From Leucoraja erinacea (taxonomy: Eukaryota): 64,000 nucleotides of DNA. The notes beneath the pieces were generated by a model. The model was not told the DNA's origin and searched no databases. It saw nothing but the letters and a program-made list of their open reading frames with translations. Position numbers and translations under genes: made by a program. The DNA is taken from NCBI RefSeq assembly GCF_028641065.1, contig NC_073385.1, positions 33,294,001-33,358,000 on the forward strand. Direction: 5' to 3'. Within the stretch, counting starts at the first letter, position 1, and the number at the start of each line of letters is the position of its first letter. Positions 1 through 64,000 of this stretch are shown here, piece by piece.

Positions 1-233
1 TTTCACACAGAGAGTGGTGAATCTCTGGAATTCTCTGCCACAGAAGGTAGTTGAGGCCAGTTCATTGGCTATATTTAAGAGGGCGTTAGATGTGGCCCTT
101 GTGGCTAGAGGGATCAGGGGGTATGGAGAGAAGGCAGGTACGGGATACTGAGTTGGATGATCAGCCATGATCATATTGAATGGCGGTGCAGGCTCGAAGG
201 GCTGAATAGCCTACTCCAGCACCTATTTTCTAT
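1..233 (+). mobile_element. CR1 LINE 3' end
   Basis: Encodes FTQRVVNLWNSLPQKVVEA, followed by the CR1 3'UTR (gatcagccatgatc...ggctcgaaggg...cctactcc) and a tttctatg tail; close to the reverse complement of 33912-34155. Confidence 0.92.
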
Positions 234-624
234 GCATATTCCATGCAATTCTGCCTGCAGGAAATAAGGCGTAAATGGCACACTCCATCATTAATCATCC
301 GGGAAATGAACAATATTTCCATGATAACAGTACCAGGATCCAAGAGGAATTTATTGACCATCAAAAAGTAGTGGAAAGAAAGGTATCATGCACACTGTGA
401 ATATTTTCAGGTCAAGGTGAATAATGTGTTGAGGACCTTGTCTTGGGAAGGAGATTTGTTGGCACAGGAATTAAACTATTGTTGAGACAATTGTACACTT
501 GGTCTAGGTGGTCTGAAATGGAATGAAATTAATTTTTAGGTCTTATTATAATTACTAATGTAGTTAACTGCATCTTACACACCACTGTAAACAATTCACT
601 GACCAAATTATTAGAGGTGCCAGT

Positions 625-748
625 AATAAGGAGAGGTTGAACACCAGAGATTGTTTTCTATGGAGTGTTGGAGGCTGAGAGGTGATCTGATAGAAGTGTT
701 TATAATTATGAGAGGCCTCTCTGTTTCTATGTTTCTATGTTTCTATAC
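625..748 (+). mobile_element. Degraded CR1 fragment with (TTTCTATG)n tail
   Basis: ggaggctgagaggtgatctgatagaagtg (RLRGDLIEV) followed by gtttctatgtttctatgtttctat. Confidence 0.7.
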
Positions 749-1282
749 AGCATACACAATATAGTTCTCAGCATTGTTGTACATCAGTTGCTTGGAGAAA
801 GACCAATGTCGACAATAGGGAAGAGGTGAATCGAACAGCATCTTAGTTTATGAAAGAACAATTGATAATAGAGGGGAAGACGCTGTTCCTGAATCTGGTG
901 GCGTGCGCTTTCAAGCTTCTGTGTCTCTGACCGACAGGAATGACCAGGATCATATGGGAACACAGGAAATGCGTCACGTGCAGGCAGAGAAGATTAGTTT
1001 AACTTGGAATCATGTTTGGCACCGACATTCTATGCTGTACTGTTCTATGATAAACACTTAAAATATTATCCGACTTAAGCTAGATTGGACATATTTCAGA
1101 CACCTTTGAATGTGACAGGTAAGGATGCAATATTAGTTGATTTTACTTGCATTGTACACCTTTTAAAACCTTTATCTGAATTTAAACCAGAGGCTTGATA
1201 CTCTCTGAATTGCAATTGAAACGCTGTCGACATGTGTACATATACTCACCCCACCATTTGTTGAGTGAAGCAGCTTTGATAA

Positions 1283-2125
1283 TTCAAGATTCAAGAGATT
1301 CGAGAGACATTTATTGTCACATGCACCAATTGTTACAGTGAAATTTGTGGACACCATAAAGCCATACGAATAAAAAATGAACACAGCACACGATAGACTT
1401 TAACATAAGCATACCCACATAGCGGAATCAAAGTTTCCCACTGTGAGGGTAGGCACCAAAGTTCAGTCATTGTTTGTTGTTCATCCGTGGTCGGGGCTTC
1501 CCAAGCCCCACCGCATGAGCGGCCCAAAGTTCAGGCCCTCTCGCCGGGATGATGGAACTCCGATGTCGGAACAGAAGAACATTCTCAGCAGCTTGGACTT
1601 CCGAATCTGCCACTTCTTACCAGAGACCGCGGCTCCCGAAGTCCACAGGTTGAGCTGGGTGGAGATTCACACTGGCGGCCCTCAGCAAAGGGATCCCAGT
1701 ACTCCACGATGTTTAAGTCAGCGCCGCCTGCGGCTGAGCTCCACAAACCACAGCTCCGTGATGTTGAAGCAGCAGGCCCAACACTCCGGAGTTTCAAGCG
1801 GCGATCCCCGGTCAGGCATCGCCCACTCCGTATGAATCCAGTGCTGCGCCGCTGCTGAAGCTCGGGTCTGGTCTCCAGCAGGAAAGGCCACACCAATCCA
1901 GTTGGTAGGCTGCGAGGGAGGGGCAAGGACGCGACTCGGAGAATAGTCGCATACTCGCCAGGAAGTGACTGAGAAACTGTTTCCCCCTTACTCTATCCAC
2001 CTCCCCCACATAAAAATACTAAACAAAACTCCAAAACATACTTTTTAAACAGACTAAAAATTAAAAAAAAGATGGAAAAACAGACAGACTGTAGGCAGAG
2101 GCTGCCATCATGCGGCGCCCCTAGT
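1283..2125 (-). mobile_element. GC-rich non-autonomous retroelement (family A) with Rex1/Babar-type tail
   Basis: Body similar to 17590-18215, 21836-22700 and 40512-40815. On the minus strand it ends ttcactgtaacaattggtgcatgtgacaataaa...(tcttgaa)n. Confidence 0.75.
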
Positions 2126-2976
2126 GTCACAAAGGAGATCATTACTCCAAAAGTCAAGAACACGAATAACTCTTTACTGAAAAAGGGTTGGAAAGCTAAT
2201 GACCTTAGCAGTGTGCCTGGTCGTAATCAAAAAATCTATTGGAGAGCAACAAAGGCTCCAAAGTTTAAGTAACCTGATTGTTAATTTTCCATCTGCAGAG
2301 TAACCAGTCAATCAACCTCAGAAAGGCAATCCAGTTTCACTGATGAAATCTGAGATAGTTTCAGCTGATCAGATACAGGGAAACGAGGAAAGGGACAGCT
2401 AAAGGTAGATAAATATCAAATGAATGAAAATGAAAATGAAACATGAATTTACTCGAGTAAACATGCACAAAGCTTTTAATTTGTTTTAAGATATGAAAGA
2501 ACACACATTCCACTGGAGAAGACAGCTTCACCGCCCCACAATACAATCACAATGGAAGGAATGCTGAGCTTGTTCAAAGGTTGTTGAAGGACAACATTTT
2601 AGCACCAGCCTTCTCCTTGGTCACTCGTTCTGGTCGATAGTAAGCGAACCACAGTAAGCGAACCACTACCATTTTTGTCGTTGCTTCCTGACCACTGACA
2701 ACCCTCTCTTTCCCGCACCTTAAACCTTCTGCCAACTACTTGGTTTAATTTCACCTGCACACTTCCATGGGCACTAAAATTCAAAGTTATCCAGCTTGCC
2801 AAATCTATATTACTAAATCTCTGATCTTGACCGCTTTTGGCCTACTGCGATTTCCGACAGAACGCCGCCACTTACGGCCGTCATTTTTGGCCACCTCGCC
2901 CAGAGCCCCCCTCTGCCTTACGGGTGCGGAGGGTTTTTCCCATCGATGACAAATCAGAGATATGTTTATGTTTTTT

Positions 2977-3795
2977 AAAAAATTCACCATTCTCTCTGCT
3001 GCCCCTGCTGGAGGGAGGGGGAGGGACTATAAAACCAGGAAGTGGTGTGCCTCACTCATTCTCTGCAATATGGATGAAGTCAAGGGTTACGTCTCTCTGA
3101 GCTCTGAATAACACTGAACAAATGTCTACACAACTGTGAGTACCCTTAATGTGGTTTGTAAATGAAAATATGGTTTGTTTGAAGTAATAAGGCACTGCCT
3201 GCAAATGGTTGTTTGGATGCTTTGGCTTGAAGTTGAAAGGCAATACTTACTGCAAATGGTGGCATGAAGTTGAAAGGCACTACTTACTACAAATGGTGGC
3301 TTGGGTGCTTTGGCTTGAAGTTGAAATGCAGTATTTACTGCAAATGGTGGCTTGGGAGCTTTGGTTTAAAGTTCAAAATACACTACTTACTGCAAATGGT
3401 GGATTGGGAGCATTGGCTTGAAGTTTTAAAAAAAATCACCGTTCTCTCTGCTGCACCTGCTGGAGGGAGGGGGAGGGACTATAAAACCAGGAAGTGGTGT
3501 GCCTCACTCACTCTCTGCAATATGGATGAAGCCAAGGGTCACATCTCTCTGAACTCTGAATAACACTGAACAAATGTCTACACAACTGTGAGTATCCTTA
3601 ATGTGGTTTGAAAATGAAAATATGGTTTGTTTGAAGTAATAAGGCACTGCCTGCAAATGGTTGTTTGGATGCTTTGGCTTGAAGTTGAAAGGCAATACTT
3701 ACTGCAAATGGTGGCATTAAGTTGAAAGGCACTACTTACTGCAAATGGTGTCTTGGGTGCTTTGACTTGAAGTTGAAAGGCACTACTGCAAATGT
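2977..3795 (+). repeat. Tandem duplication (452-bp offset) containing a ~51-bp minisatellite, inside the Helitron
   Basis: The segment starting at 2977 recurs at about 3430. Repeat unit approximates ggcactacttactgcaaatggtggcttgggtgctttggcttgaagttgaaa. Confidence 0.9.
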
Positions 3796-4164
3796 ACTTA
3801 CTTCCTGTTTGCACTGTATATTGATTTTAGATAAAACATTACACTTACGGCTGTGATTTTTGGCCATCTTACTCGGTCCCCCCTCCGCTGAGCAGGTGCA
3901 GAGAATTCTGCCCATCAATGAAAAATAAGTGTTATTAGTGTTTAAAAAATGTTGAGAATCTCTCTCCTGTCAATCACGCCCTGAAAGCCACATCTTTTCC
4001 GGTGGGAGGGGGAGGGGTTATAAAACCCGGAAGTGTGGGTGTGGCTCAGTCTCTGCATGATGGGGGAGTGAGAGGTCATGACACTGAGCTGTGAATCAAC
4101 GGAACACAATGAATGTCTACTGAACTGTGAGTTTGGTGTTTTGTGTGGTTTTATGGTGGTTTCA

Positions 4165-4565
4165 CCCTGCATGAAATGGTATGAAGCTGCATTTGAATTT
4201 GGTGGCCTTGGACCATGCTTGAAGTGGAATAAAACTGCACTGAATTTGGTGGCCTTGCACCCTGCTGAAAGTGGTATGAAACTGCACTTGAATTTGGTGG
4301 CCTTGCATCCCTGCTTGAAGTGGTTGGAAACTGCACTTGAATTCGGTGGCCTTGCACCCTGCTTGAAGTGGTTGGAAACTGCACTTGAATTCGGTGGCCT
4401 TGCACCCTGCTCATAGTGGTAAGAAACTGCACTTGAATTTGGTGGTCTTGAACCCTGCTTGAAATGGTAGGAACATGGATTTGAATTTGGTGGACTTGCA
4501 TCCTGCTTGAAATGGTAGGACCATGGATTTGAATTTGGTGGACTTGCACCCTGCTTGAAATGGAA
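4165..4565 (+). repeat. 48-bp minisatellite (~8 copies) inside the Helitron
   Basis: Unit gaaactgcacttgaattcggtggccttgcaccctgcttgaagtggttg, e.g. starting at 4327 and 4375; explains the 16-aa periodic ORFs. Confidence 0.92.
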
Positions 4566-5114
4566 TTTCAAGGAATAGTCATGAGTCAACTGCCAGCCCA
4601 CCAGCCGTGAGTGAGCTGCCAGCAGATCAGGCTTGAGGGACTGAGCTGCCACCCCAAGAACTCATACCAGCACTCCAGAAAGGCCCCCCCCCCACTGGCC
4701 ACCAATATTGGAATTGGTGGAGAGGTGGAATATTGCGTCGGGGGACCAACCCTCCCATGTGAACATGGGACCCAACGGGTCCCACTTAGTCTAGTACTTC
4801 ATAAAATTCATTGTTTTCAATCTCTATCCTCATGAACACCTGCCGAACCCTCTCCTTGCCCAAAGTGCACAATGTACTGAATTTTAAATCCACATAGGGT
4901 ACCTGTGTCAACTGGGTATGTATTAATTTTGCACTAGTATTGTGGCTATTGTTTTTCTTTATTTTATAGGATCTATGACGATTAAATACTCTTGATTCTG
5001 GTAACTTTTCTCATTTCACTGCATGTTGTAGTTTAATTTGGAGATGCAGCATGGAAACGGGACATTTGTCCCACATAGTCCATGCTGACCTTCATGAAAC
5101 CTGAAAACAAAATA

Positions 5115-5560
5115 GTGTGAACATTGGATTCTCTAATTTTAGGCAACTCCAATTTCAGGTAACTCCCCCACTCCCCTCATCTACCCCCTTTTTTTCTCTC
5201 CTTTCTTCCCCATGCCGCACCAGGACTCACACTCATTTCTCCCCACCCCTTCCCCTTCCACCTACATTGCTTTCCTTGGCTTTACAATTCTCAACTCCTC
5301 TATATTTATCTCACACCTTTAGTCTTTTCATCTCTGTCCTTTGCCCAACCATGTGCCTATCCAACCCCCACCCCTCATTTGTATATCTATCACTTGCTAA
5401 GCTTTTTCCTTCCCCTCCTCCGTTTCAGCTTCCTTCACACTCCATTCTCCCCTTCCCACCACAATAAGTCTGAAGAAGGTAACTCGTGCAAAACATCACC
5501 TATCAATGTTCTCCAGAGAAGCTGTCTGACCTGCTGAATTGCTCCAGCACTTTGTATCTC
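5115..5560 (+). mobile_element. Penelope-like element 3' end/pLTR with degenerate hammerhead core
   Basis: NIGFSNF matches the ORF end seen at about 36300; then a pyrimidine-rich tract and tctgaagaagg...aaacatcacc...ccagcactttg. Confidence 0.7.
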
Positions 5561-6849
5561 TCCTAATAGGTAATACTGTCTAATCTAGTTCATGTTTCTC
5601 TTGCAATCCTGCACTTAACATTTTGCAAGATGATGCAAGCCTGCTTTGTACAGTCGTTGACAAGGCACACATTTCATATTGATAACATTAAAAAATCTCC
5701 AAACATCCAAAAATACTTGGACTGGCACATGGATAGGAAATGTTGAGAGTAGTATGGGGCAAATGCAAGCAAATGTGACTCGCTTAGAAGGGCGGCATGT
5801 TGGGCGGCATAGACATGTAGGGGCCGTTTCAGTGTTGTATGACTCTAGGACTCTATGATCTTCCTTTGTTCAAACACTGACATTTAAGTTAACAATCCGT
5901 AGCTTTTACCCACAATATATCACACAGGGTGATATTGATTCATTATATATAAGAGCATTCTCTTTGGAAGACTTCACAGAATAAATTCGTAAAAGATACA
6001 TCATTAAACACCTTTGAATCGGTCCTTTGTAACCTTTAAGAATGAGCAGAACTGCTGCTGCTGAATAACCTACACGTTGCTGTGGTTTGCTGTCAGTGTA
6101 TCATCCATCTATTGTGGAGCAGCAAAATTATGAGATGGTACAAATTAGCTGATCTCTCTGAACAGCAGGAGGCAAGCTTTCAGCACAGTTGGTAAGCAGA
6201 ATGCACAAAGAGCCTTCATCACTGTAATGGAAGTGCAAAATAGCGTGCACCCCCACAATCTAAAATAAATGCTTTTCAAAATTGTCACGGAGTTCAAAAG
6301 GATTTTATGGCAATCTCATGCAACAAGCAAAAACTATCCCCACATCATGAAAATATATCTTACATCTAGTCTGCTCACCGCTTTTATGGAATATACGGAA
6401 CTAAATCTATCTATGTGTTTACATTTTCCTTAGAAGTTTGCAGATTGCATTAACCTATTACCAATGAAAGAGAAAGCTTGACTAATAATCCTTCATGATT
6501 GCAGATGTGATAATTAGTTTAAAATGCAAATAAGAACTGGGAAAATTAATGCAAGTATCATGAAATGAGTTAAAATGCAATTAGATATAGGGGATCTGAT
6601 TTAAATGAATACATTTGCATAAGACAGTGTAAGCACTACTGCAGAGATTCCTGGCTTTGGGGCTGTTTGGAACAGCTGGCATTTCTTTGAGTCGGATATT
6701 GATCCAGTGACGAGCTGTATCCAGAGAACGAGAGACCAGACCAGTCTGCTGTAGGAGATTAAAAGCTGACACAACAGTGGACATATATTATTTGGCATGT
6801 AAGATGGAATGAGAGGAGGGAAGATTTTTAAACTGGAAGGAAAACAGAG

Positions 6850-7285
6850 AAGATTTACGAGGATGTTGACGAGTTGAGGACCAGAGCGGTAGGGAGAGGT
6901 TGGGCAGGCTAGGACTTAATTCCTTGGAACGCTAGAGGCTGAGGGATGATCTTATCAAGATGTGTACAAACAAGAGAAGAATGGATAGAGTAAATGTACA
7001 GAGTCTTTTACCAAGGGTGCGGGAATCAAGAACTAGAGGTAATTGGTTTAAGGTTTAATGATTTAATAAGAACCTGAGGGGCAACATTTTCACTTGGAGG
7101 GTGGTGGGTATATGGAACAAGCTGTCAGAGGAGGGAGTTGCAGCAGGTACTATATCAGCATTTAAAAGACACTCAGATAGGTACATGGATAGTACAGTTT
7201 TAGAGAGACATGGGCCAAAAGCAGGCAAATGGGACTATTGTAGATGAGCCATTTTAGTTGGCATGGATGAGTTTATTGAAGGGCA
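6850..7285 (+). mobile_element. CR1 3' fragment
   Basis: agaagatttacgaggatgttg (RRFTRML), gagggtggtgggtatatggaac, and a 3'UTR remnant. Confidence 0.8.
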
Positions 7286-7584
7286 TCCAGGATTGTAGAT
7301 TAACTGGCCTCTGTAAATTGCCCCTCAAATGTAGGGAATGAATGGAAAAGTGGGATAACACAGAACTAGTGTGAACGGATGATCGATGGGATGGTGGGCC
7401 AAAGGGCCTGTTTCAATGCTGTTTCAATGCTGTATCTCAAAAAAACTAACCTGAATCACTGCTAAACCTCATTTCTTCGAGGATAGCAAAATCTGTATGT
7501 TTACCTTTCTTTATGGATGTTACGTCTTGGGTCTGATTTTACTTTTGCAAATCTTTCTTGTTCCTTTTCCATTAACTCTATTGT

Positions 7585-7890
7585 AGGTGCAGCACACAGT
7601 GACACAGCTTGTAGAACCACTACCTCACAGTGCCAGAAACCTGGGTTTGATCCTGACCTCAGGTGCTGTCTGCATAGAGTTTGCATGTTCTCCCTGTGAC
7701 CAAGTGGGTTTCCTCTGGGTGCTCTGGTTTATAGGTTAATTTTACCCTTTAAATAATCCCTTGTGTGTATGAGATGGAGGAATTGAGGAATATGGACAGA
7801 ATAATGTTGGTTTATATGAGTGTATTATTAATGAAAATGTGTGGTTGATGGTGAGCCAAAAGACCTGTTTCCATACTGGATCTCTCTAAA
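7585..7890 (+). mobile_element. tRNA-derived SINE (HE1/V-SINE type)
   Basis: tRNA-like head with B-box-like gggtttgatcc, core gagtttgcatgttctccctgtgacc...gggtttcctctgggtgctctggttt, and a CR1-like tail. Partial copies at 7290-7440, 8540-8650 and 50075-50225. Confidence 0.8.
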
Positions 7891-9599
7891 AAAAATGTCC
7901 ACGGTATTCTTAGATATCTAATGAAGACTCACTCTAATGTTACATAAACCTTTCACAACTCCAGTCTGGAGGTTATTAGTATTTTGATGCTCCATTATAT
8001 GAGATTAATAGTGAATACTTTTACTTTTTTATTTTTGGAAGCAGATGTCTCTGCACACCCTTCCTGGATGCCAACAAAGTAATTGGCTGAGGGTGTGGAG
8101 ATTAGTATTTGTGTGTTCACTCCTGGCCTGCATCCACAATATAAATCCTGTTATTGTGTTTGACAGCTACCTGCAACAAATTGGTAGTGCACTATAATTG
8201 CAATCTTTGTCTGCAGCAGCAGCTGCTGTACAGTCAGTGCGTGCCTGCCACACAAAACAATGGAAGGGAAAATCTTCTGCTCAGCCAGACCTAACACAAG
8301 TTGGATACATATTATAGATGTGTCCACCCACAAATTCTGATTTTCAATCAATGATAACAATCCAATCTAATCAATCTAATGCATGAAGCAGAAACCATGG
8401 TTACAATACTCTGTGCAATCAAACATTGGAACTGAAGTGGATAATTTAATCCTTGGGCCTAATACTTTCCATTTCATCACATAATAATTTTGCTGAGGAA
8501 ATATCTATCAATTTTAGATTAAAAATTATTGATTGAACTAACTGCCTGTGTGGAGTTTGCATGTTCTTCTTGTGACCATGTGAGTTTCCACTGGGTGCTC
8601 TGGTTTCCTCCCACATCCCAAAGATGTGCCAGTTTGCAGGTTAATTGAACTGCTATGGAACTGGCTTCCTAAATTTTAACAACCTTCTCTGTGCAGAAGC
8701 TTTTGGTTGCTCAACCTCTGATAGGGCTAATTCTAAAATGAATACAACTAGCTGCTCAAGATCCAGTTTGCGACTGCTCATTCACTCAAAGCCTTTAAAA
8801 ACCTTGTGAATATTATCCTTTGACGTCATCTCTCTTTGCAATTTAACCAGCACCATTCAGGCACTATCTTAACTGTAAACAACAACTGCACAATGCTTCA
8901 GTAAAGGGACTGTAGCTAAAATAGAAACTCATTGGGGTTATAGTATGTTTAGCCGTTTTATTAAATCTAAATGACAGACCTAATAGGAACCCTTGATACT
9001 TTGAATTTTCTTTAATAAATTATTTAGGTTCTTTTAGTGAGGCTCAGGAAACAATATGCACTTACTGAAAGTATATGTGGACTCAGTAATCTAATACCAT
9101 TACATAGTAACTCCAGGAATGCACTGATGTATGCTGACAGCTTTGTATAACAAGGCCAAACTTTTGACATCCAAAGAGATTCCATGCAAGATCTAATTCT
9201 ACTGACAGTCTGCTAACTTTATTTTTTTTTAGAAATTCCACACTGTTCTAGAAATAGTACTTTGTGCCGAAGGTACTAAAACTTAATGAAATGTTTGAAA
9301 TATTTACATATTCTGTTACGATTCATTCCAATTGAGCTCATTAAAGTGGAGGAGAGGAAGCATGCTAAATGTATAATATTTATTCTGTTGTATTTTTTCT
9401 AATAGACTTAAATGGTTCATCTTTCTGTATTTGGAAAGTCAGGAACCCATGAAATTGCTCTGCATTTGTAGAAAGAATGTCCAACACAAAACATTTGTCC
9501 TTCCAATATCTTGGATGTCCAGAGTCCCGTGACCCAGTAAAAAATTCTACTTGTTAGATATGCACTTAGATTAATTTGGTGACATTCTGGAATATTAAG

Positions 9600-9712
9600 C
9601 AATACACAAAGTGCTGGAGGAGCTGAAGAAAAGTCCCGACCAGAAACATCATCCATCTATTCCCTCCACAGGTGCTGCCTGACCCAGTGAGGTCCTACAG
9701 CACTTTGTGTTC
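9600..9712. mobile_element. Palindromic Penelope-derived short element
   Basis: Inverted ends acacaaagtgctg...cagcactttgtgt; internal ctgaagaaaagtcccgaccagaaacatc. Confidence 0.75.
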
Positions 9713-9795
9713 AGATTCATTTGATGTTTGCCATTATAGTATAAAAGTGTAAAGAGTGTTTAATATGTACTAACAGCAGAACAATGAAATCCTTA

Positions 9796-10809
9796 TAGGC
9801 TTGTCCCACTTAGGCGATTTTTCAACGCTCTCGGATGTGGTTCAGAATCTTCACCACATCTGAAGTTGCCGGCAGTCGCCTGAAAAACCGGGAACTGGAA
9901 CGGCGACTGTCAGAGTGGAACATACAAACACATCGCAAAGGCGGGGGCCAGGGCAAGTGGGGGGAGTACTGTCTGAAATTCACACGGTGCAATGCCAAAG
10001 TGATATAGACACACACCACAATGAACAGGAAGGTTGGCGCTGTAATTAAGACAGCTAGCACAGTGTACGGTAAGTCCTTTAAAAGAGAGGGGAGAGAAGG
10101 GGGAGAAGGAGCGGAGAGAACTTTTAAGATACCAGACAACTTTTAATAAGCCAGAGATTCTTGGTTTCTTGGATTCCTGATCCTCCAAAATATTCCAAAT
10201 GGAATTTAAACTGGAGGTGGTGGAGGGAGGACTTAAGCCAGAAAGGGTTCTTGGGAGAAAAGAGCTACCTTAAATTTAATTGCATCTGATTGGGTAACTA
10301 TGGTAGGGTGAAGACTATTCCATGCATTAATTGTGCAGGGGAAGAATGAATTGCTCTACGCATCTGTCTTGGTAGCTGATATCTCAAAATGGATTGAATG
10401 GCCTCATTCCAATTTGCTGTGAAGTTCGGCGGACATTTAACATTACCAGTCATTTATCCTTGGTTCTGAAAATTCCTGCTTGCGTTTTTTCACCCAATGA
10501 GCCAATGAAATTCACCGGTCAGCAAAGGCGATTAACTAAAACTACCTACGACTACCTCAACTACCTACAAACTACATGGCAACCCCACTAAACTGCACCT
10601 ACGACTACAAGATTATCGATTATCTACATGGTGACCAATTTTTGGTTGCAGAAAATTCTTCAACATGTTGAAAAATTTACAGAATGCAGGAAATGCTCGC
10701 GACCATTAGGGAGACTCACCAGAGACCACCAGCGAACATGTGGTGACTATGTGGCGAGCGCAAAGTCTCCTGCACTCGGCAAAAAAGTCACCTAAGTGGG
10801 ACAGGCCCA
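9796..10809. mobile_element. PIF/Harbinger-type non-autonomous DNA transposon (MITE)
   Basis: TIRs taggcttgtcccacttaggcgattttt and aaaaagtcacctaagtgggacaggccca; TTA at 9793-9795 and 10810-10812; interrupts a Rex-type tail. Confidence 0.85.
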
Positions 10810-11269
10810 TTACTTCAGCAGTATAACAGACCTGTAAATGCAATACACACGGATAATATGTAATAAACAAAAACCTCAATAAATTAATCAACCCAATACT
10901 AGAACAAACAAGCCAAAGTCCTAATGCAACCAACGACAGTCCATAATTAAAAGTTAAGGTTAGTGTTGTGTAGTGTTTAAATGGTTGTTGGAAAGAACCT
11001 GGTTGGTTGAAAGAACCTGGGCAAACGAGAGTTTACTGGACAGGACCTACAGTGAGGTTGTCACGCCAAGGGTACAGGAAGAACAAAGGTGTGTGACTGA
11101 CAGAAAGGGGAGTCACCGTGGAGTGCAGGAGACCCATGCGGCTGTGCAAATGAAAACAGTTACGCCCTCTTGGGACCTGTCGGGGGAGATGACGCTTCCA
11201 GTCAGAGCAGCGGACAGGTCAGTGGCTCGAATCCTAGAGATTTGACTCGACCGGCGAGACCAACGTCGG

Positions 11270-11720
11270 GCAGAGCCATAGTGGTCGGTGACTCCATTAT
11301 ATGAGGTGCCGACTGGAGGTTCTGTGGCGGCAGGCGAGACTCAAGGATTGTCTGTTGCCTCCCTGGTGCCAGGGTTCAAGATATCATGAACAAAATTCAG
11401 AACATCCTCGAGAGGGAAGGTGAACAGCCGGAAGTAGTTGTGCACGTGGGCACAAACGACATCGGGAAGAAGAGGAAGGAGGTCCTGCAACGCGAGTTTA
11501 GAGAGTTAGGAAGAAGCCTGAAAAGCAGAACTTCTAGGGTGGTTATCTCTGGATTGCTTCCAGTTCTTCGTGCTAGTGAGGACAGGAACATGGAGATAGG
11601 GGATCTGAATATGCGGCTGAGGGGCTGGAGGAGGGAGCAAGAATTTAGATTTATAGACGACTGGGATCTCTTCTAGCGTACCTGTGACCTGTACAACAAG
11701 GACCGACATTCTGGCAGGCA
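11270..11720 (+). pseudogene. CR1 ORF1, SGNH/GDSL esterase-like domain
   Basis: AIVVGDSII, CCLPGARV, VVVHVGTNDIG, VVISGLLPV. Confidence 0.88.
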
Positions 11721-11879
11721 GGTTACACGTATGGGTTTAAATTAAATAGTGGGGGGGAGGAATTGACAAATTGGGAGTTAAAGGGGAAGTGAGTACAGGA
11801 AAAGTTACAAAAGACACCCAAATTAATGGGATAAGAGAATAAGGTCAGGGCGAATTGTGAGTGGTGTGAGAGGGGAAGT

Positions 11880-14535
11880 GAATACCGAAGTAAAAGTGTT
11901 GTATATGAATGTGTGAAGTATAAGAAATAAAGTGGACGAGCTTGAGGCTCGGTTAGAAATTGGTAAGCATGATGTTGTGGGAATTACGGAGACATGGCTG
12001 CAAGAGGGCCAGGGCTGTTGAACTGAATATTCAAGGGTATACCTCCAATCGAAAAGAAAGACAGGTGGGCAGAAGGGGTGGGATAGCTCTGTTGGTGAGG
12101 AATGAAATTCAGTCCCTTGCAAGGGGTGACATTGAAAAGGTAGATGCGGAGTCAGTATGGATAGAAATAAGGAATTGTAAGTGTAAAAAGACCCTAATGG
12201 GACATCTACAGGCCCCCAAACACTAGCCTGCATATAGGGTGCAAGTTGAATCAAGAGTTAAAATTGGCATGTCGTAAAGGTATTGCTACGGTTGTTATGG
12301 GAGATTTCAGCATACAGGTAGACTGGGAAAATCAGGTTGGTACTGGACCCCAAGAAAGGGAGTTTGTGGAGTGCCTTCGTGATGGATTCTTAGAGCAGCT
12401 TGTACTGGAGCCTACCAGGGAAAAGGCAATTCTGGATTTAGTGTTGTGTAATGAACTGGATTTGATAACGGAACTTGAGGTTAAGGAGCCATTAGGAGGT
12501 AGTGACCCTAATATGGTAAGTTTTAATCTACAATTTGAGAGGGAGAGGGGTAAAGCGGGGGTGTCTGTTACAGTTTAACAAAGGGGACTATGGAGCCATG
12601 AGGGAGGATCTGGCTAAGGTGGACTGGAAAGAGACCCTAGCAGGGATGATAGTGGAACAACTATGGCAAATATTTCTGGGAATAATACAGAAGGTGCAGG
12701 ATCAGTTCATTCCAAAGAGGAAGAAAGATTCCAAGGGGAGTAAGGGCCGACCGTGACTGATAAGGGACGTCAGGGACAGTATAAAAATTAAAGAGAAGAA
12801 GTACAACATAGCAAAGATGAGCGGGAAGCAAGAGGATTGGGTAATGTTTAAAAAGCAACAGAAGATAATTAAAACTCATAACATGGAGAAAAGATGAGGT
12901 ACGAAGGTAAGCTAGCCAAGAGGAAGTGAAGAGGAAAAATTAGTTAAGACCAAGGTTGGACCCTTGAAGACTGAAAAAGGTGAATTTATTATGGGGAACA
13001 AGGAAATGGGAGACGAGTTGAACAGGTACTTTGGATCCGTCTTCACTTAGGAGGACACAAACAATCTTCCTGATGTACTAATGGCCAGAGGATCTGTGGT
13101 GACAGCAGAATATTAGGCAGGAAATGGTGTTGGATAGACTGATGGGACTGACGGCTGATAAATCCCCAGGGCCTGATGGTCTGCATCCCAGGGTACTTAA
13201 GGAAGTGGCTCTAGAAACAAATTGGTGATCATTTTCCAATGTTCTATAGATTCAGGAATAGTTCCTGTGGATTGGAGGGTAGCTAATGTTATCCTACTTT
13301 TTAAGAAAGGCAGGGGAGAGAAAACAGGGAATTATAGACCAATTAGCCTGACACCGGTGGTGGGGAAGATGCTGGAGTCAATCATAAAAGATGAAATAGC
13401 TGCACATTTGTATAGCAGTAACAGGATCAGTCCAAGTCAGCATGCATTTACAAAGGGGAAATCATGCTTGACTAATCTTCTTGAATTTTTTTCAGGATGT
13501 AACTAGGAAAATGGACAAAGGAGAGCCAGTGGATGTAGTGTACCTGGACTTTCAGAAAGCATTTGATAAGGTCCCACATAGGAGATTAGTGGGCAAAATT
13601 AGGGCATGGTATTGGGGGTAGAGTGCTGACATGGATAGAGAATTGCAATATACATCAATGATTTAGATGAAGGGAATCAAAGTAACATTAGCAAATTTGC
13701 AGATGACACAAAGCTGGGTGGCAGTGTGAATTGTGAGGAGGATGCAATGAGAATGCAGGGTGACTTGGATAGGTTGAGTAGGTGGGGAAATGCATGGCAG
13801 ATGCATTTTAATGTGGATAAATGTGAGGTTATCCACTTTGGTAGCAAAAACAGGAAGGCAGATTATTATCTAAATGGTGTCAAGTTGGGAAAAGGGGAAG
13901 TACAACGGGATCTGGGGGTCCTTGTTCATCAGTCTATGAAAGTAAGCATGCAGATACAGCAGGCAGTGAAGAAACCAAGTGGCATGTTGGCATTTATAAC
14001 AAGAAGAGTTTAGTTTAGGAGCAAAGAGGTCCTTCTGCAGTTGTACAGAGCCCTAGTGAGACCACACCTGGAGTATTGTGTGCAGTTTTGGTCCCCTAAT
14101 TTGAGGAAGGATATTCTTGCTATTGAGAGAGTGCAGCTTAGGTTCACAAGGTTAATTCCTGGGATGGCGGGACTGTCATATGCTGAGAGAATGGAGCGGC
14201 TGGGCTTGTATTTTCTGGAATTTAGAAGGATGAGATGGGATCTTATTGAAACATATAAGATTATTAAGGGTTTGGACACGCTAGAGACAGAATACATGTT
14301 CCTGATGTTGGGGGAGTCCAGAACCAGGGGGCACAGTTTTAGAATAAGGGATAAGGCATTTAGAACGGAGATAAGGAAACACTTTGTCACCCAGAGAGTT
14401 GTGAGTCTGTGGAATTCTCTGCCTCAGAGGGCGGTGGAGGCCGGTTTTCTGGATACTTTCATGAGAAAGCTTGCTAGGGCTCTTAAAGATAGCACAGTCG
14501 GGGGATATGGGGAGAAGGCAGGAACGGGGTACTGA
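11880..14535 (+). pseudogene. CR1 ORF2 (APE endonuclease + reverse transcriptase), frameshifted
   Basis: GITETWL, VMGDFS, LDLVLCNE, LGGSD, KSPGPDGLHPRVLKE, NYRPISLT, YLDFQKAFDKVPH, KFADDTKLG, RPHLEYCVQFWSP. Confidence 0.93.
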
Positions 14536-14839
14536 TTGTGGATGATCAGCCATGATCACATTGAATGGAGGTGCTGGCTCGAAGGGCCGAATGGCCTACT
14601 CCTGCACCTATTGTCTATTGTTATTGTATAACCAAAATACCCTATGCATTAATCACTTTATCTAGTCAACTGCAAAATGTTGAAACAATTTCAATTGAAA
14701 AATGGTTGGTATTGGCCAATGATACTTTAGAATCTGCTGTCTATGGAAATGCAATTCTAAATTTCAACTACCTTCTCAATGTGGAATTCCTTCCTTACTT
14801 AACCTCTGATGTGCCTAATTCAAGTAATGGAGGTGTGTG

Positions 14840-15460
14840 GGACAGGCTTTCTAACACAGAGAATGGTGGGTACCTGGAACGCATTGCAGGGGAGGCAGAC
14901 CCAATGGCATTTAAGAGGGTGCAGATAGGCACATGGATATGCAGGGAATTGAGGCATATGGATCATCTGCGGACAGAGATTAGTTTAACTTGGTATAAGT
15001 TCAGACATTGTGGACCAAAAGACATGCTTCTGTGCTGTACTGTTCTATGCCGTACGATTGGCTAGGCTGGGTTAGTTTTACTTGGAATGAATAAAGCTGA
15101 TGGGGAAACATTACAGAGACAAATAAAATTGTGAGGGTATAGGCAGTAGGAAACTTTTCACCTCAGCAGATTCATCTAAAATTAGAGAGCATAAATTTAG
15201 AGTAAAGGCTAAGAGGATTAGAGGGGATCTGAGTGTGATTTTTATCAACCAGAAGATGATTAGAATCTGGAGCACGCTACCCGGGTGAGTAGTGGAAGAA
15301 GATACTTGTATAATACTTAAGAAATATTGAGATGAATCACAAATATATAGAAAGCTAAAAGGACCAGTGCTGGTAAACAGGATTAATATAGATTTGGTAC
15401 TCGATGCTCAGTGTAGACATGGTGGGCTAAAGTGCCTGGTTTTATACTGCATGATTCAAT
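14840..15460 (+). mobile_element. Two old CR1 3' remnants
   Basis: Degenerate gagaatggtgggtacctggaac and agaatctggagc motifs with CR1 3'UTR endings. Confidence 0.6.
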
Positions 15461-15721
15461 GACTTCAGTTGTAGTGGGACCAGAGTTTCAATATGACTCC
15501 TCTTTGCTCTTATACTTTATGCCTCTACTTAAAAACACTGGGATCCCATGAGGTTTTAGAACCACTTCCTCAACATGGCTTATTACATTCAGTGATTAAT
15601 GTCCATTTACTCCCTCCAGACCTCGCTATTCTTCCTCCCTTGTTTGAATTGTGTCCTTTGGTTTATATCATCTATTCTCATTCTTCCTACCTCAATAGAA
15701 TTGTTCACAATTCTCGACATT

Positions 15722-15900
15722 AAGTGGCACAGCTGGTAGAGCTGCTGCCTCACAGTGCCAGAGACCCAATTTGATTCTGAACTCGGGTGCCGTCTGCGTG
15801 AAGTTTGCAATTTCACTGTGTGACCCACTCTGGTTTCCTCCGAGATCCCCAAAGACGTGCAGGTTTGTAGATTAATTGGCTTCTGTAAATTGACACCTAG
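15722..15900 (+). mobile_element. tRNA-derived SINE
   Basis: gtggcacagctggtagagctgctgcctcacag head plus the SINE core. Confidence 0.8.
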
Positions 15901-15909
15901 TTTATAGTG

Positions 15910-16007
15910 AAGATAGACACAAAATGCTGGAGTAACTCAGCGGGACAGGCAGCATCTCTGGAGAGAAGGAATGTGTGACGTTTCGGGTCGAGACTTCTTC
16001 TGTCTGA
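15910..16007 (-). mobile_element. Penelope-derived short element, hammerhead core mutated
   Basis: Minus strand reads cagaagaagtctcgacccgaaacgtcac...gagttactccagcattttgtgtctatct. Confidence 0.8.
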
Positions 16008-16739
16008 ATTTTGACATATGCAAATTTGAAAATTATGTCCAGTCCTTTCAAATGTATTAAAAATGAAGAGGTTTTAGGTTTAGTTTTCTTACTGTCATGC
16101 ATACAGTGAAAAGCATTGTATCCAATCAAACCAGATAATACTATACATAAATACAATCAAGTCAAATTCAATTACAATAGACATTACAAAGGGGAAGATA
16201 CAGAGTGCAGAATATAGTTTGCAGTATTGTATGCATCAGCTCCAAAGACAAAGTCCAATGTCGACAATGTGATAGAGGTGAATCGGACAGGACCCTAGCT
16301 CAAGTAATAAACAGTGGATGCTCCACTGCATACTTCTTTTTGGAGCAACAAACTATTTTTTCACAATTATTTTCTGTTTCCTCTACTTTCAGGAATTATC
16401 TGTGCAAGGTGCTGCATTCTCTATCATTCCATACTTTTTCTAAGGATTTGAATCTTGATGGCAAGCTTATCATACAACACCTTATCTCTCAGAAATCCCT
16501 TTAGACACCAGTGGCATTACTCTTGCTGAGCCTGTTGTTATATAATCATAATTCTTTATCAAGATATTTAGGCAATATGAATCAATGCTGGCTTTCTATA
16601 ATCAATTTTGATCAATTCAAATGGCGGTTAACGCTGTTCATGTTTATTATTTTTCAAACATTTCCCTGGTAATAAGATTAGATTGACTGGTCAGTTATTT
16701 CTGAGTTTACAATGTTTTTTTGAACAAGGATGTTAGTGT

Positions 16740-17030
16740 AAAAGGTACAGGAACCTGATAACCATGATTATCAGATTCAAGAATATCTTCTTCCCAATAA
16801 CCTTCAGGCTCTTAAACACTACATAACACTAATCACAACTATGAATTATAGGTTGCCTTTGATTGCAATGAGGACTTTGGGCTCTTTTGAACATGTAGTG
16901 GGTTTATAAATTTTCTGAATGTATTATATATTATCAACATGCATTATGTTTACAGACCTGTTATGCTGCTGCAAGTAAGAATCTGTGTTCCATTGTGGTT
17001 ACTTATGACAATTAAACTCTTGAATCTCTG
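16740..17030 (+). mobile_element. Rex1/Babar-type LINE 3' end
   Basis: agattcaagaatatcttcttcccaataacc...aggctctt (RFKNxFFP-like) and tail gctgctgcaagtaagaat...atgacaattaaa. Related tails at 16070-16300(-), 24865-25025, 28735-29040, 31478-31640(-), 35665-35910, 42710-43210(-) and 61266-61355. Confidence 0.65.
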
Positions 17031-17589
17031 CAAATCTTGGTAACTTCAGCAACTCTGTTCTTCTATGGACTTTTTATTTGGTTGCACTACAATAATCAGT
17101 TTTTTTTCGCACTAGGATCAGTTATTACTTCATTGTTATATTATATTCAGAACCTTTTTCCCCAACTAGAGAATGTAGTTTTAAGTTGAGAGAGGCAAAG
17201 TTTAAACAAGATGTGTAGGGCAACGTAGAGGGTTGTGAGTGCCTGGAACATGCTGCCAGGGGTGGTGGTTCAGCTATATACAATCGTGCTATTTAAGAGA
17301 CTATTTGGATTAGGTACATGGATATGCAGAGAATGGAGAGATTGGGATTATGTGAAAGCATATAAGAGTTGACCTTGGCATCATGTTCGGCACAGACATT
17401 ATTAGCCAAAGGGCCATGTGTATATATAGCATTTATATGACTGTAAAGCTGCTGCAAGAACTTAAGGTGGTACGTGTTAATTAAGCATTCTTGACATTAT
17501 CATGTTAACATTTAATGCTTCTTCACTTCAAGAGTTCAGTCTTTCCTATGAACATCACAGAGGACACTATCAAGGTGTCCTATTTTAGG

Positions 17590-18215
17590 CTCTGAGCTGC
17601 TTCTTCACCCCCTCCTCGTGGCCTACCATCGAGAATGGAGTGGTGTTTCCTTCGTGACCGGCCGGGACTACAGCTTTGGCGGCGGCACAGCACGGGGACA
17701 CCAACACGGAGTGGGTGATGCCTTACCGGGTCGCCGTGCGGTAAGCTCCGGAGTGCTGTGACCGCTGACTCCGCCTCGAGGAGCTGCGGCTGCGGGCGTC
17801 CAGCCGTGGGAGGCGCTGGATTTAAAACACCGCGGAGCCTGGGATCCGAGATCGCCAACCCGCGCGGCCTGAGGACTTCGGGTGCCGTGGTCTCCAGGGA
17901 GGGAGTGGCCGCACCAGACATTCCAAGCCATTGAGAATGTTCACCCGACACAGGAGTTCCAGCTTTTCCGGCAAGAGGGACTGAAGCATCGGGCTGCCAT
18001 AGCGGCGACTGCGGAGGCCACAATAGGCCCGACTATGGGTGAACAGGGGATGGGACTGGACTTTGCTGCCTTCCCCCACAGTGGGAACCATTGTGGGGGG
18101 GATGTTTTTATGTTTATTGTTAAATTCTTTAATGTTGTGTCTTATTTTATTTGTGCGCTGCAATGGCAAGTCCAATCGGTGTATGTGATAATTAATGTCC
18201 TTTGTATCCTTTGTA
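17590..18215 (+). mobile_element. GC-rich non-autonomous retroelement (family A), 5'-truncated, Rex-type tail
   Basis: Body aligns with the reverse complement of about 22000-22530 (e.g. gatgccttacc.ggtcgccgtgcggtaagctccggag.gctg). Tail tcggtgtatgtgataattaatgtcctttgtatcctttgt. Confidence 0.75.
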
Positions 18216-18219
18216 CCTT

Positions 18220-18438
18220 CATCGCGGTGATTGACAGGCGAGAGGATCTCAGGGTGTCTTAGACACTCATAACTTTTTAAATATTTCTTCGATAGGAAAA
18301 ATCCTCGGGGCCTGCTCAGCAGAGGAGGACTATGAGTAAGATGGCCAAAAATCATAGCGATGTATTGGAATATTTTTTCTAAAATCAATATACAGCGTAG
18401 ACAGGAAGTGGTCGAGATGAGATTTTTAATTATATAGA
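18220..18438 (-). mobile_element. Helitron 5'-end fragment
   Basis: Minus strand starts A|TCTATATAATTAAAA and matches 3800-3980 (cttcctgt...ctgtatattgattttag...tgatttttggccatcttactc). Confidence 0.8.
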
Positions 18439-18439
18439 T

Positions 18440-18715
18440 TAGTTTAGAGATACAGAGAAAAAACAGTCCCTTCGGCCCACTGAGTCAGCGGCAACTAACG
18501 ATCCACACACACATGCACTATCCGACACACTAGGGACAATTCACAATTATATCAAGCCAATTAACCTACAATCCTGGAGTGTGGGAGGAAATGGTGCTCG
18601 CAGAGAAAACCCACGTAGGTCACATGGAGAATGTACAAACTCCGTACCAGCAAGCACTCATAGTCAGGATCGAACCCAGGTCTCTGGTGCTGTAAGGCAT
18701 CAACACTGTGCCCCC
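18440..18715 (-). mobile_element. tRNA-derived SINE
   Basis: ggatcgaaccc (B box on the minus strand), SINE core, and tail ccttcggcccac. Confidence 0.82.
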
Positions 18716-18719
18716 CGTG

Positions 18720-19830
18720 GTCTTTCATTATCCGGCAGATATCAATGAGATCCTCCCTCATTCTCTGACGTCAGCGAGTATAGGCCCAGAGCCTTCAGCG
18801 CACATCATTTGTTAACCCAATCATCTGCAGGATCATTCTCATCAACTTCTTTGAAACCTCTCCAAAGCCAGCACATCTTTGCACAGATATGTGTCACAAA
18901 ACTGCTCACAATATTCCAAATGTGGCTTTCTCAATGCCTGATAAAGTGATAAAGCCTCAGCATTACATTCTGGCGATTGTATTCTAGTCCCCTCAAAATG
19001 AATGCTAGTGTTACATTTGCCTTCTTTAGCACCAACTCAACCTGAAAATTAAGCTTTTGGGAGTCCTGCAGCAGCAATCCCAAGTCCCATTGCATGTCTG
19101 ATTTCTGAATCCTCTCCTCATTTAGAAAGTTGTCTATGCCTTTATTCCTTCTACAAGGGTGCATGGCCGTACACTTTGCTATGGTGTATTGCATCTGCCA
19201 CTTCTTATCCCACTCTCTCAACCTGTCCAAGTCCTACTGCAGCTTCCCTGCTTCCTGAACACTATCTGCCCCACCACCTATCTTTGTATCAAACTAGGCC
19301 ACGAAGCCACCAATTCCCGCAATCAGATCATTAACATATAACATGAAATGTAGCCAAACGGACCCAACCCTTCAACAGCTATGTCTTTCAGAACCTGGGG
19401 GCTAGTCCATTTAGAAACATAGAAGCATAGAAAATTGGTGCAGGAGTACCCCATTCGGCCCTTTGAGCCAGCACCGCTTTTCAACATGATCATGGCTGAT
19501 CATCCACAATCAATACCCTGTTCCTGCTTTCTCCCCATATCCCTTGAATCTGATAGCCTGAAGAGTTATATCTAACTCTCTCTTGAAAACATCCAGTGAA
19601 TTAGCCTCCACTGCCTTCTGTGGCAGAGAATTCCCCAGATTCACTACTTTATGTTTTTCCTAAATGGCCTACCCCTTATTCTTACACTTACATTTGGTCC
19701 AGTTGACTTATCCAACCTCAGACCCTTCAGCTTCCCAAGCACCTTCTCCTCAGTAATAGCGACTGCACTCACTTCTGCCTCCTGACTCTCTTGGATTTCT
19801 CGCACATTGCTGGTGTCTTCCACTATGCTG
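18720..19830 (-). mobile_element. Two adjacent CR1 fragments
   Basis: ORF 18931-19230 (WQMQY...FILRGLEY); second 3' end with tagaaaca repeats at about 19412; EEKVLGKLKGLRLDKSTGP. Confidence 0.85.
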
Positions 19831-21574
19831 GTATAAATACAAACAAATGTTTGTGAACAAAAACAGCATTTAATCCAAGTATCTTTGCACCAGGGTTTTG
19901 CCCAAATAATTTTCATTTTAAAGATCCATTGGACTCAATTTAAACTTTGTTATTCAGAAATTTTATATGAATGAATAATACCTTTGATGTAATTTGCCAG
20001 AGGTTGTAGCCTTTAGGCAAATATAGATTAGTTGAACTCGCTATGTAAACACTCATACTCAAACATCCAGATTGCACCCTCCTTACTTAAAATCTGAATT
20101 AATTGGGTAGTATTTGTGTTGTCTGCTGGGCATTCATTTAAATTAGGGAATTAGCATAATCACCTCACTGTGATTTGCTGTGCAACAACCTGTGAAATCA
20201 AAAATTATTCTGAATACATATTAACAATGCCAACAGGTTACCTTGTAGAGGCACCAAACATGGTGAACAAATGGGTTACTTTATTCAGGCATAAAAGGTT
20301 CGTTATACATGCACTTTGGTCCTCTAACATAAAGTTGTCGTTGCTGCAGCGAGGCTGTTGCCTCATGGGCTCGAGGTGAGCCCCTGCTGAGGGGAAGGAC
20401 ACTCACCCCAAGAGAGAAGAGAGCTGGTCAGCTCGAAGTAAGAGAGAGAGAGAGAGAGAGGGTTGTCACAGGACACACCCCTCTGTATACCAGGATGCAC
20501 CCCTGTACCCCATGACAACTCCCTGCCATTGTCAAATCACGTGACCGACTGCTGATGGTTCGTGTAGCTAGTGGCCCAATCACCGGGTGCCGCCACAGGA
20601 CCCCCCCCCCCCCACCCCCCCAGAACCAGAGGCAGGAAAACGAGTAGGCTGACAAAACGCGGCAGCCTGATTCGTAAACTCGAAGACGTCCTCACTGGCG
20701 AGTACCGCGAAGATCCCTGGGCGCTGGCTGCCCATCCGGCCCAGCAGCGGGGTGGAGCCTTGGCCGGTCGTGAGTCGGCGGTACCGCGACGGATTCTCGG
20801 GCAGCTTCCTGCCTCCGCCGAGGGCACGGCAGCGCAGCCGGCCTCCTACGACACCGGCGATGGAGGATGGAGTCCCTACCTGCAGCGGTGGGGCGAGGCC
20901 CATCGATGCCAGCTGCCAAAATGACCACCACGGCCTACTCCCATATGGCCGCTGCAGCGACTACAAAAATGGCCACTGCTGCCGGAAGCAACGCTCAACC
21001 TGCCAACCACCGTCATCAGCGCCACCTCTGGTCGAGTGGTGACTCTGCAACCCGTCTGCCGTCAGCAGCACCACCTCTGGTAGAGTGGCGTCTATGCAGC
21101 CTGATCAATGTCTACAGTGCCACCCCTAGTCAGTTGGTGTTACTACAGCCTCCAGTTTCAAGCACAGCTAATCCAACCATTTTGTTCATTGCTGCACCTT
21201 TGCTGTTTGCTCACTGTAGTTTGTTTTTTTTCCACTGTACACTGGAATTACCTAGCTTAATATTACTGTTAGTTTCTTGTTGTTGTATTTGCATTGTTGC
21301 CAACGGCTTTCTCAGGTCCCGATCCCCTGCTGGTTGACGTGACTGTTCTATACCTCATCCGTCCTGTGGCTTTTGCGTTGGTCTTCTTGCACCCCTTGGC
21401 ATACCTTGGGATGGCCCACATCTGGAGCATTGACTGTGCCCACAGGCCCCACCGTCCCAACCCACAGCTGGGATGCCCCCGACCTACAGCAAGAGCCGCT
21501 CTCGGTCATGCTCTGCAGACAGCGCTGCATCAGCCTTCATATTGAGAAAAATGCAAGTTCTGGGGTCTCACGTA

Positions 21575-21670
21575 GATCACAATGTGCTGGAGTAACTCAG
21601 CAGGTCAGGAAGCATCTCTGCAGGACATGGCTAGGTGATGTTTCAGTTTGGGGCCTTTCCTCAGACTGTT
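21575..21670 (-). mobile_element. Penelope-derived short element
   Basis: Minus strand reads cagtctgaggaaaggccccaaactgaaacatcacc. Confidence 0.7.
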
Positions 21671-21835
21671 GAACACTACTCAACACTAATCTCAGCAAGT
21701 ATGAACTTCTATGAACTGTCTTTGGTTGTACTATTGTTTTTTTGTTGACATTATTATTATAGCTAATAATTTATAGAATTCAAAACAAATTATCATGTAT
21801 TAACTGCATGCGTTGAGTTTACAAAGCTGTTATGC

Positions 21836-22700
21836 AAGTAACCAAGTAAGTAAGTTTTATTTATATAGCACGTTTTAAGTCAACTCGCATTGACATCAAA
21901 GTGCTTTACTTAAATTAAATAATAAGTTTCCATACAAACCATAGAAAAATGTTAAAAAAATAAAGAAGATGGACACAACACATTAGAGTTCAACACAAAT
22001 GTCCCCCCCCCCCCCCCCACAGCAGAATCAAAAATTTCCACTGTGCGGAAAGGCACCAGAAAGTTAAGTCCTCTTCCTCTGTGAAACTCCCGAGGTCGGG
22101 GCCCATTTATGGCCTTTCAGCCAGTCCGATAATTTTCAGGGCCCTCTGGCCGTGAAGATGGAACTCTGGCGTCGGGTGAAACATTCCTCAGCAGCTTTGA
22201 AAGTCTGGAGTGGTTGCCTCCTCCCCAGAGACCGGGCACTCGTAGTCCTTGGGCCTCGCCGGTTGGAGCTCCGACCCCGGCGAACTCGATCCCTGGCTCC
22301 GCGGCGCTCCAAATCCAGCGCCGCCCGCAGCCACATGTTGTTGGGAGTCAGCAGCCACAGCGCTCCGGAGCTTACCGCACGGCGACCTGGTAAGGCATCG
22401 CCCGCTCCGTGTTGGTATCCTAGCGCTGTGCCACCGCCGCCGAAGCTGTAGTTCTGGCCGGTCCCGACAGGAAATGCCGCTCCATTCTCGCTGGTAGGCC
22501 ACGAGGACGGGGCGAAGAAGCAGCTCGGAGGGATGCTGCCTCTCCGATCAGGTAGGGGACTAAAAAATAATGTTTCCCCTTTCCCCACCTCCAACCACCA
22601 CATAAAAGACCTCCATTAACATTTTGGACAGGACTTAAAATTTAAAAAAAAAGGTGAAGAGATGGACTGCGGGCAGGCTGCCATACACAGACGGTGCCTA
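21836..22700 (-). mobile_element. GC-rich non-autonomous retroelement (family A) with L2-type tail
   Basis: Same body as 1283-2125 and 17590-18215, but the minus-strand end is gtaaagcactttg...gtgctatataaataaaa(ctta)n, like the L2 tail at 35258-35330. Confidence 0.8.
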
Positions 22701-24199
22701 CTCCTGCACATCCGCCATCACGTAAAAATGTCATTGTCCCATTGTCGGTAAATATGACAATTATGACATTTTGGACTATATATATGGCAGTAAACTTTCT
22801 TGAATACTCACATGGCTTAGCGCGGCCTCTCCATTTTGAGGCTTCCACAGTCAGCGGCACTTCCACAATCAGCGTGACCTCTGCACTTACCGGAATTTAC
22901 GCAATCAGCGCGAACTGTCCACTAAGCGGAAGTCACGAAATGAGCGGGAATTTTGAACCAAACACAGTCGGACCTAATAAAGCATTTATTCCTTCCAAAC
23001 ACAGTCGGGCCTAATAAAGCATAGCAGTTTCAAGCACAGGCAGGGGGATTGGGGGCAGGACAATACAACCCTGGATGCCTTTTCACTGTAGCTCTGCACA
23101 TGTAATAATAAAGAACCATTGAACCGTTGAACCAGATGAGGCCTGGCATCATTCACATGCATTCAGAGCTTGAAAATACCACTGCAGCACAGCTCATTTC
23201 TTTGCGGTTGACTTGAGCAGCATTTGCAAAGCAGTTCAGATGCCAGTGACCATCTTCTGCAAGCTGTCGCAGAATGCTTTTTCTCTGCATTACCCATTTT
23301 GTTGAGTCTCCCTTATGCATCACCTTTGGAAGGCCAGCTGCTCAGAAAATAGTCTATAATAATTACAAATGCCACCAGTTCTCTAGATACCTCAACAAGG
23401 CTATGGCCTTCATACCTCATTGGGAAATACTGCCCCTCTCCAATCTCACAGCTGCTTAAGTAACAACTTCAACAATCATCATGTATTTAAAGGGGGAAAG
23501 TGTAAACTACGCAGCCCTTCTACTGAAGAAGTAATATTAATTTGTTTGCTGATACAAAAAAGTAACTTCTCACCGGGCAGCAATCAAGGGGAATGATAAA
23601 ATGAAAAATATGAAGGTAAAAGCAATGATACATTAAAATAAATCAAATAGTTGCAGCAGCAACTAATTAAGCCTGATCTAAATTGTCAGCAATCTGTGCC
23701 AGCAATTAGCTTGAATATAAAAATAAAATTAAACAGTACATTACTTTCAGCTCCTCATTGCTCTCCACACAGAACTTTGCCACATCTCATTTGTTCTATT
23801 TTACTCCACCAATTATTCCGGTTGTCCTTTTACCCTTTAATTTCAGATTGGGTATTTTATCAGACCCTGATTTATTTCCATTTTTGCTTCATCTGGGCAT
23901 GGTTTCATAGCTCCATTTCTTGCATTTTTCTGATTGATTTTGTTTACTTTGTTTTCCTCGTGGACCTGATAAATATTTTATTTTGTTCTATGCAAGTTGA
24001 AAAATTTCCAAAAAAGCAGATAGTCCAGTTGATGCATAATTAAGATTTATCTGCAAGATGTTTAGCTTGGTAAATTGTGTTCACTGATACATATTTATAA
24101 ATACTTCCAGCATGTAAAACTCTGATAGATGGTAGTTGAAAGGCCACATAAAACATTATTGGTGCCAAAGCCTATATAAAATAAAACATATTAGTTTGT

Positions 24200-24365
24200 A
24201 GAGACATCAGGAACTGCAGATGCTGGAATCTTAAGCAAAGCAACAAAGTGCTGAACTCAATGGGTCAGGCAGCACCTGTGGAGCGAATGACAGGAGACAA
24301 TTTGGGTCAGAACCTTTCAGAAGTTTGACCTGCTGAGTTACTTCAGCACTTTGTGTTTTGCTTGA
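24200..24365. mobile_element. Degenerate palindromic Penelope-derived element
   Basis: ggaactgcagatgctggaatc...caaagtgctg...cagcactttgtgttttgc. Confidence 0.65.
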
Positions 24366-25289
24366 AGAGGTGGTGCTGGCAGTCTTATACTATATTTTTG
24401 CCCTTTAAATATTATTAGGCATTTTAAAATGACAGGTTGGTAATATAGTTGGAGGTTGTGTGGGAGAGATAGTGAGAGCGCAAGGTAAAGAGAGATAAAG
24501 AGAGAGAGAATGTCACCAGACACAGAGAGACAATTGGGAAGAAATAGATTCACGCAGAATGATGGTGAGAAAATAATCTGCATTTAAAATAATCTATTTG
24601 CATTTTTAGAAAAAAGTAACAGTTGAGGTTTTGATGCAAGCTAATTATCCCCAGCATTTTCTATTCATAAAGTTTGATTTGAGTTATTCAAAAAAAAAAT
24701 TCAAAACCAATTTTCAAAAATGAGATTTGTTGACTTAAATCACGAGAGGCTCCCGGTAACTGAAAGAAAAGAAAATGTTCCAGTTATATATCTCTTACAC
24801 TTTTGGCCTTGTTTCTGAAAAAAATAATCTGTTCCATTTTCCATGGTAGCAACAGGACAAGCATCCACATGAGGTGTTGCCTCAAGGCCGCCTTTATCAT
24901 CAAGGATCCTCACCATCTGGGCAATGCCCTCTTCTCACTGCTATCATCAGGTGGGAAATACAAAAGTCTGAAGTGTCACACAACCAGATCAGGAACAGTT
25001 ACTTTCCTATAACTATTGGGTTCATAAGGACATAAGTGATAGGAGAAGAATTGGGCCATTCGACCAATCAAGTCCACCGACCAAGATTCAATCATGGCTG
25101 ATCTATCTCTCCCTCCTCATCTCATTCTCCTACCTTTTCCCCATAACCCCAACACTGTAGTAATCAGGAAACGCCGGTACTAATCACGTAGTTGGTACTT
25201 GAAGGGAGAGAAATGCAATTGGCATGAGGGTTAGAAAATAAGATGAGAGTTGAGTTAGCTGCATTCCAAATGAAAGACAATGTTGATAC

Positions 25290-26900
25290 AGGTCTTGAAC
25301 CAACTTGCAAAACCCTAATCTTAACTGGACAATGGAACACCACGCACCACCTCGTCCCTTACGGAGAATGGGAATTGGACACAAGAATTGAAAAGGGTGT
25401 GGCAGTGCCCCCTGCCTTGGATGCCACTCTGATTCCTATCACTGGCTGACAGGCTAGGAGAGGTCAATCCCCAGCTGGGTCCAATCAGCTGACATCAGAT
25501 TGTCCCACCTGAACCTTATTTTATAAAACCCAGGCATTCTAGCAAGAGGGGAGATAATTATGTTCCTCTGTTGCAGGTTTGAGGAAGACCAAGTCACTGG
25601 GACAAACCCGAGACCACCAACGCGACCGTGTAGTCCAGACTGGGCTGCCAGGAAGCAGTCCTAGGCAGCCACAAAGACTGTGACCGGGACATACATATAA
25701 CATATAATATATAACAATTACAGCACGGAAACAGGCCATCAAGGCCCTACAAGTCCGTGCCGAACAATTATTTTCCCTTAGTCCCACCTGCCTGCACTCA
25801 TACCATAACCCTCCATTCCCTTCTCATCCATATGCCTATCCAATTTATTTTTAAATGATACCAACGAACCTGCCTCCACCACTTCCACTGGAAGCTCATT
25901 CCACACTGCTACCACTCTCTGAGTAAAGAAGTTCCCCCTCATGTTACCCCTAAATCTCTGTCCCTTAATTCTCAAGTCATGTTCTCTTGTTTGAATCTTC
26001 CCTATTCTCAAAGGGAAAAGCTTGTCCACATCAACTCTGTCCATCCCTCTCATCATTTTAAACACCTCTATCAAGTCCCCCCTTAACCTTCTGCGCTCCA
26101 GAGAATAAAGACCTAACTTATTCAACCTTTCTCTGTAACTTAGTTGTTGAAACCCAGGCAACATTCTAGTAAATCTCCTCTGTACTCTCTCTATTTTGTT
26201 GACATCCTTCCTATAATTGGGTGACCAAAATTGTACACCATACTTCAGATTTGGTCTCACCAATGCCTTGTACAATTTTAACATTACATCCCAGCTTCTA
26301 TACTCAATGCTTTGATTTATAAAGGCTAGCATACCAAAAGTTTTCTTTACCACCCTAACTCTATGAGATTCCACCTTCAAGGAACCATGCACGGTTATTC
26401 CCAGATCCCTCTGTTCAACTGCATTCCTCAATTCCCTACCATTTACCATGTACGTCCTATTTTGATTTTTCATGCCAAGGTGCAGCACCTCACATTTATC
26501 AGCATTAAATTCCATCTGCCATCTTTCAGCCCATTCTTCCAAATGGCCTAAATCACTCTGTAGACTTAGGAAATCCTCTTCATTATCCAAAACACCCCCT
26601 ATCTTGGTATCATCTGCATACTTACTAATCCAATTTACCACACCTTCATCCAGATCATTGATGTACATGACAAACAACAAAGGACCCAACACAGATCTCT
26701 GAGACTCCAATGTCTCTTCCTGCCCAAGGACAATGTGGGACTGCACCCAGACACAGAGGCAAATACTCAGTTGACAGGATAATCCAGAGACTGCCAGCAC
26801 CACTTCTTCAAACCCCAAAGCTGAGCTGCTAGAACAAGCCTGGGACCACCAGTGCCTTCTCTCAAGGCAAATGTGAACTGCAGGGAGCAGTCTGAGATCA
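25290..26900 (+). mobile_element. Possible LTR-like sequence interrupted by a CR1 insertion
   Basis: CCAAT (ccaatcag, about 25481) and TATA-like ttataaaa (about 25521); similar composition resumes after 26700. Termini not established. Confidence 0.3.
25695..26697 (-). mobile_element. Young 5'-truncated CR1 with an open RT C-terminal frame
   Basis: ORF 25778-26818: SVLGPLLFVMYINDL, KYADDTKIG, FFTQRVVAVWNELP, uninterrupted to the stop; AT-rich repeat tail. Confidence 0.95.
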
Positions 26901-27749
26901 TCAGGATAATAATTGGTAAATACCTAAGGATGAGTATGAATCATGCAACAGATTGTACAAAGGCATATTTTTTGGAATTGAGAACAGAATGTTGGAAAAC
27001 AAAATGGACAATCAATTGTTAGCAATGAAGCAGAGCACCAACAGGAAACATTAAAGCCTTCTTCAGGTCCTGGATAGTATATTCCATGAAAATGTTAAGC
27101 ACTTGTTAAAGTAAGAAACTACTGCTGAATAAATAAATGAAGCAGACAGTAAGAAAAGCAGTATACTCAATTTTTATGGGCAATTAAGGGTAGTGTGACA
27201 AAACGGAATAGTAATAGAATGTAGCAAATAGCAACAATAAAATGATATTATCAATGAGTGTAAAATGGTGGTGGAGTATTCTGCAGGGACCTAAATAAGA
27301 AGGTCATGCCAGGAGATGAAGAACGTTACAGTGAGAAAGTAGGACAAAAACTGCAAGCAGCTTGGCAAAATGACAGAAACATTGAATAATTATTTTACTT
27401 TAGACTTTGACAGGGAGAGAAATGCAATTGGCATGAGGGTTAGAAAATGAGATGAGAGTTTAGTTGGTTACATTCCAAATAAAAGGCAATGTTGATACAG
27501 TAAATAAATAAAACTAATTTGAAGTGATAAAAGCTCCTGGTCTGGTTGCATTTTCATTCCTCTCCATTTTAAAAGAATGTAGGAAGAGAAAGGAGAGGAA
27601 CTGCAAATATTCAATAATTTATTTGAAGACACTGCATTTCCTGCCAAGTAACTAATATAATACTACACTGAAAAGGTAAACAAGAACATGGCCAGGGGAG
27701 CAATGGACAATCTAGATCAACTTTTAATGGAAAGGAATGTGATGGTCTA

Positions 27750-27955
27750 CATAGGTAGACAAAAATGCTGGAGAAACTTAGCGGGTGAGGCAGCATCTAT
27801 GGCGAGAAGGAATAGCTGACGTTTCGGGTCGAGACCCGTCTTCAGTCTGAAGAAATGTCACATATTTCTTCTCCCCATTAATGCTGTCTCACCCGCTGAG
27901 TTTCACCAGCATTTTCATCCATCTTCAATTTTTCCAGCATCTGCAATTCTTTCAT
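27750..27955. mobile_element. Palindromic Penelope-derived element
   Basis: Inverted arms aaaatgctggagaaacttagcgggtgaggcagcat and atgctgtctcacccgctgagtttcaccagcatttt, centred on tcttcagtctgaaga. Confidence 0.85.
27818..27845 (-). ncRNA. Candidate minimal type I hammerhead ribozyme core
   Basis: Minus strand: CTGAAGA-C-GGGTCTCGACCC-GAAA-C-GTC, i.e. CUGANGA, palindromic stem II, GAAA, loopless ACGU stem III, GUC triplet. Stem I is weak. Confidence 0.6.
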
Positions 27956-28138
27956 CTCAACTTTTATCTAATTTTCTAATCCCATGTCCAATATATTTAT
28001 CTCCCTGTCAAATTAGGCACAAAAGTTTGCAGAATGACATCACTGTGGTTGGGCTGGTTGACAAATAATGATGAGGAAGGAATACAAGAAGGAGAGAGAA
28101 AAATCTAAGTAATGTGATGTCAGGACATTCAAGAGAAT

Positions 28139-28420
28139 TTATTATTATTATTATTATTATTATTAAATCATTGAAAGCATCAGCGATGCAGTGGTGCTGA
28201 TTTCCGACGGGCACGGTGATGGACGCGTCACACATCCCTGACCTCCATACAGCTGGCAAGCTCATCTTTTGTCTCCACATATGCGTTTTCCATCAACGTC
28301 TTCAGCATCGTTTTGATTGGCTGTCCCGGGTCACGTCTTCCATGGGTGGGTTCCCATAGCACAAGCTTGTTTGCTGGTATTTCTGGGTGGCAGTGGCCAG
28401 ACCTCCTACCATTGACTCCA
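28139..28420 (-). mobile_element. RTE-clade LINE 3' end with (TAA)n tail
   Basis: GHCHPEIPANKLVLWEPTHGRRDPGQP...ELASCMEVRDV, then (att)n at 28139-28165. Confidence 0.75.
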
Positions 28421-29915
28421 TCATGCTGCCTCTGAAAAAGAGCTGACATAATTAAAGACTTGTCCCACCCTGCTTATTCCTTCTTCTCCCTGCTCCTCTG
28501 GCAGACGGTACAGAAGCTTGAAAATGTGCACAACCATACAGTCATAGATTCCCATCAGCCCAACTTTCACATGTTGACCAAGGCTCCCCATCTAGTCCTG
28601 TCCGTGTTTGTCGCCTTTGCCTCTAAGCCTTTCCTGATCATGTACCAGTCCAAATGTCTTTTAAAGGCTTTGGAAGTCCATGTATTTTAACAGCCACATT
28701 TACTTTGTCTGTTGGATAGTTGGTTGGGTAGACAAGACTTGTCTCAGGAACAGCTTCTCCCCTCTGTTATTTGGCTTTTGAACAGTCCCTTCATAAGCTA
28801 GGGTTTGTCCGGTTCATATCTACCTCATCGCGGACATTGGACGTTGTCTATGGAACTGGTGCACTAGTTCCCTAGTTATCTCCCCTAATTCTGAGAACTT
28901 TATTCTGCACTTGTATTTTCCCCTCTGCTCTACCTATTGTATTTGAATTTGACTCAATTGTATTTATGATCTGATATGTTTGGATAGCTTGCAAAATAAA
29001 GCTATTGTTACACCTGACAATAACAAACCCAAACTTAAAACTATTTTAGAATCATGCCCTCTAATTTATTTTACCTCTCCCATCTTTCCTCCCAGTATGT
29101 AGCACCGCATTTTTTTCAGCATTACAATTCACCTTTCACTTTCACCTATTCCAACAGCCTGGCCATATAATGAAGTCCAATAATATCTCCCTGCAATCTA
29201 CTGTACCTTCAAATTTTGACAAAGGCAAATTTGGAAATTATGTCCTGCACACAGAAGCCGCAGTGAACAAAATATTTTGATGGACCTGTGATTCTTCTGC
29301 AGATACCTGGGAGATTCTACATCTCCCTCTAGTCACCAAGCACCACTATTCTGTTTCTACTTACCGGACCAATGTATCATTCATGACACTGCAATCCATT
29401 TTCTGCCATGGTCTTTAATCCTGACGACAAGCTATTTTGTGATACATTAACAAAAGACTTGGATGCCCATGTATTTTACCAGCCACATTTTCTTTATCTA
29501 ATGTATCAACTCTGTTACTTAGTCAAGGAACTATCAGGTCATATAGATAAGATTTTTCTTTAACAAATCAATTTCCCTTTTAGTAATTAATTGACATGTG
29601 TCCAAATGACTGCTTATTCTAAATCTGAATGTTTTTCTAAATAGTTCCGCTCTACCGCGGATGAACTGACTGGTCTGTAGTGCCTGCATTTATTTTTTTG
29701 AACAATGTGTAACATTTGCAAACTTCTAGTTATCATGTACCACCCCCAAATGCCTGAATAATTAGAGGATTATGGTCTGTACCACTCCCATTTCCTCTCC
29801 TACTTCATTTAGTAGACAAGCATGAAAAGCCCAAGTGATTTTATTTAAGTCGCGTATAGCTAGCCTTTCTAAAGCCTCTTCATTGTCAATGTTTAGCCCA
29901 TATATAATCTCAGCC

Positions 29916-30053
29916 AAAGATAGACACAACATGCTGGAGTAACTCAGCGAGACTGGCAGCAACTCTGGTGTCTCGACCCAAAACCTCACCCATTCCTTCC
30001 CTCCATAGATGCTGCCTGTCCCGATGAGTTACTCCAGCTTTTTGTGTCTATCT
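29916..30053. mobile_element. Palindromic Penelope-derived element with central deletion
   Basis: agatagacaca...gctggagtaactca and tgagttactccagc...tgtgtctatct. Confidence 0.82.
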
Positions 30054-30054
30054 C

Positions 30055-30330
30055 CAGAACCAAAGATCATAATTTAAGGTGAGAGGGGAAAGCTTTAATA
30101 GGAATCTGGGGTAATTATTTACACTCAGCAGGTGGCGGGTAAATGGAACGAACTACCAGAGGAGGTACTATATTTATAAGTTACTTGAATAGATACATGG
30201 ATAGGGAGGGTTTAGAGGGATGTGGACCAAACATGGGCAAATGGGATTAGCTTAGATGGGGCATCTTGTCAACATAGGGTAGTTCGGCCGAAGGGCCTAT
30301 TTCTGTGCTGTAGGGCTCCATGATTCTATG
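30055..30330 (+). mobile_element. CR1 3' end
   Basis: tttaaggtgagagggga...ggccgaagggcctatttctgtgctg. Confidence 0.75.
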
Positions 30331-30439
30331 ACTTTAAGTTTGGTAATATCTTACATATACAATCTGGCAGCTGCCATGTACCCTATTAAATTTGCTCCGG
30401 TTTACTCACTAATTCTGAAATTCTGAATATCCACGTTTC

Positions 30440-31925
30440 CATGAGACCATAAGACATACGGGAAGAATTAATCTACTCTGTCATTCAAAGATGGCTGATA
30501 TATTTTATTCACTCAACCCCATTCTCCTGCCTTCTCTCCATAACCATTGACCCTCTTACTAATTAAAAACAATTAATCTTTGCTTTAAAAATAGCATATG
30601 ACTTAGCCTCCACAACTGTATGTGCCGATGAATTCCACAGATTCACCACCCTCTTGCTAAAGAAATTCCTCCTCCTCCATTCTGAAGGTACATCCTTTCA
30701 TTTTGAGCCCTTTGGTTCTACTCCACTATTACTGCAAACATCTTCTCCATGTCCACTCTATCTAGGCATTTTAGTATCTGGTTGGTTTCAATGAGATCCC
30801 TCCTCATCCTTCTAAAATCCAGCAAATACAGGCTCAGATAATTCAAATGCTCCATATACGTTAACCCAATCATCCCTGGGATCATTCTCATAAGCCAATG
30901 CATTCTTCTTCAGATATGAGGCCCAAAACTCCTCACAATATTCCAAATGTGGTTTCCGCAGCACCTGATAAAGCTTCAGCATTACATCCTATCTTTTATA
31001 TTCTAGCCCCCTTGAAATGAATCAATGCATTTGCCTTCCTTATTGCCAACTTAACCTGCAAATTAACCTTTTAGGGATCCTGCATCAGTACTCCCAAACC
31101 CATGTGCACCTCCGGTTACTCAATTCTCTTCCCATTTAGAAAGCAGTCTCCACCTTTATTCCTTCCACCGAAGTGCATGAGCGTACATTTTGTTGCAATG
31201 TATTCTATTTGCCACTTCCTTGCCCACTGTCGCAACCTGTTCTAGTCCTTCTGCAGCCTCCTTGCTTCCTCAACACTATCTGCCCCATCACCTATCTTTG
31301 TATCATCCGCAAACTTGGCCACAATGCCATCAATTCCCTCCTCCATATCATTAACATACAATCTGAAAAGTAGCAGGCTCAACACCGACTCTAACAGAGC
31401 ACCACTAATCACCGGCAACCAACCAGAAAAGCCTTTCTTTATTCCCACTATTTGCCTTCTGCCAGTCAGCCAATCTTTCAGTTCAGTTCAGTTTAGTTCA
31501 TTGTCATGTGTACTGTACAATGAAAAGCTTTTGTTGCGTACTATCCAGTCAGCAGAAAGACAAAACATGATTACAATCGAGCCATTTACAGTCTATAGAG
31601 ATAAGGGAATAACATTTAGTGCCAGGTAAAGCCAGACGAAGATCATAGTTAAAGTAAAAAATGGTGCTCTAGGTGTAGAGATTTAAGAGTGTAGAGCGAT
31701 TGTAATATGTGATTGTAGGTCTGCTTCTGTGGCTAACACACAAATAGTTGCATATGGTGGGCACTCTATCCATGCTAGAATCTTGCCTCTAATACCATGG
31801 GCTCCTATCTTGTTCAGCAACTTCACTTGTGGCACCTTATCAAAGGCCTTCCGAAGATCCAAGTAAACAACATCCACTGACTTTTCTATATCTGCCCTGC
31901 TTGTTTCCTCCTCAAAACATTCCAG
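30440..31925 (-). mobile_element. CR1 ORF2 fragment, interrupted at about 31478-31765
   Basis: VAKFADDTKIG, VDVVYLDLRKAFDKVP, FRRMRRDLIET. Confidence 0.88.
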
Positions 31926-32009
31926 TTTCATTGCTTATGCACAGACGATTCAGATTTATTTTGGTTTCAACAGCTGAGTGCCAGCTTTTCTGATTAGCTT
32001 TCTCCAAGT

Positions 32010-32105
32010 TAAAGGTGTAGCCATGGGCACTCACATGGGCCCCAGTTATGCTGCCGTTTAATTGGTTATGTTGAACAGTCCTTGTTCCAGGTGTACACTG
32101 GCACC
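32010..32105 (+). pseudogene. Penelope-like RT fragment
   Basis: aaaggtgtagccatgggcactcacatgggccccagttatgct = KGVAMGTHMGPSYA; then GYVEQSLFQVYTG after a frameshift. Confidence 0.72.
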
Positions 32106-32110
32106 ACACT

Positions 32111-35100
32111 TGTTGGATAAAGATCAGGCTCACACAAAGTGATTAGAATCCATAGTCTTTTAGTAGCAACTCTGCAGAGGGAACTCAAAGAGCTTTCATC
32201 TCAGCATGCATACTACTAGTCTAATAGAGAGAGATAGAGATCTCTCTAATAAGCCTGCGGGCGGAGATAAATAATTAAATGCAAACACAAAACTACTGAG
32301 TACTACCAAGAATTAAATACAAATGTATACCGCTGACTATATAAAGCATACATAGTATATGGCAATAACTGGAGGAAATTCAAACATAGCCCCGGTACTA
32401 TAGGGTGGGCTTATAAACATGACCAGCACGCAAACAGTATAGTCCATCCATCACTGGGGACACAATCGGTGGTGAAATAGGTGTCGGAGTTTGAAATGGC
32501 ATTCCCGGTGATGACAGAGGAGACTTTGGCACAGGTGGAGGCGGCCTAGCCATCGGCAAAGTAACCGTATCAGAAACAGGTTGTCGTGCTGGTGCAGTCG
32601 GGCCGATGCTGCTGGATGTGGAAGAAAGTACACTTGTGCAGTCAGGATCGTACTGAGATGGTGCTGGCTCATTCACAGGCAGGATATGTTGCCTATTACG
32701 TCTGTAGGTGCCGCCATCGGCATTAACCAAGTATGAACTTGGCTCAGAGGCAGTTCCAGAAATTACGCCGAAGCAGTCTTGACCTTTGTCAGTTTGCAGA
32801 TGCACCACTTGCCCCTCAGCTAATCGTGGAAGTGGTCTGCTCGTTTTGCCATACCACCCTTTCTGAATGTCACACTTTTATTATAGCCTGGACTAGACCT
32901 CTGATGGTGAGACCACCTGTGGGATTAGTGCCTGACTCGCCACAAGCAATGTGGCTCGTGTCTGCCTTGACAACAGATGCTGAGCAGGTGAACCCAAGAT
33001 AGGGTCGCGGGGAAATGTTGTGTAGGTTGAGCAGGTCCATGTACACAACTGATTTTGCTCTGTGGGATTGTTCCATTAATTGTTTGGCACTCCTGGCTGC
33101 ACGTTCAGGAAGCCCATTCGACTGAGGATATTCAGGGCTGCTGTTGCTGTGACGAAAACCCCAGCTGGTAAATTGACTGCCATTATCAGATAACAGTTGA
33201 CATGGAGCTCCGTCGTCTGTGAAATGGCGAGCCAGCTTTAGAACTACCCCATGAGAAGTGGGTGTACTAAGAAGATCGATGTCAAACCAACCAGAATACG
33301 AGTCGACAAGAACTAGATACTGCTTGCCATGCCACTCAAATATGTCAGTTGCCACTGTGTACCACGGAAGGGCAGGAACTGGGTGTGCGAGAAGTGGTTA
33401 CTTTTGTTGTTGTTGATATTTCCAGTAATAGGAGAGTAGAACCAAAGGGCTCAAAATGAAAGAATGTACCTTTAGAATGGAGGAGGAGGAATTTCATTAG
33501 TCAGAGGGTGGTGAATCTGTGGAATTAATTGGCACAAACAGTTATGGAGGCTAAGTCATATGCCATTTTTAAAGCAAAGATGAATAGTTTTTTAATTAGT
33601 AAGAGTGTCAATGGTTATGGGGAGAAGGCAGGAGAATGGGGTTGAGTGGATAAAATATATCAGCCATCTTTGAATGTTGATTTGATGGGATAAATTGATT
33701 AATTCTTCTCGTATGTCTTATGGACATGGTCTCATGGGACATGGATATTCAGGATTCCAGAATTAGAAAGTAAAACAGAGCAAATTTAATAGGGTGCATG
33801 GCAGATGCCAGATTGTATATGCAAGATATTACCAAACTTATCAATAGAAACATAGAGCCATATAGCACAAAAATAGGCCCTTCGGCTGAACTTGCCTATG
33901 CTGAACAAGATAGAAACATAGAAACATAGAAATTAGGTGCAGGAGTAGGCCATTCGGCCCTTCGAGCCTGCACCGCCATTCAATATGATCATGGCTGATC
34001 ATCCAACTCGGTATCCCGTACCTGCCTTCTCTCCATACCCCCTGATCCCCTTAGCCACAAGGGCCACATCTAACTCCCTCTTAAATATAGCCAATGAACT
34101 GGCCTCAACTACCCTCTGTGGCAGAGAGTTCCAGAGATTCACCACTCTCTGTGTGAAGATGCCCCATCTAAGCTAATGCCATTTGCCCAAAATGCCAGCC
34201 GCGCTTAATGACGGAGGAGAGCGAACGTAAGGTATTGTCAGCAGCAGTGTGGGTAACCGGTCCTCCAAACAGATGAGGGAATAGAGGAACCAGTCGTTAC
34301 CACAAAACCGTCATCTGGCGAGGGTGAACCCTCGCAGGTCTTTCGAGGAGTACGCGAGAGGATGTCAGCCAGGTGCATGTCCTTGCCACGTTTGTAGGTC
34401 ATAACAATGTCATACTTCTGAAGCTGTAGTAACATCTGCTGAAGACACCCTGGAGAGGCATGTTCAAGATGCTGACCAGGGGTTGGTGGTCAGTTTCAAT
34501 CGTGACCGTTTTTCCAAAGATAAAGTCAATAAACTTCTTGCATCCGAAAATGACCGAAGCACTGGCGACAGGCCTGTTGCCGTTACCATCATCTTGAAGC
34601 CAGGCTGCCCTAGACCATACTGTGAGGCTTCACAAATCAGTGTGACTAGTAATTTAGAATTACTGTAGGCGAGAGTTGGGGCACAAGACATCTGCTGTTT
34701 AAGAGTGTCTAACGCACTCTGCTGCTGCTCATGCCAGGCCCAAACAGTGTCTTTGTGGGTCATCTGGCGCAGTAGGGATGATATTTCACTGAGGTTAGGA
34801 ATAAATCGCCCCAAGTAGTTTACCATGCTAAGGAATCTCTACCTGTCTATGTGTCGCACTCTGGCATCTCGTTAATATCAATGGTTCAGCTTTGAGACCA
34901 TTTTTAGTGGACACTTGGCCTACATAGTTCACTTCATTTACTCTGAATTTGCACTTTTGAGGGTTTAACTTGAGGTTGATTTCTTTAGTACGGTCCAGAA
35001 CCTTTTTTAAATTTGCGTTGTGTTCTTGAATAGTTTGTCCAGCAACAAGGATATCATCAACTATGATGAAGCATGGGTAGCCTGCAAACAATTGTTCCAT

Positions 35101-35185
35101 AGAGCATTGAAATACTTCACTAGCAGAGTTTATGCCGAATGGCATACGAAGAAATTAGTACCGTCCGAAGGGTGTGCTGAAGGGT
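32111..35185 (-). mobile_element. Decayed Ty3/Gypsy LTR retrotransposon (RT-RNaseH-integrase), with nested insertions
   Basis: FSTPFGRY, MPFGINSASEVFQ, IVDDILV (RT); CEASQYGLG, LADILSR (RNase H); LVLVDSYSGW, SDNGSQF, YPQSNGLPER (IN); YRRNRQH. Possible LTR end (minus-strand ...AACA) at 32111. Confidence 0.88.
33912..34155 (-). mobile_element. Young CR1 3' end insertion
   Basis: (tagaaaca)n tail; flanked by AAGAT at 33907-33911 and 34156-34160. Confidence 0.9.
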
Positions 35186-35257
35186 AGTTGTACACAACCC
35201 CCCAATGCCCAGAACCGTGACTTTCCATCCGAAAAAGGGTCTCAACCTGAAACATCA

Positions 35258-35573
35258 AGTCAAGTCAAGTTACTTTTATTTCTATAGCACATTTAAAAAC
35301 AACTCTCGTTGACCAAAGTGCTTTACATTGGTGGAGGTACTAACGTTATACAACATTGGTTCATAGATTAAGTACATACATATAGCCCTCACTCAGAGGA
35401 TGTCAAGAAAGGCTTGAGAATAAAGATGAGTTTTAAGTCTTGACTTAAAAGAGTCGATGGAAGGGGCAGTTCTGATGGGAAGAGGGATGCTGCTCCACAG
35501 TCTAGGAGCTGCAACCGCAAAGGCGCAGTCGCCTCTGAGCTTATGCCTAGACTGCGAGATGTTCAGTAACCCC
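35258..35573 (-). mobile_element. L2-clade LINE 3' end
   Basis: RGDCAFAVAAPRLWSSIP...FKSRLKTHLY; tail gtaaagcactttgg...tgctatagaaataaaa; TSD AACATCA at 35251-35257 and 35574-35580. Confidence 0.9.
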
Positions 35574-36054
35574 AACATCACCCATTCCTTCTCTCCAGAG
35601 ATGCTGCCTGTCCCGCTGAGTTACTTCAGCATTTTGTGTCTATCTTCGGTTTCAACCAGCAACTTCCCTTCAGCCATCAGGTTATTAAACACGACAACAA
35701 ATAAGCTCTGAACTGCAACAGACTATTATTATTATTATTGTACTATAATTGTTTGTTTTATGAGTATGTTTATATGTGTGTGTTTATATACACACTGAAC
35801 TTTTTTTCCTTTTGTTTATGTACTATGTTTACATATTCTGTTGTGCTGCAGCAAGTAAGAATTTCATTGTTCTCTCTGGGGCATTTGACAATAAAACACT
35901 CTTGACTCTTCCTACACATCCCCCAATGCTTTATCTGCGACAGCTATGACTGCATCGGTGCTCCCTGCTGGACCTGAGCAGAACTTGTTGCGTTCATTAG
36001 CATCATCACAAACCTCCACTCTGCCCACAAGTTCACCACTAACTTTCACCCTTC

Positions 36055-36545
36055 AAATTCATGTGGCCTTCCGTACATCGGCGAGACCAAGCATAGACTC
36101 AGCAGCTGTTTTGTCGAACAATTACACTCGTCGCGCCAAGGTATACTGGATCTCCCCATTGCTAACCATTATAACTCTGCTTCCCATTCCCGTATTGACC
36201 TTTCTGGCCCGGTCTTCTTCCATTGCCAGAGTGCGACCATACACCAACTGCAGGGATAACATTGCTTTTCAGCTTGGGTAGCTTACTATCCAATTGTGTG
36301 AACATTGAATTCTTCAATTTCGTAAACCCATAAAAACCTCTGTCCCTCACCTTTCTCCCCCACACTCCTCCCCCAGATTTCTTTCCCTCCCCCTCCCATG
36401 TGCCCCACCTGAACTTGCACCTACTTCTCCTTTCTCCCGTCCCCTCCATCCATATTCCTTCCTCTAGCCTCACAATTTGGAACTCTTCAAGCCTTTTGTC
36501 GTTCACCTGTTTTAATCTTTGGCCTTTGACCCAACTATCTTCTTA
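36055..36545 (+). pseudogene. Penelope-like GIY-YIG endonuclease C-terminus and 3' region
   Basis: CGLPYIGETKHRL...LPIANHYNSASHS...NIEFFNF, then a pyrimidine-rich tract. Confidence 0.8.
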
Positions 36546-37085
36546 TCAACATCCAAGCTTTTCCAAGGGAACGTGAAGTGTATTTTGGGTCAATTGATGG
36601 GGAGTCTTTTCTTTGTGATGGATTGGGCTACATCTACAACTCTCCACAGTTTTGTGCAGTCGTGGGCAGAGCTGTTCCCAAACCAAACTGTGATACATCC
36701 TGACAGTATGCTTTCTACAGTGCACCTGTAGATATTTAAATTAGTCTTTGGAGACATGCTGAATTTCGTCAGTTTCCTGAGAAAGTAGAGGTGTGGTTTA
36801 GCATCATGGCTGCCACTTCCATGTGGTATGTCCACTGATCATTGGTAAACTTAAAATGCTGGAGTAACTCAGTGGAACAGGCAGCATCTGTGGAGTGAAG
36901 GAATGAGTGACGTCTCGAGTTGAGACCCTTCTTCAGACTGATATTGCCTCCAAGGAACTTGAAGGTCTCAACCATTTCCACTTTGGCACCATTGATGCTG
37001 ATTAAGGCATGTACTCCACCATATTTCCTGAAGTCGATAACTAGCTTTGTCTTGCTGACATTGAGAGAGTGTTTGTTATCCTGAG
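36545..37085 (-). mobile_element. Rex1/Babar RT C-terminal fragment, interrupted by a Penelope-derived element at about 36855-36942
   Basis: VETFKFLG; HLYFLRKL...YRCTVESILSGCITVWFGN. Confidence 0.85.
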
Positions 37086-37929
37086 GGAGAGGCTGTTATC
37101 GATACTAATACTGGACAAAATTAGAAAAAAACCCGAGCACGAAAGCTGAATATTTTTATCTACAAATGCTGCATCTTACTATAATGCTACATAAACACTT
37201 TCATTCCATTTTTGGAGTGTTAATATTCTGCGCTGCATTGTCATTAACATGCAAACACGGATGACTGGGTATTTGAAAGCAACCGTTGTCAGATGCAGTT
37301 TTGGACAGTCTCCTTTTTACCAGCAGGAGTGTCTTCAATACAAGTACTTGGCCAGGAACACAGGCTAAAAATAACCAGCATGTCAAGTGTTTTTGCTAAT
37401 GGAAGAGAACGCCTACATTTTCTTATTAGTTCATTTCCTTTCAGTTAAAAATCTCCTCGACCATCAATAATTATTTCACGGCTGAATTTGTCCAATTAAT
37501 TTCACGGCAAAGAAACAAAATCTGCAGTTTACATTGGAATGTATCACAGTAAGCGGAGCTAAGCTCTCTTTGTTCCAAGTAAATGAGACAATAATGCAAT
37601 GTTTAAGAGGTATCAATCATAATAATAGGTACAATGTCAATAAAATAAGGCACATGTGGGAACTGTACTTTCTTATTCAATTTGAGAATGGTTAAATGAT
37701 ACCTATTGCAGTACCGTCTGACTAAACTGAAGGCTTCTCCTCTGAAAAATTTGGTTTGCTTTTTAAAAAAAGGATGGAAATGTTTTCAAACTACAGCCAA
37801 AATGAACCCATAAGGTTAATCCACCCTTTATAAAGGCACAACCACTCACATTTGAGTGGCCAGTGCCAGTTATTAAAGTGTTCGTGCCAGCCGCAGAATC
37901 AAGTGACTGTGAGTACAGAGTGACTGTTT

Positions 37930-39310
37930 AGAGAGAAAACATGGAATTATAGACCAGTTAGCCTGACATCGTTGGTGGGGAAGATGCTGGAGTCAATTAC
38001 AAAAGATGAAATAGCCGCACATTTGGAAAGCAATAACAGGATCGGTTCGAGTCAGCATGGATTTACGAAGGGGAAATCATGCTTGACTAATCTTCTGGAA
38101 TTTTTTGAGTATGTAACTAGGAAAATGGACAGAGATGTAGTGTACCTGGACTTTCAGAAAGCATTTGATAAGGTCCCACATAGGAGATTAGTGGGCAAAA
38201 TTAGGGCACATGCTATTGGGGGTAGATTGCTGACATGGATAGAAAATTGGTTGGCAGACAGGAAACAAACAGAAGGGATTAATGGGTCCCTTTCAGAATG
38301 GCAGGCAGTGACTAGTGTGGTACCGCAAGGCTCGATGCTGGGACCGCAGCTCTTTACAATATACATCAATGATTTGGATGAAGGGATTCAAAGTAAATTT
38401 AGGAAATTTGCAGATGACACAAAGCTGGGTGGCAGTGTGAATTTTGAGGAGAATGCTATGAGAATGCATGGTGACTTGGACATGTTGGAGAAGTTGGCAG
38501 ATGCATGGCAGATTAAGTTTAATGTGGAAAAATGTGAGGTTATCCACTTTGGTATAAAAAACAGGAAGGCAGATTACTATCTAAATGGCATCAAGTTGGG
38601 AAAAAGGGAAGTACAATGGGATCTGGGGGTCCTTGTTCATCAGTCTATGAAAGTAAGCATGCAGGTACAGCAGGCAGTGAGGAAAGCAAATGGCAGGTTG
38701 GCCTTTATAACAAGAGGAATAGGGTATAGGAGCAAATAGGTCCATCTGCATGTGTACAGGGCCCTAGTGAGACCACAAGTGGAGTATTGTGTGCAGTTTT
38801 GGTCCCCTAATTTGAGGAAGGGCATTCTTGCTATTGAGGGAGTGCAGCGTAGGTTTACAAGGTTAATTTCTGGGATAGTGGGACTGCCATTTGCTGAGAG
38901 AATGGAGCATCTGGGCTTGTAAACTCTGGAGTTTAGATGGATGACAGGGGATCTCATATAAGATTGTTAAGGGTTTGGACATTCTAGAGGCAAGAAACAC
39001 GTTCCCGATGTTGGGGGAGTACAGAACCAGGGGCCACAGTATAAGAATAAGGGGTAAACCAGTTAGAACGGAGATGAGGAAACACTTTTTCTCACAGAGT
39101 TGTGTCTGTGGAATTCTCTGCCTCAGTGTGTGGTGGAGGCTGGTTCTCTGGATGCTTTCAAGAGAGAGCAAGATAGGGCTCTTAAAGATAGCGGAGTCAG
39201 GGGATACGGGGAGAAGACAGGAACGGGGTACTGATTGGGGATGATCAGCCATGATCACATTGCATGGCGGTGCTGGCTCGATGGGCCGAAAGACCTACTC
39301 CTGCACCTAT
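37930..39310 (+). mobile_element. 5'-truncated CR1 (RT region and 3'UTR)
   Basis: ORF 37972-38739: QHGFTKGKSCLTNL, VPQGSMLG, KFADDTKLG; same subfamily as 13300-14600. Confidence 0.95.
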
Positions 39311-39415
39311 TGTGTGTGTGAGCTGTGCAGTGTGTGTGTGTGCGTGTGAGCTGCGTGCTTGCGTCGTGGCAATGTGTAGTGTGTGTGTGTGTTGTGTGTA
39401 TGCATGCATGCATGA
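39311..39415. repeat. Imperfect (TG)n microsatellite at the CR1 tail
   Basis: Direct inspection. Confidence 0.8.
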
Positions 39416-39459
39416 CTGCACCCCCAAAGCTGCCTTCAATAACCTGGATGAGTTAAAAT

Positions 39460-40180
39460 CAATAGTCAATAGTCAATAGTCTATTTAATTGTCATTTGGA
39501 CCCCTGGAGGTCCAAATGAAATGCCGTTTCTGCAGCCATACATTACACACAAATAGACCCCAGACACAACATAATTTACATTTTACATAAACATCCATCA
39601 CATAGCTGTGATGGAAGGCCAAAAAAAAACTTATCTCTCCACTGCACACTCCCCCCCCCCCCCCCCGATGTCAGAGTCAAAGTCAAAGCCCCCGGCTGGC
39701 GATGGCGATTGTCCCGCGGCCATTAAAGCCACGCCGGGTGGTGCGAGGTCGCACACCGGGTCTTGGTGTTAGAGACCCCGGCGTGCGCTCGCAGAGTCCC
39801 GCGGCCATTCCAAGCCGCGCGGGGCAGTGATGTAGGCCCCGCTCCAGGAGCTCTTCGACCCCACAACTCGGGCGGGAGAAGTCGCCGTTGCAGGAGCCCT
39901 GAAAAGCGGTCTCCCTCCAGGGATCCGCGGGCTCCCGGTGCCGCCGTCCGCAGACCCGCAGTAGCAGCCTCCGCATCAGCAGCAGCAGCGGCAGCAGCAG
40001 CAGCAGCAGCAGCAGCAGCGGCAGCGCTCCTCCACCGCTCCACCCGCTCCGGTCTCGGCCAGCTCCGCGACGGTGAGGTGAGTCGGCACCAGAGTCCCCG
40101 GCTTCTTCTGTTGGAGGCCGCTCCTCGTTGCAGCCCCAACGACAACTGAGACCCGACGAGAAAAGGTCAGGTCTCCAGTG
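39460..40180 (-). mobile_element. GC-rich non-autonomous retroelement (family B) with internal (CAG)n
   Basis: (caatagt)n tail; minus-strand core gccttccatcacag related to 44877-44892 and 18067-18083; (cag)n at about 39977-40025. Confidence 0.65.
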
Positions 40181-40511
40181 CATATGTTTGATAGCTGGAG
40201 GAAACATGGTGAGTTGCTACACTTTCATATCTTTGGCTATCCGCTTGTTTACTGTTGTCTCTCTGTATCTTTCTTCACAGATAGTTTCACAAGCTGTCTC
40301 TTTTACAGTGGAAGTATCAAAGAATAAGTGGTAATCTTATAATCATGGGGGTCATGGATGAGGTGAATAGCCACATTCTTTAGCCCAGGGTAAGGGAATC
40401 TATAACTAATAGGCATAGGCTTAAGCTTAGAGGGGAGAAATTCCAAAGAGAACAAAGGAGCATCTTTTTCATACAGAGGATGTTGCATTCATTGAGTAAG
40501 CTTCTAGAGGA

Positions 40512-40815
40512 AATTCAAGTTCAAGTTCAAGTTACCTTTATTGTCACATGCACCAATTGGTACAGTGAGATTTGAGTTACCATAAGGCCGCACCAATCCA
40601 GATGGTAGGGGGGCCAAAGATGCGACTCGGAGAAAAGATGTATTCTCGACAAAGATGTAACTGGGAAATGGTTTCCCCTCTCCTAATCATCCCCCCCCCT
40701 CCCCCATGCCCCACATAAAAAGTACTAAAAAAACTTTTAAAACGTACTTTTTGACACACTAAAAATAATAAAAAGGGTGAAATGACAGACAAACTGCTGG
40801 CGAAGGTGGCGCTGA
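40512..40815 (-). mobile_element. Internally deleted family A element (Rex-type tail)
   Basis: Tail tttattgtcacatgcaccaattggtacagtgaga joined directly to aggccgcaccaatccag, which corresponds to about 1885. Confidence 0.75.
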
Positions 40816-40864
40816 CGTATTGGTAGAGGTGAGTACAATTATGACATTTGGAATTTAAAAGTTT

Positions 40865-41140
40865 ATAAATACAACAAGAAAACAGGTCCTTTGGCCCACT
40901 GAGTCCACACCAACCATTGATCACTCGTTCAAGCTTGTTTTATGTTGTCCCTCTTTCTCCTCCACTCCCTACATACTAGGGGAAATTTACTGAGGACAAT
41001 TAACCTGGAGCATCCAGAGGAAACCTATATGGTAATAAGTAGAACATGCAAGCTCCATCCAGACAGCAGCCAAGGTCAGTATCAAACACAGGTCTCTGGG
41101 GCCGTGAGGCAGCAGTTACACCAGCTACACCAATGTGCAT
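40865..41140 (-). mobile_element. tRNA-derived SINE
   Basis: Reverse SINE head (gtgaggcagcag), core and tail. Confidence 0.72.
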
Positions 41141-41304
41141 CGTTTTTGTGTGTGATTTTTAGAATGAACAAACCAACACAGAATAGATGAAAATATGCGG
41201 AAAGATTCCTGAACTACTTACATTCAACTTGAAGACACTTGTTTATGTTAGCTAAGTGCATTGGATGATCAAATCATGCTTGGCTCAAAATTTGCATATC
41301 AATA

Positions 41305-41590
41305 AACAATAGACAATAGACAATAGACAAAAGGTGCAGGAATAAGCCATTCGGCCGCCATTCAATGTGGTCATGGCTGATCATCCCCAATCAGTACCCC
41401 GTTCCTGCCTTCTCCCCATATCCCCTGACTCCGCTATTTTTAAGAGCCCTATCTAGCTCTCTCTTGAAAGCATCCAGAGAACTGGCCTCCACCGCCCTCT
41501 GAGGCAGAGAATTCCATAGAATCACAACTCTCTGTGAGAAAAAGTGTTTCCTCATCTACGTTCTAAATGGCTTGCTCCTCATTCCTTATC
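41305..41590 (-). mobile_element. CR1 3' end
   Basis: (caataga)n tail; matches the 3' ends at 14380-14620 and 39070-39310. Confidence 0.88.
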
Positions 41591-41644
41591 ACTGGTGAAC
41601 AAATCTGTAGCATGAATTTGGAGGATGGATCTATCTGTATTTTC

Positions 41645-41920
41645 AGCATTGGCAGCACAGCGGTTGGTAGAGCTGTCAGCACACAGTACCTGAGACCTGG
41701 GATTGATCCTGACCTTAGGTGCTGACATTGTGGGTTTGTCCAGATGCTCCGGTTTCCACCCAACTCTCTATGACGTGCTTGTTTGTAGGTTAATTAGCTA
41801 TGCGAATCGCCCCTAGTGTGTAGGAAGTGGATGAGAAAGTGGGATAGTGAAGAATTAGTGTCAATGGGTGATCGATAGTCAGTGTGGACTCGGTGGTCCG
41901 AAAGGCCTACTTCCAAGTTG
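41645..41920 (+). mobile_element. tRNA-derived SINE
   Basis: Head ttggtagagctg...gggattgatcc, core, and CR1-like tail. Confidence 0.75.
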
Positions 41921-43979
41921 TATTTTTTATTCAATCAAAATGATAATGAGTTGAAATTGGTTCATGATGTGAATGCAACGAGACATTTCAAAAAAAGAGT
42001 TGTTGAACCAACCAAACCCAACAATGTTTCAGACAATTTACATGAAATGAAACATTTGCATGAATCCCACAGAAAAAAAATAATGACTTTTCCTTCTCTC
42101 TCCAGTAGTTAATACTTCTGTCTATTTATACAATTCCATATTTTTTTCTTCTTTTCCAGTTGTAGAGTCTGTGGCGTACAGAGATAAATCATAGAAAAGG
42201 ACCCATCACCCCGATTCTTTAGGAGAGTCCCAGCTCTGTCTATTCCTTCCATAGACATTGCCTGACCCACTGAGTTCCTCCAGTACTTTGTGCTTTGCTT
42301 AAGACTCCAGCATGTGCAGTTCCTTATGTCTCTGACCTTTCACCCTGTTGAGTCTATGCTGGCCATCAATCATCCATTTACACTAATCCTTTGTTACCAC
42401 ATTTTATTCTCCTACACCCAGATTCCACCTATCAACTATGACGGTCTATTATATGGACATTTGAGTGGGAAACCAGGATTCAAAGAATGAAACACTTTCA
42501 TTCAATCTTAGAGGGATTGTCAGGAAGGTGTCACATTACACATGGTCTCTGTAAAACAGTAACAGAAATATCTGGAAAGGCTCAGCAGGTCAGGCAGTAT
42601 CAGTGGAGGGATAAGAAGAGTTGACCTCTTAGGTTTGCATTCTCACCTTTTCAGTTTGGATGAAAGGTCACCAACCAAAAACATTGTTCCTGATTCTTGC
42701 TCCAACAGAGGTTTAAGTTTAAGTTTAGATTTGTTATTGTCACCTATATCGAGGTACAGTGCCATCCAATTAAGTCAAATGATAATATACATCAATACAA
42801 TCAAGACATACCCAAGTACAAGTACAATAGATAATGCAAAGGGAAAGATACAGAGTGTAGAATATAGTTCTCAGTATTGTAGTGCACTAATTTCATAGAC
42901 AAAATCCAATGTCTACAATGGGGTAGAGGTAAATCGGTCCATACCCCAGTTTATGGGGGGACGTTCAGAAGTCTGATAACAGAGTGGAAGAAACTATTCT
43001 TGGTTTTGGTGATGCATGGTTTTGTGCTTTTGTATCTTCATTCAAACGGGGGCGAGGAGTGGAATGAATGACCAGAGTGGGTCAAGTCTTCGATTAGGTT
43101 GGCTGCTTTTCCGAGGGGGCGTGAGGTGCAGATGGTAAATGGTGGGGAGTCTGGATTGTGTAACAGTCTGGGAAACATCCAAAACACTCTGCAATTTCTT
43201 GCGCTGCTCGGCTGGCTTGGTTCTGTTTTTATTTCAGATATCCTGCTTGTGGATTACTGCCTCTTTGTAAATATAGATGCACACAATTAGTCTAAGATTC
43301 AGTATATGAGGACATCGTTAGTAAAGTTTCATACATGTCTGGATAATTAAAATTATCTTTCTTGGCAAAGCTGTCCCTCGGAGCAGAGTAGTAGATAAGT
43401 GTCCTACCAGGGCTATGAGTGAGTTATGGGTCTTTCAAGCAGGTGAAAGGTGGCAATGACTCATAGCCACCAATAAAATATCCTTTGCATAATCTCTTGT
43501 GTAGAACCAAACAATAGACATGTTTCATTTATCCTTGCTGACTGTTCTGTCAGAGGGCTTGTCATGAATAGTTCCAAGTGTTTTTTTTATTATTGCAGCA
43601 GCTCTTTGTTTAGTCCATAGATACTCTGGGATCATGAAAGCAGAAAAGAAGCGAAAATAAAGCATTACATTAAATGACCCTCCTGTACCATAAATTTCAG
43701 GAGACGCTTCACACTGCTTCCTGCAATGTGATTCCAAGTATATGGGATGCGCTCATTTAGTAAAAAGATTACCTACTATCTGCTAAATATTTTTGCCTTT
43801 TATATGATGCAACACAGACTGTAATATTTTCAAAACATTTGAATTGATGCTTTATGAAGATTTATTGCTGTGCATTTTCTATTGAATTCACTTTTGACAG
43901 GGATTAAACTATTGCTGATGATTGACAGCAGCCCTAAGATATACAGTTGAACAGATACTGCCACTGACTTTAACGGACT

Positions 43980-44110
43980 AGTCTGAAGAAGGGTCTCGAC
44001 CCGAAACGTTACCTATTCCTTCTCTCCAGAGATACTGCCTGTACCACAAAGTTACTCCAGTATTTTGCCTATCTTTGGTTTTAACCAGCATCTGCAGTTC
44101 CTTCCTACAC
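43980..44110 (+). mobile_element. Penelope-derived short element
   Basis: Hammerhead core followed by acctattccttctctccagagat...ccagcatctgcagttcc. Confidence 0.82.
43983..44010 (+). ncRNA. Candidate minimal type I hammerhead ribozyme core
   Basis: CTGAAGA-A-GGGTCTCGACCC-GAAA-C-GTT; only about 2 bp of stem I are evident. Confidence 0.58.
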
Positions 44111-44521
44111 ATACTGACATTACCTGGGACAGAAATGGGCATGAAAGAGGAGTGGAGTTCTTGGGCTCACCATGATCATATTGACTGGTGGAGCAGGCTT
44201 GAGAGGCTTGCTGGCATACTTCTGCTCCTACTCCTGTTTTCTTATGTTCTAAGAAGGGTAGGTAAAAGGTGAGACAAACATCATATCCTTTTCATGCACT
44301 GAACCATGTTGCGTTAAACCTTTGCGATATGTTTTATTTGACATCCTCTGCCCCATACTTTTAGTCTATCAAAAGTTCCCAAGAATGGGTATATGACCAG
44401 TAGGAGAGGATAGCAGGTTGTTTGGAAACAGAGATCATTTACAAGGAGAATCAAGCAAGTAATAATCTTGCACTAAACATTATTCCCTTTACCATGTATC
44501 TGTACACTGTGGATGGCTCGA

Positions 44522-45048
44522 ATGCAGCGGGACTCGGAGCTGATGCAGCGGGACTCGAAGCTGATGCAGCGGCCCGCGGCTGGGGCTGCGGGACTCAGAG
44601 CTGAGGCTGTGTGACTCAGAGCTGTTGCAGCGGGACTCGGAGCTGATGCAGCGGGACTCGAAGCTGATGCAGCGGGACTCAGAGCTGATGCAGCGGGACT
44701 CGGAGCTGAGGCTGTGGCGGGCCGACTCGGAGCGGAGAGGAGACGGCGTTCCGGCTTTCGGCAGCGGCGACATCACCACGGAGGTCTGCTGGACTGGAGA
44801 GCGGCATCTTCGGCCTGGATCGATCGCCTCAGCGCAGAGGGAGAACAAGGAGGGAAGAGACAGAGACTAAGACTTTTGCCTCCATCACAGTGAGTTGGTG
44901 CTTGGTGAACTCACTGTGGTGGATGTTAATTTGTGTTTATTGTATGTTTTGTTATTTATTGTTACTGTGTATGACTGCAAGCAACATAATTTTGTTCAGA
45001 CCAAAAGGTCTGAATGATAATAAAGGAATCAAATCAAATCAAAATCAA
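44522..45048 (+). mobile_element. GC-rich non-autonomous retroelement (family B-like) with a 21-bp minisatellite
   Basis: (gctgatgcagcgggactcgga)n at 44522-44730; core ttttgcctccatcacagtg; tail aataaagg(aatca)n; interrupts a Rex-type tail. Confidence 0.65.
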
Positions 45049-46409
45049 ATTATAATCATGTATAGTATTTCTGCTGAATGGTTAGCATGCAGAAAGTGCT
45101 TTTCACTGTACCACACTACACATGACAAATAACTAATCTAGCATGGACAAGGTGGGGCATGCTGTAAATCTCTGTGACCCTATGACTATTTAACACTAGC
45201 TTCCATCAATAACATTATTTTAATCCTCATTACTGGTACAATCCTAGTAAATATCTTCTGTCCTTCATATCCTTCATTGTGTCTGGTGTCCAGTAATGGG
45301 AACATTGATATTGTAGATAAGGGACAATTCGTGTTTTATGTGAGCCATGTTTTAGATCCTGGATCAATGCTGTTTATAAGTTCTTTGATTCTATATGCTT
45401 TTTTCACTCCTTCGTTCTTCTACCTTCAAAGATTTGTCAACAATTACCAGCTGGGTCTCTGTTTTCTTAGATAAGCCTTATAATTGTGTTGTACATTCAC
45501 TTTCATTCTCATTCTTTTTAGCAAAAGTTAGCACTTCACATTTGAGTGCATGTAATGCCATCTGACACAAGGAATTTCAGATGTGGAATCTTGAGCCAAA
45601 CTGAGGATCTCAACGGGTCAAGCAGCATCTGCGGAGGGAATGGATGTGAAGTTTCGGGTCGGGACCCCTTTTCCACAAACTGTTGAGTCAGTAAGGCATA
45701 CAAAATATGTCTAATAACCACTTCTTGAAGTCACATGCCATTTCCTCACTTGTTTAAGTCAGCCTTATATGTTGTGTCATTGGCTGATATGCAAATGTTG
45801 TCTTTAATTGCCAAGTCCATGTCATTTGAGCTGAATATTTCCCACAGTTGTTTCTTTAACAGTTGAGATTACTTTGTTTGCTGCTGGACTCTGGCTTCCT
45901 TGTATGCCAGGTCTACAAAGTAGTGGCAGTAGCATTGTGGAAGGATACAGAAGCTGGGTGCTTTCAGTTAAGAAGTGCAGAACAGTGAGTTTTTTTTTTC
46001 TTGAAGTGTATTTACTTGTCAAATGCACCAAAAATGGAAAATTGAAATTCTTACTTGCAGCAGCAAAACAGGTCTGTAAACACAGTACTCGTCGATAACA
46101 CAATTAAAAAAATAGTTAATTAAAGCAAAAATCCAATATTAGTGCATGCCAAAAACCCCAAGTTCCCAACACAACCAAGAGAGTTCATAGTTCATAGTTT
46201 AGTTGGTGTTCATAGTGTACTCCCAATTACTTTTAAACGTGAAACAACAGAGATAAAAAGTGACTTCTGTTTAAAGATTTTGATTACATTCAGTTTCCCA
46301 TTTTGCTGATCTGCATAAGGTAAGATATTAAAAAGTTAATTGTTTTTTGATTGCATTATTGAAAAATACACCATGGAAACTGGGCCTTCAGCCCATTCAA
46401 AACACACTA

Positions 46410-46728
46410 ACCATATAACCATATAACAATTACAGCACGGAAACAGGCCATCACGGCCCTACAAGTCCATGCCGAACACATTTTTTTCCCCTTAGTCCCA
46501 CCTGCCTGCACTCGTACCATAACCCTCCATTCCCTTCTCATCCATATGCCTATCCAATTTATTTTTAAATGATACCAATGAACCTGCCTCCACCACTTCC
46601 ACTGGGAACTCATTCCACACCGCTACCACTCTCTGCGTAAAGAAGTTCCCCCTCATATTACCCCTAAACTTCTGTCCCTTAATTCTGAAGTCATGTCCTC
46701 TTGTTTGAATCTTCCCTATTCTCAAAGG
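46410..46728 (-). mobile_element. CR1 3' end, same subfamily as 25695-26697
   Basis: Nearly identical peptide PLRIGKIQTR...SAGRWD. Confidence 0.92.
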
Positions 46729-46729
46729 G

Positions 46730-47260
46730 CTGACCATCGATTTAACCATTCACACTAGTTCTATGTCATCAAATGTTCTCACTCCTACACACACTAGAAG
46801 CCATTACAGTAAAGTAAGTAAAGTAACTAGTAAAGTCAATTTTATTTATATAGCACGTTTAAATCAACTCGCGTTGAAACCAAAGTGCTTTACATAAAAT
46901 AAATAATAAACTTTCCGTACATCCATAGATAAATAAAAAATAAGAAAAATGACACAACACATTAAAGAATTCAGCATGAACGTCCCCCCACAGCAGAATC
47001 AAAATTTTCCACTGTGGGGGAAGGCACCAAAAAGTTCAGTCCTCTTCCTCTGTGATCACCCATGGTCGGGGCCTATTTATATACAGAGGTCAATTAATCT
47101 ACAAACAACTTATTTGGGACATAGAAAGGAACTGAAGCACCCGGAGAGAACCCGCTCATGGAGAATGTGCAAACTCCACACAGACAGAATCCAAGGTCGG
47201 GATCGAACCCAGGTCTCTGGTGCTGTGTGGCAGTAGCCCTACCAGCCGCACCACTGTGTT
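46730..47260 (-). mobile_element. tRNA-derived SINE interrupted by 46810-47081
   Basis: B box ggatcgaaccc at about 47200; SINE tail at 46730-46809. Confidence 0.8.
46810..47081 (-). mobile_element. 5'-truncated family A element with L2-type tail
   Basis: Matches 21840-22110; TSD TACAG at 46805-46809 and 47082-47086. Confidence 0.85.
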
Positions 47261-48596
47261 GCCCTTTGTTCGTTTTAATTTCTTCATCAAATAATTCCCT
47301 CTGCAAATTACTTCTGCACTTATCAGTATTCAGCTTCATAATAATGAAATTGTTAGCAAAAAAAAGCCTGAAAATGTATGTATGTGGACAAATAGATAAG
47401 AACGAACACCTTTTCCTGATTTTCACTGAAGGGTGAACCACTCAGCCAAATGATTATGGCTCGAAGCATTAATCTCTGCCACAATAGATCAGTTCATACT
47501 TGGTTCTCACATTGTATAATGAGAGTGACATATATCCGCAGGGGTGCACAATAGAGATGACAAGCTTGTGACACATCTTTAGGTTTTCAGCAAGACAGAA
47601 GCTGAAGTCCAGTAGGAATATATTTTCAGCACCAGGCACAGTAATTAGAAGTGAAAATAATTTGCACCAAGACAGGTCCCAATGGAGGAAAAAATACTAT
47701 TTACAATTTTGAATATTTATCAAATCGTAAAGTGCATGATGGATATTTGCCCAAAGTTGTGTGACAGGTTTTCCATTACGTCTGCATGAAAAGGATATGT
47801 CAAAGTATACTTTGGGCCTTACCAGCACGGCTGTTTGTATTGCCATTCATCTTTATTCACCATCCCTCTCCCCATTTTCTAGACCTGCCAAATAAGAGAA
47901 ACTCAAAAGAAGCAGTGTAAGCAGAAATAGGCTATTTAGCTTGTCATCCCTTCTCTACCATTCAAGAAACATGACTGATTTCTCACCTCAACACCACGTT
48001 CCCCATATCCCAAGATTCCAATAGCATCCAGATTGACACACCAAACCTGCATTCCTTTTAATAACATAGAACGGTACAGCACGGGCCTTTTGGCCTACAA
48101 TGTCTGTGCCAAACATAATTCCAAGACAATCTAATCTCATCTAGAAACCTTTCAAATGCAACTATCATATCTGCCCCCAGGATCACTTTCCACTGCCATC
48201 TGTAAAAATTAGCTCCGCACATCTCCTTTAAACGTTGCCTCTTAAAGTTATACACTCTAGTTCTTGACATTTCTGTTATTATGATCAATGATTGTTAATG
48301 AAGGCTTATAAATGCTATTTGATGAATCAGCGGTCCGTATGCACAAATGAGTGCAGAACACAGGTGCTGCTGCTTCATAGCTCCAGAGATCCAGCTTTAA
48401 TCTTGGCTTTGGAGTGTGCATGTTCTTGCTGCAACAAGGTCTCTGGTTTGCTTCCTCAAGCCAAGGACATGATGATTGGTGGGTTAATCAGCTGCAGAAA
48501 CTTGTCCCAAATGTAGGTGGGTCCAGAGAAGTTGGGGGGGAGTTGATTGGGGATACAAGTGAGACGAGTAGGATTAGGGCTTGAATGTATGGACAG

Positions 48597-49125
48597 GTTG
48601 AAGAAGGGTCTCGACCTGAAACATCACCCATTCCTTCTCCCCAGAGATGCTGCCTGGCCCGCTGAGTTACTCCAGCATTTTGTGTCTATCAGCATTGAAT
48701 TTTCCAGTTTTAACTGGCCTTCCTCCTCTCCTTAACTGTTTCCCAAACTCCCCTCCATCCCCAGTTCCTCACATTATCCTGTCATTATCCTTCCCATCCC
48801 CTGTATTCTTCCATCTTTATCCCACCCTCTGGCTTTACATTTCACTCTTCTTCCCTCCTTATCTGATTTTTTTTCTCCTTTTCACCTCTCGCCTTTGTCA
48901 CTTAGTCCACCTATCTGCCAATCACACTCTCCCCACCTGTATCCACCTATCACTTGTCAGGCTTTGTCTTGCAGTCACCACTTTTCTAGCTTTCACCCCA
49001 GTACCAAGGTCAGATTGAAAAAGGGTCCTGACCCGAAACATCATCTATCCATCCCTCCACAGAGGCTGCCTAAGCTGCTGAGTTCCTCCAGAACCTTGTG
49101 TTTTGCTCAAGGTTGCAACATCTTA
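48597..49125 (+). mobile_element. Tandem Penelope pLTR-like segments with two degenerate hammerhead cores
   Basis: ttgaagaagggtctcgacctgaaacatc (about 48598) and ttgaaaaagggtcctgacccgaaacatc (about 49015), separated by a pyrimidine-rich tract. Confidence 0.72.
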
Positions 49126-49600
49126 ATTTAGTTTAATTTATTGTCACATATACCAGGGTACTGTGAAAAGCTTTTGTTGTGTGCTAACCAGTCAGAGAAA
49201 AGAATGATTACAATTGACCCATCCACAATGTACAAATACATGATCAAGGGAAATAATGTGAATAACATTTAGCGGTAGATAGTAGCTCAGGACTGCTCCC
49301 TAGTTGTTGGTAGGATGGTTCAGTTGCCTGATAATAGCTGGGAAGAAACTGTCCCTGATTCTGGAGGTGTGTGTTCTCACACTTCTGTACCTCTTGCCTG
49401 GTGGGAGAGGGGAGTTTCCAGGTTGCAACCCATCCTAGATTATGCTGGTGGCCTTGCCGAGGTAGCGTTCAATGTAAATGGAGTTCATGGAAGGGAGGTT
49501 GGTTTGTGTGATGGTCTGAGCCGTGTCCACAATTCTCTGAAATTTATTGTGGTCTTGGATGCAGCTGTTTCCAAACCATGCTGTGATGCATCCCAATAAA
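49125..49600 (-). mobile_element. Rex1/Babar 3' fragment
   Basis: tttattgtcac...gtgaaaagcttttgttg tail; ttccaaaccatgctgtgatgcatccc corresponds to GCITAWFG on the minus strand. Confidence 0.75.
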
Positions 49601-50599
49601 ATGTTTTTTTCCGGAGAATCTGCAGTTCCTTTTGTCCCATATTATCTGTTTGTTGATAGCAATTTAATTACAATCGCTTTAATTACTGCAGCCCCATCTG
49701 TAAATAGTTTCACATATTTTACATGAGTGTAATATTGTCAATATTGACAAAGCAAAGGTTTTCCAGCCTACACTCTTCTAGTGTTTACTTTCTCTTGAAG
49801 TTGTTTAGACAATTGCAACTGTGGAAATGAAAAAAATCAAATAGCGAGGAATTATTTCATAATATTGCAATCACCTTCAGTGTTTTAGCTCTGATTTATT
49901 CTTTACAAACATATTGATTGAGGCTGTTTATTGAGAACATAAATGGCATAATGTTTGACTAAAAATTGTTAAACAATCGTTTACTCACTGAATCCAAGTT
50001 TCAAATTGTCGTTGAATCGAATTGAATGCTGTTTGCTGTCTAAAGATATTTTCTGTCGCCGTCAGTAATATAGATATTTACAGATTAATTGGCCTCTGTA
50101 AAATTCCCCCTAGCTTGTGGGGGGTGAATGCACTTGTAGGATAATATAGAACTAGTGCAAACAGGTGATCAATGGCTGGTATGGACTGGGTAGGCCAAAG
50201 GACCCGTTCCTATGCTGTATCTCTTAATCAATTTGCATTCACAATTGCAGTAAGGCTCCTCATTGCCCACTGAGGCTCGGGAACAAATCAAAGAGCATTT
50301 TAAGTAAAGACAGGAAACTGCTTTAAGAGATGTTTATAGCCAGCCCTGCCACGGATCAGCTAGAATCGAACTTCAATGGATAGTAAGGCTTTTTTTCATC
50401 TGTCAAAACATTTATTTGCGGAAGAAGCTTATCCAGAGGGTGATGGGTGAACCTGGCTTTTAAGCATTAACTTGAATGTCAAAATAATATTGATTTGAAA
50501 TACTCTGTATACATCTATCAACAAACAGGATGCCCAGTGTATTATCAGTAAGGACACTGATATCTAAGACAGCAGATGTACCAGGATGTGACCTGCACT

Positions 50600-50800
50600 T
50601 CAACACAGCGTGCTGGAGGAACTCAACAGGTCAGGCAGCATCTTTGGATGGAATAAACAGACTGTGTTTTTAATTAAGACTCTTATTCAGACCCAATCCA
50701 AAATATCTCCTGCCCATTCCCTCCAAAGATGCTGTCTGACCAGTTGAGTTCCTCGAGCATTTTGTGTTTTGCTCTAGATTCCAGCATTCACAGTTCTCTG
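50600..50800. mobile_element. Degenerate palindromic Penelope-derived element
   Basis: tgctggaggaactcaac.ggtcaggcagcatctttgg and ccaaagatgctgtctgacc.gttgagttcctcgagca. Confidence 0.72.
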
Positions 50801-51279
50801 TTTTGCCATGTTTCCGAGGCTTGCAGGCTTGAATTATTGGGAGAGATTGGATATGCTGGGAGTTTTTTTCTTCAGAATGTAGGAGACTGGGCGGTGACCT
50901 TATTGAGCACTTCAAGACCATGAGGGGCATGGATAAATGAACATTCAGTCTTTACCCCGGGATAGAGGATTTTACAACTCGTGGTTTTAAGCTCACAGTG
51001 AGAGGGAAGAGATTTAAGAGTGACCTCAGGGGCAGCTTTTTCACTCAGAGGGCAGTCCATATCTGCAATGAGCTGCCAGTGGGAGCTATAGAAATGGGTT
51101 GTTATAACTTTTAAAAGAGATTTGGGCAGGTATACGGATAGGAATGATTTAGTGTGCTAAATGCAGCAACAATTTAAAAAAAAAACAACTAAATCAAAGG
51201 CTCTGAACATTGAAAATCCAAAATAAAGAAAAATAAACATTCTCAAAGGATTCAGCATATTCAGCAACATTGACAGTTC

Positions 51280-51635
51280 ATAAATTCATGTTATAGCAGC
51301 AAAATTAGGCCATTTAGCCCATCAACTCAATTCTGCCATTCAATCATGGCCGATCTATCTTTCCCTCTCAATCCTATTATCCTGCCTTCACCCCATAAGC
51401 CCTGACACCCTTACTAATCAAGAATCTGTCAATCCTCACCTTAAAAATATACATTGACTTGGCCTCCACAGCCTTCTGTGGCAATGAATTCCACAGATTC
51501 ACCACCCTCTGACTAAAGAAATTCATCCTCATCTCCATTCTAAAGCGACTTCTTTCTATTCTGAGACCATGGCTTCTGGACCTAGATTCACCTGCTGGTG
51601 GAAACATCCTCTACACTTCACTCTATCCAGGGCTT
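51280..51635 (-). mobile_element. CR1 3' end
   Basis: NFFSQRVVNLWNSLPQKAVEA. A plus-strand CR1 remnant also lies at 50840-51170. Confidence 0.88.
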
Positions 51636-52104
51636 TCAAAATGGCTGGAATGGACAGAATGAGAAATAGGGAATTTCAAGCATGTGCCAGATGAAGAATG
51701 CAAGAAAACTGGAAATTTTGATTTTACTCTGACCAATGTCACTTCACTCTACTGTATTAAGAGTAGAGTTAAGTGACATTCAGACAGAGTAAAGCAGGGC
51801 ATAACCCAGCTCTGTTTAAATCCATTATGCTAATGTGGGCCAAAGGGCCTGTTTCTGGATCACATTACAAGGGCAGGAATACGTATGTTGCAACAACCGA
51901 GTCGGTTTAAGCCATATCCAATAGGGCTAAGTAACATTGGGCAGAGTAAAACAAAATCATTGTTCCACTACTTTCATGCATTATTTTTCTGGCAAATGAG
52001 CTTGAAATTTCCTGTTTCTCACTGTAAATATTGCTGAATCTGCGGAATGCTTTGATAATTTTATTTTCCTATTTGTGATTTCCAATGTTCAAAGCTTTTG
52101 ATTT

Positions 52105-52420
52105 GTTTAGTTTAGTTTAGTTTAGAGATACAGCGTGAAAACAGGGCCTTCGGCCCACCGAGTCCGCGCCAATCAACGATCACATTTAACACTATCCTAC
52201 ACACACTAGCGACAATTTACACATACACCAAGCTAATTAGCCTACAAACTTGTACATCTTTGGAATGTGGGAGGAAACCGAAGATCTTGGAGAAAACCCA
52301 CGTGGTCACTGGGAGAATGTACAAACTCCAACAGGGAGCACCCGTAGTCAGGATCGAACCCGGGTTTCCAGTGCTGCACTTGCTGTAAGGCAGCAACTCT
52401 ACCGCTGTGCCACCGTGCCA
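52105..52420 (-). mobile_element. tRNA-derived SINE
   Basis: Head ggcacggtggcacagcggtagagttgctgcctt, B box gggttcgatcc, (aaact)n tail. Further copies at 48350-48590(+), 53190-53435(-), 58365-58645(-), 63420-63530(+) and 63840-64000(+). Confidence 0.88.
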
Positions 52421-53989
52421 CTCATTTCTTTTTCAAGATTCTTTTTCAAAGAGTTACTGATCCAAGCAGCAGGTCATTTATGTAAATGGTTCACGAGTCA
52501 ATGAATTAACAACCTCAATACTCACGCAAAGAAGCCCAAATTTCTTAATGCAACCAAGATAGTCCATAGGTCATAGTTTGCATTTTGTCATATTCAAGAG
52601 CCTGATGGTTGTTGGGAGGACGCTGTTCTTGAAGCTGGTGGTCACAGTTTCAGCTCCTGTGTCTTCTACCCGATGGCAGCAGTGTAATGAGAGTGTGGCC
52701 AGGATGGCATGGGTCTTTGATGTCATGCTATGCAGCCTCCACAAGCACTGGTAGCATTTCAACCAACACAGGTTTATTGGGAAATTCAAACTAAAATCTT
52801 TCTTCTATGCAACATTGCAAATTAATTGCCTCTCTATAACTGGGATTGTCATATGTTCAAACCTCTGTTCAATCAACTGCACAATAATTAAGGAATGGGA
52901 AAACTTACTTGCAAGTGGGATTTTCAAATATTGAAGTAGGTTTTACTGCAATTTGTTTTATTCAATCTTGGCAAACCAAACTCAAAATCCAATCCTACCA
53001 TTGTAATTGACAAATTCCTGGGAATGGAAACCAATCTGAGCATGTTAAATAATTCAGAAATGTATTAATCTACATAATATAAGAACAGCCTTTTATGCAT
53101 GAAGACATGTTCAGTGGCCGTTAAAATACAAAATATTCTGGAGAGAAATAACAAATACTTAACTGGAAGACAAAGAAAATTAATTGATCGATTGAAAGAT
53201 ACAACATGAAAACTGGCCCTTCACATCGATGATATTCCCGTCCCCACATTCGCATCCACTCCCTACATACTGGGGGCAATTTACAGAGGGCCGTGCATGT
53301 ACCTTTGAGATGTGGGAGGAAACCAGAGCACTGGGAGGAAACCTATGTAGTCACAGGGAGAACGTGCAAACTCCACATTGACAGCATCCGAGGTCAAGAT
53401 TAAACACATTGTTTCTGGCGCTGCGAGGCAGCAGCTCAAATCAAATACATGCCTCTCTGTTGGATCATTTTGTGAAGATATGAATGAATTTTTAACTTTG
53501 CCTTATTATGGTGAACACCATACAAATTTCTCCGGATGATTTACCCAAAAATAAAAAAATACTGCTTAAAAAACACAATATAATTTGGGATTTATAAAAT
53601 GCCTTTAAAATAGTGAACAACCCCCAAGTTACTCTGCAGACGTGTTACCACATAATTGCCCAGAGTTAGTTTATTTAGGGTAATTTGAAAAAGTTGAGTT
53701 ATTGGTCAATAAAATATGTTAATGCTTAGTCATGCATAAAAAATGTACCTGCATAGTTCTCAGCGATGGTGACCTGCAGAGAAGACAGTTGTTACGGATT
53801 TTCTCAAAGGTATCTTAAGGAGCTGGTGAGAGATCTCTTGAAACAATACTTGATCTGTATTCCTTCTGTTGATTCTTGTCGGTGGCATTTGGGTGTGTGG
53901 TTGATGGAGGTGCTCAATGATTCTCTGATTTCTAGTATCAGGATACTATTTCCAACTGTTTAGTTAGTTCGTTTATTTATTTACAACAA

Positions 53990-54280
53990 AATACACAAAG
54001 TGCTGAAATAACTCAGCTGGTCAAGTCACATCTCTGGAGTACATGGATAGGTGATGCTTTGGGACGGGAACCGTCATCAGACTGATTGCATTGCGGAGGA
54101 AAAAGCTGGAAGTGAGGTGGGGTGCGGAACCAAAGCTGGAAATAGTATCCTGATACTAGAAATCAGAGAATCATTGAGCACCTCCATCAACCACACACCC
54201 AAGTGCCACCAACAAGAATCAACAGAAGGAATACAGATCAAGCTGGTAAGTGATTGGTCAAGCTGGTGGACACAGGTGAG
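53990..54280 (-). mobile_element. Penelope pLTR-like fragment containing a templated insertion
   Basis: Minus strand cagtctgatgacggttcccgtcccaaagcatcacc is a degenerate hammerhead core. Confidence 0.65.
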
Positions 54281-57200
54281 AGTTTATTTATTGCTACAAG
54301 TACAGAGATACAATGAAATGCTTGTACTGCATGCTATCGTGTCAAATCAAGCTATACCAGAATACAATCGATCCACTGCAAGAACAACACACAGAGTCTT
54401 GTCACATTCCACCGCCATCTTGCAACTTACAAGTCTCTGAAATATCCAACATTGAACCAAGGAAACAAGTAATTTCTTATTTCCTCAATTTAAGGGCTAA
54501 TGTCCTGGCAGCAGCGGAACAATGAAGTAAGGGTCAACCTGGTCCAGCGCGATGTTGTCATCTCGAAGGGCAAAATGGCCTCCTCCTGCACCTATTTTCT
54601 ATGTTTCCTTCTAATGCTGCTCCGTGAAGCTGCCACAGGCTTTGCTTGCTTCATTCACTCACCCAACTGCTGTAGAGCCTCCCATCGCTACCTCCGCCAA
54701 CACCATGAACCGAGACCACTGCAAACGCACTGCCCATCATCTCCATCAGCCGTCCCTAGGGTTCCGTGCACTAAGGTCACCATGTCTTCCTGAACTAATC
54801 TAGGAACTCACAGGCACTTTCCCAGGTAGCTTGAGGTGAGTTCATGGACTGGTCTTAATTTCCTTCATCCACTGCATCTCCTACAAACAGTTTGAAAAGC
54901 TCTGATGTATTATAACAAACAATATGCAGATGACACATACCCCATGGCCTTTTTCCTCGAATAATATCTGTAAGGCATCACCTCTATCGCTGCACCACCC
55001 ATTTATTTTTCAAGTTTATTTTTCAGTGTTGCTGATCCAAGCAGCAGGTCAATTATGGAAATGTTTCATGAGTCAATGAATTAACAACCCCAATACTCAC
55101 GCAAAGAAGCCCACAGTTCTTAATGCAACCAAGATAGTCCATAGGTCATAGTTTAGTTTGCATTTTATCGTGTTCAAGAGCCTGATGGTTGTTGGGAGGA
55201 AGCTGTTCTTGAACCTGGTGGTCACAGTTTTCAGCCCCTGTGCCTTCTTCCTGATTGCAGGAGTGTAATGAGAGTGTGGCCAGGATGGCATGGGTCTTTG
55301 ATGTCATGCTATGCAGCTTCCACAAGCACTGGTACTATTTCAATCAACACAGGTTTGTTGAGAAATTCAAACCAAAATCTTTCTTCTATGCAACATTGCA
55401 AATTAATTGCCTCTCTATAACTGGGATTGTCATATGTTCAAACCTCTGTTCAATCAACTGCACAATAAATTGAGGAATGGGAAAACTTACGTGCAAGTGG
55501 GGTTTTCAAACATTGAAGTAGGCTTCACTGCAATTTGTTTATTCAGTCTTGGCAAACCAAACTCAAAATGCAATCCTACCATTGTAATTGACAAATTCCT
55601 GGGGTTGGAAACCAATGCGTCACACAGCCACGAGGAAGTCTGTATCTTCTGTGACGAGTACTGTGAGGGATTGAAGCTTACAGAGTGATGTTATTTTCAT
55701 TCCAGCAGCAATTAGAACATAGAACAGTCCCTTGGCCCACACAGTCTGGGACAATCATGATTACACACTTGTCAGAAAATGGGAGAATAGTTTTTATTTA
55801 GTGAAAAAAAGAACAAAAAGTTAAGTTACTTTATGAGAGAAATCAAGGATGAAAGATTACAGCAAAACATTGATCACTGATTAATTATTTAAAAAATGTA
55901 ATATTCACATGTAACCATTGAATCACAGTATTTCAAAGACTGTGGGTGTTGTGAGTCATTGAAACACTTTGGTTTCTGTCAGATTGCTTCTCAGTGTGTC
56001 CTGTTAAGACCTTGAATAAACTGACTTGTTTGAGAATTTTAACACTGCTCAACAAGATTTTCTTTATGTGCTATCCTGATCTGAGCCATAATTAAGAGAG
56101 TAAATGGGTCCCAGATGAAAGCCAGATTCACAGTACAAGTCAAACACAATTATCTCCAACAAATATCAATATAGATTGTGCTCATTCTGTTGTGGTAACA
56201 TTTTGTTGGCTGAATGAAACAGTGAAAAGTATATGGTTTCCCTATGTTTGGAAGAATGGGTGTCAAGAGACAAGAGTTCTTAATTGTCAAGGAAAGACAC
56301 AAAAAGCTGGAGTCAGACAGTATCCTTGGAGAACATGGATGGGTAATCTTTATAGTCAGGATACTTCTTCAGTGCCTATCCTTTGTAAACCAGTATCTGC
56401 AGTTCCTTGTTGCTACAATCTGTGTTTAATTGTCATATGTACTGACAATGGAACAATGACATTCTTACCTGCGCCAGTACAATAGACATGTAAACGCAAT
56501 GCTTATAAATTAGGTATAATAAACAAACATTCAATAAACTAATAACTGCAATGCAAGTGCGAAAAAAAATGTAACCAGAGACAGTCCATAGCAGTTCATA
56601 GTAGAGGTCAGTGCAGTGAAGTCTTCAAGAGTCAGATGGTTGTTGTGAAGAAGCTATCCATGAACCTGCTGGTCACGTGCCCTTGGTAACTGAGACTTCA
56701 GCTTACTCTGACCTTCAAACCAGTTTTTTTTTTAACCATCCTCTCTCTGATGCAGAAATACATTTACAAACTGGAACACAATCCCAGTGCTATTAGCTCA
56801 GAAGCAGAGAACTTGGATGTGGACCAGGGCTTGCCAGCACTGCAAGAACATTCAATTCAATCCAAGTTTCCACACAATTATTCAATATTTTGATAATAGA
56901 TCCAAAAGCACAGTAACAGTGGAGTTTAATTTGTTAAGGCCACTTTATTTGTGAGTTTTGTGAAAAAAATTAATCCAGGATACATTGATTTAAGCTACTG
57001 GAGCTTCTTGGTTTAAAAGCTCATACTGATTAAATAATGAATTTAGAACAGTTCTTTTATTACACTCTATTGTTAACGTAATGATGATAAATTGTTGCAA
57101 GTGATTATTAACTCTGGTTTTGGAGGGTTTTGTTGCAAGACACTGACAAGAAATCATTGAACCTAATTTACGAGATAGTTTCGAGACCAATGTCAGTTGT

Positions 57201-59549
57201 TTAAATGACGTCTTAAATGAAGCCTGACTAAATTTTAAGCTGAGTAATTATGCAGGTTCTCTGAACAGCCACTTTAAGTAGATATCAGACCTGTGATAAA
57301 ATAGAGTGAAAAATCCTACTTGTGTGTTTGGTACCCAGACAATCAATTGCTTGACGTGAGCAGGAAATGGAGGGAGGATTGCCTTGCTTAGAGTTCTGTA
57401 GCCATTAGTAAGTGTTACGAATTAAGCAACATGTGGAACAAGGAGAAGCCAGAGTCCATTTTGAATATCCTGGTCAACTTGCCCCTCCATTGCCCATCTG
57501 CTCCTCCCATCCCCACACTTACACAATCCCCCTATACTCACCCCCCCCCCCCCCTCCCCCCAATAACAGAACCATTCAAGAGGCAAGAAGTATCTGATAT
57601 ATATATTGCTAGCCAATTCTTCGTCCATCTTACGATACATGACAGGGCTTTTGTTGCGGCTCGCGTTGTAATCCCTTAGCTATATTTTTTTCAGGCCACT
57701 CAGAATGCGTTTAGTAACCATGGGGCTCCCTCTTGTCTCCCCTGCTGCCGCTTTGAAGGTAGAATATGTTGATGCCTCCGGGGCAAAGTAGGAGGAGTAT
57801 GTGGCAGAGGGGGTGGGGGAGAGGCAGACAGGACCGAGCAATGGGAGAAGGAAGAGTAGGTGGGGGTCAAGCTGGGAGCGGACAAAGCCATCGCTGACAG
57901 GAAGAAGCAGCAACAGATGAGAGAGTTCTTAGGTTCAGTTTGAATTGAGTCCCATCTGATTGGCCTGACAGCACTTTACAGTGTTGGGATGATTCAAGTC
58001 AAGTTGAGTGCACAAAAACAGTGAGGTACAGGTACAATGAAAATTTTCCTGGCAGCCGCATCACAGGCACATAGACTCAGACCAACACACAAAAGCATAA
58101 ATTATACATAAATTATACTGCAATTCAGTGAAAAAATTTGTAAAAGTAAAAAAAGACATCTGTGCAAAACACAATTTGAAAACAAATAATGCAAGAAGTG
58201 GTCTGTAGTGTTTCATTGCTGAGATTTGCATTGTAATCATATGTGGCCCCGGACCAAGAAAATGCTTGATGTTGTTACACTTACAACAATATTCAAGTTA
58301 GGTTGTATTTTAATCTTACACCTTGGCAGATGTCATGACCAGTGGCATTGGTGGTGGCACTAAGTGATTGAAGTATACACCATGGAAACAGCCCCTTTGG
58401 CCCATTGTGTCCTATGTTATCCCATTTATACACCCACTCCTTACACACCTTGCACAATTTACACAGGTCAATTAACCTACAAGTGCATGTCCTTGGGATG
58501 TGGGAGGATATCAGAGCAGCCAGATGAAACCCATGCTGTCACGGAGAAAATGTGCAACCTCCACACTGGCAGCAACTAAGGTCAGGAGTGAACCGGAATC
58601 TCTAGCACTATGAGACAGTAACTCTACCAGTTGCACCGCCGTGCCTCTGGAGAAGAAAATGGTCAGATATTTCAAAATGTGACAGGTATATAAAAATAAA
58701 TTAAAAGCCTTGTTTTCTGAGAGAATTGCACACTAAAAAAATGTGCTCTTGTGATATCTGTGGTGCGTTTCAAACATATTCATTCTTTTGGCAACTGATT
58801 ACACCTCAATTTCCATTTATCTTTTTAACATTTGTTTTGCTTCAAATGTGTTCTATTTTTTCCACAAATAAGCCTGTCTCATTCACCAACATACTCAGGC
58901 TTAATAATTAAGAATATACGTAATTTTAATTTTGATGTGTGAGTCCCATTAAGATGATTAAACTATTTACTAAAAAGTGTTCTTGAGAGCTTATGTTTCA
59001 CTCGATGCTTTGCTGTAAAGTGACAACAGGCAATTCTTAACCCTGGCTCTGTTATCGATGAGATGCAATTTAAACAAACCATGTGTAAAATCAATGATGG
59101 CAGGAGCTGCTGTATTGTATCAATTTTCAGGGGTCAGAACTGGTAAAAAAAACCCCATTGGTTAAATAGTGGGGTGGCTTTGTTAATTCTGGCCAAATTG
59201 GAGATGCCAGGACACTAAAATTGAGTAAAGGCTTCTGGGCTGCAAGGCCATTTGGTCAATTTAAATGTGCCCTGCAGAAATGGGACACGCTGCAGAATGG
59301 CGCCAGCTTGTCTAGAGCCTAGATAAGAGTTGCAGGAAAAGAATGGGACATATGCAGATTCTGACAATTAGGTGTAAATTGCATGAACCAAATTGGGTGA
59401 ATGCAAAACCAGACACACACATTTTAAATAGCTTTACTTTGCTAGATGTTGATTGGGTTAAGTGTTGAGCCTTGTCTGGGTTTTTTGAATACCCAGGCAC
59501 ATGTTGCATAATTCATCTCTGTTAAGTTGCATCTAGAAACTTCATCAGA

Positions 59550-59900
59550 TACGTTATACTAGTCACTGTATTATTTGGTTAGGGAAATGTCTATCATGTA
59601 CTGTGTTAATCGATATCTGTTATAGGACTGTATAGAGTCCACCCCCATGTGGTTCGTCCCCTCAAGGTTTGGGGACCTATAAAAAGCCGCTCCCACTTTG
59701 TATTGTATTCAAATTGTATTCAAATTTATTGTCGCTCCCACGAGGTCCTGTGTCGATTTTCTTGGAGAACGCTTAGGACTGCGTGACCTTTTGGAGTGTC
59801 TCTGCTTGCACGAGGCTAGGAGGGCTTGGCCAGGCAGATACAAGGATTGAACCCGCGGTAATTAGGTATAATAGTGGGGAACTGTTATTGTGTTTTTCCA
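59550..59900 (+). mobile_element. Possible solo-LTR-like segment
   Basis: TATA box ctataaaaag at about 59677 in an LTR-like compositional context; termini not established. Confidence 0.35.
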
Positions 59901-59997
59901 AGATAAAGTATCAAAATATCAAAGGTACACAAAAAAGCTGGAGAAACTCAGTGGGTGCAGCAGCATCTATGGAGCGAAGGAAATATCAAAATATCAA

Positions 59998-60867
59998 GCT
60001 TGGTACACATTCTTCTCTGCAGATCCTCTCAAGCTGTCAGGTTGGATGGGGAGCGTCGATGCACAGCTATTTTCAGGTCCCTCCAGAGATGTTCGGTCGG
60101 GATTAAGTCCTGGCTGTGGCTGGGCCACTCAAGGACATTCACAGACTTGTCACAAAGCCACCCCTGCATTGTCTTGGCTGTGTGCTTAGGGTCGTTGTCC
60201 TGTTGGAAGGTGAACCTCCGCCCCAGTCTGAGGTCCAGAATGCTCTGGAGAAGGTTTTCATCAAGGATCTCTCTGTACATTGCTCTGTTCATCTTTCCCT
60301 CGATCCTGACTAGTCTCCCAGTTCCTGCCACTGAAAAACATCCCCACAGAATGATGCTGCCACCACCATGCGTCACCATGATGAGCAGGGCCTGGTTTCT
60401 CCAGACGTGACACTTCGCATTCAGGCCAAAGAGTTCAATTTTAGTTTCATCAGACTAGTGAGTCCTTTGGGTGCCTTTTGGCAAACCAAACGGACTGTCA
60501 TGTGTCTTTTACTGAGGAGTGGCTTCCGCCTGGCCACTCTACCATAAAGGCCTGATTGGTGGAGTGCTGCAGATATAGGTGTCCTTCTGGAAGGTTCTCC
60601 CATCTCCACAGAGGAACTTTGGAGCTCTGTCAGAGTGATCATCGGGTTCGTGGTCACCTCCCTTCTCCCCCGATTGCTCAGTTTGGCTGGGCGGTCATCT
60701 CTATGAAGAGTCCTGGTGATTCCAAAGTTCTTTCATTTAAGAATTGTGGAGGCCACTATGCTCGTCGAGACCTGCAATTTTGCAGAAATTGATTTATACC
60801 CTTCCCCAGATCTGTGTCTTGACACAATCCTGTCTCGGAGGGCTACGGACAATTCCTTCATCTTCAT
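59998..60867 (-). pseudogene. Tc1 transposase, frameshifted and deleted
   Basis: MKMKELSVALRDRIVSRHRSGEGY, GRVARRKPLL, HGGGSIILWGCF, and QQDNDPKH...DLIPTEHLW with 34 residues between D and E. Confidence 0.92.
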
Positions 60868-61263
60868 GGCTTGATTTTTGCTCTGACGTGCATAGATAAC
60901 AGTGGGACCTTATATTGACAGGTGTGTGTTTTTCCAAATCATGTCCAATCAATATAATTTACTACTGGTGGACTCCACTCAAGTTGTAGAAACATCTCAA
61001 GGATAATCAATGGAAACAGGATGAACTTCAGCTCAAATTTGAGTGTCCTAGCAAAGGGTCTGAATACTTATGTAAATGTGATATTTAGTTATTTATTTAT
61101 AATTAATTTGCAAACATTTCTAAATACCTGTTTTCACTTCTTCATGTTGGGGTAATGTGTGTGGATTGATGATTAAAAATAAAATAATTTAATTCACTTT
61201 AAAATAAGGCTGTAATGTAACAAAATGTGGAAAAAGAGGTCTGAATACTTTCTGAATGCACTG
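59998..61263 (-). mobile_element. Tc1 (DD34E, IR/DR-type) DNA transposon, one end missing
   Basis: Minus-strand terminus TA|CAGTGCATTCAGAAAGTATTCAGACC; direct repeat ggtctgaatactt at 61057-61069 and 61238-61250. Confidence 0.92.
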
Positions 61264-61679
61264 TATATTGACTTTCTGCTGACAGGTTAGCACGCGACAA
61301 AAAGCTTTTCACTGTACCTCGGTCCACGTGACAATACATTAAACTGATCTGATCTATGTATCATATCTGCACTGCATTATTCAGGCTATTAATTCGCTCT
61401 GACCTGATTTTTGTTTGACTTGTCTAGGGAGTAGGGGGGTGGGGAGAGATGGGCACGCACGCCAGGTGTTAGCTGTTTTGAATATGCGAGTAAAAGCTCA
61501 GATGAGCTGGCAAGCTTCACAGCTCCGGAATCCTAAACAACATCAAAAGATTTATTTATTGAAGAAATGCTCCAGTGAAGCTAGAGCAAAGGAAGGTTTT
61601 GTGCCAGAAGCAAGACTGAGTGCAGGTGCTGGAAATCTCAATTAAAATTGAAAATTCTGGCAATACTGTATCTCAAATG

Positions 61680-62025
61680 TGCACAAGCTATAGGAGCAGA
61701 ATTAGGCCATTCGGCTCATCGAGTCTACTCCGCCATGCAATCATGGCTGATCTCTGCCTTCTAATCCCATTGTCATGCCTTCTCTCCATAACACTTGACA
61801 CCTATTCCAATCAAGAATTTGTCCATCCCTGTCTTAAAAATATCCACTGACGTGGCCTCCACAACCCTCTGTGGCAATGAGTTCCACAGATTGACTATCC
61901 TCTGACTAAAGAAGTTCCACCTCAACTCCTTTCTAAAAGAGCACCCTTTAATTCTGAGGCTTTGACCTCTGGTCCTGGATTCTCCCACCAGTGGACACAT
62001 CCATTCCACATCCACTCCATCTATG
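61680..62025 (-). mobile_element. CR1 3' end
   Basis: FFSQRIVNLWNSLPQRVVEA and 3'UTR. Confidence 0.88.
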
Positions 62026-62029
62026 CTTA

Positions 62030-62700
62030 AGCAAGCACAAAATGCTGGTGGAACTCAGCTGGTCAGACAGCATCTGTAGAGGGAAGGAACAGATGGCATT
62101 TCAGGCTGGGACCCTTCTTCAGACTGATTGGAGCAGGGGGCAGAAAGCTGGAAAAGCGAATTGGGGAGAAGACAAAACCGGGCAAGTTATAGGTGGAGAC
62201 ACAAGGAATTGCAGATGCTGGAATCCTGAACAAGGCACAAAGTATTGGAGGAACTATGCAGCTAAGGCAGCATCTGTGGGGGGAATGGGCAGACAAAACT
62301 TTGGGTCAGGACTCTTCATTGGACAAACAGGGGATATAGTTGGGAGGGGGTGGGTAGGGGTTGATTGGCAGAAGGTGAAGTACGTGACAGAGGTTAGAGG
62401 TGAAAAGGAGACAAAAGAATATCAGATAAGACGAGGAGAGCAGGGATAAAATGTAAAGACAGAGGAATGAATGTGGGTGGACAGGGGAGGGGGGAACACT
62501 GGGGGTCAAGGGAAATGGGCAGTATACAAAGATGGGGAAGGAAACAGGGTTATGGGGGGGGGAGGAGAGATGATGAGAAAATGGGAATGCACTGTAGTGA
62601 GTTGGGGTGCAGTTTAGGAATAAGATGTTGGGGGAAGCTATTACTTGAAGTTGGAGAAACCAATGTTCATATTGTTGAGTTATAAGTTACGCAAGTGGAA
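62030..62700 (-). mobile_element. Nested Penelope 3'/pLTR fragments
   Basis: Minus strand MNIGFSNFK at about 62670, a purine-rich tract on the plus strand, and cagtctgaagaagggtcccagcctgaaatg at about 62097-62126. Confidence 0.72.
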
Positions 62701-62999
62701 CTCTTTTCTTCTCTGCTGGATCTATAAGTACTTTCTGTTTTTAATGCATCCAAGGCCATAGACTTTGGAGTCACGACTAGTGCCTGTGACTCAGGCAGGC
62801 TATACGGATGAGAACCAAGTCTAAATCTTTATAAGGATCACTTCATTCCAGCCAGCATTTGTGAAGCTGCAACAAGTCTTGATAGTGATCAATTTCAGTA
62901 GCTAGTGCTTCTTACAGCCTTACAGACATATAAAAATCCTGTCTTTGGAAAGTATTATTAAAACTGAAGATCCAGGGAACTACATATGGTGGTTTAAAA

Positions 63000-63175
63000 A
63001 AGAAAACACAGAGTGGCAGAATAATATGGCAGGTCAGGCAGCATCTTTGGAGAACATGGATCGGTGATGTTTTGGGTCAAGTCTGAAGAATGGTCCCGAC
63101 GACAAACATCACCTCTCCATATTGTCCAGTGATGCTGCCTGACTGACTGAGTCGCTCCACTATGTTGTGTTTCTG
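63000..63175. mobile_element. Palindromic Penelope-derived element
   Basis: Arms gtcaggcagcatc and gatgctgcctgac around gtctgaagaatggtcccgacgacaaacatc. Confidence 0.72.
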
Positions 63176-63529
63176 TTTTATCAATACAATTGAATTCCTT
63201 TACATTTGATTGAGAATTGGCAGAAAATAAACAAACATGAAGACAAATGTCAGTTAGGCTCTTGTGCATTCATTCACTTCTTGTGCATATGTGGTATAAA
63301 TATATACGCTCAATCAACTCTGAAGATTGGTGTCTTCATGTATAATTTCAGCATGCTTGTGTAAGAGGAAGACCACTTCACCTAACCTATAATGACGAAC
63401 ATCTTGCAGGGATTTTCCACAGAGGGACAGAGTGGTGCAGCAGGTAGAGCCTCTGCCACACAGCACCAGAGACCCAGGCTTGATCCTGATCTCGAGTGCT
63501 GTCTGTGTAGAGTTTGCACGTTCTCCCTT

Positions 63530-63835
63530 GTTTTTACTGGTGGTTGAGGGAGACCTGATAGAAGTATAAAAAATAATGAGAGACATAGATACGCAGATGG
63601 TCAGAACCTTTTTCCCAGGATGTAAATATCAAATACTAGAAGGCATTGCTTTAAGGTGAGAGGAGCAAAGTTTAAAGGAAATGTGTGGGACAGGTTTTTT
63701 TACACGGAAGATGGTGAGTGCGTGAAACACAATGCCAGGGGTGTAGACAGATTTAATAGTGACATTTGAGAAACGTTTGGATAGACACATGAATGTGTAA
63801 GGAATGGAGGGATATGGATTATTTGCAGGCAGGTA
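63530..63835 (+). mobile_element. CR1 3' fragment
   Basis: gagggagacctgatagaagtata (RGDLIEVY), ttaaggtgagaggagcaaagttt. Confidence 0.8.
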
Positions 63836-64000
63836 ATTTGGGACGGCACAGTGGCGCTGTGAGTTGCTGCCTTATTGCGCTTACAGTGCCAGAGATGTGG
63901 GTTCTATTCCAACTACGGGTACTGTCTGTACTGAGTTTTGCATTTGCCCTGTGACCGCGTTGATATTCTTCAAGATCTTTGGTTTCCTCCCACACTCCAA

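Follow-up and report, generated by a model that had tools for sequence, protein, structure and literature searches.

Can one retroposon body be carried through a genome by the reverse transcriptases (RTs) of two different LINE clades? The question is raised by a 64-kb stretch of Leucoraja erinacea DNA (hereafter, the window), in which a preliminary description had listed five copies of a GC-rich element, three with a Rex-type and two with an L2-type 3′ tail. Comparison of the window with itself and alignment of the five copies found all of them at the reported places and homologous to one another, with small boundary corrections (ends at 2126, 22719, and 47078).

Two of the copies are full length. 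The copy at 1283..2126 (minus strand) belongs to a Rex-tailed subfamily, B, and is 91% identical to the B majority sequence over 830 nt; among 40 scored genome matches, 39 are further places with 83 to 88% identity to it. Its LINE-like 5′ leader (2100..2126, minus strand; GGCGCC...ATGGCAGCC) is similar to a motif at the start of full-length Rex and L2 elements, its core is a conserved hairpin (1413..1455, minus strand; fold z −2.0, with covariation in the family), and its Rex-type tail (1283..1348, minus strand) consists of a short stem-loop, TGACAATAAA, and a microsatellite, the layout in which RT-coding LINEs with PF09004 also end. The copy at 21836..22719 (minus strand) represents the L2-tailed subfamily A and is 92% identical to its majority sequence. 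By sequence comparison, its leader (22676..22719, minus strand) opens with (AA)GATGGCGG like the LINEs; it has the same conserved core hairpin (22013..22055, minus strand; fold z −2.2, with family covariation) and ends in an L2-type tail made of a stem-loop and a TTAC microsatellite (21836..21910, minus strand; fold z −2.4).

The remaining three copies are incomplete. The one at 17590..18215 (plus strand) is a leaderless, 5′-truncated member of the Rex-tailed subfamily C_Rex (88% identical to its majority); its sequence begins at profile column 185 and has the middle common to C_Rex and the L2-tailed subfamily C_L2. A 5′-truncated C_L2 copy (46810..47078, minus strand; 93% identical to the C_L2 majority) lies within another repeat, and at 40512..40815 (minus strand; 72% identical to B) an internal deletion has fused the 5′ block to a Rex-type tail. 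The leader, body, and core described as shared by the copies are indeed homologous parts, but the 40512 copy has lost its core hairpin through the deletion. Tail calls confirmed the Rex-type ends of the 1283, 17590, and 40512 copies. The ends of the 21836 and 46810 copies are L2-type as proposed, but they are just 81% and 86% identical to the tail with which they had been said to match, that of the L2 at 35258. This tail reference, outside the element, is a 5′-truncated L2-type LINE (35258..35575, minus strand) with an RT-frame C terminus, 89% identical to its family, upstream of its tail; its family is found at 91 to 94% identity, with RVT_1 in longer relatives. The 21836 tail is 84 to 86% identical to the tail of a tRNA-type SINE. 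Likewise, the 5′ truncation of the 46810 copy holds, but its target site duplication (TSD) is an exact 5-nt flanking repeat with three extra bases on the 5′ side, which is weak alone. Elsewhere in the window, 2869-4566 contains local tandem duplications (e.g., 2972-3346 versus 3424-3794 at 94%, and a ∼93-nt unit at 4154-4566).

Three genome searches were performed with window copies, and 30 loci were fetched from each. The 21836 query yielded L2 tails in all 30 loci. With the tail-less 1283 body, a Rex tail was called in 30/30 loci by a loose rule, two of which were tail-less under a stricter rule. The tail-less body of the Rex-tailed 17590 copy retrieved 19 Rex-tailed loci, 8 L2-tailed loci, and 3 without a tail. 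Because this body-only query from a Rex-tailed source returned both tail classes, the pattern of one body with two tails is far beyond chance. The majority sequences of A and C_L2 (L2-tailed) and of B and C_Rex (Rex-tailed) can be aligned from leader to tail. Thus the two outcomes that the preliminary description had named as speaking against it, nonhomologous bodies and nonrecurrent junctions, were not what we found: the bodies are homologous end to end, and the segment pattern was discordant with the subfamily in 0 of 164 copies.

The Rex-type tails fall into at least six variants and have a layout in common with RT-linked tails. Similarity to the 35258 L2 family is confined to about the last 68 nt, and the element tails are 74 to 86% identical to four RT-linked L2 tail types. 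The A tail is 88 to 90% identical to that of a short SINE with A/B-box-like motifs versus 83% to the L2 at 35258. An exact Rex partner was sought with the B tail, for which all 30 matches were the element itself, and among the RT-linked tails compared, no exact source LINE was found for either tail class. The best 150 L2 protein matches were all 89 to 100% identical to the query and included no young, near-identical set matching subfamily Y (see below). The clade names L2 and Rex1/Babar are our working assignments, taken from tail motifs, an L2-type C terminus, and PF09004 beside RVT_1 rather than from an RT tree. Rex-type LINEs of several families, including full-length elements with open frames of ∼1,000 aa, were seen at L201 and L375-L387, and PF09004 gave 57,345 first-look candidates. 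A short SINE with A/B-box-like motifs by eye and an L2 tail was seen at L292:5360-5590 and L099. An abundant short tail repeat occurs in head-to-head inverted pairs at window positions 27762-27915, 29918-30053, 50602-50768, and 63033-63143.

A body profile was run over 864 kb, comprising the window, 80 kb adjoining it, and 720 kb at spaced positions. Of the 35 chained matches obtained, four are fragments belonging to two inverted arrays, so that 31 insertions remain; extrapolation to the 2.19-Gb genome gives ∼79,000 insertions (Poisson 53,000 to 112,000), and the family is estimated to make up 2 to 3% of the genome. The genome also has HE1/HER1-like repeats, which point to a cartilaginous fish, probably a skate or ray. 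Among the 30 matches outside the window, 13 have a Rex-type tail, 2 have no called tail, and 15 stop short of the core; no L2-tailed copy was found in these 800 kb. Given 13 Rex-type tails versus none of L2 type, L2 tails are a minority, and the window is enriched in L2-tailed copies. Mean divergence from the majority is 4.3% for A (n = 30), 5.8% for C_L2 (n = 12), 6.6% for C_Rex (n = 14), and 8.7% for B (n = 39), values that serve as rough ages only, since the copy sets were selected by similarity. Full-length copies of the main subfamilies measure ∼810 to 900 nt, and those of some subfamilies ∼600 to 740 nt. The five window copies are members of one large superfamily of noncoding 0.7- to 0.9-kb retroposons. 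These open with a LINE-like 5′ leader and a T-run, continue through a CpG-rich body and a conserved 12-bp hairpin, end in a LINE-type tail, and have no tRNA head. Pieces of the subfamily A body were also seen in inverted arrays (L251:9221-9992, L282:885-1433, and L154), possibly a DNA element that captured the body; the L282 array is flanked by a sequence that resembles a MITE end.

We next turn to the direction of the switch. A midpoint-rooted tree, with no outgroup, was built from 57 of the 108 near-full-length copies, namely 8 of the 29 A copies, 8 of the 38 B copies, and all 41 others. All 21 L2-tailed rows lie on one side of a branch with a support of 99; thus, the body phylogeny called for in the preliminary description gathers the L2-tailed copies in a single clade among Rex-tailed ones. 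Under the midpoint root, C_Rex is the sister group of this clade, and B and several deeper-branching Rex-tailed groups lie outside both. Since the L2-tailed clade is nested among Rex-tailed subfamilies, the tree as rooted implies that an L2 tail was captured by a Rex-tailed lineage and that the L2 tail would be the derived state.

Comparison of C_L2 with C_Rex suggests that more than the tail was exchanged. The two are 95 to 100% identical in profile columns 121-600 but 53 to 79% identical in columns 1-120 and 601-720, with p-distances of 0.21, 0.01, and 0.25 for the 5′, middle, and 3′ segments. The corresponding distances are 0.12, 0.07, and 0.05 between C_L2 and A; 0.13, 0.15, and 0.22 between C_L2 and Y; and 0.18 to 0.20, 0.22, and 0.12 to 0.14 between C_Rex and another Rex-tailed group. 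As the central 480 nt are 99% alike and both ends 21 to 25% different, the end modules appear to have been swapped whole; the 5′ module spans ∼120 nt and the 3′ module ∼290 nt, more than the 60- to 70-nt tail. Segment trees were built from 43 selected rows, of which a fill filter retained 34, 37, and 32, and they conflict with one another: the middle tree mixes C_L2 with C_Rex (99/98), whereas in the 3′ tree C_Rex clusters with another Rex-tailed group (100/95) and the L2-tailed rows stay together (96/94). AU tests on 23 rows, with groups named after the trees were seen, rejected three cross-groupings (P = 0.015, 0.013, and 2e-5), and two were not significant (P = 0.26 and 0.29). Because C_Rex is the odd one in the distances, we favor C_Rex having acquired its middle from the L2 lineage, the reverse transfer being the less probable alternative. 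The partner switch by tail exchange proposed in the preliminary description is therefore supported in substance, but the exchanged unit is larger than the tail, and the L2 tail appears as a minority, derived state of a family with a Rex-tailed ancestor.

A second L2-type tail, noticed in a flank, led to subfamily Y (L394, L396, and L400; a truncated copy at L391). All 40 scored matches of Y, among 1,778 first-look candidates, are 98 to 100% identical, and the youngest subfamily found is thus L2-tailed. Of 14 Y copies fetched, 3 are full length and 11 are 5′-truncated at varied points, as expected for target-primed reverse transcription. At L402:150-1081, a 5′-truncated Y copy is inserted within the T-run of an element from another subfamily and so has a foreign leader in front of it, a chimera that illustrates a possible route to a 5′ swap.

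A coding role for the element was rejected. Most of the indels that distinguish subfamilies have lengths not divisible by three (9/11 up to 28/31, e.g., 25/28), and ATG frames of 120 to 200 aa vary from one subfamily to another, C_Rex having none. No EN-RT reading frame lies within or continuous with the body, unlike in the partner LINEs. The element is therefore neither an autonomous Rex1/Babar or L2 LINE, having no EN-RT frame, nor an ORF1-only nonautonomous LINE of the HAL1, Ag-Sponge, or HeT-A kind, having no conserved ORF1-like frame. What is conserved is the core, a 12-bp hairpin of variable loop length located ∼110 to 140 nt before the tail end. In 19 copies of diverse subfamilies, 98% of cells are paired, two pairs have changed on both sides, and one pair covaries well, counts that favor the structure because the alignment was trimmed around the hairpin and the structure derived from it. 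Four window copies fold with z values of −2.0 to −3.6. A divergent subfamily (L013 and L182) has a perfect 23-bp hairpin just upstream of the core region. Flanking repeats of at least 7 nt were found in 6 of 69 copies, one of them inside a tandem repeat (shuffle mean 1.9, maximum 8), a slight TSD excess in which clear TSDs are rare.

Two single-cell RNA runs, read to 1 to 3%, and two contig sets were aligned to a Y copy. The main read pile maps to the opposite strand from the element, adjoining its T-runs, and 73 to 75% of the reads continue into unlike sequence. We read the pile as internal priming on host RNA together with reads from other L2-type tails, so that these reads are uninformative on the element's own transcription; their loose ends may point to another, related variant of the tail. 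The listed holders of element sequence included no RNA records.

The leader was compared with the 5′ ends of full-length Rex and L2 elements, as the preliminary description had advised; 20 to 25 nt are in common, and the rest of the body is unmatched in the LINE loci sampled. The Rex elements L371-L373 and 7/7 L2 5′ ends, all from one L2 family, begin with AAGATGGC or a sequence close to it, after which comes a GCGCC...TGGC(A/T)GC box. Since the leader resembles both clades, it does not identify the partner. A AAGATGGCGG start, which to us resembles a YY1 site, is found in 18/30 A, 3/12 C_L2, 0/14 C_Rex, and 0/39 B copies. The start of B (window 2121-2126) reads like what we take to be a CTCF motif, an idea that was dropped, as 5/39 copies have it at one mismatch and most copies are one G short; relatives of the window B copy with such a start are at L039, L042, L047, and L056. 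The L2 family at L216, L217, and L218 has a 12-nt tandem array near its 5′ end, which gave 58 first-look candidates, and an N-terminal frame layout that is Rex-like; within the endonuclease region of the near-full-length L2 at L216 lies a Rex-tailed member of the present family (3068-3981, minus strand).

These data place the copies in one superfamily with a shared body and two tails, and we consider it likely that its members are transcribed by Pol II and copied by the RT of whichever LINE their tail mimics. In the course of events that we propose, a Rex-tailed ancestor would have gained an L2-type 3′ end, taken either from an L2 or from a SINE that depends on L2, and founded C_L2, A, and Y; later template switching or recombination would have joined a C_L2 middle to Rex-lineage ends to give C_Rex, a switch back for the central body. 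The leader would act as promoter, with Pol II initiating there, the tail stem-loop would be the RT binding site, and the core hairpin may be a partner-independent RNA element that also provides homology for switching. A fuller version, which we advance tentatively as quite possible but short of probable, is that of an undescribed, headless Pol II superfamily, defined by its hairpin, that crossed in both directions between Rex1/Babar and L2 with a leader swap and whose L2 branch is still jumping.

Other explanations account for parts of these observations. The near identity of the C_L2 and C_Rex middles might have arisen without recombination between source elements, through fast-changing ends or conversion; the ends hold the promoter and RT-binding parts and may change quickly, and the AU test for the 5′ segment did not reach significance (P = 0.29). 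This is improbable, given that the ends of C_Rex have derived states in common with another Rex-tailed group (a short-loop hairpin; 100/95), that A and C_L2 are only 0.05 to 0.12 apart in all segments, and that all classified copies of C_Rex and C_L2 show the same pattern, as expected of one recombinant source. That one relaxed RT copies both tail types, the partner never having changed, is rather more improbable: both tails combine a stem-loop with a microsatellite and an exact tail partner was not found, but the tails differ in sequence and match different RT-coding families, and L2-clade recognition is described as stringent (PMC3747384).

The origin of the body invites two further alternatives. 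The element might be a bipartite internal-deletion derivative of an extinct or unsampled LINE (a SIDE), with the body as a long 5′ UTR and the tails exchanged later, which alters the origin of the body and leaves the switch standing. Its start and leader are LINE-like, the middle of the body is CpG-island-like (GC 0.67, CpG observed/expected ∼0.9), the route is one proposed by Kojima in 2018 (PMC5786205), and CR1-derived SIDEs are known (PMC6740152). We nevertheless judge it unlikely. The sampled Rex and L2 elements begin their reading frame almost at the start and have no long 5′ UTR; in 35 Rex and 5 L2 loci, body-profile matches were neighboring insertions or flanks only; and none of the 32 copies that have a 5′ end but in which neither core nor tail was called continues into an RT frame, the same-strand matches being at least 800 nt from the copy start. 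Leader and tail aside, the body is therefore not, in the LINEs sampled, an internal-deletion piece of its own LINE, an outcome that the preliminary description had set against its proposal. A Pol III SINE with an unrecognized head is very improbable. GC-rich-headed SINEs whose mode of transcription is unknown do exist (PMC4844689, PMC5786205), but the element is longer than 700 nt, and the short L2-tailed SINE of the same genome does show A/B-box-like motifs by eye. Moreover, as had been claimed from the window copies, T-runs come early, ∼60 to 90 nt from the start, without tRNA boxes: two to four T-runs of 4 to 8 nt lie within ∼90 nt of the start, ARAGORN found no tRNA gene in eight loci, Rfam gave no match at gathering level in four loci, and no B box was found in element copies. 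The early T-runs thus argue against Pol III transcription, and we retain a Pol II-type element as the probable identity.

Partner switching explains how nonautonomous retroposons outlive their LINEs, and the documented cases are Pol III SINEs. If a headless and probably Pol II-transcribed element does likewise, the module-exchange model would cover a second class of element, and Rex1/Babar would join the host clades. Pairs with 99% identical middles and different ends, together with the very young Y, make tail specificity, the promoter role of the leader, and the role of the hairpin directly testable, and the family scatters tens of thousands of CpG-rich, promoter-like sequences. Neither a description of the family nor a headless Rex1/Babar-L2 switch was found in the openly searchable literature, a scope that leaves Repbase, Dfam, subscription journals, and supplements outside, and the family may already be deposited in Repbase or Dfam.

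Among known systems, it is established that Pol III SINEs, including those of cartilaginous fish, exchange tails and modules (PMC5499810, PMC11481361). Like CORE, V, Deu, and Meta SINEs, CmiSINE/SacSINE1 of Callorhinchus, and bivalve HCD SINEs, the present element combines one body with tails of several LINE clades, and as in conserved-domain SINEs, the exchanged module exceeds the LINE-homologous tail (PMC5499810, PMC11481361). Tail identities are also comparable: 72 to 95% to LINEs over 35 to 61 nt in bivalve HCD SINEs and 74 to 86% here (PMC11481361, PMC5499810). The word "Rex" is absent from the main texts of both papers. Those SINEs are short, with tRNA, 5S, or 7SL heads and Pol III promoters, whereas the present element has a LINE-like leader, early T-runs, and a length of 0.7 to 0.9 kb. 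SINEBase defines a SINE by a head 60% identical over 60 nt to tRNA, 5S, or 7SL RNA, a length below 700 bp, and Pol III transcription (PMC3531059). ARAGORN, Rfam, and B-box checks found no such head, and the main subfamilies are too long, some shorter subfamilies straddling the limit; the dispersal is that of a SINE, being interspersed, in more than 100 copies, with a LINE-like 3′ end.

BuceSINE and ManaSINE2 resemble the element in that the 5′ part is GC-rich and of unknown origin, a Pol III head is lacking, and the tail derives from a LINE, but their bipartite tails come from one partner clade, AviRTE, with no partner switch described (PMC4844689); GC-rich-headed SINEs are known from birds (PMC4844689, PMC7245038). 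The likeness to ORF-less bipartite LINEs or SIDEs (RIME, NARTc, Bov-A, Vingi-1_EE derivatives, and Persaeus from CR1-Zenon) lies in the lack of a small-RNA head or protein and in a LINE-like 5′ start, a LINE 3′ end, and presumed Pol II transcription (PMC5786205, PMC6740152). SIDE source LINEs were RTE, Ingi, Vingi, and R2 in Kojima 2018 (PMC5786205), with CR1 added in 2019 (PMC6740152), and the literature searched held no report of a SIDE from Rex1/Babar or L2. Compared with the SIDE definition, the element has neither a conserved ORF nor a small-RNA head; at its 5′ end, it has only the 20- to 25-nt leader motif in common with both Rex and L2, the rest matching 0 of 40 long LINE loci, and its tails are clade-typical, the exact source family not having been found. 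SIDEs are the two ends of one known LINE, whereas the present element has ∼700 nt unmatched in the sampled LINEs and tails of two clades. It thus works like a tail-swapping SINE and is built like a nonautonomous LINE with an unexplained middle.

Follow-up and report, generated by a model that had tools for sequence, protein, structure and literature searches.

The window analysed here, a stretch of 64,000 nt of skate (Leucoraja erinacea) DNA, carries on its plus strand, at 43980..44112, a solo stub of what is almost certainly the terminal repeat (pLTR) of a Penelope-like element (PLE), with a minimal type I hammerhead motif at its 5' end. The motif is not free-standing; it forms the first ~30 nt of a repeat of ~105-140 nt, that is, ~105 nt starting at the motif at 43983-44010 plus an optional tail of ~35 nt. 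The stub, tail included, has the A of AGT as its first base, 3 nt upstream of the core. As a sequence-only reading had described, the core reads CTGAAGA-A-GGGT-CTCG-ACCC-GAAA-C-GTT. The 5' strand of stem I, GU (43981..43982), pairs with 44011-44012 over 2 bp only, and is followed by the core box CUGAAGA (C3-A9; 43983..43989) and by one extra unpaired nucleotide between A9 and G10.1 (43990..43990), typical of metazoan PLE minimal hammerheads (PMC4209133). Stem II, GGGU/ACCC, has 4 bp and a CUCG loop (43991..44002), and the GAAA box, the loopless palindromic stem III (ACGU), and the GUU triplet occupy 44003..44010, with cleavage predicted after 44010. The remaining pLTR (44011..44074) extends to the first of two 3' end classes (+89 to +99 from the core), and the optional tail (44075..44112) to the second (+117 to +128), as in other PLEs (PMC11167929). 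At this stub, no upstream pyrimidine spacer and no exact target-site duplication (TSD) of at least 8 nt were found.

The second intact core reported earlier, at 27845-27818 on the minus strand, was also confirmed (CTGAAGA-C-GGGT-CTCG-ACCC-GAAA-C-GTC). It lies in a copy at 27741..27849 (-) that is one arm of a head-to-head fold-back, the partner arm being at 27827..27928 (+), and the predicted hairpin has a free energy of about -100 kcal/mol. The stem I of ~2 bp given for these motifs therefore holds at 43983 and fails at 27845, where it has 0 bp within the fold-back. A repeat profile was seeded with six window copies and then refined on genome samples. It recovered all 12 decayed positions of the earlier reading and gave 27 matches in the window, two of them with an intact core, a 4-bp stem II, and the stem III pair. 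By contrast, the covariance-model search that had been proposed as a check detected no Rfam hammerhead family in the window at E<=1, and its three weak matches were all unrelated.

The other copies in the window are decayed or partial. On the plus strand, a decayed copy with a pyrimidine spacer was found at 5467..5566, with a decayed ORF end (N-x-x-F-S-N-F motif) near 5120, together with a solo copy in which C3 is changed to U (48594..48694) and a copy with a spacer and a broken core box (49011..49119). The motif noticed near 35230 is the 5' piece of a single plus-strand copy at 35229..35659 that is split by an insert of ~320 nt (pieces 35229-35258 and 35574-35659). The insert itself (35258-35574) has the 7-mer AACATCA at both ends and one 82% match elsewhere in the sampled DNA. 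The minus strand carries decayed solo copies at 15899..16006, 21568..21668, and 36841..36940 (GAAA box broken), a partial copy at 45602..45673, decayed copies at 53982..54084 (with spacer) and 56287..56372, a 3' fragment without the hammerhead part at 59918..59982, and two decayed same-direction copies at 62026..62323 (62323-62216 and 62126-62026), with a decayed ORF end near 62667. Head-to-head pairs, all decayed or lacking the 5' core box (the latter at 29905..30063), were located at 24221..24365, 50586..50786, and 62988..63190; a decayed plus-strand copy with a short inverted arm lies at 9585..9721, and two partial copies lie at 42235..42640 (42235-42312, +; 42640-42554, -). The copies or arms at 24221-24365, 29905-30063, 42235, 42640, 50586-50786, 56372, 59982, and 62323 are additional to those listed earlier. 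A decayed remnant of the endonuclease end of a PLE was found at 36062..36330 (+), with 56% identity over 48 aa to the ORF of locus L082.

Apart from PLE sequences, the window contains a Tc1-type transposase remnant broken into two frames (60029-60732, -; HTH_Tnp_Tc3_2 and DDE_3) and broken pol pieces resembling those of LTR retroelements (32870-35154, -; RVT_1 and RT_RNaseH_2 matches), among which an integrase-like frame gave no Pfam match. At 11305-14535, 25778-26923, and 37924-39294 lie decayed fragments of LINEs that match RVT_1, with a piece of an esterase-like ORF1 (OSK / Lipase_GDSL_2); we take them to be of the CR1 type. A GC-rich trinucleotide tract lies within a GC-rich repeat at 39964-40022, and an array of ~60-nt tandem units occupies 3942-4661.

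The earlier expectation that the genome holds a very large number of motif copies proved correct, with ~870,000 repeat copies and ~94,000 intact motifs. A sample of 1.264 Mb chosen irrespective of the repeat, consisting of 100 spaced 10-kb stretches and a 264-kb block around the window, contained 502 repeat matches. The 100 stretches held 3.96 copies per 10 kb, which corresponds to ~868,000 copies genome-wide (759,000-976,000), and the number of intact motifs, by our own descriptor of intactness, was extrapolated from 43 in these 1.0 Mb of random stretches. At a mean copy length of 100 nt, 870,000 copies would make up ~4% of the genome. The exact 27-nt core was matched 17,209 times in the genome (8,602 on the plus and 8,607 on the minus strand) and a second 27-nt variant, with stem II GGGU-UUCG-GCCC, 22,673 times, together 39,882 exact matches. 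The reversed pattern gave 0 matches, and the profile search over 864 kb gave 344 matches compared with 0 in reversed sequence; a chance origin of the motif was therefore dismissed. For comparison, ~4,000 motifs are given for coelacanth and ~9,000 for Xenopus (PMC4209133).

The motif belongs to an element with a recognizable order: an ORF (reverse transcriptase [RT], CX4CxxC linker, GIY-YIG), a stop codon, a spacer, the hammerhead, ~70 nt, and the optional ~35-nt tail. In a search made with the decayed reading-frame end, the motif lay 80-112 nt past the stop codon in 25 of 30 endonuclease-matched loci, and the intervening pyrimidine-rich spacer of ~80-115 nt ends in CAG. The 658-aa frame of L082 matched RVT_1 (E=7e-7) and GIY-YIG (22.7 bits against a cut-off of 22.6), so that RT is followed by a C-terminal GIY-YIG in a single frame, as in endonuclease-containing (EN+) PLEs; both fragments of L008 that were searched gave no Pfam family, and matches came only from the longer L082 frame. 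Named homologs of the element protein were from sharks and rays. Also as in EN+ PLEs, we found pLTRs from partial tandems, inverted 5'-truncated arms, an optional tail, and variable TSDs. The C-x4-C-x2-C linker falls within the CX2-5CxxC pattern of the Neptune and Nematis clades (PMC8557442) and thus places the element in the combined Neptune/Nematis type.

Comparison with described elements was in line with this placement. According to the account of Neptune/Nematis-type EN+ PLEs by Craig et al. 2021 (PMC8557442), they have in common with the skate element the RT, the CX2-5CxxC linker, and the C-terminal GIY-YIG, and likewise carry two cysteines in the interval from GIY to YIG and show a tail, partial tandems, and inverted arms truncated at the 5' end, whereas the long proline-rich N-terminal region here is unlike them. 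The CX4CxxC linker is absent in Penelope/Poseidon as these are described. The hammerhead shares its boxes, extra base, G10.1-C11.1 pair, and palindromic stem III with metazoan PLE minimal hammerheads, including those of fish Xena, Poseidon, and Neptune, which likewise reside in the pLTR and occur mostly as solo or opposite-strand copies (Cervera and De la Pena 2014, PMC4209133). Its stem II has 4 bp compared with 7-8 in Schistosoma, and its stem I has 2 bp compared with 4-5 in Schistosoma and 2 in D. virilis (PMC4209133).

A young family of the element was found as partial tandems of a ~3.9-kb unit with 94-98% identity (L191, L198, and L200). In full 3.9-kb units, the tail continues into an ATG 164-167 nt past the core; none of the six units checked had a single open frame from this ATG to the RT. 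In the Poseidon element PAc of Anolis carolinensis, by contrast, the ORF starts inside stem II (PMC11167929). An ATG inside the hammerhead was rejected for the skate element, in which A9 is followed by another A in 235 of 250 copies and the ATG lies 164-167 nt downstream. Rearranged pieces were also observed: a segment of 173 nt from the PLE ORF is repeated in tandem about 20 times between two inverted PLE bodies at L206:2952-6703 (G000:C438), and head-to-tail arrays of ~66-nt units at L090:6422-7071 and 9481-9770 (G000:C22) cover model positions 25-92, beginning at the GAAA box and lacking CUGA.

We then considered the ends of the insertions. Among 188 solo copies that reach the core, 79 had a spacer-like flank and 109 did not. 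The 109 spacer-less copies matched A(-3) in 69%, C(-4) in 38%, and T(-5) in 35%, then fell to background. Solo copies start 0-6 nt before the core, at TCAGT, with ragged 5' ends (0 to -8) and no single start base. Genome-wide counts of the young core fell from 22,673 to 14,978 with AGT, 12,598 with CAGT, and 9,695 with ATCAGT upstream; with inverted junctions counted, the match ends within 6 nt upstream in 57% of exact young cores (9,695/22,673 keep ATCAGT). Of 30 young loci judged by eye, 11 extend at least 70 nt into the spacer and none ends between -8 and -70. Of 293 starts, 5 fell at model positions 31-35, around the cut site, compared with 36 at 16-30, and the cut site thus shows no accumulation of starts. 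The 3' ends fell into two clusters, +89-99 and +117-128. TSDs of 8-14 bp were present in 27 of 99 solo copies, compared with 3.9 in shuffles, and in 17 of these 27 the end lies no more than 8 nt from the core. The 502 matches included 83 head-to-head pairs, 5 tail-to-tail pairs, and 17 direct tandems.

We somewhat favor an origin of the stubs as run-off cDNA from uncut RNA. Because the copies start near TCAGT and show no pile-up at the cut site, the template RNA was likely uncut. TCAGT is presumably an initiator-like word, judging from the consensus. The related TCACT has been termed Inr-like in a rotifer pLTR (PMC3846280). In the proposed scheme, RNA polymerase II would start at TCAGT and the RNA would begin ~3 nt before the core, which would leave a stem I of 2 bp. 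The endonuclease would nick the target, with RT starting internally on the RNA, near +95 or +125; in anole PAc the tail is defined by a pair of internal RT start sites, which match the two 3' ends seen here (PMC11167929). RT would copy the uncut hammerhead and run off the 5' end of the RNA to give a cDNA of 100-140 nt, which could integrate alone, be re-copied as an inverted arm, or switch to the 3' repeat and so yield the spacer plus ORF and partial tandems. Hammerhead cleavage would be a minor, protein-gated side route.

Several described systems bear on this scheme. PAc likewise has a pLTR hammerhead, two 3' end classes, and a tail of 30-40 nt, and the parts of its description considered here likewise give no sign of cut RNA as template, RNA-seq ends being absent from the site (Frangieh et al. 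2024, PMC11167929). Accounts of D. virilis Penelope and rotifer pLTRs (PMC2377424, PMC3846280) likewise describe head-to-head inverted pLTRs with palindromic junctions, and an antisense self-priming model for head-to-head pairs is already published (PMC3846280). The D. virilis Penelope pLTR is described as having an internal TATA-less promoter with an initiator and an intron end at helix I; its start site lies upstream of the intron, whereas the solo 5' ends here point to just before the core (PMC2377424). Whether the stubs are strong-stop-like cDNAs that map the start site of the element and show how its pLTR is rebuilt appears evenly balanced; among the papers listed by a literature search, with subscription journals mostly outside its reach, none on PLEs used the term "strong stop".

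The main rival to run-off is a splicing origin of the sharp 5' edge, since the bases of TCAGT fit an acceptor (TCAG|T makes a good one) and the intron of D. virilis Penelope ends at helix I. PLEs are known to keep introns. The spacer would then be an intron, as in D. virilis, and a lariat or spliced RNA would stop RT. The element has a donor-like GTAG/GTTAG at the stop codon, a pyrimidine tract, and a CAG acceptor; the donor of this intron-like spacer overlaps the stop codon in two subfamilies (e.g., L191:5007-4888, minus strand), and several junctions retain 6-8 nt of spacer. In some subfamilies CTGAC/CTGAT directly precedes CAG, which we take from the consensus to be branch-point-like. The intron in D. 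virilis begins 46 nt past the start site (PMC2377424) and reaches to the 5' end of helix I (PMC4209133). However, an exon-junction pattern searched genome-wide gave three matches, none a GT-AG splice product, and spliced retrocopies were therefore rejected. Positions -4 and beyond are absent from most solo copies, and no such joint was seen among the 15 listed of 159 in RNA reads. Judged by empty-site homologs (9 copies) and by TSDs, the flanks directly adjoin the stub, and capture of a host exon at the acceptor was rejected as well, no exon lying between target duplication and stub. We consider splicing an unlikely source of the edge.

CUGANGA, GAAA, NUH, the extra base, G10.1-C11.1, and the palindromic 15.2-16.2 were all present in the focal copy and in four subfamily majorities, which agrees with the earlier description of the motif as a minimal type I PLE hammerhead with a loopless palindromic stem III (ACGU). 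The four subfamilies take in 242 of 253 near-complete copies, at a divergence of 6-19% from the respective majority. Each of the four keeps the 11 core bases without exception, together with the G10.1-C11.1 pair, ACGU, and GUH; the variable columns within the motif are loop II, a U-A/U-G pair, H17 (C/U), and 3' bases of stem I that still pair with U2.1 and G2.2. Pair changes were one-sided only (U-A/U-G in stem II; U-A/U-G and G-C/G-U in stem I), and no two-sided compensatory changes in the stems were seen across the four subfamilies. A mutual-information scan of the copies returned subfamily markers and no new base pairs. The tail is complementary to a conserved AGATGCTG block (window 44030-44040 / 44086-44095; L191:4840-4770), with an 8-bp helix predicted in the young family as a candidate RT-binding structure.

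Since the four subfamilies retain all 11 core bases, the sequence comparison suggests that the master elements were under selection for the motif and likely used the ribozyme. The difference in invariance between the core (11/11) and the downstream block (36-38/53) is borderline (p=0.03-0.05), the downstream block being well kept too. The near-equal invariance of that block speaks for a rival reading, in which the motif merely looks like a hammerhead, is no functional ribozyme even in the master, and is kept as a promoter (initiator plus downstream element) or a protein-binding RNA. Three further points agree with it: most published minimal hammerheads have a longer stem I, of 4-5 bp, hammerhead mutants are reported to have left in vitro insertion unaffected (PMC11167929), and GAAACGTC is similar to RGACGTGY, the downstream element of Penelope (PMC2377424). 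The 11 core bases, G10.1-C11.1, the extra base, and the palindrome nevertheless fit the published pattern, the changes between subfamilies avoid them, and H17 is C or U (G in 4/244), so we regard a purely non-catalytic role as rather improbable.

A further reading is that the stubs form a separate SINE-like or retrozyme family, with its own short RNA, the PLE enzyme, and a ribozyme that processes multimers into circles. The discrete length, the TSDs, and the very high copy number are compatible with it. Animal non-LTR retrozymes likewise derive from pLTRs, are non-coding, and carry a type I hammerhead, and they are reported from one cartilaginous fish (Li et al., bioRxiv 10.64898/2026.07.22.740005). 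They need at least two tandem units with the full motif, whereas in the random sample such a neighbor lies within 300 nt of none of the 47 intact copies; one exception was found among 30 selected loci, a direct tandem of two full 103-nt units at L021/L022. There (G000:C1:2477692 and 2477795), two full motifs lie 103 nt apart with an inverted arm before them, a candidate natural dimer. Direct tandems are few against head-to-head pairs (17 and 83 among 502 matches), core variants are common to solo and ORF-linked copies, the CUGA box is missing from the 66-nt arrays of L090, and starts at the cut site, which circles or cut monomers would give, were not found. A separate retrozyme family is thus very doubtful.

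The sequence-only reading went on to propose that the dispersed sites could cut host pre-mRNAs. Our results do not support this: few copies are intact, none has a near partner, stem I is weak, and the CpGs decay neutrally. Of the 502 sampled copies, 276 extend over the core, 87 retain the two boxes together with the triplet, and 47 are intact. Stem I has 2 bp in 26 of these 47, 0-1 bp in 15, and 3-4 bp in 6; at 2 bp, helix I fits only the short variant (D. virilis), as against the standard 4-5 bp. An intact same-strand partner lies within 300 nt of none of the 47 and within 1 kb of four, and 12 of the 47 are in fold-backs predicted to form long hairpins. In the focal copy, the pairing probability of stem I was 0.0005-0.0013 in a folding model of secondary structure only. 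The double-hammerhead fold reached -5.9 kcal/mol compared with -19.9 for the best dimer, 14 apart in models that omit tertiary contacts, and the ACGU self-duplex contributes only -1.7 kcal/mol. A longer stem I or a stable whole-stub fold was rejected, the folding z-scores being 0.10 and -0.30. For published PLE hammerheads, the monomer is described as inactive and the dimer as weak (PMC4209133).

An excess of core conservation across copies, which activity had been expected to leave, was largely absent, the core being conserved only between subfamilies. Core CpGs, one of which holds the essential G12, were kept as CG in 108/246 and 105/246 copies (43-44%), and non-core CpGs in 109/248 and 114/239 (44-48%). 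A counter-signal came from the GAAA adenines, with 55/1,047 mismatches (5.3%) compared with 149/1,741 (8.6%) at non-core adenines (p=0.001), and from all non-CpG core positions (6.9% compared with 8.9% non-core, p=0.002). Because the non-catalytic extra A12 was mismatched at a similar rate (15/250, 6%), we read the adenine retention as run context plus alignment-edge bias; some weak retention of intact core adenines may exist. Purging of G12 was considered and rejected: CA exceeded TG at that CpG in two subfamilies (36:15 and 33:14) and not in the other two (3:8 and 15:18). Since a non-core CCG in a subfamily with this excess is skewed in the same way (CA:TG of 22:11), the excess is read as sequence context.

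RNA reads of related organisms covered the stub of the young repeat deeply and in both directions (85% likeness), with no pile-up of read starts or ends; this is weak evidence, because cut ends are lost from such fragmented libraries and broken copies supply most of the reads. In run X21, read coverage of the spacer and the end of the ORF (L191:4956-5283) was ~2-3 times higher in one direction, whereas the stub was balanced; possible causes of the skew are library effects or selection, in transcripts, against the strand that bears the acceptor.

That intact stubs are live ribozymes cutting host pre-mRNAs, as trans dimers via ACGU or when bound by protein, is highly improbable on these data. 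The ~94,000 intact motifs, the abundance of the repeat on both strands in polyA RNA of related organisms, the slight excess of intact core adenines, and the activity of the anole hammerhead once protein is present (PMC11167929) speak for it. Against it stand the -1.7 kcal/mol of the ACGU self-duplex, a stem I probability of <=0.001, the lack of partners near intact copies, the loss of G12 at the neutral CpG rate, and, weakly given these fragmented libraries of related organisms, the flat profile of read ends on the young repeat. The anole hammerhead is described as cutting only with the element protein (PMC11167929), and a protein-switched network, in which the PLE RT-endonuclease of the germ line and early embryo would fold hammerheads in host pre-mRNAs or 3' UTRs and so trigger cleavage at ~90,000 stubs, is scarcely probable; if true, such cutting of host RNA on demand would be a new layer of gene control, and the evidence points away from it. 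The dispersed stubs are very probably inert by-products that decay like neutral DNA.

The link between hammerheads and PLEs, the solo and opposite-strand copies, and the tails are already published. Cartilaginous fish are not named in the main-text part of PMC4209133 considered here, and our search, with subscription papers mostly outside its reach, found no paper on a hammerhead ribozyme in elasmobranchs; the supplements of PMC4209133 and of the bioRxiv report may list such motifs. Overall, the feature is real and unusually numerous, and cleavage of host RNA is unlikely. It is probably the hammerhead of a Neptune-type PLE that likely cuts only in the master RNA, with the element's protein or a second copy, and the stubs are likely inert.

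The skate genome thus provides a very large instance of the known hammerhead-PLE association, in which motif counts overstate the number of live ribozymes. The young family, at 94-98% identity, is a possible system for protein-assisted cleavage assays. Its hundreds of thousands of insertion ends form a dataset on the role of the hammerhead in Penelope transposition, and these ends point to an uncut template that ends just before the core.
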